A DNA stretch of 64,000 nt, taken from the IMG/VR virus record IMGVR_UViG_3300043077_000092. The stretch is one strand, 5' to 3'. The notes below the pieces were generated by a model. That model did no database searches. It was not told where the DNA came from and saw nothing but the letters and a program-made list of their open reading frames with translations. The DNA comes from a virus. Taxonomy: Duplodnaviria; Caudoviricetes. The translations under genes and the position numbers were made by a program. Below are positions 1-64,000 of this stretch, one piece after another; within the stretch, counting starts at the first letter, position 1, and every line of letters starts with the position of its first letter.

Positions 1-1
1 T

Positions 2-1174
2 CCATTACCAATCTCCTTAAAGTGGTATGACATTTACCTTGATGGTAGAAAACTTAATAAGAAGAATCTTGAGATTATATCTCCTACAAAGTTCTATGTA
101 CAAAATGTCGATTCGAGGTATCACCTTGTAATCGTTGCAAAGAACCGTGACCCTGAGTTCTTCCATCTTCCATCTTATACGAATTCGATGGAAACTCCAG
201 ATGCAGTTGACTGGAATAATACAGTCATTGACGACCTTATGGAAACGGCTAATGAACTGAAAGAGATTATTGATGCTTCTAAAGAAGAGATTGACCCCAA
301 TGGCGAAACTTACAACATTGCAACGAATGTATGCATGAACATCAACGCTATGATTTTCTTCTTTGAGCACTTCATGTATACATTTATAAACGCAAACTGG
401 AGCCAAATAACACAAAATATTAAAGAGGCGTTCCCGATGCTTCTTAATGATTGGGGAGTTATGCCTATTGATAGTAACGATGGATGTGTAAGAGATGAAT
501 CTATCGGAGGCTATTTAATCAAACCAATAGATTGTAATATAAAGGTAGGTGAAGAAGATATGTTTACAGATCCGAATGTCGATTACAAAGGTATTGGTGC
601 GTTACAGGACAGATTTGCCATAAGACCACTTAATACTGACAATTACGAATTCGGTCTCAAAGACGAGTTTATGACTGACCCTAATACCGCTGAACCTGCA
701 ATCGTAAATGAGGACGGAACAGTAACTGCACTCAACACCATGGTTCGTATCAAACACCATATCGAAACATTCAGTAGTAACATTACTCTGTATGGAATGG
801 GTTATGCTGATATCTATCAGCTTACGTTTGATGATGAATATAAGACCAAACTCTTCGTAAACGATGAAAATCTTTTGACCGAGGAGATTGAAACCGACAA
901 ACCTATTGAGAAATTATGTATCAGTCTTGATACTACTTTCTTGACTCAGGTTGGCGATTGCAAGATGTTAAAGGTTGCAGATATTGACCCGACTGTTTCG
1001 GTTGGATACTATGTAGACGGTGCAGCTAAGGGCTTTTCATGTACACTCACTAGACTGAAAGATAATCTCATTGAAGAGGATGGTAAAGTGGTGAAATTGT
1101 CTAGTATTGTAATCAAGGATATTCCTGATACAGTTACGAAGGCGTTTATCCATTCAATTCTTCTGGCATATTAA
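2..1174 (+). CDS. C-terminal part of a large virion structural protein (5'-truncated by window edge)
   Basis: Frame is open from position 2 (PLPISLKWYDIYLDGRKLNK...) into ORF 188..1174; context is a structural operon. Confidence 0.6.
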   Translation, partial: PLPISLKWYDIYLDGRKLNKKNLEIISPTKFYVQNVDSRYHLVIVAKNRDPEFFHLPSYTNSMETPDAVDWNNTVIDDLMETANELKEIIDASKEEIDPNGETYNIATNVCMNINAMIFFFEHFMYTFINANWSQITQNIKEAFPMLLNDWGVMPIDSNDGCVRDESIGGYLIKPIDCNIKVGEEDMFTDPNVDYKGIGALQDRFAIRPLNTDNYEFGLKDEFMTDPNTAEPAIVNEDGTVTALNTMVRIKHHIETFSSNITLYGMGYADIYQLTFDDEYKTKLFVNDENLLTEEIETDKPIEKLCISLDTTFLTQVGDCKMLKVADIDPTVSVGYYVDGAAKGFSCTLTRLKDNLIEEDGKVVKLSSIVIKDIPDTVTKAFIHSILLAY

Positions 1175-1200
1175 AAAATGAAAGGTGGTGAGGACCTAAA

Positions 1201-3549
1201 ATGAAACTAATAAAGGTTCGCGACAACAAAAATAGACCCATTAACAATTTAGATGTCATGATGGGTGCATTATTCGGCGATAAAGTACCGAGAGAATTTG
1301 TCGTTGACAAATACTACAAAGCTGGAGATAGAGTTTACACGTTTGATGACGATGGGAACTTGAACGTCTGGATTTGTAATCTCAGTGGTACATTCAAGAC
1401 TTGCAGAGAACCAAACTTTTCAGAATGGTCTCTCAATTCGATTATTGAGCAATACAAGAATCGCCCGGTTACAATACCGGGCGAAACAATTAATCCTCAG
1501 ATGTATGAGTGTAGATCCGCTGTATCTGAAAGAGATGAATACATTGAATATGATGGATTCGCTCATTTTGATACTAATGTAAAAGGATTTAATCTGGGTG
1601 ACTATAATGGTGAAGATGATATCGTTGATATTTATTTACGTAGAGAGCATTCAGACCATTACTTACGCAGAGAGGATTACAAACTTGCAGGATACAAGTT
1701 GCGTATATCACTTCCTCTTGAGGATATGGTAGACGAATCGACAAATACGACAAAGTTTCTTCCTGAAGGAACTCTTGTTGAAGATACTGCGAACGAGAAT
1801 TACTGGTACAATGAAGACGGTGTTAATAAGACATGTGGTACCGGTGTTAATGGTATTCAGGAAGACAATATTGATGTACTTGCATCATTTGGAAAATCAA
1901 TTGAGTATGGATACAAAATTGCTAGTGTCAAGGCTGTATCTGTACATACCGTAGTTGGTTCTCCATTAAATTATCAACTTGAAAAGCCTATATACAGATT
2001 GGATGAAATCGAAGTTCCTGAACACGATGCAATAGGAAACAATGTCGATGGAGATGTACAAACTGTATCGTTCAAAGTAGATATTGAGCCCGATAGAGGA
2101 GTATATGATGTCGTTACATTATCCTATAGTAAGGATACTCAAAAGGTTTCTATCCACTCAGAAAACGGCTATGTACAGCAGGTGAAATTCACCGTTGTTG
2201 CAAGAAAAGATAAACCGCTTAGTGTCTTTATGATTGGAAGTAAAGCGGTAAGTCCAATGGCTCGGTTTATCAAAGTTATCAATGAATATGGAGAAGTGGT
2301 TGAAGTAGATGGGGAGCATTTAATCAAGATGCCTTGTCTTGACTTACTTCGTCATAACAGCTTTGAATTCGAGCTTTATGTAGACAGAGTATTTCGTAGT
2401 GACTATGAAGAGGTCATGGATGAAGAAGAGGGTTCAATCTATATCAGATTACTTGATACAACTGGTATTGATTGGGAGAATACTACGTTCTTATTCCACA
2501 TTTTCTATTGTATCTCTCAGGATGCTGCGATTATTAAGTCAAGCGATACAAAACTTGTGGAAACAGATAAGGATGCGTTCCGCATTGCACTTACAACGCA
2601 GTTTATCAACAAGTTCCAATGGCTTAAGATGAGAGAAGACTCAAAGCTTATCCCACCAGAATATACGGTTGGTAGTAAAGGAACTGCAAATATCATCAGT
2701 GAAGACCACTATCTGTCTATTGGACATAAGCTGAAAGCAGATGTCTTCAGTCTGGTCTTCAAAGATAACATTATTCGTCGTGCAGACAGTGCGACAGACA
2801 CATGTAACTCTGAGTCTTATCCTATTATGGAAGATACCAGAGACCTTACAGTACCATTTATGGATTATGATCCGGAATATGATGATTTCTTAATCTTCAA
2901 ATCTGGTGGAGTTCTTGTGAGCTCATCCAAGTGGTTCTTGAATAACAAGTATGTCAACTTGTATATACATGAGAATCCATTACTTCGTGGAGATTATGTA
3001 GATTTCAGATTGCTTGACCGTGATGATACGGTTCGTGTGGATAGTTTCTTCCTTGATGTCAATGTAGATGAGAAATCAGTTGATACTGGAATTGACTTAG
3101 ACAAATCTGCTTTCTATTTATTATTCACAGTAAGTGGAGAATACATCAGCAACTCCAAGTATACAGTTGATGGTTCGACCATTAAGTTCAAGGCAGAATC
3201 TGATGGTTGTGATCAACCATATACACCAACTCATGGTGGAAGATTGGAACTTGTAGTTGGAGTTTACAAAAAAGAATACAGTACGACACTTTATAAGATG
3301 ATTCAGATCGAAACAACCGTTGATGACCAGCGTGAATTCAGTTTCGAGGATAACATTGAGTACAACCCATCATCTGATAATCTCCTGATTTTCAGAAAAG
3401 ACGGAATGTATATCGGCGAAAGGTTTTACCATACGGATGAAACATGCGGAAAGATCATTATCGATAAAGGATCAGGAGTTCCGCTTGGAAGCTATATTGA
3501 CGTTCTACTTATACGAAATATGTCCGTAAGAGTAAAACCGACTATATAG
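1201..3549 (+). CDS. Putative virion structural protein (tail/baseplate-associated, beta-rich repeats)
   Basis: 782 aa; RBS AAGGTGGTGAGG; repeated 'L(L/I)F-x3-G-x2-(I/V)-x4-(Y/W)' units in the C-terminal half. Confidence 0.55.
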   Translation: MKLIKVRDNKNRPINNLDVMMGALFGDKVPREFVVDKYYKAGDRVYTFDDDGNLNVWICNLSGTFKTCREPNFSEWSLNSIIEQYKNRPVTIPGETINPQMYECRSAVSERDEYIEYDGFAHFDTNVKGFNLGDYNGEDDIVDIYLRREHSDHYLRREDYKLAGYKLRISLPLEDMVDESTNTTKFLPEGTLVEDTANENYWYNEDGVNKTCGTGVNGIQEDNIDVLASFGKSIEYGYKIASVKAVSVHTVVGSPLNYQLEKPIYRLDEIEVPEHDAIGNNVDGDVQTVSFKVDIEPDRGVYDVVTLSYSKDTQKVSIHSENGYVQQVKFTVVARKDKPLSVFMIGSKAVSPMARFIKVINEYGEVVEVDGEHLIKMPCLDLLRHNSFEFELYVDRVFRSDYEEVMDEEEGSIYIRLLDTTGIDWENTTFLFHIFYCISQDAAIIKSSDTKLVETDKDAFRIALTTQFINKFQWLKMREDSKLIPPEYTVGSKGTANIISEDHYLSIGHKLKADVFSLVFKDNIIRRADSATDTCNSESYPIMEDTRDLTVPFMDYDPEYDDFLIFKSGGVLVSSSKWFLNNKYVNLYIHENPLLRGDYVDFRLLDRDDTVRVDSFFLDVNVDEKSVDTGIDLDKSAFYLLFTVSGEYISNSKYTVDGSTIKFKAESDGCDQPYTPTHGGRLELVVGVYKKEYSTTLYKMIQIETTVDDQREFSFEDNIEYNPSSDNLLIFRKDGMYIGERFYHTDETCGKIIIDKGSGVPLGSYIDVLLIRNMSVRVKPTI

Positions 3550-3570
3550 AAGAGAGGGAGGGCGAATTTA

Positions 3571-4218
3571 ATGTCATTCTTAGGAAGATTGAAATGGCTC
3601 ATTACCGGAAACGGTGATGCACCATCAGCAACAGATGATAAAACCGCAGCGGGTACATCTAGTAGTCCAAACCACCCACTTACCGATGACAACACGGGAA
3701 TGACAGACGAAGAGTTTGTGGCAATACTTATGAATCATCCTATATTCGCTGAGTTAAGAGAATGGGAAGAGTATAGGGTAAGAGTACTTGACATTACAGA
3801 TCCGATCAAACGGAATATGGCTAGATTTTACCTTGGACTGTTCTTCAACAAATTCAAATGTGCTGTAGAGACATCGGTGAAAGAACATCACAAATATCTC
3901 GACGATACAGTAGCATTGAACAATTTAATAATCGAAACGATCAATGACGTCCGAGAGTCCGCTTTGGCAGGTGGGGTTCCGGAAATATTTCTGGATAAGT
4001 TTACGAACTATCTTTACACCCAGACTAAAATTTTCGACTCCACTTGTAAGGATTTGGATAGATTTGAATATTACAATAACCCACTCGCTCGTGCAACGTT
4101 CAGACTTGATTTGGAGTTTATGACTATACGGAATATAACTTCAGAGATAGAGTCTGTAATAAACGACATGAACGGACAGCTACATATGGCGTTAGAAGGT
4201 TCAGTGTTCGATGAGTAA
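3571..4218 (+). CDS. Hypothetical helical protein (possibly lysis-associated)
   Basis: 215 aa ORF; RBS GAGGGAGG. Confidence 0.6.
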   Translation: MSFLGRLKWLITGNGDAPSATDDKTAAGTSSSPNHPLTDDNTGMTDEEFVAILMNHPIFAELREWEEYRVRVLDITDPIKRNMARFYLGLFFNKFKCAVETSVKEHHKYLDDTVALNNLIIETINDVRESALAGGVPEIFLDKFTNYLYTQTKIFDSTCKDLDRFEYYNNPLARATFRLDLEFMTIRNITSEIESVINDMNGQLHMALEGSVFDE

Positions 4219-4248
4219 GGTTTTTGTTTTAAGAAAGGACTGAATGCT

Positions 4249-4857
4249 ATGCAATTAATACGTTTAGTTAGTCAGATCCCACCAGATTTGAGACGGTTAA
4301 CGCTTATTGTAGCTACAAGCACAACAACAACAACATCATCATCAAGTACAGCGACAGAGACGGTATCAACCTTGTCATCTTTAGTTAAACTAATTTCAGA
4401 TTTCGGAGTAGAGATAGTAATTACAGCAGTAATGGTAATCTTTATGTACCGCTACATGAAGAACCTCATAAAACGAGACAACGAACTCTATGAAAGCATA
4501 ATCCCGAAAGTAGAGGGTTTGAGTACGTCAATTAAGTCTATGGAATCTGACATCAACAAACTTGTGAGCAACCACAACACGCATTCAAATGCGATGTTAC
4601 GTGCTTTGGAGAAGGATCAAGATGAGATTCGAGACATAGTCTTCGAAAATCAGAACCAATTGAGAAATTTAGCTGCGAAAGTAGCTGCCTTACAAAGTAA
4701 CCAAGATATTATGCTCCGAATGATTGCGGCATTAAATAGCTACAATATGTCCAGAACTATATCTGGTGGTGAGGTAATTGATTTCACTCAACCGGAAGGT
4801 AACAGTAGTGTTGGGGATAAACCTTCTGGAAACAGTGACCCCCAGACAAAAAAATAA
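4249..4857 (+). CDS. Membrane protein with coiled coil, possible holin-like protein
   Basis: One hydrophobic segment (FGVEIVITAVMVIFMY) followed by a heptad-rich region; Thr/Ser run encoded by ACA/TCA repeats. Confidence 0.45.
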   Translation: MQLIRLVSQIPPDLRRLTLIVATSTTTTTSSSSTATETVSTLSSLVKLISDFGVEIVITAVMVIFMYRYMKNLIKRDNELYESIIPKVEGLSTSIKSMESDINKLVSNHNTHSNAMLRALEKDQDEIRDIVFENQNQLRNLAAKVAALQSNQDIMLRMIAALNSYNMSRTISGGEVIDFTQPEGNSSVGDKPSGNSDPQTKK

Positions 4858-4863
4858 CAATAG

Positions 4864-4910
4864 AAGAGAAACGAACTTGCAACAACCAACTTGTCAAGTT
4901 CGTTTCTCTT
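4864..4910. terminator. Bidirectional intrinsic terminator
   Basis: 16-bp inverted repeat AAGAGAAACGAACTTG/CAAGTTCGTTTCTCTT between convergent genes. Confidence 0.8.
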
Positions 4911-4913
4911 ATT

Positions 4914-5624
4914 TTAATGCTTTACTTCTATTTCCCGATACTTATCAATATCAATAACGCCATTGGTTACATGATAGATACTGGAGTTGTATTCTCCTGC
5001 CCAGAATTGATAATACTCTAAATACATATTGTAATTATCTACATTCATATCAAGCTGGGTTTCTGCGACGTAGATATCTTGTAGTGTATCAAGTATGTCA
5101 GAATCTGCTTTAATCTCTGGATGGTTATTGAGTAATGCATTAAGGGTTATATATCCATTATACGGATCATTTGAATAATCTTCATCCGATGGAAATTGGG
5201 TTTTGAATAATCTCTGTACAACTTGATCTTCTGAGTTGGTGCAGATTTCCTTTATCATATAGTATAAATCCGTAGATAACGCTTCAATCTGGTCATAATT
5301 AGTTGAAATCTCTAATGCCGTAGAAGCCATCATATCGGAATACAGTATCGCCCGTTCCTCTGCGTACTTACCATTATACGCATCCTGTGTCAATAATCTA
5401 AACCCAATGCAAAGGTTAAATACAACAACCATGAATAATACGGTTGGGTATAGGTATCTCATCCAACCATATTTGAAATAAACCCATTTGGAACCTTTTG
5501 CTCCATTAAACTGCGTTCCATTCTTGAGATATCTATTTCTTTTTCTATCACCTTCTGACAATATAGGTCTCCATTCCCTTTTTATCTTTTTTCTTGCTCT
5601 CGTTTCTTCTAAGTGACGATTCAT
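4914..5624 (-). CDS. lemA: LemA-family membrane protein
   Basis: N-terminal TM helix; LLNNHPEIKADSD...IYVAETQL...YN resembles the LemA YPELKAN...E..I...YN signature. Confidence 0.6.
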   Translation of the reverse strand: MNRHLEETRARKKIKREWRPILSEGDRKRNRYLKNGTQFNGAKGSKWVYFKYGWMRYLYPTVLFMVVVFNLCIGFRLLTQDAYNGKYAEERAILYSDMMASTALEISTNYDQIEALSTDLYYMIKEICTNSEDQVVQRLFKTQFPSDEDYSNDPYNGYITLNALLNNHPEIKADSDILDTLQDIYVAETQLDMNVDNYNMYLEYYQFWAGEYNSSIYHVTNGVIDIDKYREIEVKH

Positions 5625-5659
5625 GTGCTCACTCTCCTCTTCCTGAAAATGAATTTTTA

Positions 5660-5672
5660 AACATTATGGTAA
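5660..5672 (+). promoter_or_regulatory. Late-type promoter AACA-N6-TAA driving a non-coding transcript
   Basis: AACA TTATGG TAA; the same motif precedes about 12 structural/late genes in this window. Confidence 0.6.
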
Positions 5673-5935
5673 TGCTTTAAACCGGCGCTGTGTGTATAAG
5701 ATTGTGTAAATCAGGTATTCTCCTGTTATCGCTAATACGATTGAACTGGTCATTTGTTTTGATGTTGCGCCTTATGAAATAGTATTGCATGTTTTTCATT
5801 TGACATAGAAGACTCCTAAGAATTCAGTTATGCTTATACGATAATAACCTCTCGTGTAAGATTTGTAACAGCCGGTAAAGCAGACATTGAGTAACCGTAT
5901 GCATCTTTTTGCCAGTGCATACGGTTACTCTTTGT
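5671..5935 (+). ncRNA. Candidate ~220-260 nt structured small RNA
   Basis: No convincing ORF; promoter at 5660; 5' end (TGCTTT-AA-ACCGGC) pairs with 5871-5882 (GCCGGTAAAGCA); internal stems; ends in a terminator. Confidence 0.55.
5889..5930. terminator. Intrinsic terminator (bidirectional)
   Basis: 15-bp perfect inverted repeat GAGTAACCGTATGCA/TGCATACGGTTACTC followed by TTTGTT. Confidence 0.8.
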
Positions 5936-5947
5936 TCGTTTCATAAT

Positions 5948-7444
5948 TTAGATGTTTGCATATGCATAAATACCTGCGATACCATCTTTAAATGGCGCAG
6001 TATCAATATCATAGTTACCATCATTATGGGAAACAAACATATTGCTACGTGGGTTATCACGCTTATAATATTCTTCCCCAATCTTCCCTATCTTGTGGCA
6101 GAATATATTCTCGATATCACCATCGAAATCCGCATTTGCTTTGTTCAGTACATATGTCGGAATACCCATACAATAATCCGTAATATCGCATTCAATCTTT
6201 GCAACTCGCATGGTAATATACGAACCAAAGTTGATTGATGGGTTTCTGTCAATACTGATATACAAGTTTTGATGTGTCATAAGATGAATCATGAGCTTAT
6301 ATATCTTCTCAGAATATACAACGGAAGCCTCAGATAACATATCCCAAGCTTGCGGGTATTCCTTCTGATATAAATCATGGATGAGTGCAACAAGTTCCAT
6401 CTTATAAAGTTCCATGAAAGTTGTATAGCCAAGACCAATGTGGTCTGCTCTTAACTCCGGATCAGGAACGATAACATTTCGTCCTGTGAAGTTTAATCGA
6501 CCACCAAGAATCTGCTCGTTGATAATACCTTCTTTTCTCTTAATCGTATCAAAGGACATATCCCATAAGCTATTCACATAACCCTGAATACGATACAGAA
6601 TATTTTCCTTTCTCAGATAAGCGGTATCTTTCTTTTTCTTTTCTCTGTAATCGACACGACGTTTCCATTCAAAATCATCGTTTAACAACATATGGTCAGA
6701 GAACAACTTCTGGAAGATTTTATCTTCATCCGAATATCTTATATCGCCATTTCTGACCATCCATTTTCTTAACATCATATTGTAACAAGGGATACAATGA
6801 ACGAATACTTCGTCTCTTCGAATACGGAAGAACTCATATCCCTCATGTTTCTTATTCTTCTTGTAATATACTTCAAGTATCTCATCAAATCGTTCAAAGA
6901 ACTCAATCATACCAATTCCATAATACGGTGATGACTTATTGTCCATATACTTCGAACGTTCCTGTTCAGGTACATAATGTAACATCTGATACAGATGCGT
7001 ATTGCTAAAATACCAACCGAGTTTCAGATACATACCCGGATTGATTATATAGTTTCTATCTAACACGAACCAACCTGTTTTGCGAATTCTTGTATCAATA
7101 AATCGTACAGGTTTGTTACATACTGGACACAGAGTCTCAGAATCCATATATCTTCTTCCGATAAGGTTACCGCATGGACAAGAATACCTATCCTCAAAAG
7201 CATTCTCATCTCTCCAGTCAGTACCATATAGCGGAGAATGTATAGAATAAAGACCGGGGTCTAAATCTAAATCTGTCTTTCCTTTCTCTGTAATTCTAAA
7301 TCCGACGCCAGTGGTCAATTCATCTTTACATCTTGAATCCCAATCTGAAATAACGATTCGGAATCTAGGATTACATATCGTTGAACCATCTGCTGTCGTT
7401 TTGTGTTCTTTTTGGAGTAACTCTCCTGTTAAGTACGATGGCAT
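5948..7444 (-). CDS. rpoC: Phage multisubunit RNA polymerase beta'-like subunit (N-terminal plus catalytic region), probably non-virion RNAP
   Basis: Zn-binding CPCG...CPVC, LGGRLNFTGRNVIVPDP, DRNPSI, catalytic NADFDGD; preceded by an early-type promoter. Confidence 0.9.
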   Translation of the reverse strand: MPSYLTGELLQKEHKTTADGSTICNPRFRIVISDWDSRCKDELTTGVGFRITEKGKTDLDLDPGLYSIHSPLYGTDWRDENAFEDRYSCPCGNLIGRRYMDSETLCPVCNKPVRFIDTRIRKTGWFVLDRNYIINPGMYLKLGWYFSNTHLYQMLHYVPEQERSKYMDNKSSPYYGIGMIEFFERFDEILEVYYKKNKKHEGYEFFRIRRDEVFVHCIPCYNMMLRKWMVRNGDIRYSDEDKIFQKLFSDHMLLNDDFEWKRRVDYREKKKKDTAYLRKENILYRIQGYVNSLWDMSFDTIKRKEGIINEQILGGRLNFTGRNVIVPDPELRADHIGLGYTTFMELYKMELVALIHDLYQKEYPQAWDMLSEASVVYSEKIYKLMIHLMTHQNLYISIDRNPSINFGSYITMRVAKIECDITDYCMGIPTYVLNKANADFDGDIENIFCHKIGKIGEEYYKRDNPRSNMFVSHNDGNYDIDTAPFKDGIAGIYAYANI

Positions 7445-7512
7445 TTTATTACCCTCCTTGAAAAAGTTATTTCATGTAACAACACGTTATTCTCTTGTCC
7501 GTGCCATCTTAT

Positions 7513-7520
7513 TAATATAT
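7513..7520 (-). promoter_or_regulatory. Early-type promoter (TATATTA)
   Basis: Motif shared with nine other upstream regions of minus-strand non-structural genes. Confidence 0.55.
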
Positions 7521-7541
7521 ACTTTAACTACATACAAAAAA

Positions 7542-7570
7542 ATGAGAGGAACGAATTCTGTCCCTCTCAT
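7542..7570 (-). terminator. Intrinsic terminator
   Basis: ATGAGAGG/CCTCTCAT stem followed by TTTTTTGTA on the minus strand. Confidence 0.7.
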
Positions 7571-7579
7571 CAATTTTAG

Positions 7580-8032
7580 TTATTCTTTACCAAACTCGTC
7601 AATCTTAAAGACTTCGTTATTATAATAATCAATCCTATCTGCGGCAACCAATTCATCACCACACTCATTTGCAAGTTTCTCTGTTGAGAAGATTCCCATT
7701 AGGGATGCATCGCAATACCACGGGTCGGTTCCCTCGGTATATCCCATGACGCAATAGATATCGGGATTATATGGAACCAGTTCTTCATCCGGCACATCGA
7801 TCTCAGTCGGTTCGTCATGATCCTCTAAATCCTTAAGAGTACTCTCAACGAGTTCTTTAATGTTACCAACTGCATCCATATGTACGCACTTATTGATGTG
7901 GTCTACATCGATGATGCATTTCTCTCCTAATGGATGAAATCTGTAACCTTTTGGTAGGGTTAGTAGAATCTTTATTGCATCCTCAACTGTCTCGATAGGT
8001 CCATCAAATGCCTCAATTGCTTTCTTTTTCAT
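7580..8032 (-). CDS. Hypothetical early protein
   Basis: Likely start MKKKAIE after RBS AAAGGA; early motif at 8086-8093. Confidence 0.65.
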   Translation of the reverse strand: MKKKAIEAFDGPIETVEDAIKILLTLPKGYRFHPLGEKCIIDVDHINKCVHMDAVGNIKELVESTLKDLEDHDEPTEIDVPDEELVPYNPDIYCVMGYTEGTDPWYCDASLMGIFSTEKLANECGDELVAADRIDYYNNEVFKIDEFGKE

Positions 8033-8100
8033 ACTTAATCGTTCCTTTCTTGTACAAGTTTTTATTTTACTTTGGTACTCCAATTTAATATAGGTTTAAA

Positions 8101-8137
8101 AAGACGAGAGGATAATCTATGAAAATCCTCTCGTCTT
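8101..8137 (-). terminator. Intrinsic terminator
   Basis: AAGACGAGAGGAT/ATCCTCTCGTCTT inverted repeat. Confidence 0.75.
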
Positions 8138-8144
8138 AATGTTT

Positions 8145-9398
8145 CTAAACAAATATATCTTTAGGGTCTAAGATATAAGTACGAACTGTACTGTCATGAG
8201 ATTTCTTCATCTTTGCTCGAAGTGTCGAATTGGAAACTCTACCAAAGGTAAGCCCAATGGTATTAATTCCCAGTAGATAGTATCTATCTCCAGCACATCT
8301 GTTACAAAGTTTCTTACCGATACAGTAATCTGGTAATCTAATCTGTACAGTCTTACCCATATATTTATCTTGATTACTTGGCTCCAATCTGATGTATTTG
8401 CCTCCAGACTTAATGAAATGATACAGATAATAATTCATATTGGTTTTATCCAACGTAACTGTTGCACAATTCTTACACCCGCAATCTGTTCCACGTTCAT
8501 CTAATACAACGTCCTGAAAACCAGCAGACAGTTTCTTTGTAATATATCCGCATTCACCTGTACCAATTGCCTTTGGATAAAATCCAGATACAACTGCGTT
8601 TGCAAGTGATGGAATGTTCTCTTTCGGTATTCCTTCATATAAGGAATTTGTTACAATCTCAAACTCACCTTTATATGCATTCCAAATAGGTCCCTTTGTA
8701 CATAACCATTGACGATATGCATTATCAAAAGAACCTCTCGCACCAGATGAATACAATTCATATGATGGGTCATCTTTTAATTCTTCTTGGGCTAATGCAA
8801 CAAGTTCGTCCTGAATATGTTTGTAAGTGATAGCATCGTTGTTTTCAATTGCCTCTTTATTCTCAGCAATCAATTGTTTCTTACGAGCTGTAACCTTAGG
8901 TAATGGTTTTGCAGTCTTGATACTGATTGATGAACAAATTTGGGTATTAACAGTAAACGCTAACCAGCATAATCGATTCATATACTCGATATACTTTGTT
9001 ACGCATTCACCAGTCTCATCAAGCATAATTGCAGTTGCAATCATATCATCAATCTTTCCAAGACCTTTCTTTGTGATTTCAAAATTAACATATCCAACCT
9101 CTTTCTGAAAATAGGGCTCAATCAGATACTTATTGAATATGAATAGTCCACAGTTTGTGAGCACCTTTTCGCTATTAAAATACTCTCCCTTTTCCAGAGT
9201 CATCTCGTCGAATGTATTAAATTTTGATGGGATTATTTTTGGAACCATTTTCCCAGTGTCTGGGTCTTTCACCTGTTTTGTCGTATCTAACTTATCTGCG
9301 AATAAATCGTCGAATAATGTCTGAGTTATGTCGTCTGGTTTCAAATCCAAAAACATCTGCTTTTCAGCAGCCGTAATGGTTCGTTTCTGTCTTGCCAT
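8145..9398 (-). CDS. rpoC: Phage RNA polymerase beta'-like C-terminal subunit, probably virion RNAP
   Basis: SGARGS, bridge-helix-like KAIGTGECGYITKKL, DCG, C..C.G Zn site, trigger-loop-like LRAKMKKSH; lies in a late operon. Confidence 0.85.
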   Translation of the reverse strand: MARQKRTITAAEKQMFLDLKPDDITQTLFDDLFADKLDTTKQVKDPDTGKMVPKIIPSKFNTFDEMTLEKGEYFNSEKVLTNCGLFIFNKYLIEPYFQKEVGYVNFEITKKGLGKIDDMIATAIMLDETGECVTKYIEYMNRLCWLAFTVNTQICSSISIKTAKPLPKVTARKKQLIAENKEAIENNDAITYKHIQDELVALAQEELKDDPSYELYSSGARGSFDNAYRQWLCTKGPIWNAYKGEFEIVTNSLYEGIPKENIPSLANAVVSGFYPKAIGTGECGYITKKLSAGFQDVVLDERGTDCGCKNCATVTLDKTNMNYYLYHFIKSGGKYIRLEPSNQDKYMGKTVQIRLPDYCIGKKLCNRCAGDRYYLLGINTIGLTFGRVSNSTLRAKMKKSHDSTVRTYILDPKDIFV

Positions 9399-9437
9399 TT
9401 TTAATCACCACCTTCATGAAGAGGAGTATAGCGCAGG

Positions 9438-10334
9438 TTATGCGCTATACCACCTGTACACTATACTCATGTCTTTCTCCATATGTAATGGATCATTCGT
9501 GAAGTGGCAGCAAGATGCCTGTCTAACCTGTTTATACTCATGGCGACCATCTTCAACCTTTGATAATACGCCTGTACAAAGACCGATTTCATTGAAACGA
9601 ACTTCATCGATATCATCATAGAGATCGAACCATTCCCTGAAATCGTTTTTCTCAATTGTACATACGCATTCTGCGAATACTTCGATTGGTGTTTCTCTTG
9701 TTGATGTATAGTCAGATTCAACAACCGGACTACCATCTACATCATCACCAGCATCTTTCCATAAAGGTTTGATAACCGGATCACTCTCGAATGTCTTACC
9801 ATAATAAGCGTACTTACCATCGTCTAACTGTCTCATCAGATAGTACTTATCGTACTCTTCCATACCCTCAACAAATGGTTCCTCTACTACACGGAAAGGA
9901 ATCATATTGTTTAAGGCTCTCTGTTGCTGATAGACATGGGTAATATCCTTTCTGGAATCACCGCATCCACCAATACCAACTGTCCAGAGGCAGATACCAT
10001 TCTCCCTTGGATATTTGTCGGTTACAGATGGACCAGTTGTTCCGATATTCATGATGTTGTTAAGATACTCTACGTGCAGGTCACAACTTACGTTGAACAT
10101 TTTCTCAAGAGCATAGATAGATCCACCAAGCAAGATTTCGTTTGGTTCTCTTCTTACTACGTTTTCCCCAAGAATACTAAGACCAGTCTTAGGGTCAACC
10201 ATTCTCTTTCCACGTATTACAATTGCTTCCCCATGCAAACCGGGTCTGTCTCTCTTAACTCTTCGGTCATAGTGGGTAGCAGAATTATCTCTCAGAATTC
10301 GTGTGAATTCATTTACCTTCGTCAAAATAGGCAT
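9438..10334 (-). CDS. Putative virion structural (baseplate) protein
   Basis: 298 aa; ...FNEIGL...IVYRWY C-terminal pattern typical of baseplate/fibre-collar proteins; late promoter at 10380-10392. Confidence 0.5.
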   Translation of the reverse strand: MPILTKVNEFTRILRDNSATHYDRRVKRDRPGLHGEAIVIRGKRMVDPKTGLSILGENVVRREPNEILLGGSIYALEKMFNVSCDLHVEYLNNIMNIGTTGPSVTDKYPRENGICLWTVGIGGCGDSRKDITHVYQQQRALNNMIPFRVVEEPFVEGMEEYDKYYLMRQLDDGKYAYYGKTFESDPVIKPLWKDAGDDVDGSPVVESDYTSTRETPIEVFAECVCTIEKNDFREWFDLYDDIDEVRFNEIGLCTGVLSKVEDGRHEYKQVRQASCCHFTNDPLHMEKDMSIVYRWYSA

Positions 10335-10396
10335 TTCAACATTCCTCCTTTATATTTGTAATCATTCTGCATTAATAAATTAATTATTTGTGCCTT

Positions 10397-20271: not shown

Positions 20272-21096
20272 TTAATATATATCTATCTTTCCGAATCTAT
20301 TTTCCTCTCTAAATATAGAATTGAGGCAGATAATTCCATTGGTATCAAGACGAATGTCATGTTGATATCTTGACTGGAATAATGTCCATCTATCAGAGCT
20401 TGTTCTGAAATTCATTCTATGTTCCCGCTTAGAATACCATACCATATGGTTATATTCATAATTAGAGAACGCAGGAATATCCATATCTGGGTTGGTGACT
20501 TCTTTAAAAATCAGAATACGCATAGGATGAGCATCAAAACTTATATCATCTATGGTGGTATTATTCGGTATGACATTCCTCATGAACCGATACTGATAAT
20601 AGAGTAGATCTGATCCTGAGTCCTTGGATGTTTCAAGTGAATATTGTCCAAGGACATACTCAAGAATGTCAAATAACTCTGCAAGTGTCGGTGAATCAGA
20701 AATCTGGGTTAATGGGTTACACTCTGAATTTTTACTGAGAACTGGATGTGCGTTAATGAGTGAATGAATAATTGCTGAGTAGATAACGTAATATGGATTA
20801 CGTGAAGCGTATATCCAATCTTCCTCTTTAATATATCCACCCGGAAGTGAAACAGTTCCCGTCTCATCGTTTTCAAGTAACCATATTCCGTCATGAGTAG
20901 GATTGGTCAAAAGTAAATCACACTCGAAACTTACCTTCTCAGGAACCATCATCTGGAACCCTTCGGGATAAGTATGGGCTACCATTTTACCGTTTATAAA
21001 TAACTCTGGATTTAACAACGGTGTCATTACATCCGTTGCTCTTCCGGGGCTAAACTTTAGTTCAAAATCTTTTCTCTTTAAATAAATATCTCTCAT
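20272..21096 (-). CDS. Hypothetical protein, possible degenerate Nudix fold
   Basis: VSLPGGYIKEED matches the start of a Nudix box, but REUxEE is absent; late promoter at 21126-21138. Confidence 0.4.
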   Translation of the reverse strand: MRDIYLKRKDFELKFSPGRATDVMTPLLNPELFINGKMVAHTYPEGFQMMVPEKVSFECDLLLTNPTHDGIWLLENDETGTVSLPGGYIKEEDWIYASRNPYYVIYSAIIHSLINAHPVLSKNSECNPLTQISDSPTLAELFDILEYVLGQYSLETSKDSGSDLLYYQYRFMRNVIPNNTTIDDISFDAHPMRILIFKEVTNPDMDIPAFSNYEYNHMVWYSKREHRMNFRTSSDRWTLFQSRYQHDIRLDTNGIICLNSIFREENRFGKIDIY

Positions 21097-21150
21097 ATTT
21101 ATGCATTACTCTCCTTTCAAGAATTTTAGTTAATTGTCAATAGCATAGTA

Positions 21151-21187
21151 AATTGGTATAATGGTAAGAAATACCATTATACCAATT
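21151..21187. terminator. Intrinsic terminator
   Basis: 16-bp inverted repeat AATTGGTATAATGGTA/TACCATTATACCAATT. Confidence 0.7.
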
Positions 21188-21192
21188 CTTGT

Positions 21193-21888
21193 TTAAGCGA
21201 ATGATTTAAGCATCGATGGATCTACTCCATCTTCCATGTTAGTCTCTCCGTCTACATCCAAATACACAAACTGCACATAAAGGATCTTGAGTGCTTCTCT
21301 TAATTCCTCTGGGTGAGCTTTGAATCTTCTTGACTCCTGTACTTTCTCATCTAAAGCCATGAGTAATTCATCAGGAATCCAATCGTAATATCGTTTTGTA
21401 AACTCAACGAATCTACCATATACGCACCATAATGGTACGGGTAACTGGTTGTCGTGTACCAATTGATGGCACGTAACTGAGAGTGGGATTAAACCAACAA
21501 GTCCAGAGTAGTGGAGTCTCATAACTTCCTCTGCTACTTTGAGTTCGTCGATATAACCAATCTGATCTTCATGCTTACGCATTACGACATCAACGATAGA
21601 AAAAAGAGTGAATGGCGAATGATGAATTTCAATCATGCCCTTCTTTTTTCCACCTTTGAATTCATTCATGAACGTACATTCATTCATATCAACGTACTTA
21701 TGAAGATAGGTGATTAAGTCCGTATATTCAAGAGAACTTCTGCAATACGATTCGATCTGTTTTGTGAGTTTCACTCTCTGTTTGTCTGTTGTAGTAACAG
21801 GGAGTCTCGGTATAATAATTGGTTTATCAATATGAACAGTCTTAACGGACGATTGGTTTAAACTTGTTTCTTTTGGTGGAACTCTCAT
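21193..21888 (-). CDS. HNH-like protein
   Basis: IEIHHSPFTLF...LSVTCHQLVH; late promoter at 21916-21928. Confidence 0.6.
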   Translation of the reverse strand: MRVPPKETSLNQSSVKTVHIDKPIIIPRLPVTTTDKQRVKLTKQIESYCRSSLEYTDLITYLHKYVDMNECTFMNEFKGGKKKGMIEIHHSPFTLFSIVDVVMRKHEDQIGYIDELKVAEEVMRLHYSGLVGLIPLSVTCHQLVHDNQLPVPLWCVYGRFVEFTKRYYDWIPDELLMALDEKVQESRRFKAHPEELREALKILYVQFVYLDVDGETNMEDGVDPSMLKSFA

Positions 21889-21945
21889 ATTATCACCTCC
21901 ATAACGATTATTCCATTATGGAGGTGTGCCTTTTAATTCTTGATG

Positions 21946-22905
21946 TTACATTCGGATATCGTCGAGGAACTTGTCATAGTCATCATAGGTCTGTCTTAAT
22001 GAGTCCAATATAAGTTCATACCAATCATGATAGGTTTCATCATAAACTCCCATCGATTCCTCGAATCTGTCAATCGGAGAAAGCGTCCTGTAGGTTACCT
22101 TTGGCTTTGCATCCGGCTTAGTTGCCTTTGGAACACGGCTCTCAACAATAGGATTTCTCTCCTTTGTCTGTCCGTCAGATTCATACATAAGAAACTCACT
22201 GACAAACTCTGTGAACATGTGATATTCCAGATTGTCTTTGGTTCCATCTAAAACCTTTTGTAACTCTGCTAAGTCATCTTTCCATGATGCAATCTCTTCA
22301 TCAGTCCAAGTTACCGGAATCTTCAATGTATCGAAATAACCTGTCCTGAACAGTTTACGTGTTTCATATATACATGCATGGGTTAATTCATGCTTAATAA
22401 TCTTCGGATACGTATCGGGATTAATCGTAGAAGAACCTTCGGCAATCAATATGAAATGAATAGTCGCCCAATCTTTGGTTTCTTCATTTACCTCATCATT
22501 ATCAACATTATTAAAATCAACGCACCAAGAACAGCATACACCATCGACATCATAGTCATCAACCCCGATTAAGTCAACAAGCTCTTTTGGGATTGAATCA
22601 ACTGACTTGTCTGCGAAATATTCAATCAACATGTCACCACTCTCTGTCTCATAAGAATAGTGTTTAAACGTGTTCGTATCTGCTATAGCAGTTGCAAGAT
22701 ACTTCTTTAATTCAGGGCATAGTTCATATGCTTGAGATTTGGATATAATATCCTCTTTTGCTTCTGCACCACTATAAGTACGTGGACCATCTGTAGCGAT
22801 CTTCATAAAGAACTCGCTTCTTATCTGGGAGAACCTCTGCTTAATTCCTGTCCTAAGTAAAGTTCTCCAAAGTTTTGGGTAATCCAAAGTTGTCGTGATT
22901 TCCAT
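21946..22905 (-). CDS. Putative zincin metallopeptidase
   Basis: IIKHELTHA (HExxH) plus downstream TEFVSE; early motif at 22974-22981. Confidence 0.55.
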   Translation of the reverse strand: MEITTTLDYPKLWRTLLRTGIKQRFSQIRSEFFMKIATDGPRTYSGAEAKEDIISKSQAYELCPELKKYLATAIADTNTFKHYSYETESGDMLIEYFADKSVDSIPKELVDLIGVDDYDVDGVCCSWCVDFNNVDNDEVNEETKDWATIHFILIAEGSSTINPDTYPKIIKHELTHACIYETRKLFRTGYFDTLKIPVTWTDEEIASWKDDLAELQKVLDGTKDNLEYHMFTEFVSEFLMYESDGQTKERNPIVESRVPKATKPDAKPKVTYRTLSPIDRFEESMGVYDETYHDWYELILDSLRQTYDDYDKFLDDIRM

Positions 22906-22999
22906 TTCTGGTTATCCTCCTTCTAAAATTTATAAAATAAACCATGGGCAAGAATCTTCTACCCATGGTTTTATAATATCGTAAGAATTATTCTTTTAA

Positions 23000-23461
23000 C
23001 TATCCCAATATTTCAAATGAGGATAGGTTGGTGTTTTCTGAAAGTTCAGAGTCCAATACGGTAATCAAGTCCACAGAAAACAGGTTTGTGATAACAAGTG
23101 TCCTATCCGCTAAGTTCGGATCTGATTCCATTGTAGCTCTGTAAAAACAGATGTACTTTTTATTTATGTTGATATCATCATTAAGTTCGATATTGACATA
23201 GACGATACCATTTTCAACAGTAACTTCGAAGATGTGACCTGCTATAGAAATAGAATCTACTTTATGGTAGTCTGCAAGCTTTGTATCATAACGATAATCA
23301 TAGAGACTACTATGTAAGATAACAGCCCCATTACCAGTATGAATGTAATTCTCTATAGCTTCCTTTAAAGCTTCGGCAGAAGGAAGTCTAGTTATCGTAT
23401 GGTTTCTTCTGGCATCTTCTGAACCGCTGTTTTGTACTTCAATCTTGAGACGCATAATCAT
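23000..23461 (-). CDS. Hypothetical protein (paralog trio, possible prohead-protease-like fold)
   Basis: CFYRAT...ITNLFSVDLI C-terminal pattern shared with the next two genes. Confidence 0.55.
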   Translation of the reverse strand: MIMRLKIEVQNSGSEDARRNHTITRLPSAEALKEAIENYIHTGNGAVILHSSLYDYRYDTKLADYHKVDSISIAGHIFEVTVENGIVYVNIELNDDININKKYICFYRATMESDPNLADRTLVITNLFSVDLITVLDSELSENTNLSSFEILG

Positions 23462-23916
23462 TGACCCCCTTTCTTCACGTAGTCTAACGCTATAATGCGG
23501 ACAGGTATCCTCATGCTTTCCTTTGGTACATCGGTACAGATATCATCCTGAGAAGATGAATCTTTGCTCTGGTATAATGCACGAACGATAAATCTACCTC
23601 TACCACCGTTCATTTCATCAATATATTCATCGGGAATATCAATGCTTACAAAATAAGCATCATTGTCTGCATCGATGTCAGCGTCGATATAACGTACACC
23701 ACTGACGCAATTTGTTGGGTCAATAGTCATCACCCTTATTAATTTATTAGCAGGTACTTCTTCCAATGTATATTGTCTAACAAGTTCAGTCTCAAACACC
23801 TCAAACTGAGGTCCCGGATATTCTTTCATAAACCTAACATGTTTATCCAGAAGTTCTGCGAACCTTTTAGGTTCTGCAAAACTCGGTCTCCTTACTTCTA
23901 TTACATATTTCATCAA
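23458..23916 (-). CDS. Hypothetical protein (paralog trio)
   Basis: FIVRAL...VRIIALDYV. Confidence 0.55.
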   Translation of the reverse strand: MMKYVIEVRRPSFAEPKRFAELLDKHVRFMKEYPGPQFEVFETELVRQYTLEEVPANKLIRVMTIDPTNCVSGVRYIDADIDADNDAYFVSIDIPDEYIDEMNGGRGRFIVRALYQSKDSSSQDDICTDVPKESMRIPVRIIALDYVKKGGQ

Positions 23917-24488
23917 TCAACACCCCATCTTTCTACTAATAAAGTACCAGCGTCGGTATAACTATATCCACATACTTCACTACTGTCTTTATCATATTGA
24001 CAGAATATGTCCGACGTAATATCCTTATGGTCTGGTGTTATAATATACCATGGTTCCGGACGACAAACAAAATCGATAGCAGTAATCTTTTCAACAGGAA
24101 TTTTCCCAATGACTCTTCTGCTATCTACATGATAATCACTCGGCACCACTACTCTAGGCATGAATAAACCATCCTTGAGAGAATAGAATCCCTTCCAGTT
24201 ATCATAATCAACCGAAAGCTCTGCGTGTTGAACGTCATGCGAAGTACTGTAGAAATACTTTATTCTACACTTATTTTTGGTGAGAGTTTCAGGGTCAATA
24301 CCCATCCTTCTAACATGCATCTGTAGGCTCATAATCCTCACCTGTCTCTCACCTGCTGTGCGGTATTCCTCTATAATGGTTTCTTCCGATATAATCTTAT
24401 CCATAGCCGCTTTCAATTCTCTGTCAAACGATTCAGGTTCGAATATCGGATCAACGAAAACTCTAAATGTAAAACTCATTTTGCCCAT
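23913..24488 (-). CDS. Hypothetical protein (paralog trio)
   Basis: FMPRVV...EKITAIDFVCRP. Confidence 0.55.
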   Translation of the reverse strand: MGKMSFTFRVFVDPIFEPESFDRELKAAMDKIISEETIIEEYRTAGERQVRIMSLQMHVRRMGIDPETLTKNKCRIKYFYSTSHDVQHAELSVDYDNWKGFYSLKDGLFMPRVVVPSDYHVDSRRVIGKIPVEKITAIDFVCRPEPWYIITPDHKDITSDIFCQYDKDSSEVCGYSYTDAGTLLVERWGVD

Positions 24489-24512
24489 TTATCTTCTCTC
24501 CTTATAATATTT

Positions 24513-25124
24513 TTAATCTATAAACACTGCATCTGCTGGGGAAGAATCTACTCCTGCCCCCTGTATACAAGTAATATGAGATGAATTAGACCTATCTAAA
24601 TATCTCCAAAAATATACCATATCAAGTAACTCTGATACTGGGGTAGTACGAGGACCCGTCCTGAGCATTTGTTTAATACTTGTATATTTGTACGCAACAA
24701 ATAACAACGTGGATATGAGGTCTTTACTATCCGTAATAAGATATGGTACAAACGGTGATGCCTGTAACATTGTATGAGTTATAGCACTGAATATCTGAGA
24801 CGAAACTTTCATCTCTCTAATATACTCATCTGAGAATAATTCTGCATATCTCTCTTTGTATATAACATAACACCTACCATCTTTTGATGTTTTTGTAACA
24901 AGATGACATCCAAGAACGTCATGGATATCGGTTGAGTATTCTTCATTTAGAATATGAGATAACAACATGGTACTCTCACATTCTATGGTAATCATTTCGG
25001 ACATATCATCCATTTGTTTGTATTCACGGAAGTATGAAATCGCAACGTATGGGTTATCTGACCAACCCACAACGCATTTCAATACATCTTCCCAATCAGT
25101 TAGAATAACATAAAATTTTCTCAA
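24513..25124 (-). CDS. Hypothetical protein
   Basis: 203 aa; TTG start with RBS AGGAGGTGA. Confidence 0.65.
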   Translation of the reverse strand: MRKFYVILTDWEDVLKCVVGWSDNPYVAISYFREYKQMDDMSEMITIECESTMLLSHILNEEYSTDIHDVLGCHLVTKTSKDGRCYVIYKERYAELFSDEYIREMKVSSQIFSAITHTMLQASPFVPYLITDSKDLISTLLFVAYKYTSIKQMLRTGPRTTPVSELLDMVYFWRYLDRSNSSHITCIQGAGVDSSPADAVFID

Positions 25125-25142
25125 TTATTAATCTCACCTCCT

Positions 25143-25946
25143 TTATTCATTATCATCATCTCCATAACATCCACCAACGTCAGTGTAAGCCAAAGATCCC
25201 GGATAATTGTAGGCATATAAAAGATAATACCATACAAGATATGACGAATCTGTTAAATCAGCACTTGTTAATGTTTCTATTGGTGCTGGAAAATCAGCTT
25301 CTTTTGTAAAGTACATTTTTAAGTAATCTGGTAATTTTAAAAACCAGTTCTCTGGGAAATCCATAAAGTCACAACTATTTGTCAGCAAAACATACAATGG
25401 GACATAGACATTTGAGAGTTTGTATATAAGTTTATTGATGACTTTCAAATCCTCATTATCTATCAAATAGTCTTCAAATCTCTTAAGAAACTCTTTAGTA
25501 CCCATTATGAAGTCTAAGAAAACGCAATCCATTAAGTCTCCACTTTCAGAATTAGCAACGTTTGCATCCTCTTCCATTTGCCCAGTTACATAGATAACTA
25601 TACTGTCAACCGTATTAAGTTGATCCATCCATATAAACTCTAGGCTACAATTAACTTTGTGATTACACTCACGTTGCATATATTCTATATATTCATCATT
25701 TGTCAATGGGGGTGATTCCATTATGTCATATTCCATATTTTCCAAATAAATACCCCAAAACTTGATAAACTGATTGAAAATCCATCTATTGTTAGAATAC
25801 GCATATTGTAATGAGTCACATAGACTGCTATACGAATCTTCTAACCGCCCATAATCATTAATGCATAAAGTATAGAAAACATACTTTTTACTTGCATTTT
25901 CTCCAACCCAAGGGATATTACTTGTGTTCATAACTGTCACCACCAC
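25143..25946 (-). CDS. Hypothetical protein
   Basis: 267 aa ORF; start may be ATG at 25931. Confidence 0.65.
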   Translation of the reverse strand: MVVTVMNTSNIPWVGENASKKYVFYTLCINDYGRLEDSYSSLCDSLQYAYSNNRWIFNQFIKFWGIYLENMEYDIMESPPLTNDEYIEYMQRECNHKVNCSLEFIWMDQLNTVDSIVIYVTGQMEEDANVANSESGDLMDCVFLDFIMGTKEFLKRFEDYLIDNEDLKVINKLIYKLSNVYVPLYVLLTNSCDFMDFPENWFLKLPDYLKMYFTKEADFPAPIETLTSADLTDSSYLVWYYLLYAYNYPGSLAYTDVGGCYGDDDNE

Positions 25947-25974
25947 CTTCCCAGATATCCCAAAAATTAAAGCA

Positions 25975-26313
25975 TTACTCGTCTTCTTGCAAAGTATCTG
26001 CTATTGAACTAATCTGCTCAATAGATGCTCTAGCTGATACGCTAATCTTGTTATCCAGTGTCTTGATAGAGTCCTCATCGAAGTCTCTTAGAATCTTTGG
26101 AATATCCAAAAATTCCCCTATTGCCCGAGTCGTTTCTGCATGTTTCAGATCATAGATTAAATTATTGAGTGCATTCATACCTCGCTTGAAGAGAATTTTG
26201 TCCTCTTCAGACTGCGGTACTAATGCAGGTAATGCAACCATTACATCGTTTAATCTATCAACTGTAACATCCCTAAACTTCTCTACTACTTTTGCTTCAT
26301 CTTTATTAGTCAT
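25975..26313 (-). CDS. Hypothetical early protein
   Basis: Start MTNKDE after RBS AAAGGAG; early motif at 26348-26355. Confidence 0.65.
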   Translation of the reverse strand: MTNKDEAKVVEKFRDVTVDRLNDVMVALPALVPQSEEDKILFKRGMNALNNLIYDLKHAETTRAIGEFLDIPKILRDFDEDSIKTLDNKISVSARASIEQISSIADTLQEDE

Positions 26314-26385
26314 AAAAATAATCTCCTTTCTAGTCTTTCTCATAATGTAATATATATTCCAAAATATCATGGGTGGATACAAAAA

Positions 26386-26425
26386 ATAAAGAGGTAACGT
26401 ATTTTGTTATACGTTACCTCTTTAT
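26386..26425 (-). terminator. Intrinsic terminator
   Basis: ATAAAGAGGTAACGTA/TACGTTACCTCTTTAT stem followed by TTTTTGTA. Confidence 0.8.
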
Positions 26426-26429
26426 CCAA

Positions 26430-26531
26430 TCACCAGTCATCATCTATATCGCTCTCATCAAATGGTGACCCACATACGTTACAATCTGTCTCATAATCAT
26501 ATGGTTCGATAAGTTCATCCATTGTGTACAT
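26430..26531 (-). CDS. 33-aa acidic CxxC micro-protein (not in ORF track)
   Basis: MYTMDELIEPYDYETDCNVCGSPFDESDIDDDW*; RBS AGGAGGTGA; followed by a terminator. Confidence 0.55.
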   Translation of the reverse strand: MYTMDELIEPYDYETDCNVCGSPFDESDIDDDW

Positions 26532-26564
26532 TCACCTCCTCTCTTTCGTATGTAATCATACGAA

Positions 26565-26846
26565 TTAGTATGGAGGGATGTCTCCGCAAACGGAACACGA
26601 CAAGATGAATAAAGCCACCAAGACGAGCATCAGAAGATTTTGTTTCCGTCTATATATGACCAGATCATGGAAGTATTGCTTATCCGTACCTATATACTCC
26701 TCTCTCGGATAGCATAATTCCGCAAATTCCATCAGGTTCTGTTTCCGTTTCCTATGGACTCTTCTTGCGAGTTTATACACTCGCTTGTTTTTCTCCTTAC
26801 TAATGAAATAGATCATCAGTAGGGATGCTTCTGTTAATGTAAGCAT
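26565..26846 (-). CDS. Small membrane protein
   Basis: C-terminal TM helix; RBS GAGGTG; early motif at 26937-26944. Confidence 0.6.
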   Translation of the reverse strand: MLTLTEASLLMIYFISKEKNKRVYKLARRVHRKRKQNLMEFAELCYPREEYIGTDKQYFHDLVIYRRKQNLLMLVLVALFILSCSVCGDIPPY

Positions 26847-26971
26847 TTGTTCAACACCTCTTTCTTCTAGTTAGGTAATTTGAGAGGAACTATGATGTAG
26901 CTTAAGGTGTCCCTCTATCCTTTGGTTACAGAGGTTTAATATCGTTATAAAACCACTTGCATCATGATTTT

Positions 26972-28123
26972 CTAACGTCTTGCAAATATAGACTCATATG
27001 GCGATTGATTGTCATAAAGAATCTGTTGAGTCTTTGGTTTTATGATCTCAATCGGAAATTGTTTGAAGTATTTCTCATTCATCTCATTAAGGGTTGCATC
27101 GTCATACTTGTCAATTAAACAACTCTTAATCTTATGAAGCTCAACTGGTTCAATATCCTTTAGTTGATACTCCAAATTTGTACAATGATAATTCCGAACA
27201 AATATCTCTCTATAATCATTCTGAATTATAGACTCAAACATTTCAACGTCCTTTGTGTTCTCCGATATAAGACCTTTAGTGATTGCGCTGTTAATCAACT
27301 TTAGTATAGTAGCAATACCAACTCCAGTTAATTTCGGAATACTTCTATCAGAGTCGCCCATAACTGCATTGATAAACTCAATGAACCCAGTTGGTGCTGA
27401 TAATACAGAAGATACTCCGCATTTATTCTTTAATACATCGATTACATTCTTATCCGTAACAAGAATTGGTGTTTTCTTTCTAATAGATGGAGATATAATC
27501 TTAAACCCATAATTTACATAGGAGTATTCATATTGACTTGATGTAACTAAGATATTCATGGTCTTTACGCCATCTTCTGAATATACTTCTCTATCTAACA
27601 GTAAAGGTATTACAGAAGATTCAATACCAAGTGGGTTTATTAGGTATACTTCATTTACATACTGAATACAAGTCTCAATAAACTTCTGAGCCTCTTCAAG
27701 ACATTCCAACAAACTTGATATCTCCATATTCCTCTGATATCTCTCATTATGAGTTGTACGATATGTCGGGATGTATAGTCTATTCTTATAATCCTCTGGG
27801 ATGGGATAATTCCAATACAAAATTATCCTAGAGTCAATATTCTGCTTTGTTAGCCATAACCGATAATGCTGGGCTAAGTTAATGATGTTACTTACAAGGC
27901 TTAATGAGAACTTCTTCATATAGTCTCCGTGTTCATCAACACTTGCAGCCGCCTGTAAGAAATTATTTGTTCTTGGAGTCATGATAATACGAAATACATT
28001 CTCCAGATTTATATAAACGATTGCTCTCGTAATACTCTTATCTACAAAATTCCATTTATCTAATGTATCGAACTTGATTTTATGCATATTGAAAATGGGA
28101 TCTATAAAATCCATAAACGTCAC
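26972..28123 (-). CDS. 5'-3' exonuclease / RNase H (flap endonuclease family)
   Basis: H3TH motif MGDSDRSIPKLTGVGIATILKLI; some acidic active-site residues look substituted. Confidence 0.7.
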   Translation of the reverse strand: MTFMDFIDPIFNMHKIKFDTLDKWNFVDKSITRAIVYINLENVFRIIMTPRTNNFLQAAASVDEHGDYMKKFSLSLVSNIINLAQHYRLWLTKQNIDSRIILYWNYPIPEDYKNRLYIPTYRTTHNERYQRNMEISSLLECLEEAQKFIETCIQYVNEVYLINPLGIESSVIPLLLDREVYSEDGVKTMNILVTSSQYEYSYVNYGFKIISPSIRKKTPILVTDKNVIDVLKNKCGVSSVLSAPTGFIEFINAVMGDSDRSIPKLTGVGIATILKLINSAITKGLISENTKDVEMFESIIQNDYREIFVRNYHCTNLEYQLKDIEPVELHKIKSCLIDKYDDATLNEMNEKYFKQFPIEIIKPKTQQILYDNQSPYESIFARR

Positions 28124-28266
28124 CCCTTCTTTTTCTTATTCTCCCGTCTCAGTTTCTTAGATGATACAAAAAGAATATTCTTTGCCTTTATGACACTTAG
28201 TCTTTCAGGATTATCTATATTATAACGAATATCTTCCAGTATCTCATACTGCGGTAATTTTCTCAT
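28120..28266 (-). CDS. 48-aa basic small protein (not in ORF track)
   Basis: MRKLPQYEILEDIRYNIDNPERLSVIKAKNILFVSSKKLRRENKKKKG*; RBS AAGGAG; stop overlaps the next GTG start. Confidence 0.55.
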   Translation of the reverse strand: MRKLPQYEILEDIRYNIDNPERLSVIKAKNILFVSSKKLRRENKKKKG

Positions 28267-28357
28267 TCTTTACGCTCCTTTGACAAAAAAGAGACAAGGC
28301 ACGTTGACCGTACCTTGCCTCCTCTTATTATCGGTAGCGACTATTTGCTTACTAGTA

Positions 28358-29086
28358 TTAATAGCTTCTGCCGCCGCCGTTATTGTTTCCACCGCCGTTA
28401 CCGTTGTTAACTCTACGGAACAGATCCTGCTCGATGCGGGCATAGTTGATGCCTGAAGACTTGCCCTTCTTGCTTCCGTTCCCTGCGATGTATTTCATGT
28501 AGAGCATTGTATAGTTGCTGGTGTTGGCAATCGGAGTCATCTGGAGAATGATGTAATCATACTGATCGTTCGGCATAATACCGAGAATCAAGCACATCAC
28601 TGAACTGAAATCCAGCTCCAAGGATGCTACGTTTGTTCCCTGAACTGCTCTCAGGTTCATCATCGGCTTTCCGTTGTCTGCATTTACTCTGCATAATGGC
28701 TTCATAACAGATTCGAATTCCTTGGAAGTTCCAAAGATTCCTGCTCCACCACTACCAGAACCGGCAGTCTGCAACAGAGAGATTCTTCCTTCATTGGTCT
28801 TGTTGGCTCCGCCCTTACCACGATAATATACATTACCACCGGCTCCACCTACGGCGAAATAAGCTGTCACGGTTACGTCGGACACACCCGTTGAGTTACG
28901 AGCGAGCTTCGGTGTAATGATAATCTTATCCATCTCAGGAATACCATAGGTTGTTCTGAACTCGTCGAGCAGCTTCTCTGCCAAGCCCTGTGTTGTGTCA
29001 TTGAATACTTTGCCTATTTCCGGTGTTTCGATTGCCGGAGCCAATCCTGCAATTAAGTCGGCTCCATATTTGTTGTTGTTTGACAT
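28358..29086 (-). CDS. Hypothetical, probably abundant early protein with Gly/Asn-rich tail
   Basis: Start MSNNNK with RBS AGGAGG; own early motif (29159-29166) and downstream terminator. Confidence 0.7.
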   Translation of the reverse strand: MSNNNKYGADLIAGLAPAIETPEIGKVFNDTTQGLAEKLLDEFRTTYGIPEMDKIIITPKLARNSTGVSDVTVTAYFAVGGAGGNVYYRGKGGANKTNEGRISLLQTAGSGSGGAGIFGTSKEFESVMKPLCRVNADNGKPMMNLRAVQGTNVASLELDFSSVMCLILGIMPNDQYDYIILQMTPIANTSNYTMLYMKYIAGNGSKKGKSSGINYARIEQDLFRRVNNGNGGGNNNGGGRSY

Positions 29087-29225
29087 GATCATGTCCTCCT
29101 TTAAAAGATTATTGTGTTTAATACTAATTGAGATGACTAGTATTCTCAATCAGCAGTTTAATATATAAACAAAATGCAGATTGACGAACAAGAGTCTGCA
29201 TATTGTATATACAGAGAGTACCGAA

Positions 29226-30053
29226 TTATTCTACTGTATCCATAAGTTTATTTATTAACGAGTTGTAGAGATAATTCATTTGTGTAGATACCATTTCTTC
29301 CCACTCTCTATTGGGTGGGCAATATACGGGACCGATGTCCCAAACTGAGAGTAAATCTTTTTCCACATAAACCCTATTGAGCATACCACCCCACCAAAGG
29401 GTGTTATCACCTAAATCTGCCCAACTTTTGTTGCTGATTTCTATGCCGTAGTAGTTATGCCTACTACTAGCTCTAACAGACGTTCCTGATCCTGATTCAA
29501 TTGTGGATACGGACATTGCAAATATGGCATTAATTCCGTATGTCTGCTCAAGATTCATTAGTGTTTGTTCGTATCCTTCCCACCAAGTTCCCTCAGTGAG
29601 CAATTTGTAATCCTCTATATCATTTAATCCCGTGACTCTGGAAATATCGCTTGTATCGCAGACAATTGAGTTAATATAGTCAATCCTTTCTTGTCTTGCA
29701 ATCTCAAGTTGGCGAAGTCTCTCCTGCTCCTCTTCCTCTGCTATTTGTGAAGCGATTTCTTCTTCCAGAGTCAATTGTATTCGAGCCTGCTCAGCAATTT
29801 CCTGTTGTACAATAGCATCTTCTTCTACGTTAGGGATAGTAGTAGAAACAACTACTGCTGTTGATGAATTTTGGTTTGCTGAATAGGTGAGTGTTTTGTG
29901 GGTTGAATTTATTAATGGTTTAATAGACATCGTATAAGATGTCGGGTTTAATGACGATGCAAAAATAATCGACGCTAAAAGTATCAATATTGCCAAATGA
30001 TCAGTTTTGACACATGGTCGTTGTCGTTGTATTGACGCTATATAGGTTCGCAT
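29226..30053 (-). CDS. Membrane-anchored glucosaminidase (GH73-like cell wall hydrolase)
   Basis: N-terminal TM helix, coiled linker, YGINAIFAMSVSTIESGSGTS...HNYYGI...IGPVYCP. Confidence 0.8.
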   Translation of the reverse strand: MRTYIASIQRQRPCVKTDHLAILILLASIIFASSLNPTSYTMSIKPLINSTHKTLTYSANQNSSTAVVVSTTIPNVEEDAIVQQEIAEQARIQLTLEEEIASQIAEEEEQERLRQLEIARQERIDYINSIVCDTSDISRVTGLNDIEDYKLLTEGTWWEGYEQTLMNLEQTYGINAIFAMSVSTIESGSGTSVRASSRHNYYGIEISNKSWADLGDNTLWWGGMLNRVYVEKDLLSVWDIGPVYCPPNREWEEMVSTQMNYLYNSLINKLMDTVE

Positions 30054-30315
30054 TGATAGTTACCTCCTTAAATGTATGGGATTCCTTTTAATCCCCGTTA
30101 GTTTAGTTTCTGTAGTCTGGACGATAATACTATCCAAACATTCTCTAGTACATTCCTTCCTTTCATTTTTATAGTAGTTCCAGTAATTTGTTAATCGCGT
30201 ATTAAATATTAAAATCCCTCCTGCTGTGCGTATGTATTTAACAAAGGTTGAGAGGGAACCGATATACTTTTTAAGTATCAGCTCCCTTCTCACGACCAAC
30301 TTCTTAATATAGCAA

Positions 30316-31992
30316 TTAAGATCGTTTTGTCTTTAACATATCAGTCACATAGGACTGTGCGGACTGTTCATACTTCGATATCCCACCCGGGACGCTTTTA
30401 AGCAACCCTGAATAAGTGGTCACATCTCGTTCGATACACTCCTTTATGGTTTGTAACCCATCATTTGGTACTCCCGTATCCATGACGACAGACTCAATGA
30501 CCGACATAAGTGCTTTCTCTCTAGCGATACTATTTGCCGCACTTTCCAAGTTTCCGTTTAACAATCCCTGATTCAACTCATTGTGAATTGTTTCTGCACA
30601 CTGGGTAATTACTCCGGTCTCCTGTTTTTTAAGGCTAATACTTTCAGATACCTGCCCCTTGTCCTGCATAATAGTTGGGGAGCTTAAAGCACCCAAAGTG
30701 CCCTTAACATTCTCCATTGTACCAGTGCGTTGGCTGTATGCCGTAACTTCACTAAAAATCTCATCAAGGTCAAACAAAAGTTCGTTTAGTGCGTCATCTA
30801 GTGATTCGTCAGAAAGACTAAAGCTATCCATCGGTTTCTTGTCTATATCCGGATTAGAAATACTTTCTGAAGTTGAGCTTACGAATTCGACGTATTCATC
30901 CACCAAATTTGAAATACGAAGAATCTCAGTCTGACTATTAAAGACGGATGAACCATCGCGGTCAAGTGAGTTTACCAACATTGATAATTGGTCTCTCAAT
31001 TTCTCAACCGTCGTTACTGTAGTTTGGGTATCATTACCCCGTTCAATCATAATATATCTCAAAAGCATCGAGCGTATCATCATCTGCGAAAAGACGATAC
31101 TCGATACCGGACCTGATTGTCCTATGATTTCATTTAAACATTTATCAACTGAGCAAAGTACGTATATTGCCGTTTCCGTATCCATCTCAAAAAGATTACA
31201 GATGAACTGAGAAGTTGCGGTTAATACCTTGAAATTAGCTAAATTTGCAAGGTAGCATTTCGGATGATAAAACCGTCTCGAATCAAGTTCTTCTCTCGGT
31301 CCAATTAGTTCAACCATCTCAGATGGTGTATTGGGAAACCAATCCACCAGATCGACAATCAAACCACGAACGTTGAGTTTTACTTTCTCCAAATTCGGAA
31401 TGAAATCATCTAACGACAACATTGGGTTTTTAGCGACATCACTTCCTTCGGTTGAAGGGGAGTCTTTCCCCCAGCGACGGTTTATATCACTACACGCTGT
31501 TGCTATCGTGTGACTTCTATCATCGATTAGACTTTGTAACTCATTAGAGTCCAATAATCCATACCGCTCCATTGTACTCAGTATCTTCATCTCATCGAGT
31601 TGGGATACATCCTTATCAACTTCGCTCATATTAATTTGTATGTTGGCATCCGATTTAGAATTTATGGTCACATAGTCAGATAAAGATTCTGCAAGAACCA
31701 TCAGAAACGCTAACAGAACACTTGGTTCAACCAATTCCTTAAGTTCATTGACCATACTCTTAAGTTGGGTAATGCATTCATCCAAATCATCATTACCGTA
31801 ATTAAGTTTATCTATAATGGATGTTTTAATAGAAGATAGAACGACTTTTAATACATCGTTGTCTTCATTATCAAAATTCACATTTTTTGTGAATAAATCC
31901 CATATAGAGCTAATCTTACCAGAAGTTGATAAGATATCTGACTCTAATAGGAGCTCTTTTGTTGCTTCACTGTTTAATGACGACATTCTCAA
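30316..31992 (-). CDS. Hypothetical helical protein, possibly a head/virion component
   Basis: 558 aa; overlaps the end of the polyprotein gene; LLES/LAES/VIES motifs. Confidence 0.6.
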   Translation of the reverse strand: MRMSSLNSEATKELLLESDILSTSGKISSIWDLFTKNVNFDNEDNDVLKVVLSSIKTSIIDKLNYGNDDLDECITQLKSMVNELKELVEPSVLLAFLMVLAESLSDYVTINSKSDANIQINMSEVDKDVSQLDEMKILSTMERYGLLDSNELQSLIDDRSHTIATACSDINRRWGKDSPSTEGSDVAKNPMLSLDDFIPNLEKVKLNVRGLIVDLVDWFPNTPSEMVELIGPREELDSRRFYHPKCYLANLANFKVLTATSQFICNLFEMDTETAIYVLCSVDKCLNEIIGQSGPVSSIVFSQMMIRSMLLRYIMIERGNDTQTTVTTVEKLRDQLSMLVNSLDRDGSSVFNSQTEILRISNLVDEYVEFVSSTSESISNPDIDKKPMDSFSLSDESLDDALNELLFDLDEIFSEVTAYSQRTGTMENVKGTLGALSSPTIMQDKGQVSESISLKKQETGVITQCAETIHNELNQGLLNGNLESAANSIAREKALMSVIESVVMDTGVPNDGLQTIKECIERDVTTYSGLLKSVPGGISKYEQSAQSYVTDMLKTKRS

Positions 31993-34900
31993 ATCCTCCT
32001 TCCTCTAATTTCTCTGCGACCAGTTTGTCTACAATCTTTGGATCATAGTTTTTTAGTATACCGGTCTTAATAAAGATAAAGTTCTTGTTCTTTGCAAAAT
32101 AGTATGGTGAAATCATATACGGCTGTCTATCAAGAAGTTTATCGTTACCAGCGGAAATTACTGATGCAATAAACTCTGAGCAGAAATACTTATCCTCTCT
32201 GGAAGAACCTCTACCAAAGATAAAGTTTGTAAGCCCAAGTACGTTATACTTTAACTTATTTCTCTTACCAAGTAATTCATCTACAAAGTTTCTCATAGAA
32301 TCATACTCAGACGCAGTAGCCATATACATGTAGAGAGAATACCTAATATGAGCTGAGTTCTTCTTATAGATATCCTTTCTGATATTCTCATCAACCATCC
32401 CATCACCATTAAACGAAACCATATTCTCTAAGTCTGTATCAAATGACAAACTTGAATGAGCATATGGATCATGGGTGAACGCTTTAATCAGTTTTGCAAC
32501 ATTGGTTCCAGTGTAAGATAAGAAGATAAAAACAGGATAATATCTACCACCATCCTTAGATGCTTCTATATAAGTAGATTCTTCTACAGGAGTATCCTTA
32601 TTGAGTGTCATAAATAACATTGCTGGAGTTTCTTTGTAAACTTTAAATCCTCTCTCCTTGTAAACCTTCTGAGCAATCTTATTGGATTTTGCTACAGAAA
32701 GATATCTTGCATCGAAATCGTTTACTGCAATCAAAAGCATCTGATGAGATAAACCATATCCTCTATAATTAGGATTGATTTCAAATGCTTGTATCCAAGA
32801 AGTACCATCATCTTTATGCTCGACGTTTAAGTATCCGACAACTTCTCCATGGTATGTCCAGATATATCCAGAAGTTCCTTCAATCTTTACATGACATAAT
32901 CCTGAACTCTGGTCTTTGTATTTCTTAATAGCTTCAGGAGTCAAATACTCTCTTCTGAAAGAACTAAGATTTCTATGACCAAGACTCTTGTAATCTGGTT
33001 TCAATTCTGAAGTAACGCTGGTTTCTAATAAAGCAGATTCTGTAACCTGTCCTCGAAACCAATTTAGATGTTTCTCATGATCCAGATAATACTTTAAGAT
33101 ATTGGTATCTCCAGTTCTTAATGCATCCTTGAGGGAATCCCTCTTAAATCGTCGAAACATGGAAGTTGCAACTGAAGTTCCTTTAATTATAATAGGAAAC
33201 TTTTCGATATCAGGGTAATCATGAAGATGACCCGGAATCTGAACTCCTTCTACTATAAATAGGAGATTGGGATTTTTATTTGCATATCTAACGATTTCCT
33301 CAAATACATCAATCACGAGATTATGGAAATTATCTCCATTTAACGTATTAGAGGTTTTCAGTCTTGGACCAAACTTTTTACTAATATCCTGCCATAATCC
33401 ATAGTTTGGAGTCTCTGGAGAATTTGCCATATGCTCTGGCTGGCTAATCCAATCAAGTTGGAATACTTCAGCTTTGTAATCATAAGCAAGTTCATATCCA
33501 GTTGAAGTCTTACCAGAACCACTAAGCCCTGTAATAAGAAGTATATTTTTTCCAGCTTCGTGTTTCCATTCTTCCATATTGCATTGAATGTCACCCTTAC
33601 TGATTAAGTATGCTTCAAGAGATGGTTCAATTATTCCCGCACTTTCATCTACAGGTAAAAACATCTGGGTCCCACCATCTTTGGTCTTTACAGGGTCTTT
33701 AAAACCGAGACTCTTTGCAAGAGCTTCTGATTTATCATTTCCTTTATCAAATCCATACTCAATTCTCTTTGCCCAAGAGGGTTTCTTAGACTTCATAAAT
33801 CTCTTAATGAGAATTGTTGCATATCCACTTCTGCGGTATTCATCACCAGCTCGTGTTGCAACTACAATATGAGCCGTATCTCTCATCTGAGGGTGACGAT
33901 ATACCTCAATAAATGCAACAGGTATACCTGATACAACCATTACTTCACGATAGAATACGGTGTTCTTCCAGTAATTTTCATAAGGTGGATTAGAACGACC
34001 GATATATTCCCTTTCTTTATCGCTTAACGTCATTACAATATCAAGCATCTGGTTAGGGTCAGTTGTGTAATCATACACTCCATTTGTCGGTTTGTGAGTA
34101 ATCGCTTCAGTGAGTATTGCACCCATAACAGGGTAATCATCAACCCCATAAGATTCTTTAACTGGTTTCTGATCTGGCGCAGTTGCATCCATATACTCCA
34201 GAAATCTATTGACTTCTTTTAGAGCCTTCTTAGCCTCATATTTCATTCGTTCATCATTCTCATTAGAACCGTTTATAGTTCCTTTAAGAATGATCTGAAC
34301 ATTCTGAAGTTCCATATGAATACTCATCCATTCAACATCAGTCAATCTCTGGTGAAATAGTTTCTTCCTATAATAAAGAAGTAATGTATCATAATTAATC
34401 ATCGGGTCATTAAGGAGTTGGTTTCTCTTTACGAGATTAACTTTCCCATTAATCTTCCCAATAATTCCTTCAGAACCTTCCTGTATAGTTACAAATTCAG
34501 GGTCAAGGTCATCTAATTCAACCTCTTCCTGATAGTCCCATTCGAAATAGTATTTAGGGTCTTTGGAATCCCAGAATCCCTCTACCCAAACTGTAATCTT
34601 TCCAAGTAGAACTGTCGTATAGTTACGACCCATAGCGTATACAAAAAAATGATAGTCTGCATTAGGTTTTTCAACCTTATGCTCGTATTCAAGACCCGGA
34701 ACAATTTGATTTAGCATAAGTTTAATCTCATCATCCAATGTCTTAGAAAATTGCTCTTCATCTACTCCACCCTTTACTTCATACTCATCAATATGATAAG
34801 AACCAAAGTAAGTAGACCAATCCACATCAGTTGGTGCATAAGAATCCATTGTAGGTTCTAATTTCTTTTCCCACTTTGGTAAAGGACAAACATCCTGTTC

Positions 34901-35665
34901 CTTTAATCTGGATAACAAAGCAAAGAACTCAGCATAATCCTTGTTACAGATTTTGATATAGTTGACCTGATCCTTTATGGATTCCATCACTTCATCTTTT
35001 GCTTTTTCCTTTACTTTATCAACTGCCTGAATCTTTGGATGCATATTGGGATTATCTCCCCCATCTTTAAGCTCAACTTCCAGATTTAATGAACTGATAT
35101 ACACATCTGGTATATAGAAGTGCTTTTGTCCCTCATATTCATAATAATAAACATGGGGAGAGGGGGCAATAATATCCGCTCCACTCCAGAAGAGAAACGT
35201 ATCAATCATTTCTAAGAAATCACGACCATAGCTACTATCGTACATAGCTCTGTATTTCTTACCAGTATCTTCATCTTCGAAGATATAAGTGCCGCTGGTC
35301 TTTCTTCCATAAATCATCTTTGCCTGCTGTTCAGGATCATTTATGGAATAAATCTTTCCATGTTTTCCTATATAGTTTTTGCTCGCACGTTCTCTCGCTT
35401 TTCGTTTACACTCTTCACTACCACACATACGGTTATACTTACCAGTAGTCTCATTCCAACTGGTTGGAGTTTTACACTCAACACATCGACCTTCTGTCTT
35501 ACCAGTCCGCAGATAGTTTTCGTATCGTGCAGGAGTCCAACCCTCGGGGATAGATGATGCATGAGCTTTCTCAATATGATCAATGAGTGACTTCTTTGAT
35601 ACAAATTTCTTCTCACAAAGAAGACACTTTACTTGTCGTGGTCTTTGAGTTGACATATCTATCAT
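31967..35665 (-). CDS. Multidomain polyprotein: C2H2/C4 Zn fingers, PD-(D/E)xK nuclease, GNAT, P-loop kinase, GNAT, permuted papain-like (YiiX/NlpC) peptidase
   Basis: CLLC..H..H; YIPDV..EVELK; EYRRSGYA; ITGLSGSGKTS; NYRGYGLS; PYAHSS...YFCSEF. Confidence 0.75.
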   Translation of the reverse strand: MIDMSTQRPRQVKCLLCEKKFVSKKSLIDHIEKAHASSIPEGWTPARYENYLRTGKTEGRCVECKTPTSWNETTGKYNRMCGSEECKRKARERASKNYIGKHGKIYSINDPEQQAKMIYGRKTSGTYIFEDEDTGKKYRAMYDSSYGRDFLEMIDTFLFWSGADIIAPSPHVYYYEYEGQKHFYIPDVYISSLNLEVELKDGGDNPNMHPKIQAVDKVKEKAKDEVMESIKDQVNYIKICNKDYAEFFALLSRLKEQDVCPLPKWEKKLEPTMDSYAPTDVDWSTYFGSYHIDEYEVKGGVDEEQFSKTLDDEIKLMLNQIVPGLEYEHKVEKPNADYHFFVYAMGRNYTTVLLGKITVWVEGFWDSKDPKYYFEWDYQEEVELDDLDPEFVTIQEGSEGIIGKINGKVNLVKRNQLLNDPMINYDTLLLYYRKKLFHQRLTDVEWMSIHMELQNVQIILKGTINGSNENDERMKYEAKKALKEVNRFLEYMDATAPDQKPVKESYGVDDYPVMGAILTEAITHKPTNGVYDYTTDPNQMLDIVMTLSDKEREYIGRSNPPYENYWKNTVFYREVMVVSGIPVAFIEVYRHPQMRDTAHIVVATRAGDEYRRSGYATILIKRFMKSKKPSWAKRIEYGFDKGNDKSEALAKSLGFKDPVKTKDGGTQMFLPVDESAGIIEPSLEAYLISKGDIQCNMEEWKHEAGKNILLITGLSGSGKTSTGYELAYDYKAEVFQLDWISQPEHMANSPETPNYGLWQDISKKFGPRLKTSNTLNGDNFHNLVIDVFEEIVRYANKNPNLLFIVEGVQIPGHLHDYPDIEKFPIIIKGTSVATSMFRRFKRDSLKDALRTGDTNILKYYLDHEKHLNWFRGQVTESALLETSVTSELKPDYKSLGHRNLSSFRREYLTPEAIKKYKDQSSGLCHVKIEGTSGYIWTYHGEVVGYLNVEHKDDGTSWIQAFEINPNYRGYGLSHQMLLIAVNDFDARYLSVAKSNKIAQKVYKERGFKVYKETPAMLFMTLNKDTPVEESTYIEASKDGGRYYPVFIFLSYTGTNVAKLIKAFTHDPYAHSSLSFDTDLENMVSFNGDGMVDENIRKDIYKKNSAHIRYSLYMYMATASEYDSMRNFVDELLGKRNKLKYNVLGLTNFIFGRGSSREDKYFCSEFIASVISAGNDKLLDRQPYMISPYYFAKNKNFIFIKTGILKNYDPKIVDKLVAEKLEEGGFENVVIKQ

Positions 35666-35718
35666 CTCCTTCCTAAATTTTATGCTTATAAAATCCCTAA
35701 TTTATTGGGATTTAAGGC

Positions 35719-35775
35719 TTATTTTCTTGTGGAATACGGCTGAAATTAAGAATTGTGCAGGTTACATATAAATAA
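35719..35775. promoter_or_regulatory. Divergent late promoters ACA-N6-TAA
   Basis: Minus strand CACA AGAAAA TAA (35731-35719); plus strand TACA TATAAA TAA (35763-35775). Confidence 0.6.
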
Positions 35776-35792
35776 AGAAACGGGGTGTTAAA

Positions 35793-36224
35793 ATGTTAAA
35801 AAGAGAGATTGATTTTACAACGGATAAGTATAATGATCCAGTGTATTTATCAAAGCGTGACTCTGTTGCGCAACTCGTAGAAAACGCACTATTTATGAAG
35901 AAGGGCAACCTATTAAGCCACCCCGACCGATATGTCGATATTGAAAGATATCTCAACAAACCAGTTGATTCTATTGATGAGCTAAGGATATTAGCTGATT
36001 TGAAAGCAACAATTGGTGAAGATTTGGTTGGGAATGACATAAAGTCTCTCACATTCAATGTCATTACTACAGACGTTAATGGAGTTGACATGGAGGTTGC
36101 GCTAATAGTAGTCAGTTTATCAATTGATAATACTGACGATTTGATGGCTATTGCTTTACAGCGAGAAAAGGACAACGTCGTCCGCTATCAATACAGTTTT
36201 ATTAACGAAGACGTTCCGGTATAA
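35793..36224 (+). CDS. Putative baseplate wedge gp25-like protein
   Basis: Size and pattern (DF...P....KRDSVAQLVENALFMKKG...HPD..V) resemble gp25/GpW; late promoter. Confidence 0.5.
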   Translation: MLKREIDFTTDKYNDPVYLSKRDSVAQLVENALFMKKGNLLSHPDRYVDIERYLNKPVDSIDELRILADLKATIGEDLVGNDIKSLTFNVITTDVNGVDMEVALIVVSLSIDNTDDLMAIALQREKDNVVRYQYSFINEDVPV

Positions 36225-36250
36225 TTTTTTAGGAAGGAGGATTCTAACAC

Positions 36251-38410
36251 ATGGCAACGCATAAAGAGGGAAACCTCGACATGAATGCATTATTGAAAGC
36301 TTCAAGAGAACAGCATAGTGAACGCCAGAACAAACCAGTTCAGACAAGGAAACCACCCGGACCTGCGGCGGAACCTGTAAAGGTTATCAATAGCAGTGCC
36401 GATGTTGCAAATGCACAGCATGGTGAATATGTTCAAACTGCGGATGGTTATGGTGCAATCGTTGTTGATCATGAAGAGCAGATTAAGAAGATGCAGGAAA
36501 ACGACAAGACAGGAAAGACACTTCTTGCATTGGTAGATTCTTCTACCCTAATATCAGATGCAAATGATTACGTACCTGATTACGGAGAAGAGGCACCAGA
36601 AGGATACAATCCGGGTGAACAATGGATAACCGAAAATCCTTATGACCCAAAGGCGAGAACTTTGGTCGATATAAAAAAGGGGTTTTCGGAATTAACCTTT
36701 GGTATAAACGGTTTAGTAGATGCAAACTCAGACGAAGGACGTTCTGTAAACGAAGCTATGGAAAAACTTCGTTCTGGGGAAATTGTATTACCTACACCAG
36801 AGGAATATGAACAACAGAAAGCTGAAGCCGCTGAGAGGCGAAAACAAAGACAAGAACGTTTAGCTAATCAGAACAAAGAAGAGGCTGAAAAGAAAAAAGA
36901 GGAATCAAAACCATCGAATGTTTCAATAGAACCAACTATAGAGGAACCTAAGATGGCTGAGATGCCTGAACATGCAATTATGAAGAAAGGGGCTATAGAG
37001 CAAATGAGTGAAATTGTTACAATGAATCCGACTACTGGTAACCAGAGACAGGGAACTCCTGTATCAGTTGCAGTACAGGAAGAGAAGAAAACGGAAGAGC
37101 GAGTTGCAGTAAAACCCGTTCAAACTCCCGAGGCTACAAATGTTGTAGAGAGTAATGTTCCAACTAAACCTACTCCTAATGAAGAACCTCAGGGATTATT
37201 AATCGATACTCCTGAGCCTGAAAATAAGGCTACAGGACCTCTTAATTTGGGTGCTTTAGAGGATGAGATGGAAGAGGCTAATGCATCCGCTGGTGAACAG
37301 AAAAAAGAAGAGGAAAAGAAAGATCCGAATACACCGGAAGTATTAATCAATGTACCTGAAGGTGGTGCATCTGATGTAATTCAGGCATTACCACTCAGTA
37401 CCTACGATAAAATCGTTAGGTCTAAGAGTATTCAGGTAAACGAGATTGAAAAGAAAGATGTTCCGGTTGCAACCAGACGTATTACAAATATCGCTGATTA
37501 CCGTGCACTTGCAAACAGACGTAAAGCATCTAAGGATGTGGAGATTACGGAGAGAGTGCTGGTAAATTCAGGTCTTATAATTACATTAAAATCCGCAACA
37601 TCTCTTGAGATGGCAACCATCTTTAAGTCAGTTGCAGATTCTGAGACCGATTGGTCTAAGATGTATTCATTCGTATATGAACATCATACAGGCACATCTA
37701 TCGGAAAGCTCAGCTACAATGACTTCGTTCAGAAGATCAGCCCAAGTGACATTGAGACATGTCTTGATGGTATCTATGAAATCTCTGAGACGGATGAAAG
37801 AAAGGTACAGCTTAACTGCGGTATCGGTGATGGTGGATGCGGTGCTCCATACGAAGTAACCATTAAACCGGCTACATTACCTTGTGTTGACAGACTTCCT
37901 GAGGCATCTAAAAACAGAGTTAAGGAAATCGTCAGTGTAAGAAACAACATCGAAGAAGCCAGAAAGGTTCAGGAGAGTTCTCCTACTATGATGGCGAAGT
38001 ATGTTCAGTTTGGTGACAGAACACTTTGTGTTCGTTCAACCACTGGTCATATGATTATTGAGAGAAATGATCAGCTCGAAAACATTACAGTTAACTACAA
38101 TGCACTTATTGCATTGCTCGTTCTTTACGTTGAAAGTATCAAGATTTCTTACAGTGTAAGAGAAGATGCTGCACCGGAAGTTATTGAGATTGATGCGGTT
38201 GATTTGATTTGTGAAGAGTTAAAGACTTTAAACGATGTCGAGTTGGAAGAGTTAAAGCAGATTATTGCTGAAGGACTTAACGATTATGAACCGGTTAAAT
38301 ACTCTCTTAAGGGTACATTCAGATGCCCGAACTGTGGAAACACTAAGACCGAAGTTGATTGCAACATCTCTGACCTGATTTTTCAAAAAGTCCAGCGGAT
38401 GTTGGAGTAA
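36251..38410 (+). CDS. Tail/baseplate assembly chaperone (T4 gp26-like) with long disordered N-terminus
   Basis: C-terminal domain with CGIGDGGC and CPNCG Zn motifs; ends at a slippery ATTTTTCAAAAAG. Confidence 0.5.
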   Translation: MATHKEGNLDMNALLKASREQHSERQNKPVQTRKPPGPAAEPVKVINSSADVANAQHGEYVQTADGYGAIVVDHEEQIKKMQENDKTGKTLLALVDSSTLISDANDYVPDYGEEAPEGYNPGEQWITENPYDPKARTLVDIKKGFSELTFGINGLVDANSDEGRSVNEAMEKLRSGEIVLPTPEEYEQQKAEAAERRKQRQERLANQNKEEAEKKKEESKPSNVSIEPTIEEPKMAEMPEHAIMKKGAIEQMSEIVTMNPTTGNQRQGTPVSVAVQEEKKTEERVAVKPVQTPEATNVVESNVPTKPTPNEEPQGLLIDTPEPENKATGPLNLGALEDEMEEANASAGEQKKEEEKKDPNTPEVLINVPEGGASDVIQALPLSTYDKIVRSKSIQVNEIEKKDVPVATRRITNIADYRALANRRKASKDVEITERVLVNSGLIITLKSATSLEMATIFKSVADSETDWSKMYSFVYEHHTGTSIGKLSYNDFVQKISPSDIETCLDGIYEISETDERKVQLNCGIGDGGCGAPYEVTIKPATLPCVDRLPEASKNRVKEIVSVRNNIEEARKVQESSPTMMAKYVQFGDRTLCVRSTTGHMIIERNDQLENITVNYNALIALLVLYVESIKISYSVREDAAPEVIEIDAVDLICEELKTLNDVELEELKQIIAEGLNDYEPVKYSLKGTFRCPNCGNTKTEVDCNISDLIFQKVQRMLE

Positions 38411-38649
38411 ATCTTGTCAATCACGACAGAGATTGGTTGTATCTGACAAAGGACCTTGGTATCTCACTTCCGCTGTGGGAATACGATTCTCTATCGAGAA
38501 AACGTATATCACGACTTATGGAAATACAAGAAAAGCGGCTTGAAGTTGAACGTGAAGCGAAAGAACAACAAATGAAAGAGGCTGAGCGTAGAGCAAAGAG
38601 TGCCGCTAGATCAAATGGACGAGGGGCTCAAAGAATACCCCTAAATTAA
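38374..38649 (+). CDS. gp51/gpT-like chaperone extension, likely reached by -1 frameshift
   Basis: The -1 frame is open from 38374 across the slippery site; no RBS for the TTG at 38437. Confidence 0.5.
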   Translation, partial: PDFSKSPADVGVNLVNHDRDWLYLTKDLGISLPLWEYDSLSRKRISRLMEIQEKRLEVEREAKEQQMKEAERRAKSAARSNGRGAQRIPLN

Positions 38650-38738
38650 AAAGATAATGGAAAGACCTCTGGGTTTAATTTTTATACCTAGTGGTCTTTC
38701 TTAACCAAAAGATATGAAAATTGGAGGAAACGAGTAAA

Positions 38739-39059
38739 ATGATTAAATTAAATGACAGATTGCAGTTTATTGATCAGTGTGTCGCCGGTGAAAAGACTCG
38801 TTTTCAGAAACTCCTATCCATAGCAGTATTCGATGGCTTTAGTAGAAGCTACGAAATATATCGGGATTATATCCGTCAGAAGAATAACATTGATGACATC
38901 AGTTGTGATGTCGACGAAGAAATTTTAACACTGCATCTTGTATCTGGTGCACCTATGGATGATTTATTATCAGAGAATTTTCCGAAGAGAGGAGTAACCC
39001 CTGTGATAACCGACAGAGGGGTTGATTTAAACATCAAATTAATAGACAATGTGCTATGA
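38739..39059 (+). CDS. Hypothetical protein
   Basis: RBS GGAGG before ATG at 38739. Confidence 0.6.
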   Translation: MIKLNDRLQFIDQCVAGEKTRFQKLLSIAVFDGFSRSYEIYRDYIRQKNNIDDISCDVDEEILTLHLVSGAPMDDLLSENFPKRGVTPVITDRGVDLNIKLIDNVL

Positions 39060-39078
39060 AAGGAGATGTTATCATCCA

Positions 39079-40698
39079 ATGAAAATATGGTTATTACCAC
39101 AAGAAGAGTTTCAGTCACTGAATAACCTAAAGGAAGTAACAAATCCAGTACCTTTCGAGAAAGGAATGGTTCCGACTTCTGATGGTCTGTTTTCAACAGA
39201 GATATTCGGTATGAACACGTACGACAGAAAGCACAATTGGGCGTATATTGATTTAAAAAATCACTATCTCACTCCGAAAGTCTACGTTACTCTCAAAGCA
39301 TTAAACCGTAACTTTGAAGCTGTAATATACGGCACGAAGAAGTTTCGTATTGAGAATGGCGTACTCGTTTTGGATGAAGAAAATGGTGGTACAGGAATTG
39401 AATGGTTATACAAGAATTGGGATAAGATAAACTTCCAGAAGAATGACAGTAACAAAAGAAATTCCAGAATTGATATGCTCAACAATTACAAGAGAGACGA
39501 AATCTTTATTACGAAATTTGGAGTTAATCCAGCGTTTTATAGAGACGTCAATCTTCAGGGTAATTCTAGCGGAAGACCAAAGATTCCAGAAATCAACGAC
39601 ATGTATGCGGCAATTATTCGTAATGTAAAGATGATTGAAGACGCAACAAGTTTTGATATCTTGATTAATTCCGTTATAGGAAAAACCCAATCTACATTAA
39701 ACGAAATATATGACCTAATGAAAGAAAAGATTAATGGAAAGAATGGATATCTTAGACGTTCAATCCTTGGCAAATCTATCGATTATTGCGGTCGTATTGT
39801 TATTACAGCAACTCCGTATGATAATGAATCAGTGGAAGATCAGCATATCAACTTCTACTATACTGGAGTTCCATTATCCCATTGCTGTGCTCAGCTTACA
39901 CCTTTCATCATTTGGTGGTTAAAGGGATATTTCAGGGCAAACGTATTTGCTCATAAAGATCAGTTTCCTGTTCTTGATGATAAACTCAATAAAGTCTATG
40001 TTCATTTGGATAACCCTGAGATTGTTTTCAATGAGGATTATCTGGATAGATGTCTTACAAGATGGATTAATAACCCCTCTAGTAGATTTGACTTGATTGA
40101 GCTACCTATTAAAGAAGAGGACAAAAAGAAATACAATATCAGAAAGCCACGGTATCTGACGCTTGTTGGTAATAGTTACCAAACAACAACTATGGCTAGA
40201 AGAGCATATTCCACAAAAAGTATTGAGGGAGTGCGTTATATAGAACGTCCCATGACATGGACTGACTTACTTTATATGGCGGCGTCTGACGTATCAGAAG
40301 ACAAACATGTTGAGATAACTCGTTATCCGATGTTGGACTACCTTGGAACATTCATCTCTAGGGTATACGTTATTTCAACAAGAACAACTACACCAATGAT
40401 TATCAATGATAAGTTATACGAGACATATCCAGTAATTGATGTTAATTGTGCAAAGGGACGTATTGAAGCTCAATTCATCGATTCTTATAAAATTTGCCCT
40501 CTTTATCTTCCGGGTTTGGATGGTGACCACGATGGTGACCAGATTACCTCTAAGATTATATTTACAAAAGAGGCAAACGAAGAGGCAGAACGTATCATGA
40601 CAAGTAAGTCTAATATTCTTACAATCGATGGAGCAAGTATTCGTTCTATTGGTAATGAGGGTATTCAGACTCTCTATACAATGACAAAGTTTCACTGA
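39079..40698 (+). CDS. rpoC: Phage RNA polymerase beta'-like subunit (N-terminal plus catalytic), probably virion RNAP
   Basis: DGLFSTEIFG, LGKSIDYCGRIVI, ITRYPM, catalytic GLDGDHDGDQ; in a late operon; the ORF track starts it at 39049. Confidence 0.88.
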   Translation: MKIWLLPQEEFQSLNNLKEVTNPVPFEKGMVPTSDGLFSTEIFGMNTYDRKHNWAYIDLKNHYLTPKVYVTLKALNRNFEAVIYGTKKFRIENGVLVLDEENGGTGIEWLYKNWDKINFQKNDSNKRNSRIDMLNNYKRDEIFITKFGVNPAFYRDVNLQGNSSGRPKIPEINDMYAAIIRNVKMIEDATSFDILINSVIGKTQSTLNEIYDLMKEKINGKNGYLRRSILGKSIDYCGRIVITATPYDNESVEDQHINFYYTGVPLSHCCAQLTPFIIWWLKGYFRANVFAHKDQFPVLDDKLNKVYVHLDNPEIVFNEDYLDRCLTRWINNPSSRFDLIELPIKEEDKKKYNIRKPRYLTLVGNSYQTTTMARRAYSTKSIEGVRYIERPMTWTDLLYMAASDVSEDKHVEITRYPMLDYLGTFISRVYVISTRTTTPMIINDKLYETYPVIDVNCAKGRIEAQFIDSYKICPLYLPGLDGDHDGDQITSKIIFTKEANEEAERIMTSKSNILTIDGASIRSIGNEGIQTLYTMTKFH

Positions 40699-40706
40699 AA
40701 AAGATT

Positions 40707-40739
40707 TGATAAGTGGCTAAGTTTCTTAGTCACTTATCA
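40707..40739 (+). terminator. Intrinsic terminator
   Basis: TGATAAGTGGCTAAG/CTTAGTCACTTATCA followed by TTTT. Confidence 0.75.
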
Positions 40740-40794
40740 TTTTGATCGTTACACCTAGTTAAAGCTTATATAATTAAGGAGGGAAATATTTAAT

Positions 40795-42522
40795 ATGAAG
40801 AAAGAAGAGCGTAACATTCAATCTACGAGAGATTGGATTGTTGCAAAAGCTATTTTAGACAGGAAGTTCAATATTCCTGAAGCATTATACGCTGAGATAA
40901 ATGATGAAGTTATGATACTTATTATGGAAACCCCTGTATCAGAAAGAAAATGGTTCCATAATGAGTTTATCCATAATGAGCATTTCAGGGAATTTGCCAA
41001 ATACGTACGTGAAAATGTAAGACGTAAGAAAGATGGGGTATATAAGTTTTTAACTGGTACGGGATTTGTTCATCAGAGAGAAATACTACAACTCATATTC
41101 TTCCGTCAGTCTGATTGGGCTTTATACGTAAAGTCTATGAGAAGAGAATACATGGCAATGTACGTGAATGCTGAAATGATTAGAATTTTGGAGTTCTTAT
41201 TATGTGAAGAGGACTTTAAATTCCAGATTATGAGCATCTATAACACTCTGAAATGGTATACCTCAAAACAAGAGGTAATCCGTCAATTAAGGGAAGATGC
41301 ATATAACAAAGACTATCGTGTCAATGTTGATAATGCAGTGGAATTTGCATATATGGTCAATTGTAATGAATCATATGCAGATTCAATGTTCTGTATTGAC
41401 AATGGTATTCCTGTTTTATATAAGGATTACGATATATCATTGTTACATATGTATCTGGAAACTGTTCTTGAATGCGGTTATCGTGGATTATTGGATTCAG
41501 TATTGTTAAACCTCGGGTCTTTACCAGTTGAAGATAATTCCGAGAAGACTAAGCTGTCAAATTTTCTATGGGAGATTGGTGATAGTCTTAATCAGAATAA
41601 CATGATTTACTATTGTATCTTTACAAAAGAGAAGTTCAATACTGCAACAATGATGGATATTATGACAGATGATAACCTGCGTTATAATGAATACGGTTGG
41701 AGAATGAACGCTCCCGGTTATATCAAGAATTTTAAAGATATAGTCCTTATGCATGGGCAGAATAAAGCAGGATATTCTATCGAGTTACAGGTATTATTCC
41801 TACAGCATAGTGGTGATGTGACATCTATGTTTGATGATAACGGTAAACTATTGGATGAGGCTAGTATTATCAAGATGGCAGACCAGTTACCAAGGTTGAT
41901 GCAGTTATTATCAACCAACAGTCTTAGATTTTTACTCACAAACTCACCAGAGTTTGTTAAGAACATAATGACTTCTGCTTCATTATCAATGGCTAGTTAT
42001 ATCGCTATTGCTAGAGCATTATTACCAATTCCAATTGACGAGGAATTATGGAAAGTTCTAAATGAGTATGAGTCAACTGGATTAATGGAAGTCACTGGTG
42101 GACAAATGGACTATCGTGTATTTCTCGTTACGCATATCGTATCAGAGATTTCAACTGATGTGTTATTCAACAATGTACCAGAAGCAATGGTTTATATTGA
42201 ACCTAGTGTTCTTTATATTACAAGAAATATGTCAGATGAAACAATGTTATACGCACCAGTTCATAGATTGGTTCCATATTTAAGAGCTTATCTTGAAAGG
42301 AATGATTACAAGAGACTTAATCTCTTTTGTAATGGGGAGTATGTCTCAATTACTACAGCAGTTGGTGGAGACATTGATTTCATAGTTGACCTTATGATAA
42401 AGGAGGAAAGATATGGGTATATCTGCGATATCAAATGTGATAATTTGGCTGTACTCATTGATTCGCTTTCATTAATGGTTGAACTTGGTGATTATAAGTT
42501 CTCAGAATTTAAAGATTTATAA
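40795..42522 (+). CDS. Hypothetical helical protein
   Basis: 575 aa; RBS AAGGAGG; late motif at 40750-40762. Confidence 0.7.
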   Translation: MKKEERNIQSTRDWIVAKAILDRKFNIPEALYAEINDEVMILIMETPVSERKWFHNEFIHNEHFREFAKYVRENVRRKKDGVYKFLTGTGFVHQREILQLIFFRQSDWALYVKSMRREYMAMYVNAEMIRILEFLLCEEDFKFQIMSIYNTLKWYTSKQEVIRQLREDAYNKDYRVNVDNAVEFAYMVNCNESYADSMFCIDNGIPVLYKDYDISLLHMYLETVLECGYRGLLDSVLLNLGSLPVEDNSEKTKLSNFLWEIGDSLNQNNMIYYCIFTKEKFNTATMMDIMTDDNLRYNEYGWRMNAPGYIKNFKDIVLMHGQNKAGYSIELQVLFLQHSGDVTSMFDDNGKLLDEASIIKMADQLPRLMQLLSTNSLRFLLTNSPEFVKNIMTSASLSMASYIAIARALLPIPIDEELWKVLNEYESTGLMEVTGGQMDYRVFLVTHIVSEISTDVLFNNVPEAMVYIEPSVLYITRNMSDETMLYAPVHRLVPYLRAYLERNDYKRLNLFCNGEYVSITTAVGGDIDFIVDLMIKEERYGYICDIKCDNLAVLIDSLSLMVELGDYKFSEFKDL

Positions 42523-42540
42523 AAGGTGGTGAATTAATAC

Positions 42541-43812
42541 ATGTCGATTGTAAATCTACTCGGTAGTGGTTCAAATAAATGGAAATCTTGCAAGTACGAG
42601 GTTAATATTGAGATAAAGTTCTCTAGTGGAACTACTAGAACACTAAAACCTGCTCAAATAACTGGATTATATTGCGAGAAAGACTATGACAATGACCATC
42701 ATCCGATATTAATGCTCGACGTTGCATTGAGTAAGATAGACTCTAATGCTATTAATGATGAAACGGAATTTCATATCCGTATTAATCAGTTTTATAAAGA
42801 ATCTGAAAATGGGGAAAAGAAAGACCCTAAGATTTACCTGAATGATACTTTCGTGAAACTCAATACAAAATCAGATGCTAATTCAGATTCTAGTACTAAG
42901 ATAGAGAAATCTATTAGAAAAGCAAACCAGATGACAGATGATGATGTTGCACCTGAAGATTTAGCTAATCAGGAAACAATTCCACTTGTAAAGAAAGACG
43001 ATCAATCTCTGACAAAGAAGATGATTAATGGGGTATTATCAAATGTATCTCAATTGGAACTTATGGCTTGGATGTTATCAAAAGCAGGTTGTAGAAAACC
43101 AATGATGTTGTCTAACTTTACAAATCCTTCAAAGTTAAGTGAAGTGATTGTTCATCCAAAGACATTATTGGCAAATCTTCTTGAGATGGAAAAAGAATAT
43201 GGTTGGCATCAGGAAGGTACTTACATATTCTTTGATTACAATATGCTATACGTTACTCGTATGAATGGGTTATGTACAGCATGGGCTAAGAATGAGCCGA
43301 AGACTGTAAACTTCTGTATTAGCGATGCTTCATCAAGTGATAATGTACCTAGCGGTGTATTAATAAAGGATAATGCTGTTTATTATAACATTGGTCTTGA
43401 CCAGTATCAACAGTCAAATGCATCATCTGTTAGTGATCAGGTTGAGGGTAATAATATGCTCTTAATCAATACTACAAACGGTGGTTCATCAAATGTCAGT
43501 TCGGGAGTTACTTCTACATATGGTTCTGGTTCTTACAACACCAAGACATACCATGGTCATAACCCATATGAGGAAGAACAATACAAAAGAAGAAAACTGG
43601 AACAGGAAAACCAGATAAAGTTTACCTGCTTAAATGGTGATATAAGTTTCTTAACACCAAATAAGGAGTATAAGGTAGTTACAGACGTTACCAGTATTAT
43701 AAAGAACTTTAGTGGCAACTATAGATTGTCATCATTCAAAGCATCATTTGTAAAGAATGGTGATTACTTTGACTCATCTACAGAGATTGTTATAAAAAGA
43801 GTCTCAAAATAG
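42541..43812 (+). CDS. Putative baseplate hub (gp27/gpD-like) protein
   Basis: Size and pattern (YIFFDYNMLY...LTPNKEY...GNYRLSS) typical of hub proteins. Confidence 0.45.
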   Translation: MSIVNLLGSGSNKWKSCKYEVNIEIKFSSGTTRTLKPAQITGLYCEKDYDNDHHPILMLDVALSKIDSNAINDETEFHIRINQFYKESENGEKKDPKIYLNDTFVKLNTKSDANSDSSTKIEKSIRKANQMTDDDVAPEDLANQETIPLVKKDDQSLTKKMINGVLSNVSQLELMAWMLSKAGCRKPMMLSNFTNPSKLSEVIVHPKTLLANLLEMEKEYGWHQEGTYIFFDYNMLYVTRMNGLCTAWAKNEPKTVNFCISDASSSDNVPSGVLIKDNAVYYNIGLDQYQQSNASSVSDQVEGNNMLLINTTNGGSSNVSSGVTSTYGSGSYNTKTYHGHNPYEEEQYKRRKLEQENQIKFTCLNGDISFLTPNKEYKVVTDVTSIIKNFSGNYRLSSFKASFVKNGDYFDSSTEIVIKRVSK

Positions 43813-43815
43813 AAT

Positions 43816-43850
43816 AAGATGGAAGAGAATTGGATTTTCTCTTCCATCTT
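43816..43850. terminator. Bidirectional terminator
   Basis: AAGATGGAAGAGAA/TTCTCTTCCATCTT between convergent genes. Confidence 0.8.
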
Positions 43851-43857
43851 TATCGTT

Positions 43858-46179
43858 TTATTTCGACTGCGTCTTTAATGCCTCAGCATCCTTTTCTTTC
43901 TCTTTCTTCTGATTAGCCTTTGAGATATACTTATCGTTCTTATCGAACTTAGGTCTTGAACCATCAATATCAGAAAGAGCGTTGATGTATGCTAAGAACT
44001 GTTCCTCTCTAGCTTTGATATAGAGAGTGATACAATTCTTGAAGAAACGATCTACGTTCTTCTTATAAGTAACTGCTGAGTTGTTAGTCTTCTTTTCTCC
44101 GATACCAGTTTCATTGGTATTCTTATTGGCATCATCTTTATCAGTAGATTCAACTCCAGTTGCAGATACTGCATCTTTAGCATTGCCCTTTGCATCCTTT
44201 TCTCCAGCGGCTCCAGTAGCCTTTGCAGAGTCACCGATACTTGCATTGGCTCCTTTAAGACCAGCATTTCCACGTCCAATCTTTACGTCTCCAGCTTCAG
44301 TTACAATAGAACCTACACTTTCAGATACAGGTGAGAAAATTGAATTGTAGTCTGTACAGAGAATGATATCACTCTCGCATACTGTACGACCAATTAAGTC
44401 AAGATAAGTACTACCTGTAATCATAGATTCTGTTACAGGGAAACCTTCACTTGATGACTTAAATGTACTGCTGATATTCTCTGATGGTTTTGTTACAGTA
44501 GAACCATACTGTTCGATATATTTAATCATATCCGGAACTTTACCAGCAAGTTTATCACCAGTTAAAGTAACCTGATCAAGTTTCTCATCTGCTTTTCCTG
44601 TACGGAAGTAGTTAAGCATAATGGTTCTACTAGAGTCATCATTGATTTTATCAAAGGAATCAAATGAATTGATGATATCCTTTGCGAAAGATACATCCTC
44701 ATAGTTCTTAGAGGAATAAGCTTTCTTAATGGCTGAGGTGATCTTTGTAGCCATACCATTGTAATCAGCATCGGCAAAGTTTGCCATCTTGAACTCCTGT
44801 TTCTGTTTAGCCTTATCAGCTAATCCATCTTTGATTTCATCAATCCAAGGTTTGTACTTAGTAGCATCTCCCATTGCTTTCTTTCTGAAAGTTGCTACAA
44901 CGGATTCAATGATGTCTCCAATTAAAGCTTTGGCTTTACCTGCACCAGAGTTCATATCAGCTTCCAATAACCAGTGAACCTGCTTTGTATTGATAGATTC
45001 CGTTAAGAATACAGCCTCATTTACAAGAGCTCTCTGAGCTAACTGGTCATAGTAACGATGGTCAAGAATAGATGATTCCATCGCATAACTGATATAATCT
45101 CTTCCTTCGTATCCAGTATTCTGGAATACAGGAATAACTGATTCATTAATCTTATCAGTCTTATCCTCACCAGTACCGTTTGATGAGAAAAGACATTTTC
45201 TAAGAATAACACGTTCCTGTTTAATCTGGTCTCTTAATGCATTAACTCTTTCACAAGCAACCAGATTAATCATAGATGCAATCTTGTTTACCTGTCTTGA
45301 TTTGAAAGTTGCATAAGTACTAAGTACTTTCATTGAAGAGTCGTTTACGTTCTGATAGTTACTGGTTGTAGAAAACCTGTTGTTAGTGGTATCAATCTTA
45401 GCAGTATTTGCCTGCAACTGATTACCTTTGTACATCGTAGGTAATGACTTGCTAAAGAACGTCTCCGATTTGGATAGTAATGTAACAAGCTGGTCTCTAT
45501 CCTTAATGGATGATTTCTTTGTATCCTCAAGTTTCTTTGCATGAGAGATGATACCATTGACGTAAGAGTTATCAACCTTGATATCATGGGTATCCTTTTC
45601 TCCATCTCTGTAATAAGAACGAACGGTTTCCAGATACTCGTCTTCCAAGATATTATCATTGGTACCAAGGACTTCCCCTCTTAACTTGTCAAGATGATTA
45701 TCGCTCATCCAATCGATAATCTTTTTCTTAAGTTCTGCGTCTTTGAGTTTTGAAATATCATCCATATCAGAATTATATTCTGAAACGATATTCTGAAACT
45801 CTTTCATATTTGGACCAGACTTATCAAGAACAGTGAACTTATAACCATCAATGGTAAAGTCAATGGTTTTATCCTTTATAACTTTCTTTACTTCATCAGC
45901 AACCTTATCCAAGTCAGCAGATGCAGAAGTAATATAAAGCATAACTTTCTTGAAGAATTCTTTTACACGTTCAATGAACTTTTTGATTCCATCTGCAATG
46001 GTTTTGAATATGTCGGAAACTCCTTCTAATACAACGTCATATGATGCACCAGATTCCATAAGATATCCAGAATATACAAATGATTTGAATGTCTCTGTAT
46101 CAGACTCCTGTACACCGTAGATGATAGAGAGAGCTTCGCATGTCCCATCAAAGGAATCAAATTCCAATAATGCATTCAT
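43858..46179 (-). CDS. Putative internal head protein (tandem duplicated domain)
   Basis: Many x-x-E-S/A/G motifs; IKKFIERVKEFFKKV amphipathic helix shared with neighbours; late promoter at 46210-46222. Confidence 0.6.
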   Translation of the reverse strand: MNALLEFDSFDGTCEALSIIYGVQESDTETFKSFVYSGYLMESGASYDVVLEGVSDIFKTIADGIKKFIERVKEFFKKVMLYITSASADLDKVADEVKKVIKDKTIDFTIDGYKFTVLDKSGPNMKEFQNIVSEYNSDMDDISKLKDAELKKKIIDWMSDNHLDKLRGEVLGTNDNILEDEYLETVRSYYRDGEKDTHDIKVDNSYVNGIISHAKKLEDTKKSSIKDRDQLVTLLSKSETFFSKSLPTMYKGNQLQANTAKIDTTNNRFSTTSNYQNVNDSSMKVLSTYATFKSRQVNKIASMINLVACERVNALRDQIKQERVILRKCLFSSNGTGEDKTDKINESVIPVFQNTGYEGRDYISYAMESSILDHRYYDQLAQRALVNEAVFLTESINTKQVHWLLEADMNSGAGKAKALIGDIIESVVATFRKKAMGDATKYKPWIDEIKDGLADKAKQKQEFKMANFADADYNGMATKITSAIKKAYSSKNYEDVSFAKDIINSFDSFDKINDDSSRTIMLNYFRTGKADEKLDQVTLTGDKLAGKVPDMIKYIEQYGSTVTKPSENISSTFKSSSEGFPVTESMITGSTYLDLIGRTVCESDIILCTDYNSIFSPVSESVGSIVTEAGDVKIGRGNAGLKGANASIGDSAKATGAAGEKDAKGNAKDAVSATGVESTDKDDANKNTNETGIGEKKTNNSAVTYKKNVDRFFKNCITLYIKAREEQFLAYINALSDIDGSRPKFDKNDKYISKANQKKEKEKDAEALKTQSK

Positions 46180-46302
46180 GAGAATTACTCCTTTCTAAGA
46201 TTTATTCTATTAATAGATTGTATTTGGTACAAAAGAACAAAGGACAGGGGGAATTACTCCTCTGTCCTTTATTACGTGTATCCCTATTCGGGATGGGGTC
46301 GC

Positions 46303-47598
46303 TTATAATCTGTAAGCGTTTGCAACTTCAAGAATACTTGCAATTGCAGACTCTGTAGCACATTCAGCGGTATCATCCTTAGAAGAACCGCCCTTGCCAC
46401 CGTCATCAGCGCCAGTATCACCGGTATCCTTTCCATCGTCAAGGATATCATCCGGTGTATCAGATTCAATTGTACCAAGTGCTTCCGGATCAACCAGATC
46501 CTCATCAGTTGCGCTCTCGAATGCACCCTTGTTACCTTTGAAGTTGTAGAACTTCTTGAGCACGCCGAGCCACTCTTTGGCAATGGTCTTATTCATACTG
46601 ATCTGAACATTGCATGGGATCTTGTAAAGGTTCAGATATGCCGAAATAAGGCTGGATACATAAGATGCATTACGAACCTTGTTCTCTCCGCCTTCTTCGC
46701 CATCCTTTGCAGCATACTTATCGAGTTTACTGATAACTTTCTTCACATTCTCTTCATACTTTGTCAAATCTTTCTGATACGTTGTGATTTGAGAAGAAGA
46801 GTTTTTGAGGAAGTTGATCATCTTATCGATGCCGATACCCTCAAAATCCTTGATATCGCTCTTGCTGCTTGCTCCGCCCTGATATACTTCTTCCAGATCA
46901 GACTGATACTCTGATGTATCATTCGCTTTGAAATCTGTGGAAAGAAACTGATCAACTTTGTCAGAAACCGATGTCTCAGCAGATTCATCAAATTTGGCAC
47001 CAAGGGTGGCATCAATTTTCTTGTGAAACTCCTTAGTGTCCATTGGTTCCAAACCAACATCGTAATCTGCAAGCAGTTTCTTGATCACTCCGTCGACTTT
47101 ATCTTTGTCGGCTTTGGCTTTGTTGTCACCGGCTGTATAATCGTATTTGAATCCGGTATAATGGAAGTCTTTTACTTTCTTAGACTTATCCTGAAGCATC
47201 TTTCCATATCTCTTCACAAAATCTTCAGAGTTAGAGAACATGGCTTTGAACCACTCGATTACTCTCTTGTAAAACTCTCTGATCTTTGCGATGAATTTGT
47301 GGAATGCATTCTTGATCTTCTCGATTCCACTCTTGACAACACCCTCCTGAATGGAGGTAATGTATGCGTTATCAACAGTATTACCGATTCTGCTCTCATG
47401 AATAACCTGTGCAGCACCAACAACATCAGCTACCATGTAACTCATGTCAGCTTCCATAATGTCACTGAATAATGTCGCACATGCAGAAGTCAGAAAGGAA
47501 GACTCAGCAACGATACTGTTACTAAAATCATATCCCATACCAACTTCACCAGAAGGAACACTCGCACCTTCCATAATAATTGAAGCAAGGTTAGACAT
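46303..47598 (-). CDS. Putative internal head protein
   Basis: MSNLASIIMEG; IQEGVV; FIAKIREFYKRV; paralog of 47601..48668. Confidence 0.6.
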   Translation of the reverse strand: MSNLASIIMEGASVPSGEVGMGYDFSNSIVAESSFLTSACATLFSDIMEADMSYMVADVVGAAQVIHESRIGNTVDNAYITSIQEGVVKSGIEKIKNAFHKFIAKIREFYKRVIEWFKAMFSNSEDFVKRYGKMLQDKSKKVKDFHYTGFKYDYTAGDNKAKADKDKVDGVIKKLLADYDVGLEPMDTKEFHKKIDATLGAKFDESAETSVSDKVDQFLSTDFKANDTSEYQSDLEEVYQGGASSKSDIKDFEGIGIDKMINFLKNSSSQITTYQKDLTKYEENVKKVISKLDKYAAKDGEEGGENKVRNASYVSSLISAYLNLYKIPCNVQISMNKTIAKEWLGVLKKFYNFKGNKGAFESATDEDLVDPEALGTIESDTPDDILDDGKDTGDTGADDGGKGGSSKDDTAECATESAIASILEVANAYRL

Positions 47599-47600
47599 AA

Positions 47601-48668
47601 TTACTTACCTCCTTTATGTTTTCTGGCATACGCAAATGCACCAGTAAGCGCAGATTTGTACGCATGATTTCTTTCTGAAAGTGCAGATTTAGCTGCCTGA
47701 TAAGCCGAGTTCTGTGCTGTCTGCATTTTGGATAATGTAGACGAAAAAACTCTAAGGGCTGCTGACGCCTGAGCAACAGCTCCTGCATTACCCGTCTTAT
47801 CGTTGACTTTAAGGCTATTGGATGCATTATCAACCAATTTAACCGCAGCCGTATACATTGATTCGGTCTTGCTGATCGCCGTATCATATGCAGACAATTC
47901 ACTTGAGGACTTCTTAAGAGTATCGATCATCATGTTGATATTTGATGCAACAGGGAGATCTTCTTTGTCTTTTTCATCATCTGCACCACCACGCATTTTT
48001 GACCAAAGAGCCTTTGCCAGCTCGTCTTCATCGATTGATTTACCAACTAAGTCTTTGATAAAACCGAGATAATCCTCCTTGGCCTTGTCATTTAACGCGT
48101 CCTCATCAACTGCATCGTTGCGTCTCTTTAACGAAGCAGTGCGGATATCTTTGATTGCATCATCAGTATCCTTAGTGAGTGAAGTTGCCTTTTCAGCAAG
48201 CTGCGTCTTTGTCAATGCCGGAATAATCTGGCTGTAATCATACATCTTGACCTTGTAGTCCTTCAGATCGGCGGAGTTAATAGCCTTAAGATCTTTCTCA
48301 TAGGTTTTCACCCATTTCTCGTCGTTGCTGAAGATACCGGAGAGGTAACGTTTGATGTTGTGAATGAATTCTTTGACCTTGTCCTTCAAGTTAATGAAGA
48401 ACTGTCTGATCTTTTCAAACGCACTGTTTACTGCTGCCTCCATGATAGCGGAATGCGTAGCAGATTCCTCTACACTGGAATATCCTTCCATTGCGGCGGC
48501 AATAGTGCATGTATTAGGCGTATAGAAGGTAGCCTCGAAGATGTCTCTAAGAGCTTCGGCACTTTCCATAGCAATCAATCCAGCGCCGTTTTCATGATCG
48601 TAATGTCTCTGAAGGTGTCCCGTCCCAATGGACGTACCTTCCATAATCATAGTCGCCAAATTAGACAT
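47601..48668 (-). CDS. Putative internal head protein
   Basis: MSNLATMIMEG; AMES, IMEA; FINLKDKVKEFI. Confidence 0.6.
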   Translation of the reverse strand: MSNLATMIMEGTSIGTGHLQRHYDHENGAGLIAMESAEALRDIFEATFYTPNTCTIAAAMEGYSSVEESATHSAIMEAAVNSAFEKIRQFFINLKDKVKEFIHNIKRYLSGIFSNDEKWVKTYEKDLKAINSADLKDYKVKMYDYSQIIPALTKTQLAEKATSLTKDTDDAIKDIRTASLKRRNDAVDEDALNDKAKEDYLGFIKDLVGKSIDEDELAKALWSKMRGGADDEKDKEDLPVASNINMMIDTLKKSSSELSAYDTAISKTESMYTAAVKLVDNASNSLKVNDKTGNAGAVAQASAALRVFSSTLSKMQTAQNSAYQAAKSALSERNHAYKSALTGAFAYARKHKGGK

Positions 48669-48721
48669 GATTACTTACCTCCTTTTCATTAACTTTGTAT
48701 TTTGTACAAAATGCAAAATTC

Positions 48722-49741
48722 TTAAACGATGGTGAAACCTGTTCCATCCATCTTGTTCGAGAAAATTTGCTTTTCGATGTTTTGCAATGAGAAACCTTTG
48801 TTGTCATTGGCAACCTGTTTCTTTGCGAGGGCACCGATATCCTCATCATTGATTTTGAGCTTGTCGGATCTTCTCCGACATTGAAGAATTATTTTTTCCT
48901 GTTTTTTAAGTATGTCCTTTTTCTGCTGTGCAGATTTGTTCGATGCTTGAACACCGAGTTTGTTGAGTTCGAGGAAATCCGCCTGCATATCTAAATAGTC
49001 AGACAGTTGTACCCTCGTTCTGTAATAAAAATAGATGAGCTCCCTTGTAATCGGAACAATGGAAACCAATGCCGTGATGACAATCCCAGTGATAACAACT
49101 CCAGTTCCAGTGAAATTTTTCCTCTGGGCATCTAACAAATAGTTCGCCATCGTTTCAAAGTGACCCACCTTAACTTCCCCATTAAATCTCTGAAGATTAT
49201 CCAACGAAATCCTCCCACGACCCTTGTCGTTCTTTGACTTAACGGTATCGTACTGAGACTGCTCGGGTCCCAATAGATAATTCATGTAGTCGGCGATAAT
49301 CATTGACGTTGCGTCGATAACCGCCATTACGATTGTGTTATAAAACAAAATCAAATAATCTTGTTTTAACTGGAAAGCTAACTCGAAAGTTGGCTTAAAT
49401 CGTTTGATATTTGCGACTGATTCTTTCACAATATCAACGTCTGTTGTCGGAACCGCATTCTTAACCATAAGTTCCGTAAGTACATCTAAACTTTCCTGCG
49501 TTGACTTGTAATATTTACATTTGGCGATATCACCCTTTGAGTCAGGAATATCTCCAAAATCGCAATCTTTTCTGTCCAATACGCTCTTATAGAGCTCTCT
49601 CACCAAGGTACCGTTTACCTGATGGATATCATCCTTATTCATACCCTGAATATACTTCTTATCTTCGGGAGTAGATGCTTCCGTTACGATAGAAGATACC
49701 TTTACAATATCAGGGTACCAACTTCTGCTTGTCATCATCAC
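48722..49741 (-). CDS. Putative virion protein with hydrophobic segment
   Basis: IVTEAS motif; GTGVVITGIVITALVSIVPI TM-like stretch; late operon. Confidence 0.55.
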   Translation of the reverse strand: MMMTSRSWYPDIVKVSSIVTEASTPEDKKYIQGMNKDDIHQVNGTLVRELYKSVLDRKDCDFGDIPDSKGDIAKCKYYKSTQESLDVLTELMVKNAVPTTDVDIVKESVANIKRFKPTFELAFQLKQDYLILFYNTIVMAVIDATSMIIADYMNYLLGPEQSQYDTVKSKNDKGRGRISLDNLQRFNGEVKVGHFETMANYLLDAQRKNFTGTGVVITGIVITALVSIVPITRELIYFYYRTRVQLSDYLDMQADFLELNKLGVQASNKSAQQKKDILKKQEKIILQCRRRSDKLKINDEDIGALAKKQVANDNKGFSLQNIEKQIFSNKMDGTGFTIV

Positions 49742-51162
49742 ATACTCCTTCCTAACATCTTCATCATGTTCTTAAATGCTTTATCATCGCTCTGATTCTC
49801 CCTGCGGAGCGTATCATAAGTGTAGGTATCAGTTGTTTCAATACCATCGAACCTGAAAGTTGCTCTCTGAGTAACAGGGTTTACAACGATATATCCGAGC
49901 AAAAAATAAACGTCCATCATTCTATTGATGATACGTTCATCGGATAAGTCATATCCATAGGTATCTCTGATATACTCGATAGTCGGCTGAGATATAACCA
50001 AAGAAGCATTTGGTAAAATGGAGTTCTTTGATACGTGAAGAGCCGATCTCGATGCATTCTTTCTTCTCTTTAATGCAGGTCTCCAACCGGTTACATCATT
50101 ACCAGCATCTTTTGCATCCATCTTAATGGTATCGATGGCAAATAAGAAATCCTTAAAGAATTTAATCTCGCCAGTTGTCCAACGAATAAAATTGAACACG
50201 ACGTTTTCATTACGCATACCTGCAACTGTCATACGGACAATCTCATCAACTGGAATTGGATGAAGAGTTGCCTTTACACCCATGATGAAATCAATCGGAG
50301 TAAGTTCCTCTCTTGTATATTTATCGATAGGATAAACTCTGATATGAAGAAGGGTCGGGACTAAGTCGTTTGCCTTCTTGCAGTCATTATCCGTGAGAGG
50401 TTTCCACTGAGCACCTCTGTCTCTAACATTCTGCTTTATAGCAGCCTGTTGTTTCGTTTCGGGCATTTTGTTTGTAACATTGACCGTTGGAGTGACATTA
50501 ACGTTGTTATTGGTTGTATGACGTCTGTCATTTACAACTGCGTTAGGACTTTCGACCTTAACATCTCCACCGCCAGTGTTGAGATTTGCAACAGCCGTAC
50601 GCTTATCGACAAACGTATCAGCTTCCATAGTAGGTGCTGAAATACGAAAACGATCGTTTAACGTATAAGGGGTTGTAACCTCTTCAATTGTATAGTTACA
50701 GCGAACGTTAATATCCTGCGGTATTGAACGAGCTACCCCTTCATAGATTGCAGTTGCCAGACGAAACGCTTCACTCTCCATTGCGGTGTACTCAACATCT
50801 GTTGACTCATTGATGAAATCGGTCAGACTAATGTGAAGACCTTTCGTAGCATCTTTCACACGTATATTCTGATGGAACTGTTTCAAATAATCAGCAGCGT
50901 TAGGTGTCTCACCCTTTGTCACCTCAAGGTAAGGTTCCATGGTAAGTACCGTCAATAAGAATGATGCGAATTTCTTTTCTGCTGCTCTTGAGATGAGCAG
51001 ACTGTCATCTATGGGAGTAGAATCATCTACCAATACAGGGAAGTTTGCTGTACCTTCCATTGCAGATGCAGAAATTGAACGTTTGGTGCTATAGATACCT
51101 GCTGATGCAGCAGTTGCTTTAAGCTCTGTTAAAGTGTCAATAGCATCTCTAATTTCGCCCAT
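49738..51162 (-). CDS. Putative virion structural protein
   Basis: 474 aa; INES/AMES motifs; late promoter at 51191-51203. Confidence 0.55.
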   Translation of the reverse strand: MGEIRDAIDTLTELKATAASAGIYSTKRSISASAMEGTANFPVLVDDSTPIDDSLLISRAAEKKFASFLLTVLTMEPYLEVTKGETPNAADYLKQFHQNIRVKDATKGLHISLTDFINESTDVEYTAMESEAFRLATAIYEGVARSIPQDINVRCNYTIEEVTTPYTLNDRFRISAPTMEADTFVDKRTAVANLNTGGGDVKVESPNAVVNDRRHTTNNNVNVTPTVNVTNKMPETKQQAAIKQNVRDRGAQWKPLTDNDCKKANDLVPTLLHIRVYPIDKYTREELTPIDFIMGVKATLHPIPVDEIVRMTVAGMRNENVVFNFIRWTTGEIKFFKDFLFAIDTIKMDAKDAGNDVTGWRPALKRRKNASRSALHVSKNSILPNASLVISQPTIEYIRDTYGYDLSDERIINRMMDVYFLLGYIVVNPVTQRATFRFDGIETTDTYTYDTLRRENQSDDKAFKNMMKMLGRSM

Positions 51163-51254
51163 AATTTATTTCACCTCTTTCTATATAATATTAATCTTTT
51201 GTTCCATACGTTAAAATAGAAGCAACCTAAATACTCACTATATAAATATACAAA

Positions 51255-51298
51255 AAAAATATAGAGGGGTGACTTTAATCATCTCCCTCTATATTTTT
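51255..51298 (-). terminator. Intrinsic terminator
   Basis: AAAAATATAGAGGG/CCCTCTATATTTTT followed by TTTGTA. Confidence 0.75.
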
Positions 51299-51324
51299 AA
51301 TAATTAATGACGTATCTTAATACA

Positions 51325-51537
51325 CTAAGATAATGCATTCAATATGAATCGCATATCCCGAGAAAATGATTCGGGGTCATCATTAATGTGAGCACGGTTA
51401 TATTCGTACTCACTCATGAAACTTTTGGTCGTGGTCGGACTTCGAGTTTCACGATATTGGTTCTGGGAAATCAGAGATCCTGGAACAACACCAACAACAG
51501 AGTTGTTGATATTACCAAATAGATGGTCAGTTATCAT
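51325..51537 (-). CDS. Small hypothetical protein
   Basis: RBS AAAGGAGGTGA. Confidence 0.6.
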   Translation of the reverse strand: MITDHLFGNINNSVVGVVPGSLISQNQYRETRSPTTTKSFMSEYEYNRAHINDDPESFSRDMRFILNALS

Positions 51538-51584
51538 ATTAGGTCACCTCCTTTCATGATAACTGACCGTTTGTTGTTTCTAGG

Positions 51585-51782
51585 TTACAAGCGAAATACT
51601 CTATCACTGTTATTCAACCAATTTCGCACTTCATCGGCTGAATGAAATAACTCATCTTCAGATACGTTACAGGCTCTTGCAAGTCTGATGCTGTCTTCCA
51701 AGGATACATTCTTTGGGTCGATTGAGTTTAGTATAGTTTCTACTTTATCAAAATTAATATTTGACATATTCATTACCTCCAT
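51585..51782 (-). CDS. Small protein, possible HTH-like fragment
   Basis: NVSLEDSIRLARACNVSEDELF resembles the XRE HTH C-terminal half; true start probably 51767; early motif at 51815. Confidence 0.5.
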   Translation of the reverse strand: MEVMNMSNINFDKVETILNSIDPKNVSLEDSIRLARACNVSEDELFHSADEVRNWLNNSDRVFRL

Positions 51783-52074
51783 TAGAACGGTTTACTTGTT
51801 TCCATATAAGTATTTAATATAGTAATGAATATTTACACAATAAGAATTTCCCATATCGATACAAAAAAATAGAAGGTGGGACAAACTGAGATAGATAGGT
51901 AAGAACTATAGTTACATCAAGTTCTTACCTATCTATTATTTTACGGAATCCCATGAATCCAATTGACTTCATGATACTTACAAATTACAAGTATATCCGC
52001 CCAGTTCTTAACTAACTCCTAATATTCCCATTAAAATAACTTACATAAACTTCTTCCTTCTATATTAAAACATT

Positions 52075-52398
52075 TTAGATGTTAAATAAACCACTGAGAA
52101 TCCCCCCAATAGCATTAATTACGCTATCCCCATTTGCTATTGTTGTATTATTTTCCGTGTTTTTTACTACCCTATCATCATTGAGAACTTGCGACCGAGC
52201 ATCCACCGATACGTTATAAGTAAGCGATAAATTTACTGGTCCCTCCCCAAGTACAGTAATACATGATGTCGGAAAATTGATATGAGTTCGGATCTCATTT
52301 CCCTCACGACGAACTGATATAATCTCAGAGTTATCAACCTCTTTTAAATCTGAACTAGTTTGCGCCAATGTTGCACGCTCTGAAATATCATTGGGCAT
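52075..52398 (-). CDS. Hypothetical early protein
   Basis: RBS GAGAGGT; early motif at 52533-52540. Confidence 0.6.
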   Translation of the reverse strand: MPNDISERATLAQTSSDLKEVDNSEIISVRREGNEIRTHINFPTSCITVLGEGPVNLSLTYNVSVDARSQVLNDDRVVKNTENNTTIANGDSVINAIGGILSGLFNI

Positions 52399-52615
52399 TG
52401 TTATTTTACCTCTCTTTCCCTTAAATGCTTTTTAAAAGACTGTAATCTTGCGGGGGAGAGATTATTAAATTTACAAATACCTCCTTAGTACACAAATTGC
52501 AATTTAGATTCCCTTTCTACATTGCAATCGTTTAATATCGTTCTGTTCTGTTCTTTGAATTATGTCGTTCTCCACAAAAATCTAAGTGTAGATGAAACAG
52601 AAAGGAGGTATTTGG

Positions 52616-53902
52616 ATGGCGACTTCAACAATTCAAATCGCTTATAAAGACAAAGACGGAAATGTCAAGTACCAGAATGTCTCTACAAACAGTGCGATTG
52701 TTACAAGGAATTACAATTCCACTGGAAGTAGTTCGACAGAGTATTCAATCCCTACAACGGATTCGAATAAGGTATATTCTTTTGAAAACTTATCCGTAAG
52801 TAAATACACTAAATCTACATCAAAACCTGTAACGAGTACAAGGAAAGCTGATACGATAATAACGAACGATAATAGCTACCCTACATACAAAGGGAAGAAC
52901 GCAAATACTGGTCGTAATATATACGATTATACAGTAACCATACAGAAAGACATCTTAGATAGTATCAAAGCAATTAAGAGAAATCTGAATGTTCCTTCTG
53001 CATATACACGCTTGGAATTAAACAAATTATTCCATACGCAATTCAATCGTTTTCGTATTCAGTATCCTGATTACTTTATGAATAATACAATTGGTTACGT
53101 TGTATTCACCAGACCTGATTTAAACTTATATAGCGGAGATCAGATTCTTTCACAGGTTGCAAACGACCCTCAGTTGTATTATATTATGAAGGCAAACCCC
53201 CAGACTGCAAAATCTCTTACAAAGGGTTTTTCTTCTGCTCATCATTTCAATCCATTATTGTCAAATACGATAATGTCATTGGATGTATCAGATGAGTCTA
53301 TCGATACACTGGAGACGGGTGAGACATTTACTGGATATAAAACCCAGTATGCAAAGAGTAACATTCGTTCTATGACAGCAGGTACGATAAGTTTGACGTT
53401 CCCTGAGACATATAATGCCGCCATTACTCACTTACACCAGCTTTGGTGTGCCTATGAGAGTGGGGTGTACAGAGGTTCGCTTAAACCAAAGGACGATTAT
53501 ATTTGGGGGAAAGAATTAGACTATGCTTGTGATATCTACTATTTCTTACTCGATGCAGAAGACATGATTATCAGGTATTGGTGTAAATATACTGGGTGTT
53601 TCCCTCTTAATGTAAATAAGAGTGTATTCTCATTCAATGGAGATACTCAGCTCAATCATCCAAGTTTGAATGTATCTTATGCATATTTTGCAAGAGAGGA
53701 TATGAGCTTGGTGAACTTAAACGAGTTCAATAATAATAGTGGAGGTAGTTCTTCTAATTTCCGCTATAAGGCAAACTATATTCCTGATATTGGAAGTGGT
53801 GGTAATACTTGGAGCGGAACTCCATATGTTGCATCTATAACCAAGGGTACAGGATTTAGCAGGGATGCGGAGCTTTATGCATTACGGTTCCGTCCATCTT
53901 AA
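52616..53902 (+). CDS. Tail-tube-fold baseplate/tail protein (gp19/gp54-like)
   Basis: GTISLTFPE...W...YACDIYYF...YTGCFPLNV...LNVSYAY pattern; late promoter at 52573-52585. Confidence 0.55.
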   Translation: MATSTIQIAYKDKDGNVKYQNVSTNSAIVTRNYNSTGSSSTEYSIPTTDSNKVYSFENLSVSKYTKSTSKPVTSTRKADTIITNDNSYPTYKGKNANTGRNIYDYTVTIQKDILDSIKAIKRNLNVPSAYTRLELNKLFHTQFNRFRIQYPDYFMNNTIGYVVFTRPDLNLYSGDQILSQVANDPQLYYIMKANPQTAKSLTKGFSSAHHFNPLLSNTIMSLDVSDESIDTLETGETFTGYKTQYAKSNIRSMTAGTISLTFPETYNAAITHLHQLWCAYESGVYRGSLKPKDDYIWGKELDYACDIYYFLLDAEDMIIRYWCKYTGCFPLNVNKSVFSFNGDTQLNHPSLNVSYAYFAREDMSLVNLNEFNNNSGGSSSNFRYKANYIPDIGSGGNTWSGTPYVASITKGTGFSRDAELYALRFRPS

Positions 53903-53938
53903 TTTCTACTTATTATAAAAGAAAGGAAGTGAATAGAT

Positions 53939-56587
53939 ATGAGTACGACAGATTACAGTTCGGTATATACGATCAAAGATTTCTATCAGAAAGAAATTCT
54001 TCCTTTATATTTTGATACTGACCAATTAGCATTAGCTTCTGTAGGTACGCTTGGAATGTTCTTAGACATTACTGGTTCAACGACAGAAGACATGATTAAT
54101 ATCATGGGAAGGTATATTAACGAGAGTATGCCCGGACAAGCAGAACTCCCTGATTTCATTTATGGAGAGGCTGCGAACTATGGAGTTACAGATATACTTG
54201 CGGCTCCAGCAAAAATGTCAATGCTCTTACTCGTTAAAGAAGATAACGTCATAGAGTATTCAACTGCGGTTGAAGACCATACAGAGTTTACCCTTGATGC
54301 GGATATGTCTATCTTGGTAGATGACTTAAGGTATAGTATTCCTTATAACATCAAAATCCGTTCTACCTTATATAACGGAGAGTATAATCACATGGCATTT
54401 TATGACATGGATCATGTTAATGAAATTGCCTCTGAAGATGTACCGTTTATCAAGACAATGAAGACATTAATCAATGGTGATGTTTGGCTTGTAATGCGTG
54501 TCAACGTCTACCAGTACCAAAGAAAAACTTTATATGAACCTATCAATACAAATAGCATTCTCAATATTCCTTATATTGATTTGAACTTTGATAATCAATT
54601 ATGCAATTTTGAGGTGTTTTATTCGGAGGCTGGAAGTTCCGTAGAGACACAATTGACAAAGAAAATGGATACAACGGCTCCAATTACATCTCCATTCTGT
54701 TATTATAAGATGACAGGAGATGATTCATTCCGTTTATCATTTGCAAATGATGATAGATATTGGGTTCCTGCTTATAACTCTACGTTAAAGATTTATGTCT
54801 ATATGACTAATGGTGCGGCTGGAAACTTCGGGTTCTTTAAAGACGGTATCGATGTCTCTATTAGAGCTGCAACAGATGACGAGAGTATTGCATACAACAG
54901 AAATATTTTCCCTATGGGATTAACCCAAGGTAGTTCTTCTGGTGGAAGAGATCAACTTACCTTGGATAACATTAAACGGCTTACAGCAGAGGCTCAGGTT
55001 ACGGTTAAATCCTATACAACGGATAATGACCTTACAACCTATTTTACAAACTTTGCCTCTATATACGAGCATAGTGCTGTATTTGTAAAACAGAGAGATG
55101 ATTACGCTGGAAGAGAATACGGTTGCTTCACTAGAATCGGTGATGGGATAGATATCTTCCCTACGAATACTCTCAATGTTAGATTAGCAGTAGCTGATGT
55201 TGATGAGCACTTTGAATCTCTTCGTCAATATATTGTAAAACCGGGTACAGTATTTCGATATGAGGATGATGAAACTGCATCTATTGTCGTAAAGAAACAT
55301 GCTGATGATCCTGATGAGGATATCGAGTATGCATTATCGGCATTAATGGTTATTACAACCAAACCGAATAAGGTTAATTACTACATGAATACAGTGAATA
55401 AGAATGTGGAAATGGATTATACCTATTTCAATCTGAATTCACCGTTTAACTTTGTTATAAATAATCTCAATATTTGCCGTGATGCAATTCATGGTGAAGA
55501 TGGGTATACGATTACACTGAAACTTGCAAGAGTTGATGGTGTATTCAACGACATTCAATCTCAGAATTTCCAGTTACAGTCTTCCAATGGAGATATTGAT
55601 ACTTCTAAAATGGAAGTGTTGATTGTCTTTAATACGGTTATTGGAAATTACGTTCGTATGACATATGACCATGCAGATAACGTATCGGATGATTATATCT
55701 ATACGTTCATTGCAAGAATTGGTACATCTGATATGATAGACAACGAGAGAATACTTCTCACTGGTTTATCAAAGCGTGAAGATGATGGTACTGATGAGAG
55801 ACTAATCGATATGATGAGTCCTGATTTACACTTTGCTATTTTCTACGTTTATGACGATCAGGATGGTGGAGACCATAATTATACAGATATTGACATCGTA
55901 AAGGATTCTACTCTCTGCAATATTTATACACCGCAGGAAAATGAATTCTACTTCGCATATCCATTAAATCTGGTAAGGTCTCATGTCGTATTTGAAGATA
56001 AGCCAGAGACCTCTGCGGGATTTGGGTTCTTCATTAAGCAGGTTCCATTATTTGGTGCTAAGTTCTTGATGTCAGATGATTGTGACATTGACCAGATTCT
56101 TACAGATATTTCATCAGAGCATGACTTTCTTACAAAAGTTACAAATTCTTTGCATGGAATGTTTACTATCAACATGAAGTTCTATTGCACATATGGTCGT
56201 AGTAGAAGTTTCTACATTGGATATGGTCAGGGAGAAGAGATTATCAACCGTGTCAATTGCGATATTGCAATTGGTATTAAGTTCTATAGTGGTATTATAC
56301 AGGAAGACTACTTGGAACAGGTTCGTATCTTTATCAAAGATTTCTTTGAGAAGATTAACAAACTTTCTACTGGAACGAATCAGGCATTTATATCTATCTT
56401 AGACTATAAGCTTCATAATACCTTTACAGATCAGATTGAATATGCTATATTCTATTCAATCAATGGGTATGATTCGAAGTATCAGGTTATTCGGATGATT
56501 AATGAGATGGATGACAGTCCTCAACCTGATTTTGTACCGGAGTATTTGACACTTAAGGCAAGCGACGTTACAATAACCACGCTTTAA
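53939..56587 (+). CDS. Baseplate wedge protein (gp6/J-like)
   Basis: YMTNGAAGN, SSGGRDQLTLDNIK, TTDNDL motifs. Confidence 0.65.
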   Translation: MSTTDYSSVYTIKDFYQKEILPLYFDTDQLALASVGTLGMFLDITGSTTEDMINIMGRYINESMPGQAELPDFIYGEAANYGVTDILAAPAKMSMLLLVKEDNVIEYSTAVEDHTEFTLDADMSILVDDLRYSIPYNIKIRSTLYNGEYNHMAFYDMDHVNEIASEDVPFIKTMKTLINGDVWLVMRVNVYQYQRKTLYEPINTNSILNIPYIDLNFDNQLCNFEVFYSEAGSSVETQLTKKMDTTAPITSPFCYYKMTGDDSFRLSFANDDRYWVPAYNSTLKIYVYMTNGAAGNFGFFKDGIDVSIRAATDDESIAYNRNIFPMGLTQGSSSGGRDQLTLDNIKRLTAEAQVTVKSYTTDNDLTTYFTNFASIYEHSAVFVKQRDDYAGREYGCFTRIGDGIDIFPTNTLNVRLAVADVDEHFESLRQYIVKPGTVFRYEDDETASIVVKKHADDPDEDIEYALSALMVITTKPNKVNYYMNTVNKNVEMDYTYFNLNSPFNFVINNLNICRDAIHGEDGYTITLKLARVDGVFNDIQSQNFQLQSSNGDIDTSKMEVLIVFNTVIGNYVRMTYDHADNVSDDYIYTFIARIGTSDMIDNERILLTGLSKREDDGTDERLIDMMSPDLHFAIFYVYDDQDGGDHNYTDIDIVKDSTLCNIYTPQENEFYFAYPLNLVRSHVVFEDKPETSAGFGFFIKQVPLFGAKFLMSDDCDIDQILTDISSEHDFLTKVTNSLHGMFTINMKFYCTYGRSRSFYIGYGQGEEIINRVNCDIAIGIKFYSGIIQEDYLEQVRIFIKDFFEKINKLSTGTNQAFISILDYKLHNTFTDQIEYAIFYSINGYDSKYQVIRMINEMDDSPQPDFVPEYLTLKASDVTITTL

Positions 56588-56634
56588 ACCATTCAAAAAC
56601 AAGCATATAATTCAAAGAAAGGAGAAACAAGGCA

Positions 56635-58938
56635 ATGGCAAAGGAAAGTGTTTTTAGCACACCAAGACCACAGACTCAAACAGCATCTCAGATGCTTGAG
56701 AGTAAAATCAATATGCGTAATGCGCAGAGACGAAATGTAGTTGCATTGACCGAGGCGAATAGATTAGGAAACTCAACACCGGATTTTACAGCGGCATTAG
56801 AGGCTGCTAATCAGGCTACGGAACAGCAGTTACAACTCACATCAACTATGGAATCTGCGGCATACGCTCAGGGTGGTAAGAATATTGCAAAGTACCAACT
56901 TGGTATGAGACAGCGTCTCGTTCAGGAAGGTACTGAGTATCTTAGACAGAAGGTTCTTTATGAGATGATTTACGAGGCTTATTGGTTAGATGATGAGTTG
57001 AAAGACTCTACTTCAGACCAGATCGAAGAATCAATCTCTGATGTACTTGGATACATTGACGATAACTGCGAAGACTCTAAGGTTGAGGAGAGTAAGTGGA
57101 CTCCGTTCCTACAGAGCATGAAGTCTGTAATCGAGGCAACTGTAAACAAAGCAGTTACAAGAATCTGCGAAGAGGCAGACGAGACAGGCGATATCTATAA
57201 TGAGTTTGATTTAACGGATGCTGAGGAAGATGAACTTGACAATAAGTTGATTGACCTTGGTAAAGACGAAATCATTGACCTCATTAAGTCAAAAGTTGCT
57301 GATGTTGTTCAGGATGAGAAAGAAAAGGGTCAGGAACGTGCAGATATGTTCAAGGAGATCGACCAGATGTCTCAGATTGATAGCATCGAAGACCAACCTA
57401 CTGAAACAGAAGAGTCACTGGCTGAAAAATTAGCCAACGGTGAAATCACATTGGAGGGTGCTAACGTAGAGTCTCTGAAAATATATTTCAGTAAACTTAG
57501 GACAGACGGCTCCAAGACTTTAAAAGAAGCCAACAAACTGTATTCTTCCGGGCAGTATAAATTGGCGGCTGAAAGGTATAAAAAGGCAAGAGACATGTTC
57601 GCAGACCTTAACAAGAGATTGGTGGACATCGACGATTCCTTGGTATCATCAGTTGTTTCATGGTCTTACATCGCTACGATGATAAACGGGTTCATTAGTT
57701 TAATCGATACTATCAACGCTAGAGGATTTGCCTCAAACGGTGATGTTACTAAAGCCCACGATGAGTCAAGTACATGGAATAGCGTAAAACTGATGTGCTT
57801 GGCTAACGTAAAGAAGGTAATACGTTTCTGCGATACCAGAATCAACGCATCAGAGCGTTTAGCTGACGAAGAAAATGGTAAGAAGAGAGAATATAAGTAC
57901 TCTCTGGACTCAACCATCTATACAGCAAACGAACGTCGCATGGCTTCATTGCTTGAGTCTGATGCTGAGGTAAGACTCTTTGACGACCCAACTTGGGGAG
58001 AATTTAAGTCTACCGTATCCTTACTCTGCAAGAACATTAAGTCCGTATTGGAAGGACCCGAGACTCTCGGAAGAAATGTTGCTACAGACGAACCACCTGT
58101 AACAAAGTGGGAAACTGCTAAGCATTTCATCGAGGAATTGGAGAACGTCTTATCTGGTGTTCCTGAGACAATTCCGGGTGAAGTAAAAGAATTCGTTATG
58201 GGTATGGTAAATCTTATCTACATGGCAGTTCCTGCTGATGAAGTTATTATCAGCAGATTTGGAAACCCGATGGGTTCTCCTGATGTAAAATCAAGTAACC
58301 CTGCAATTGATATGATGACGGTAAGCTGGACAGATCTGTTCGTAAACATCAAGACTAATTTAAACTCTGTTAAAGGGTATCTTGATGATAAGATGAATCC
58401 GGCTGTAATTGATGACACTGATCTGAACAATTCGGATTGTCCTGTATCTGGAAGAAGTGCTCTTTCTCAGATGATTGCAAGAAACCAGTCACAGATTCTT
58501 GCAAGAAACATCGGTGGTTCATTGTTCGAGGCTATGATGATTGGTTCGATTCAGTCTTGTAGTAAAGCTGCAATGGAATCGGGAGTTGGTATCACAGATG
58601 ACGATGTGAATGATGCTGCACTTATTGAGACTCTTCTCAATTATACAGTATTTGAAACATTGGACACAATGGGTCTGTATAAGTTCAGACTCAACGATAT
58701 CAACAATGCAAAGCGTAAGTTCATGAATCCTGTTACAGAGGGAGATGTTGTTGCATCTAGTAAGGGTTCTGATATGACCAACAACAACGCAGTATCTTCC
58801 GGAAGTTCAATGACCTCTGGGAAAGATTCAAAGGGGTTAAAGAAAGTCCGTATCAATGTAAGCAAGATGAAACAAAAGAGAGACGTTATGAAGTCTAATA
58901 CACCGATTAACGCAGAGCGTTCTGTTATCAACAGTTAA
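56635..58938 (+). CDS. Putative processed head/ejection protein
   Basis: Numerous LTEA/TMES/TLEG/LLES/AMES/VTEG motifs; late promoter at 56598-56610. Confidence 0.55.
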   Translation: MAKESVFSTPRPQTQTASQMLESKINMRNAQRRNVVALTEANRLGNSTPDFTAALEAANQATEQQLQLTSTMESAAYAQGGKNIAKYQLGMRQRLVQEGTEYLRQKVLYEMIYEAYWLDDELKDSTSDQIEESISDVLGYIDDNCEDSKVEESKWTPFLQSMKSVIEATVNKAVTRICEEADETGDIYNEFDLTDAEEDELDNKLIDLGKDEIIDLIKSKVADVVQDEKEKGQERADMFKEIDQMSQIDSIEDQPTETEESLAEKLANGEITLEGANVESLKIYFSKLRTDGSKTLKEANKLYSSGQYKLAAERYKKARDMFADLNKRLVDIDDSLVSSVVSWSYIATMINGFISLIDTINARGFASNGDVTKAHDESSTWNSVKLMCLANVKKVIRFCDTRINASERLADEENGKKREYKYSLDSTIYTANERRMASLLESDAEVRLFDDPTWGEFKSTVSLLCKNIKSVLEGPETLGRNVATDEPPVTKWETAKHFIEELENVLSGVPETIPGEVKEFVMGMVNLIYMAVPADEVIISRFGNPMGSPDVKSSNPAIDMMTVSWTDLFVNIKTNLNSVKGYLDDKMNPAVIDDTDLNNSDCPVSGRSALSQMIARNQSQILARNIGGSLFEAMMIGSIQSCSKAAMESGVGITDDDVNDAALIETLLNYTVFETLDTMGLYKFRLNDINNAKRKFMNPVTEGDVVASSKGSDMTNNNAVSSGSSMTSGKDSKGLKKVRINVSKMKQKRDVMKSNTPINAERSVINS

Positions 58939-58950
58939 AAAAATACAAAA

Positions 58951-58984
58951 AAGAAGCATCTGGGATTCGTTCCAGATGCTTCTT
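58951..58984. terminator. Bidirectional terminator
   Basis: AAGAAGCATCTGG/CCAGATGCTTCTT. Confidence 0.8.
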
Positions 58985-59003
58985 CTCATTATGCTTTCTT
59001 TAT

Positions 59004-59390
59004 CTACTTAATGTGGTTGCTGACAATGTAACTAACATTGGACTTGGCAATCTCGACACCGTTGTCACTGTTAATCACACATGCGGCGTACGGTATGATG
59101 CTCTTCAGTGCCGATATCATTATCTCCGATGTTATACCTGCTGAATTTGGTCGTGGTAATTCACAGAGATAAACCTTAATCTCAAGAGTACCGGTTCCGT
59201 CACTATTATAGGCACCATTGTATGACAATATTATATGTGGCGATATCACTCCGGGCTTGAAAGCCTTCATATCCCCATATAACTCTGTGACGATTCGTTT
59301 GCTCTCGTCAACGATAGAGCTGAACATATCAAGTGTAACTCCATCGAATTTAGCGTTTGCAAGGTTCTTTGCTTGTTCCTCTTTTAACAT
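59004..59390 (-). CDS. Hypothetical protein (tandem paralog A)
   Basis: AKFDGVT...IIPYAACVI; early motif at 59446-59453. Confidence 0.7.
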   Translation of the reverse strand: MLKEEQAKNLANAKFDGVTLDMFSSIVDESKRIVTELYGDMKAFKPGVISPHIILSYNGAYNSDGTGTLEIKVYLCELPRPNSAGITSEIMISALKSIIPYAACVINSDNGVEIAKSNVSYIVSNHIK

Positions 59391-59481
59391 ATTTATTCCC
59401 TCCATAAATTGAAATTAATTTTATTGGTTTCGTTATATACAGATTTAATATATCAATAAATATGTCTCAAAATGGATTTTA

Positions 59482-59925
59482 CTATTCCGAGCATTTCTCA
59501 TTGTCGCCACAATTATTTTTATTAGCATTGATTTTCACCATGGCATTAATATAATCGGTGACTTCAATACCATCATCACAGCTAATCACACATGCTGCAT
59601 ACGGTATAATACATTTTAATATTGAAACCGCTTGGTTTTCCGTCATCCCTTGCGGCACCTCCGCTATATAAGTATTGACATCAATTTTGAGAGTACCTTT
59701 ATCACTACCAAATGAACCTTGCCTGTACCAAAAAGCTATATTAGATTGGATCAATTGTCCAATTGGTTCGCGTGGATCAACACTAAAATCTTGTAAATCT
59801 GGAGTAATTCCAAACAATTCTTCATAGATACGTTTACCTGCATTTATAATTTTATCTAACATATTAGATGTAACTCCATAAAACTTTGCACTTGTGATAT
59901 TTGCATCATATCCTGTTTCAAACAT
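59482..59925 (-). CDS. Hypothetical protein (tandem paralog B)
   Basis: AKFYGVT...IIPYAACVI. Confidence 0.7.
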   Translation of the reverse strand: MFETGYDANITSAKFYGVTSNMLDKIINAGKRIYEELFGITPDLQDFSVDPREPIGQLIQSNIAFWYRQGSFGSDKGTLKIDVNTYIAEVPQGMTENQAVSILKCIIPYAACVISCDDGIEVTDYINAMVKINANKNNCGDNEKCSE

Positions 59926-59971
59926 TCTTAATTCCCTCCTTAATTATTTTCATAGTAATAAAATACAAAGA

Positions 59972-60013
59972 AGTCTCATAGACCAAATATCTCACTAAAT
60001 GGTCTATGAGACT
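59972..60013 (-). terminator. Intrinsic terminator
   Basis: AGTCTCATAGACCA/TGGTCTATGAGACT. Confidence 0.75.
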
Positions 60014-60021
60014 CCTCTAAT

Positions 60022-60273
60022 TTACATAAATACGAGCATATCTGCTCTACATGTAACGGATACATCAAACTTGTCCCGTACAACCTGAGCAATCTTCTCA
60101 TTCATATAATCGTCACGACTTTTCTTAACGATAACCGACTGTGGTGTATGGATAATACAACTGATGTCAAGATTCAGTGGTTCTGATCTTAATGTATCGG
60201 TGATATCTCCCACAGAAAACGGCAGTTTCTCTGATTTCTCTGTAACGTCGTATACAGAATGTAAGTTATTCAT
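60022..60273 (-). CDS. Small hypothetical protein
   Basis: 83 aa; RBS GGAGG. Confidence 0.6.
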   Translation of the reverse strand: MNNLHSVYDVTEKSEKLPFSVGDITDTLRSEPLNLDISCIIHTPQSVIVKKSRDDYMNEKIAQVVRDKFDVSVTCRADMLVFM

Positions 60274-60290
60274 ACTGATTATTCCTCCAA

Positions 60291-60968
60291 TTAAATAATA
60301 TAACCCAAATCCTTTAGGGTCTTCTCATTTTCCTGAAACGATTTTCTTTTTTCTACTGAGCGTTTATTATATTTGCAATCATATTGCCTCATGAATCTAA
60401 CTGTAACCTCTATACGAGGTAAAACTGAATAAAACTTTTGAACACAACCCCGAAATACTAAGCTATCATTACTCACCAATACTTCCTGAACCATATCACT
60501 ATAAGTCTTACCCAAATTATCCCAATCTGGAGCGTTGATATTGTGTACAACCCCTAATTCGGCTGCCACCTTTTCTTCAATAGACATTCCAGCAGGAGTT
60601 TGGATATAAACTTGTGTATCCATAGAACATGGTGTTGATATTACGCATTCCATTTCAGAATGTTGTTCTACAAAGTTTCTGAATATATCCTGATTCATCT
60701 TTGCACCGCTAACGTAGAAGTGATACGTATTCGGAGCAACCCTTGGTCTTGGTGTAGGTTTTGGTGTCATATAAAAAATGTACTTTACTTCATTCCAATC
60801 AGCATTCGCTAATTGGTCAAGTTTTTCTAGCAAGTCTGCTAAGTGTTTTTGTTGGAAACCAACGTCTTGGTAAAGCCATGCCAAGCGTTCCATATAATCC
60901 TTTGGGATATTACCATACTGCTCATGATAATCAAACGCTTCCTGCATGGCACTCTTTTTCTTTGCCAC
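60291..60968 (-). CDS. rusA: RusA-like Holliday junction resolvase
   Basis: PKPTPRPR...PDWDNLGKTYSD...NDSLV...KFYS..PRIEV. Confidence 0.85.
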   Translation of the reverse strand: MAKKKSAMQEAFDYHEQYGNIPKDYMERLAWLYQDVGFQQKHLADLLEKLDQLANADWNEVKYIFYMTPKPTPRPRVAPNTYHFYVSGAKMNQDIFRNFVEQHSEMECVISTPCSMDTQVYIQTPAGMSIEEKVAAELGVVHNINAPDWDNLGKTYSDMVQEVLVSNDSLVFRGCVQKFYSVLPRIEVTVRFMRQYDCKYNKRSVEKRKSFQENEKTLKDLGYII

Positions 60969-60985
60969 TACAATTGCCTCCTTAA

Positions 60986-61483
60986 TTATCGTCTACGGTC
61001 ACCAACGATATTATCATATACCCACCCTATAACTTCAGGACGTCTCTCCTTTAAGAGTTTTAGTTGTTCTAAGACTGTATCGCACTTATCGATGACATGA
61101 TCCCAGTTAATGTAAATTTCCGTATACCACATCTTATCGTCGGTACTAACTTCCTGTAGACTTTCTTTCGTGTAATCAAACAAATCTCTGTCAAATGTGC
61201 ACTCTATAATGTATGTGAACCCAGATATCATAGTTTCAACATCATGACAATGCTGTCCCCTTACGCCATCTGTAACAAAGATTGTATTCCAATGAGCCTG
61301 TTTAAATAAGGTTCTTGTATTTTTAGTTGGTAGTACATCCAAGTCCTGTGAACATGAGAGATGGTTCACTGCATTTTTCAGTCGTTGATGACAGTCCTGA
61401 TACTCGGGTGAATTAATTACACTGAGTAGATGCTCAATCTTTCTACGATCTTCTCTATCTTTTTCTATTTCTTCGTTTGTCAT
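60986..61483 (-). CDS. Hypothetical protein
   Basis: RBS GGAGGG before MTNEE. Confidence 0.6.
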   Translation of the reverse strand: MTNEEIEKDREDRRKIEHLLSVINSPEYQDCHQRLKNAVNHLSCSQDLDVLPTKNTRTLFKQAHWNTIFVTDGVRGQHCHDVETMISGFTYIIECTFDRDLFDYTKESLQEVSTDDKMWYTEIYINWDHVIDKCDTVLEQLKLLKERRPEVIGWVYDNIVGDRRR

Positions 61484-61495
61484 ATTTCCCTCCAA

Positions 61496-61978
61496 TTATA
61501 TAATGTCGCATATATCGGTACCATTTTCAACGAGGTCTACTTTATCTCTCCATATATCGAGATAGTATTCGGTACTATGAATCGTTTCTTTCATATTGAT
61601 AATCTGTCTAACGATTTCATCATACCGCTCGTCAATAAATGGAATATCTACTAATAAACCGTAATTCCATTCATTCTTAGGACCCGATCTATCCGCTAAG
61701 ATGACGTATGATGCACCACGGATACCGACATTATATTCTAACAAGGTTGATTCAGTCTTTGGATAATATACTTTCCCTGCATAGAAATTAACGGTACCGT
61801 CTGTACGAAATACATCATTGGTATCAAGTGTAAATTCTGAATTGCATGAACTGGCTAAGTCAGGATCTCCTTTAAACAACTGAATCGTATTAAAGTACTT
61901 TTCATGTCGTAATTTGTCAATCTTTTCTCTCTGACTATCAGTAAGTGTATCGTATAGTGGAAAATTTGGATCAAACAT
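61496..61978 (-). CDS. Hypothetical protein
   Basis: 160 aa; RBS GAGGTGG. Confidence 0.65.
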   Translation of the reverse strand: MFDPNFPLYDTLTDSQREKIDKLRHEKYFNTIQLFKGDPDLASSCNSEFTLDTNDVFRTDGTVNFYAGKVYYPKTESTLLEYNVGIRGASYVILADRSGPKNEWNYGLLVDIPFIDERYDEIVRQIINMKETIHSTEYYLDIWRDKVDLVENGTDICDII

Positions 61979-61996
61979 TAATTACCACCTCTCTTA

Positions 61997-63517
61997 TCAA
62001 TTTATTACATTGAATAACCCCTGTATCTTACTCTTAAAGTACTGCTGAATATCGTATGGTTTTGATGTAAATCTGTCAGTAAAGTTATTCGACAAAACAG
62101 TTGCCCAAATCTTCATTCTATCTGAGATATTTTGTCTTGTAATATCAACTCCGCAGTTTACCATAAGAAACTCAAGCATACCTGTACTAAGAAACGTAGC
62201 AGGTTTTTCGTAAGGTTCTACAGGGATAGACAATGTTGAATATAAGTCTTTTACAGATAAGCTTACCTTAACCTCATTTGGTAACCCACCTACATTCCAA
62301 GAACTATCAGCACCTTTATCAATACTAACGCTATCGATAATACCGAGGTTACAGTTAAACCAACCCGGTGAATAGCATTTAACAAGATAAGGTGATTTGT
62401 AAGTGTTTGCAGATAACTGCTGAGGTAAGCATAATCCTAAAATGTGCATAAGTGGAACCCCAATGTTGAGGAACCACGCCTCAGGACAACCATATGGAGT
62501 TGATAGTGTAATTGAGAATGAATAGTTCTTACTGTATTCTGAAGATGACCATATCTCAGGAATTAAGAAATTACCACCACTGATAATGGATTTTGTTGCA
62601 CCAGATATTCTGCTAAGCATTGTTGCTATTGCACCATCACCGGTTGCATATTCTTGAATATAACTATCTACAGAAGAAGCGGAACTACTTGCCAATTCCT
62701 GCACATCAACACCAGTCATCCCTGATATTGTATCAAGCTCTTTTGCAACCCCTTCCAGTTTCTCTGTATAACTTTCAAGTATAGAAGTGGTTGTAGAGTT
62801 AGAGTTTGATTCTCCAAAGGAAGTGTTACTGTCTACATAAAAACGAACCCATTCATTATCTTCCATAAGTGATTTACCTGCGGAAGTCATGGCATTCTTT
62901 ATAAATGCTCCGACCGAGCCACTTCCTGATTTTGTATTAAACGTAACGTCATTAAACTGGTTTTTCAGTGTATAATAACGCCAATCATATTTACCAAAAG
63001 TAACGTTACCTTTTGCCCATGGAACTTTCGTATCAGATATTCCTAAGAATACTGCCATAAGCTTACAAAGGACATTTACCTTTGCCATCATTTCACTGTA
63101 ACATGATTTATGCTGATAATAAAGAAGTGTATCTTCATTATCAGAGCTAATGTTTGAAAATACACTACTGAGTGAACCATTGGAATTGACCGCATCCAAT
63201 ACACCATTTAAGAAACTATTCTTCTGAGAATCTGACATTCCGGGAAGAAAGTCTGCAACACCGGGTTTTAGAGCTACAATCGGTGCTTCCATAACAATCC
63301 TCTCAGCAAAGCATCTTCCCAAATTTGATTTATCTCCAATTCTAGGGTCATTATGAGCAATAAACTGATGGGGCATTCCAAATAAACGCATGGAGTTATC
63401 AACCTTATCTTCTAATGCTGATGTAGAATAATCTGATGTATAAATTGTATTCGTCGTTGATGACGCTGATGTACTTGATGAACTTGATGATTTCTTCGAC
63501 GTCTTTGTCGTTGCCAT
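61997..63517 (-). CDS. Tail-tube-fold baseplate protein (gp48-like)
   Basis: YSKNYSFSITL.TPYG...PYLVKC...GIIDSVSIDKG...GLPNEVKVSLSVKDL. Confidence 0.55.
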   Translation of the reverse strand: MATTKTSKKSSSSSSTSASSTTNTIYTSDYSTSALEDKVDNSMRLFGMPHQFIAHNDPRIGDKSNLGRCFAERIVMEAPIVALKPGVADFLPGMSDSQKNSFLNGVLDAVNSNGSLSSVFSNISSDNEDTLLYYQHKSCYSEMMAKVNVLCKLMAVFLGISDTKVPWAKGNVTFGKYDWRYYTLKNQFNDVTFNTKSGSGSVGAFIKNAMTSAGKSLMEDNEWVRFYVDSNTSFGESNSNSTTTSILESYTEKLEGVAKELDTISGMTGVDVQELASSSASSVDSYIQEYATGDGAIATMLSRISGATKSIISGGNFLIPEIWSSSEYSKNYSFSITLSTPYGCPEAWFLNIGVPLMHILGLCLPQQLSANTYKSPYLVKCYSPGWFNCNLGIIDSVSIDKGADSSWNVGGLPNEVKVSLSVKDLYSTLSIPVEPYEKPATFLSTGMLEFLMVNCGVDITRQNISDRMKIWATVLSNNFTDRFTSKPYDIQQYFKSKIQGLFNVIN

Positions 63518-63554
63518 AGAGCATTCACCCCTTTCCATTTTAATTAACAAAGAG

Positions 63555-63585
63555 CAGAGTGATAAGGTTGTTCCTTATCACTCTG
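63555..63585 (-). terminator. Intrinsic terminator
   Basis: CAGAGTGATAAGG/CCTTATCACTCTG. Confidence 0.7.
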
Positions 63586-63604
63586 TCTTAAATCACATGA
63601 TTTT

Positions 63605-64000
63605 CTAGCTGAGTAAGCCTGCGGCTACTCGCTTTGCCATTGAGTACTCTGACCTATCAGCGGTTTTATCCCTATCGGAACTATTATCGCTTTTGTCTGT
63701 TGTACCCACTAAGTTGTTTGTAGTATTCACCTGAGAGTAACTACCACCGAAGTCTTTGCTATTAAGCTCTTCCAACTCAGTATTTGTGTTTCCTGTGTTA
63801 TCAGCAATCTTAGACAGATAATCCAATGCTAATTTAATCATTTGTGACATGTCATTGGTGTTCTGAGTAGCATTGCTCTTAATCTTATCAATTGCTGATG
63901 AAGCAGACTCTCTGATAGACGATGTAACTTGAGATACTTTACTCTCTCCACGTCCACCAATTTGATTCTGTTTATTACTTAATGACTGAGAAACTCTCTT
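63605..64000 (-). CDS. C-terminus of a large protein, possibly tape-measure or tail lysin (truncated by window edge)
   Basis: Frame is open to the window end (KRVSQSLSNKQNQIGGRG...); LSKIADNT plus Ser/Thr/Asn-rich tail. Confidence 0.5.
   Translation of the reverse strand, partial: KRVSQSLSNKQNQIGGRGESKVSQVTSSIRESASSAIDKIKSNATQNTNDMSQMIKLALDYLSKIADNTGNTNTELEELNSKDFGGSYSQVNTTNNLVGTTDKSDNSSDRDKTADRSEYSMAKRVAAGLLS

Follow-up and report, generated by a model that had tools for sequence, protein, structure and literature searches.

The spacer behind the non-virion RNA polymerase (nvRNAP) beta' gene of an uncultured gut jumbo phage is predicted to encode, on the strand opposite to its two flanking genes, a non-coding late RNA of about 260-270 nt (5671..5942, plus strand), in which a body of approximately 215 nt is followed by a terminator hairpin. 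We tentatively read this as an nvRNAP-made late RNA of about 265 nt that is antisense to the spacer of an early unit comprising beta' and a membrane protein, a reading that we regard as possible rather than secure. Jumbo phages with two RNA polymerases of their own carry out the early-to-late switch without host factors; to our knowledge, the way in which early messages are turned off in such phages is poorly understood. The window analyzed here, 64,000 nt in length, comes from an IMG/VR virus record of 220 kb (93% complete), whose minus strand it represents; loci outside the window are given in the same coordinates.

The spacer itself (5625-5947, 323 nt) is flanked on both sides by minus-strand genes. 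The gene facing the predicted RNA (5948..7444, minus strand) encodes the N-terminal part of nvRNAP beta', with matches to Pfam RNA_pol_Rpb1_2 (4e-7) and PHROG 2987 (9e-50) and at most 30% identity to the homologues in BpSp, LPJP1, phiR1-37, the S6 group and AR9 (25% for AR9). Downstream of the spacer lies the gene for a 236-aa protein with a membrane segment (4914..5624, minus strand), for which no Pfam or PHROG match was found at threshold; the name lemA that had been given to it corresponds to a Pfam LemA hit of E=0.14, far below threshold. Past this gene, a strong hairpin at 4844-4933 sits between the convergent genes 4249-4857 (plus) and 4914-5624 (minus), gives only miRNA-like noise in Rfam, and probably serves as a bidirectional terminator at the end of the beta' unit.

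The sequence AACATTATGGTAA at 5660-5672 on the plus strand is an exact AACA-N6-TAA, as the initial annotation had claimed, and its core (5660..5671, AACATTATGGTA) is an AR9-type late promoter AACA-N6-TA with a predicted start at A5671. In AR9 the late consensus is AACA-N6-TA/G, the last base being the transcription start, and the early consensus is AAATATATATTAT-N6-G (PMC5312081). The phage genome studied here has 101 AACA-N6-TA sites, 30 of them intergenic, with intergenic DNA making up 10% of the genome. The motif stands 15-60 nt upstream of a Shine-Dalgarno (SD) sequence plus ATG at 16 large genes, typically 24-36 nt before a strong AAGGAGG-type SD, and the genes led by it include that of an 888-aa virion protein at 13066. 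As far as can be judged from sequence, AACA-N6-TA is thus a working late promoter of this phage. A crude position weight matrix (PWM) derived from the gene-proximal sites puts the 5660 site at rank 31 of 101, beside the other orphan antisense sites and below the gene-proximal training set. The longer form AACA-N6-TAA is depleted in the window (8 observed, 18 expected) and, in three related genomes, is rarer than its reversed control (38 against 62, 36 against 97, and 18 against 41 per whole record, or about one motif per 12-14 kb of strand), a depletion that fits a functional promoter motif avoided elsewhere through selection against stray late promoters.

In other intergenic regions a second motif is seen, TATATTA(A) preceded by a T-rich stretch, which is of the early type and matches the AAATATATATTAT of AR9. 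A copy of this early-type promoter, TATATTAA, precedes beta' at 7513-7519 (minus strand) and is conserved in two close relatives, L001 and L002. On the minus strand of the spacer, 91 nt upstream of the 236-aa gene, a further AACA-N6-TA (5716..5727) has a PWM rank of 77/101 and no counterpart in L001 or L002, and is probably there by chance; for the same two reasons we rejected the idea that an RNA copy of this template-strand promoter could serve as an nvRNAP decoy. Within the 5' leader of beta', a second backward AACA-N6-TA (7478-7489, plus strand) points through the early TATATTAA promoter to a bidirectional terminator at 7541-7571, some 60-90 nt away; L001 and L002 have none at the matching place.

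The position of the promoter in relatives is the strongest line of evidence. In IMG/VR, three contigs encode a beta' that is 84% identical: L001 and L003, which are identical over the 400 bases compared, and the distinct L002. Gene order is kept in these relatives, with beta', a spacer of ~240 nt, and a homologue of the 236-aa protein (36% identity over 103 aa for the syntenic gene of L002). The L001/L003 and L002 spacers cannot be aligned with that of the window or with each other, and only short words are shared, while all of them hold AACA-N6-TAA on the strand opposite to beta', 22-50 nt from the start of the next gene (AACAATTTATTAA in L001, AACATTAATGTAA in L002). The more distant L012 has a beta' of 31% identity and an unrelated downstream gene, to whose product the 236-aa protein is not homologous, and still carries the backward motif at the matching place; its AACAATATGGTAATGC and the AACATTATGGTAATGC of the window are identical at 14 of 16 bases, and two hairpins then follow. 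From the motif densities we estimate an expectation of ~0.01-0.02 motifs per genome on a given strand of a 160-240-nt gap, and a joint chance of ~1e-4 to 1e-6 that L001, L002 and L012 would all carry the motif at the corresponding position and strand. The putative late promoter is kept in place and orientation in three lineages besides that of the window, and the comparative evidence as a whole comes from three or four independent lineages. L006, whose beta' (44% identical) is closer than that of L012, has a 96-nt gap without the motif, and in L006, L007-L011, L013 and L014 the gaps are short or differently filled and hold no comparable element.

Other searches around the locus returned little. 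The phage collection gave no match to nucleotides 5400-6200 or, by tblastn, to the 236-aa protein; IMG/VR gave none to the same protein or to an exact 20-mer from the 5' end of the predicted RNA. A profile scan of IMG/VR added only distant relatives, a metagenome scan with beta' produced one contig, which is without the 3' end of the gene, and nothing was found in a scan of genome contigs. Many further beta' relatives, 72-86% identical, are present as proteins in Logan and ENA.

Downstream of the promoter, the plus strand holds no open reading frame with a ribosome-binding site; the sole frame is one of 30 aa opening with GTG, in agreement with what had been claimed. Six-frame peptides of the three spacers (window, L001 and L002) show no colinear similarity, and none is conserved. 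Leaderless translation from the AAUG start was considered and rejected, as the frame has 2 codons in the window and 1 in L002, and L001 has no AUG. The minus strand of the spacer has an 18-codon sORF (5750..5806, with its ATG at 5806) preceded by AGGAG-N6-ATG and overlapped by a 40-aa frame at 5677-5799. This sORF is not conserved: the GGAGG of L001 is not followed by a start codon, and in L002 the frame is 2 codons long. Two C-rich words occur in the predicted RNA: the anti-Shine-Dalgarno-like CUCCU (5813..5817) in a weakly paired stretch, and CCUCUC (5848-5853) in a hairpin loop, where 5848-5851 have unpaired probabilities of 0.73-1.0. The word CCUCCGA is unpaired in the folds of both L001 and L002. 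The meaning of CUCCU is ambiguous, since its minus-strand complement reads as an SD.

The predicted transcript would end at the hairpin 5889..5930, a perfect 15-bp stem (5889-5903/5916-5930) with a 12-nt loop, which adds about -30 kcal/mol to the fold. The terminator described in the initial annotation is present as a hairpin; on the plus strand this hairpin is followed by TTTGTTCGTTTC, the T-tract is only moderate, and a simple terminator scan missed it because of the 12-nt loop. The T-richer tail (5931-5942) is that of the plus strand, the 8 nt past the stem being TTTGTTCG (5 T) there and AATGTCTG (3 T) on the minus strand; this bias favors the plus strand in the window, favors it mildly in L002, and is missing in L001. 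A hairpin is present at the same place in the relatives. The word AAAGATGCATACGG is common to the window hairpin (5889-5930) and that of L001 (7504-7545), and, in beta' orientation, forms the downstream arm in the window and the upstream arm in L001; the stem looks as if it had been rebuilt around a kept half.

Ahead of this hairpin, the ends of the predicted RNA close upon each other. Pairing of the 5' end with 5871-5888 had been proposed, and RNAfold gives a 12-bp helix that joins 5673..5686, beginning 2 nt after the predicted start, to 5871..5882, ending 6 nt before the hairpin (5673-5678/5877-5882 and 5681-5686/5871-5876, pair probabilities 0.66-1.0). When the first 40 nt were paired with the last 40 nt, the helix was reached by 13 of 500 dinucleotide shuffles in the window, so that it beats the other 487, and by 0/500 in L001 and 24/500 in L002, giving a combined p of ~2e-4 by our own Fisher arithmetic. 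In L001, +3 to +14 pair with 12 bases ending 9 nt before the hairpin, so the helix starts at +3 of the predicted transcript in both genomes; the two helices have a CCGGC/GCCGG core in common and entirely different outer arms, and two G-U pairs of the L001 helix would turn into C-A on the opposite strand. The predicted L002 transcript has a 5' hairpin that begins at +5, and a 10-bp helix then joins +24..+33 to the bases before the hairpin.

Of the fold, L001 and L002 keep an end-to-end closing helix, built from different sequence. The minimum free energy structure of the window RNA (-50.8 kcal/mol) is multi-branched and is not a rod with a central bubble; the inner stems listed in the initial annotation can each pair, and yet forcing them together yields -36.3 kcal/mol, 14.5 worse. 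A plus-strand preference had also been seen in the G-U pairs. The absolute folding energy is indeed lower on the plus strand, and the difference vanishes once composition is controlled, with z-scores of -2.15 (plus) and -2.05 (minus) without the hairpin and of -5.1 and -4.9 with it. Conservation of the fold in related phages, which had been set as a test, holds for the closing helix in L001 and L002 and fails for the interior, where their folds do not stand out from shuffles (z -1.56 and -0.78). What recurs is a predicted anatomy of promoter, closed ends, loose body and hairpin, and not an intricate conserved fold.

Among known RNAs, the initial annotation had likened the element to 6S-like polymerase decoys and to packaging RNAs. 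Its core proposal, a non-coding plus-strand transcript driven by a late promoter and filling the gap, is supported by the predictions above; the analogy is not. With cmscan against Rfam (4000-8000, both strands, E<=10) no 6S RNA and no pRNA was detected, only noise in the form of miRNA- and snoRNA-like hairpin matches. Like 6S RNA (RF00013 and relatives), the predicted RNA measures around 200 nt, has its ends paired together, and is encoded by an entity with an RNA polymerase of its own; unlike 6S RNA, it has no covariance model match at that threshold, pays the cost stated above for a rod-like model, and lacks a conserved central bubble. With the phi29 pRNA (RF00044) it shares phage origin, structure, and a size of similar order, but it has no Rfam match, is found beside a polymerase gene rather than at a genome end or among packaging genes, and has no conserved fold.

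The closest known counterpart is the Bacillus jumbo phage AR9 (Lavysh et al. 2017), in which antisense RNAs arise from seven late promoters; these RNAs appear mostly as infection ends and have been assigned no role (PMC5312081). Both phages use the AACA-N6-TA/G grammar, the logic of two polymerases, and an early TATATTA-type motif for the virion RNAP. In contrast, the antisense RNAs listed for AR9 overlap coding genes, g270 (the N-terminal part of nvRNAP beta') is absent from that list, and only a 66-nt gap follows g270, whereas the RNA predicted here fills a 323-nt spacer, ends before the coding sequence, has its ends joined by a closing helix, and is conserved in position. The most economical reading places the 5671-5942 RNA with the AR9-type late antisense transcripts. 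It is at present a well-supported prediction of an element of an ordinary kind, not of a new class.

If the RNA is such a late cis-antisense transcript, nvRNAP would start at A5671 late in infection, transcribe the plus strand, and stop at or just after the 15-bp hairpin (~5931-5942), a few bases before the beta' stop codon. The first bases of the RNA would be locked in the helix with the bases before the hairpin, yielding a stable molecule that would be fully complementary to the spacer (i.e. 3' UTR and intercistronic leader) of the early transcript of beta' and the membrane protein; because of this complementarity, it would most likely act in cis. Duplex formation or head-on transcription could then mark or block the early message once the polymerase that it encodes is active. 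We infer that the early transcript reads through the hairpin, as neither an early nor a late motif stands ahead of the downstream gene in L001 and L002. It counts against this explanation that the closing helix would be superfluous in a purely antisense role. Face-to-face promoters, as in the pR/pL pair of coliphage 186, are a known means of control in phages by convergent interference or by cis-antisense RNA. By analogy, the promoter of the later program would here fire head-on into the earlier transcription unit, with the difference that a strong hairpin stands between promoter and gene. A module resembling type I toxin-antitoxin systems or a mini-gene with its antisense RNA finds no conserved small ORF under the predicted RNA. 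Together with the similar promoters that face early mini-genes, the backward late promoter kept behind nvRNAP beta' in several uncultured lineages hints at a general design: antisense RNA made by the late polymerase against early units, the gene of one of its own subunits among them; if true, this would be a simple feedback or shut-off device, and would offer a handle for annotating non-coding RNAs in metagenomic jumbo phages.

Other readings of the spacer give the function to different molecules. One is a stable late sRNA acting in trans, with closed ends and with C-rich words that would pair with the SDs of early phage or host mRNAs or, in a variant, titrate a protein, its position beside beta' being incidental. 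The closing helix that begins at +3 in the window and L001, the 5' hairpin of L002, the CCUCCGA exposed in both relatives together with the CUCCU and CCUCUC of the window, and the 5'-terminal AAUG...CAUU-type stems with which other orphan late transcripts also begin all agree with such an sRNA. We nevertheless consider it somewhat unlikely, given that its C-rich words are equally SD-like GGAGG on the minus strand, that at another locus of this kind (L088, described below) the apparent anti-SD simply complements the SD of a 22-aa minus-strand sORF, and that neither the interior folds nor the body sequence are conserved. Strong pairing of the RNA with its own beta' start region (z -4.2 in the window) is lost in L001 and L002 (-0.6 and -0.9), and we treat it as chance. 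The more specific proposal of a conserved, end-closed trans-acting sRNA, used for anti-SD shut-off of early or host translation or for feedback on beta' gene expression, appears quite unlikely to us; if true, jumbo phages would gain their first described class of functional sRNA. In phiKZ, differential RNA-seq confirmed no phage sRNA, and such RNAs were guessed to be late (PMC8244752). The functional RNA could instead be that of the minus strand, a structured intercistronic leader or processing site in the early message of beta' and the membrane protein, acting as an RNase III-type stem or an SD-like stabilizer, in which case the backward promoter would be a road-block, an insulator or silent. 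The leader of the downstream gene that had been offered as an alternative belongs here and, apart from its LemA identity, may hold, because the helix forms equally well on that strand: shuffles reach it in 2/500, 4/500 and 15/500 cases for the window, L001 and L002, and the L002 helix is 3 bp longer in its minus-strand version. A hairpin without a U-tract on the minus strand makes read-through plausible, the downstream gene of L001 and that of L002 have no promoter motif of their own in front, and RNA contigs cover beta', spacer and downstream gene alike. What this reading leaves unexplained is a rare, depleted motif kept on the opposite strand in four lineages, one of which (L012) has an unrelated downstream gene, and a helix that starts exactly at +3 in two of them; moreover, the two G-U pairs of L001 turn into C-A mismatches. 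We regard it as rather doubtful.

A tiny gene on the minus strand (either the 18-aa frame from ATG 5806 or the frame of 40 aa at 5677-5799), with a late promoter running antisense to it, would have a good AGGAG-N6-ATG start, and would recall the mini-genes of this genome, at least six copies of which exist, several faced by backward late promoters. It is extremely unlikely all the same, as tblastn with two mini-gene members finds six copies and none in the spacer, the starts and frames of L001 and L002 do not preserve it, no frame shows peptide similarity, and the spacer has no early promoter motif. An ordinary spacer, with a hairpin at the 3' end of beta' and a fortuitous promoter-like word and inverted repeat, would account for the mid-rank PWM score, a body fold z of only about -2, and the absence of the motif from L006. 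Against it stand the joint motif probability and the recurrence of the closing helices, both estimated above, and we hold pure coincidence to be very unlikely.

Three small metatranscriptome runs from the gut contain 10-16% of the words that were sampled from 3000-9000. All 14 contigs at 99% identity or more fall within 5070-7433, i.e. on beta', the spacer and the 236-aa gene, and the neighboring beta-subunit gene and the plus-strand genes on the left have none. One more piece, the fifteenth, maps to 4313-4349 with 4 mismatches and has loose ends; it looks foreign. By our own calculation, DNA carry-over would be unlikely to confine all 14 contigs to 42% of the stretch, so the unit seems to be expressed. 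Two contigs of the spacer (5726-5897 and 5723-5951) begin at 5723-5726 rather than at the predicted start 5671. The contigs have a depth of 2-8x and are unstranded, and thus neither prove nor refute a plus-strand RNA; we rejected the left ends at 5723/5726 and the uncovered parts as evidence for RNA ends, these being too thin (2-4x, unstranded).

Orphan late promoters are found elsewhere in the genome, most clearly opposite a family of mini-genes of 65-70 aa with a conserved C-terminal motif (...NDPxAFxRDxRFIMNxL), present in at least six copies. One copy is inside the window (51328-51537, minus strand), and others lie outside it at -55648..-55454, 75501-75698, 77908-78114, 139866-140003 and 146036-146227; at least three of six have the TATATTA early motif upstream. 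Four backward late-promoter sites, at -55718 (plus), 140221 (minus), 146432 (minus) and 146529 (minus), face three of the copies. These sites resemble the one at 5660 in being orphan AACA-N6-TA(A) motifs opposite an early gene, with an AAUG start and a 5'-terminal stem. They differ in that the mini-gene antisense RNAs would cover the whole conserved 65-70-aa ORF, while there is no conserved ORF under the 5671-5942 RNA. That the spacer itself is a decayed mini-gene copy was rejected, as tblastn with the two members places none of its six copies there; the word 'RISDN' is shared. Several orphan late transcripts would begin with AAUG..., their first bases folding at once into a stem (AAUG...CAUU-type), unlike those of the gene-proximal late promoters, which have short, A-rich, unstructured leaders.

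Three further loci outside the window carry late promoters or promoter-like words next to structured sequence. At ~-8420 to -8195 (plus strand), L088 is built like the 5671-5942 RNA, with CACA-N6-TA, a 5' hairpin, a second hairpin bearing CCUCCU in its loop, and a strong terminator. Opposite to it is a 22-aa sORF with a perfect AGGAGG-N5-ATG start, and its 'anti-SD' may be the mere complement of a real SD. At ~86300-86540 (minus strand), in L087, ~200 nt of G+C-rich sequence lie between a late promoter and a strong terminator, after which come a second late promoter and a gene of 1577 aa. A search of Rfam with L087 gave no match at E<=1, and the locus looks like a separate structured RNA or an attenuator-like leader. 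Lastly, at ~90198 (minus strand), on the edge of a 1.3-kb gene-free stretch, AACA-N6-TA is directly followed by a hairpin and a T-run, and the word, instead of being a promoter, may belong to a bidirectional terminator.

Follow-up and report, generated by a model that had tools for sequence, protein, structure and literature searches.

Head-protease-type motifs are enriched at the module junctions of a candidate virion-cargo polyprotein from an AR9-like jumbo phage

The 1232-residue protein P0001, encoded by a 220-kb AR9-like jumbo phage, joins a predicted nuclease to a string of further enzyme domains, and short Glu-containing motifs of the kind cut by phage head-maturation proteases are enriched at the junctions between its modules. 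We favor, with moderate confidence, the reading that P0001 is a virion-cargo polyvalent protein; from the evidence presented here we infer that it would be packaged and cut by the head protease, and that the freed enzymes would then be delivered together with the DNA.

The gene lies in a stretch of 64,000 nucleotides (the window). A preliminary description of the window had proposed a 1232-residue open reading frame holding zinc fingers, a nuclease, two GNAT domains, a P-loop kinase and a papain-like peptidase. The reading frame was present as stated, and all of these domains were found in their places:

31967 to 35665, minus strand: whole P0001 gene, 1232 codons plus stop
34889 to 35665, minus strand: module A, residues 1–259, C2H2 finger, Cys4 ribbon and predicted PD-(D/E)xK nuclease
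34484 to 34843, minus strand: module B, about residues 275–394, small alpha/beta domain
34178 to 34426, minus strand: module C, about residues 414–496, three-helix bundle
33662 to 34099, minus strand: module D, GNAT-1 (PF00583)
33062 to 33607, minus strand: module E, predicted P-loop NTPase of kinase type, with GLSGSGKT (Walker A) at residue 713
32600 to 33016, minus strand: module F, GNAT-2 (PF00583, E 5e-15)
31970 to 32572, minus strand: module G, residues 1032–1232, predicted YiiX/C92-like cysteine peptidase or amidase, His1070 and Cys1162

Module A begins with a C2H2 finger (residues 13–35) followed by a Cys4 ribbon (C61, C64, C81 and C86). Pfam support for these elements was weak, and the Cys and His columns were nearly invariant across the relatives. 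Residues 11–253 matched phrog_15137 ('endonuclease', E 2e-49), and D187, E196, E198 and K200 of the predicted active site (core at residues 186–200, positions 35066 to 35110) were also nearly invariant. Module A is thus predicted from its sequence to be a PD-(D/E)xK nuclease. In PDB sequence searches, modules A, E and G matched nothing beyond the Walker A region or C2H2 noise. For modules B and C (residues 261–505) there were no matches in Pfam, the PDB sequence search or the ESM Atlas, and every Foldseek match had a TM score below 0.2; a VIA-wide comparison of module C yielded generic three-helix bundles only. Many relatives have module C without module B. GNAT-1 scored 22.2 bits against the 20.7-bit cut-off of PF00583 when its segment was scanned in isolation. 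The Pfam matches of module E were all below their cut-offs and confined to the Walker A region, and its language-model neighbors were small kinases of the AAA_33, AAA_18 and SKI types.

The model of module G was confident (AF2 pLDDT 91) and aligned with the permuted papain-fold proteins 3kw0 (VIA-align Z 14.3) and YiiX (2if6, Z 14.1). It shares with the YiiX/YaeF amidases (MEROPS C92) both this fold and the order of catalytic residues, His1070 before Cys1162, and both residues were nearly invariant in the relatives; in contrast to those enzymes, it had no Pfam match at E ≤ 10, the C92 profile PF05708 included. On this structural model, module G is a fold-level relative of the YaeF/YiiX peptidases and a predicted cysteine peptidase or amidase. 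It was found almost exclusively at the C-terminal end of phage proteins of this kind.

The motifs quoted in the preliminary description were all present in P0001, where they fall in or next to five linkers (an arrow follows the Glu of each motif):

34427 to 34483, minus strand: linker 1, residues 395–413, predicted disordered, TIQE396↓GS
34100 to 34177, minus strand: linker 2, residues 497–522, predicted disordered, PVKE504↓SY and ILTE520↓AI
33608 to 33661, minus strand: linker 3, residues 669–686, PVDE674↓SA and PSLE684↓AY
33017 to 33061, minus strand: linker 4, residues 869–883, QVTE876↓SA and LLE881↓TS
32573 to 32599, minus strand: linker 5, residues 1023–1031, PVEE1029↓ST

The AF2 pLDDT fell below 50 exactly at residues 395–413 and 500–520. 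In linker 5, upstream of module G, the relatives also show a conserved Glu-Ser/Ala site. Ten strict [VIL]xE[SAG] sites were observed in P0001, when 3.3 were expected from its own composition (z 4.0, the fourth highest value in the genome). With junctions set by the ends of BLAST HSPs alone (residues 259, 410, 510, 679, 880 and 1030), the strict sites at Glu 396, 504, 520, 674, 876 and 1029 covered five of the six (p = 0.01 when compared with random Glu). The cluster of sites that relatives carry directly after module A has been lost from P0001. The remaining four strict sites (Glu 41, 228, 806 and 1222) lie inside folded modules, and the motif by itself would therefore be insufficient for cutting. 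YIE1034↓AS had also been counted as a linker motif; it is present, but it belongs to beta-strand 1 in the model of module G (pLDDT > 90), and is therefore probably a structural element rather than a cut site.

A head maturation protease of the T4 gp21 type (S77) is also encoded by this phage (G000:C1:164-1030). The protein scored 33.5 bits against the 27-bit cut-off of PF03420, matched phrog_207 (E 2e-18) and carries motif sites in its own C-terminal tail. Head proteases of T4 and the giant phages (phiKZ gp175 and SPN3US gp245) cut after the Glu of a 3-residue motif, at sites clustered in tandem, and some of the internal head proteins that they cut are ejected into the host (PMC5694885, PMC10052503); the substrates of T4 gp21 include IPI-III, Alt, gp22 and gp23. 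The window contains candidates for such proteins:

43858 to 48668, minus strand: three motif-rich candidate internal head proteins

That the motif is abundant here had been proposed beforehand and was borne out (z 6.9, 2.8 and 2.7). One of the three (46303 to 47598) matched PF12699 (phiKZ_IP, 25.6 bits), and two start with a 10-residue leader ending in I-M-E↓G. Across the whole genome, candidate head proteins showed the strongest enrichment of the motif (z 6.9, 4.9 and 4.1). A search for the major capsid protein with PF07068 found none. The N-terminus of P0001 has no IP-like 10-residue leader of the kind seen in the neighboring head proteins; module A itself could serve as the prohead anchor.

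P0001 has relatives in hundreds of clusters. In those examined the nuclease stays N-terminal, and the cargo modules, drawn from a pool of GNAT, kinase, NUDIX, SNF2, HAD, phosphoesterase, M23, SET and deamidase domains, are swapped, duplicated and reordered. The preliminary description had foreseen a modular cassette with domain swapping bounded by the motifs, and the comparison of orthologs agrees with it: the swap boundaries coincide with (V/I/L)xE(S/A/G). Among 45 non-redundant relatives, motif density was 14.8 per 1000 residues in windows at the junctions and 4.2 in the remainder (p = 2e-17), with counts inflated by the shared ancestry of the relatives. Shuffling the residues inside the junction segments left 34.5 ± 5.7 sites, when 164 were observed, and the reversed motif and its D, Q and K variants occurred there at expectation. 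The result was replicated with 124 further cluster representatives (14.4 vs. 3.6 per 1000, controls flat). An unbiased logo of the junction Glu residues had Ser at +1, Pro at -3 and Val at -2; Ser at +1 agrees with the P1′ preference of SPN3US gp245 (PMC10052503).

These controls bear on the possibility that the chain stays uncut, either packaged or cytoplasmic, with the junction motif in another role, for example marking a boundary for docking or folding or serving as a degradation signal. Delivery in one piece has precedents in N4 vRNAP and several polyvalent proteins of plasmids, and an uncut chain would accommodate the motif sites that lie within domains. The junction enrichment is, however, specific for residue order and for Glu and far above local composition; the head proteins of the same phage are enriched in a matching motif; and the sites are clustered in tandem, like those in the multiply cut propeptides of known head-protease substrates. 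We consider an uncut chain rather unlikely.

We judge it improbable, and more so than an uncut chain, that module G cuts the linkers itself, either inside the head or once injected. Its papain fold does carry a conserved His/Cys pair, and among the modules only the nuclease is better conserved. Iyer et al. also predict autoproteolytic domain release by the peptidase domains of polyvalent proteins (PMC5512222). However, in nine relatives that lack the peptidase the junction motif density was unchanged (14.7 per 1000), which argues against self-processing. The motif is enriched as well in further proteins of the same phage without module G, it agrees with cleavage after Glu, the rule for S77/S80 head proteases, and YiiX-type enzymes are annotated as amidases, with no known protein-cleavage specificity. 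A third explanation, that the linkers are DNA recombination joints (short homology patches promoting the extensive module shuffling, whose breakpoints do lie at linkers), is highly implausible and was rejected on codon evidence: the codons for Val, Ser and Pro vary from site to site in P0001, so that selection acts at the level of the peptide rather than the DNA, the sites share at most about 6 nt, and the conserved unit, a 4-residue peptide pattern, is too short for homologous recombination.

Cutting by the head protease remains our preferred reading, and the orthologs of module A bear on where the protein may be located. AR9 g233 is its positional ortholog, with conserved synteny to a baseplate-wedge gene. 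In the window this neighborhood reads:

35666 to 35792: divergent intergenic region between P0001 and the gp25-like baseplate-wedge gene
35793 to 36224, plus strand: gp25-like baseplate-wedge gene, divergent neighbor of P0001

AR9 g233 is expressed late (read values of 0.47, 141 and 1092 at 5, 20 and 40 min) from a late TSS, and the ortholog in phiR1-37, g237, is annotated 'phage structural protein'; both observations lend indirect support to a virion location. AR9 g233, its PBS1 counterpart, the Staphylococcus jumbo-phage 'endonuclease fused to N-terminal Zn finger domain' and phiR1-37 g237 share 31–40% identity with residues 10–258 of P0001. These homologs stand alone at about 240 residues, whereas P0001 adds about 970 residues of cargo. 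The nuclease homolog is unmentioned in the virion proteomes of BpSp and UFV_DC4, both of low depth. Because the P0001 gene adjoins a baseplate gene, a location in the tail is conceivable, and a tail protein would be out of reach of the head protease.

In the mechanism that we propose, effector modules would have been appended behind an ancestral, late-expressed and virion-associated Zn-finger PD-(D/E)xK nuclease, in the order alpha/beta domain, helical bundle, GNAT, kinase-type P-loop, GNAT and C-terminal YiiX-like peptidase/amidase. The chain would be made late and taken into the prohead. The S77 maturation protease would then cut after Glu wherever a (V/I/L)-x-E↓(S/A/G) site is exposed in the disordered linkers between modules, releasing about six fragments of 12–46 kDa: modules A and B (1–396), module C (397–504), GNAT-1 (to 674), the P-loop module (to 876), GNAT-2 (to 1029) and the peptidase (1030–1232). 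The fragments would remain in the head and enter the cell along with the DNA, where the enzymes may act in host takeover or anti-defense.

P0001 resembles the polyvalent proteins of phages and conjugative elements described by Iyer, Burroughs, Anand, de Souza and Aravind in 2017 (PMC5512222). Those proteins likewise hold multiple unrelated conflict-type domains per polypeptide (here a nuclease, GNATs, a kinase-type P-loop and a peptidase), have hypervariable architectures, as do the relatives of P0001, and are predicted to be delivered with DNA. Their peptidases, common and not obligatory, belong to four superfamilies (zincin MPTase, assemblin-like, DD and LonC), whereas the permuted papain fold of the P0001 peptidase lies outside all four. 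Unlike them, the P0001 array is built onto a nuclease of the AR9 g233 type, and five of its six junctions carry the motif of a trans-acting head protease; the words 'linker' and 'head maturation' are absent from PMC5512222. Known head-protease cuts differ as well. They remove N-terminal propeptides or destroy scaffold, and in SPN3US all identified cleavages, except the self-cleavage of the protease, yield N-terminal propeptides (PMC10052503), whereas the sites in P0001 would separate about six modules in the manner of a viral polyprotein. A literature search for a phage polyprotein jointed by head-protease sites found nothing relevant.

A tblastn search of cultured phages with P0001 returned stand-alone nuclease homologs only, and the fused form is therefore found in no cultured phage of that collection; blastn of the neighboring DNA against cultured phages gave no match. 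A pattern scan of IMG/VR gave eight loci, and the two whose open reading frames were inspected hold stand-alone versions of the nuclease. The sole nearly complete IMG/VR record among those tested also encodes an S77 protease. We tentatively propose that AR9-like jumbo phages, most of them uncultured, may share a general and evolvable delivery platform, in which any enzyme placed after the N-terminal virion nuclease, with (V/I/L)xE↓S linkers on either side, would be packaged, freed by the capsid maturation protease and injected. One late gene would then provide a rapidly exchangeable cocktail of enzymes for host takeover and anti-defense, the bacteriophage equivalent of a viral polyprotein.

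If loading and cutting occur as proposed, (i) head-maturation proteases would go beyond propeptide trimming to process polyproteins, and would define a modular cargo system; (ii) large multi-enzyme proteins would pass the tail as small pieces; (iii) a sequence rule would be available to predict the injected effectors of uncultured jumbo phages; (iv) the relatives would form a large reservoir of candidate host-takeover or anti-defense enzymes (NUDIX, phosphoesterase, deamidase, SET, SNF2 and GNAT); and (v) a simple design would be suggested for loading foreign proteins into phage capsids.

The late promoter that had been ascribed to P0001 could not be confirmed. The AR9 late consensus AACA-N6-T(A/G) occurs in this genome, with the TSS mostly 20–39 nt 5′ of start codons. 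The divergent intergenic region holds only a one-mismatch copy, CACA-N6-TA at -66, which would place the TSS base near 35720, 55 nt 5′ of the first ATG; an exact AACA-N6-TT at -124 failed the stricter consensus and was rejected. Because the Shine-Dalgarno sequence AGGAAGGAG abuts the first ATG, the second ATG, at 35656, is the likelier initiation codon and probably the true start of P0001.

The window corresponds to the minus strand of bases 86913-150912 in the 220,062-bp IMG/VR virus record, whose completeness was estimated at 93%. It belongs to a jumbo phage that encodes a multisubunit RNA polymerase (gene at 39049-40698, phrog_2986 match, E 2e-88) and whose gene order shows conservation with that of Bacillus phage AR9. 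The gene under study and its first module are as follows.

31967-35665, minus strand: ORF of P0001, the multi-enzyme chain, open for 1232 codons
34886-35665, minus strand: module A (nuclease), with homologs in cultured phages

The Shine-Dalgarno sequence AGGAAGGAG lies directly against the first ATG of P0001, with no spacer, and 9 nt from the second, so that the true start is probably the ATG at 35656 (Met4). One public gene call for this protein (P0002, 1153 aa) starts still further inside.

The domains assigned to P0001 in the preliminary description all stood, module E as a candidate kinase. Residues 11-253 matched PHROG family 15137 ("endonuclease", E 2e-49), and the C2H2 finger, the Cys4 ribbon and the nuclease motif D187/E196/E198/K200 are nearly invariant among relatives. 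GNAT-2 was unambiguous (PF00583, E 5e-15), and GNAT-1 scored 22.2 bits vs. the Pfam cut-off of 20.7 when the segment was scanned alone. In module E, residue 713 marks a Walker A motif; the module's P-loop matches were all sub-threshold, and its language-model neighbours were small AAA_33/AAA_18/SKI-type kinases. The last 203 residues (module G) matched no Pfam family. They were modeled as a permuted papain fold (pLDDT 91) similar to B. cereus cysteine peptidase 3kw0 (VIA-align Z 14.3, rmsd 3.3 over 160 residues) and E. coli YiiX 2if6 (Z 14.1), with PPPDE1 and HRASLS3 far behind, and the residues His1070 and Cys1162 hardly vary among relatives. Residues 261-505 were predicted to form a small alpha/beta domain and a three-helix bundle, to which no function was assigned.

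A word-indexed search yielded 143 relatives, and a full phmmer scan queried with only the nuclease yielded 940 cluster representatives at E ≤ 1e-3 (636 at E ≤ 1e-30). The nuclease was N-terminal in the best 150 phmmer matches, a single short fragment excepted, and only 5 of the 124 new representatives were shorter than 320 aa. BLAST block analysis divided P0001 into seven blocks.

Block A, residues 1-259: present in nearly all relatives
Blocks B, C, D, E and F: each confined to part of the relatives
Block G, residues 1030-1232: shared by most relatives

Replacement modules in relatives include NUDIX, metallophosphoesterase, M23 peptidase, SET, a glutamine-deamidase toxin fold, DUF362 and WDGH; SNF2 helicase and HAD were also found in the precomputed Pfam annotation of the word-indexed search matches. 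The fused form was present in no cultured phage of the INPHARED collection; AR9, PBS1, Staphylococcus jumbo phages, Listeria LPJP1 and Yersinia phiR1-37 have only a stand-alone nuclease (~240 aa).

P0001 contains 10 strict [VIL]xE[SAG] sites, whereas shuffling of its sequence gave an expectation of 3.3; the resulting z of 4.0 ranks fourth among all genome ORFs of ≥150 aa. The ends of HSPs peaked at residues 259, 410, 510, 679, 880 and 1030. Five of the six junctions so marked carry strict sites, at Glu 396, 504, 520, 674, 876 and 1029 (p = 0.01 vs. random Glu). In the AF2 model of residues 255-520, the stretches 395-413 and 500-520 are precisely those with pLDDT <50. Folded modules contain four of the strict sites (Glu 41, 228, 806 and 1222). 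The linker motifs described at first are all present; YIE1034|A (the bar marks the proposed cut) is probably structural, because TYIEAS (residues 1031-1036) forms the first beta-strand of the module G model. Codons vary from site to site in P0001, and therefore the constraint acts on the peptide.

In 45 non-redundant relatives, junction windows had a motif density of 14.8 per 1000 aa, compared with 4.2 elsewhere, and held 45% of the motif sites with only 24% of the Glu residues (p = 2e-17), although counts over relatives are not independent events. When residues were shuffled within junction segments, 34.5 ± 5.7 sites were predicted and 164 were observed, whereas control motifs (reversed pattern; Asp, Gln and Lys variants) were at expectation. 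The junction signal therefore depends on residue order and on Glu itself, and linker composition does not account for it. A logo of all junction Glu residues, with no motif presupposed, showed Ser at +1, Pro at -3 and Val at -2. The result was replicated on 124 further representatives (14.4 vs. 3.6 per 1000), with flat controls. Comparison of relatives revealed the anticipated swapping bounded by motifs: the middle blocks occur in duplicate, in another order or exchanged for other modules, and the junctions are motif-rich.

Tandem site clusters follow the nuclease in relatives (e.g., LPKWE|S-KLE|S-ITE|S), with a strict site right after it in 77 of 103 sequences. The tandem E|S cluster is lost in P0001, where the sequence reads WEKKLEP (within residues 255-275, window about 34841-34903); therefore, if the cleavage model is right, the nuclease would stay fused to module B. 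A strict site ≤45 residues before module G is kept in 40 of 63 relatives.

The papain-fold domain might process the chain in cis. Junction motif density, however, was 14.7 per 1000 in the 9 relatives without module G vs. 14.8 in the 36 with it, and the motif is also abundant in proteins without any peptidase, which argues against such self-processing and for a trans-acting protease. The head protease and the candidate head proteins are listed here.

G000:C1:164-1030 (whole-genome coordinates, outside the window): head maturation protease, T4 gp21-type, 288 aa (PF03420, phrog_207)
43858-46179, minus strand; 56635-58938, plus strand; and G000:C1:203545-206238: motif-richest large ORFs (about 770-900 aa)
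46303-47598 and 47601-48668, minus strand: adjacent paralogous proteins with near-identical 10-residue leaders

The head protease matched PF03420 (Peptidase_S77) above cut-off (33.5 bits) and phrog_207 (E 2e-18). Established motifs, with the cut after Glu, are (L/I)-x-E for T4 gp21 and (S/A/G)-x-E for phiKZ gp175. SPN3US gp245 cuts after A-x-E, with Ser favoured at P1′ (PMC10052503). The two motif sites in the C-terminal tail of the protease (IYE205|S and VCE243|S) are consistent with C-terminal autocleavage, as described for giant-phage head proteases (PMC5694885). Head proteases are known to trim off propeptides, not to part enzymes (PMC10052503), whereas the proposed junction cuts would separate the enzymes of P0001.

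Motif enrichment across the genome was highest in 43858-46179 (z 6.9), in agreement with the abundance noted earlier for head proteins at 43.9-48.7 kb, with 56635-58938 (z 4.9) and genome 203545-206238 (z 4.1) next, ahead of P0001. These three large ORFs received no family assignment; sites are visibly clustered in two of them, and each may encode another head protein that is cut many times, or a cargo chain. ORF 46303-47598 matched PF12699 (phiKZ internal head protein, phiKZ_IP; 25.6 bits). The leader shared with its paralog, ...SNLA(S/T)(I/M)-I-M-E|G with Glu at position 10, recalls by length and position the capsid-targeting sequence that T4 internal proteins carry. The T4 sequence is mentioned in PMC5694885.

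By its position, the P0001 gene is orthologous to AR9 g233, with matches to AR9 g232 (baseplate wedge) and g231 in adjoining ORFs. AR9 g233 is late (read values of 0.47, 141 and 1092 at 5, 20 and 40 min), with a late TSS 35 nt upstream of the start codon preceded by AACA-N6-TA (supplement of PMC5312081). The phiR1-37 homolog g237 is annotated "phage structural protein"; two shallow virion proteomes did not mention the nuclease homolog. Late expression of g233 and the g237 annotation indirectly support a virion location of P0001. The uracil-DNA phages among those with homologs of module A include the Staphylococcus S6-like phages; a late-made, virion-carried nuclease that spares uracil-DNA and attacks thymine-DNA would fit.

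The AR9-like late motif AACA-N6-T(A/G) precedes many genes, with the TSS base mostly 20-39 nt upstream of start codons (e.g., upstream of window 56635, 49738-51162, 10397-13066 and 13174), and the AR9 early-promoter core TATATTA lies upstream of 25 of 123 genes vs. 2.7-3.6 expected; hence this phage has probably kept the AR9 transcription scheme. The late promoter previously attributed to P0001 was not confirmed: of the AR9-type motif, a one-mismatch copy alone was present upstream of P0001.

The closest concept is that of polyvalent proteins (Iyer et al., 2017; PMC5512222), which have in common with the P0001 family the domain pool, variability and predicted co-delivery with DNA. Their processing was ascribed to built-in MPTase or assemblin-like domains, whereas linker motifs and a papain-fold end-piece are absent from that account.

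Two further genes lie beyond P0001.

30316-31992, minus strand: 558-aa ORF with a 26-nt overlap with the end of the P0001 gene and a motif site, LLE|SD, at Glu17
29226-30053: endolysin-like gene (phrog_25820), next after the 558-aa ORF

The 558-aa ORF had no family match and could encode another head-protease-trimmed protein in the same operon as P0001.
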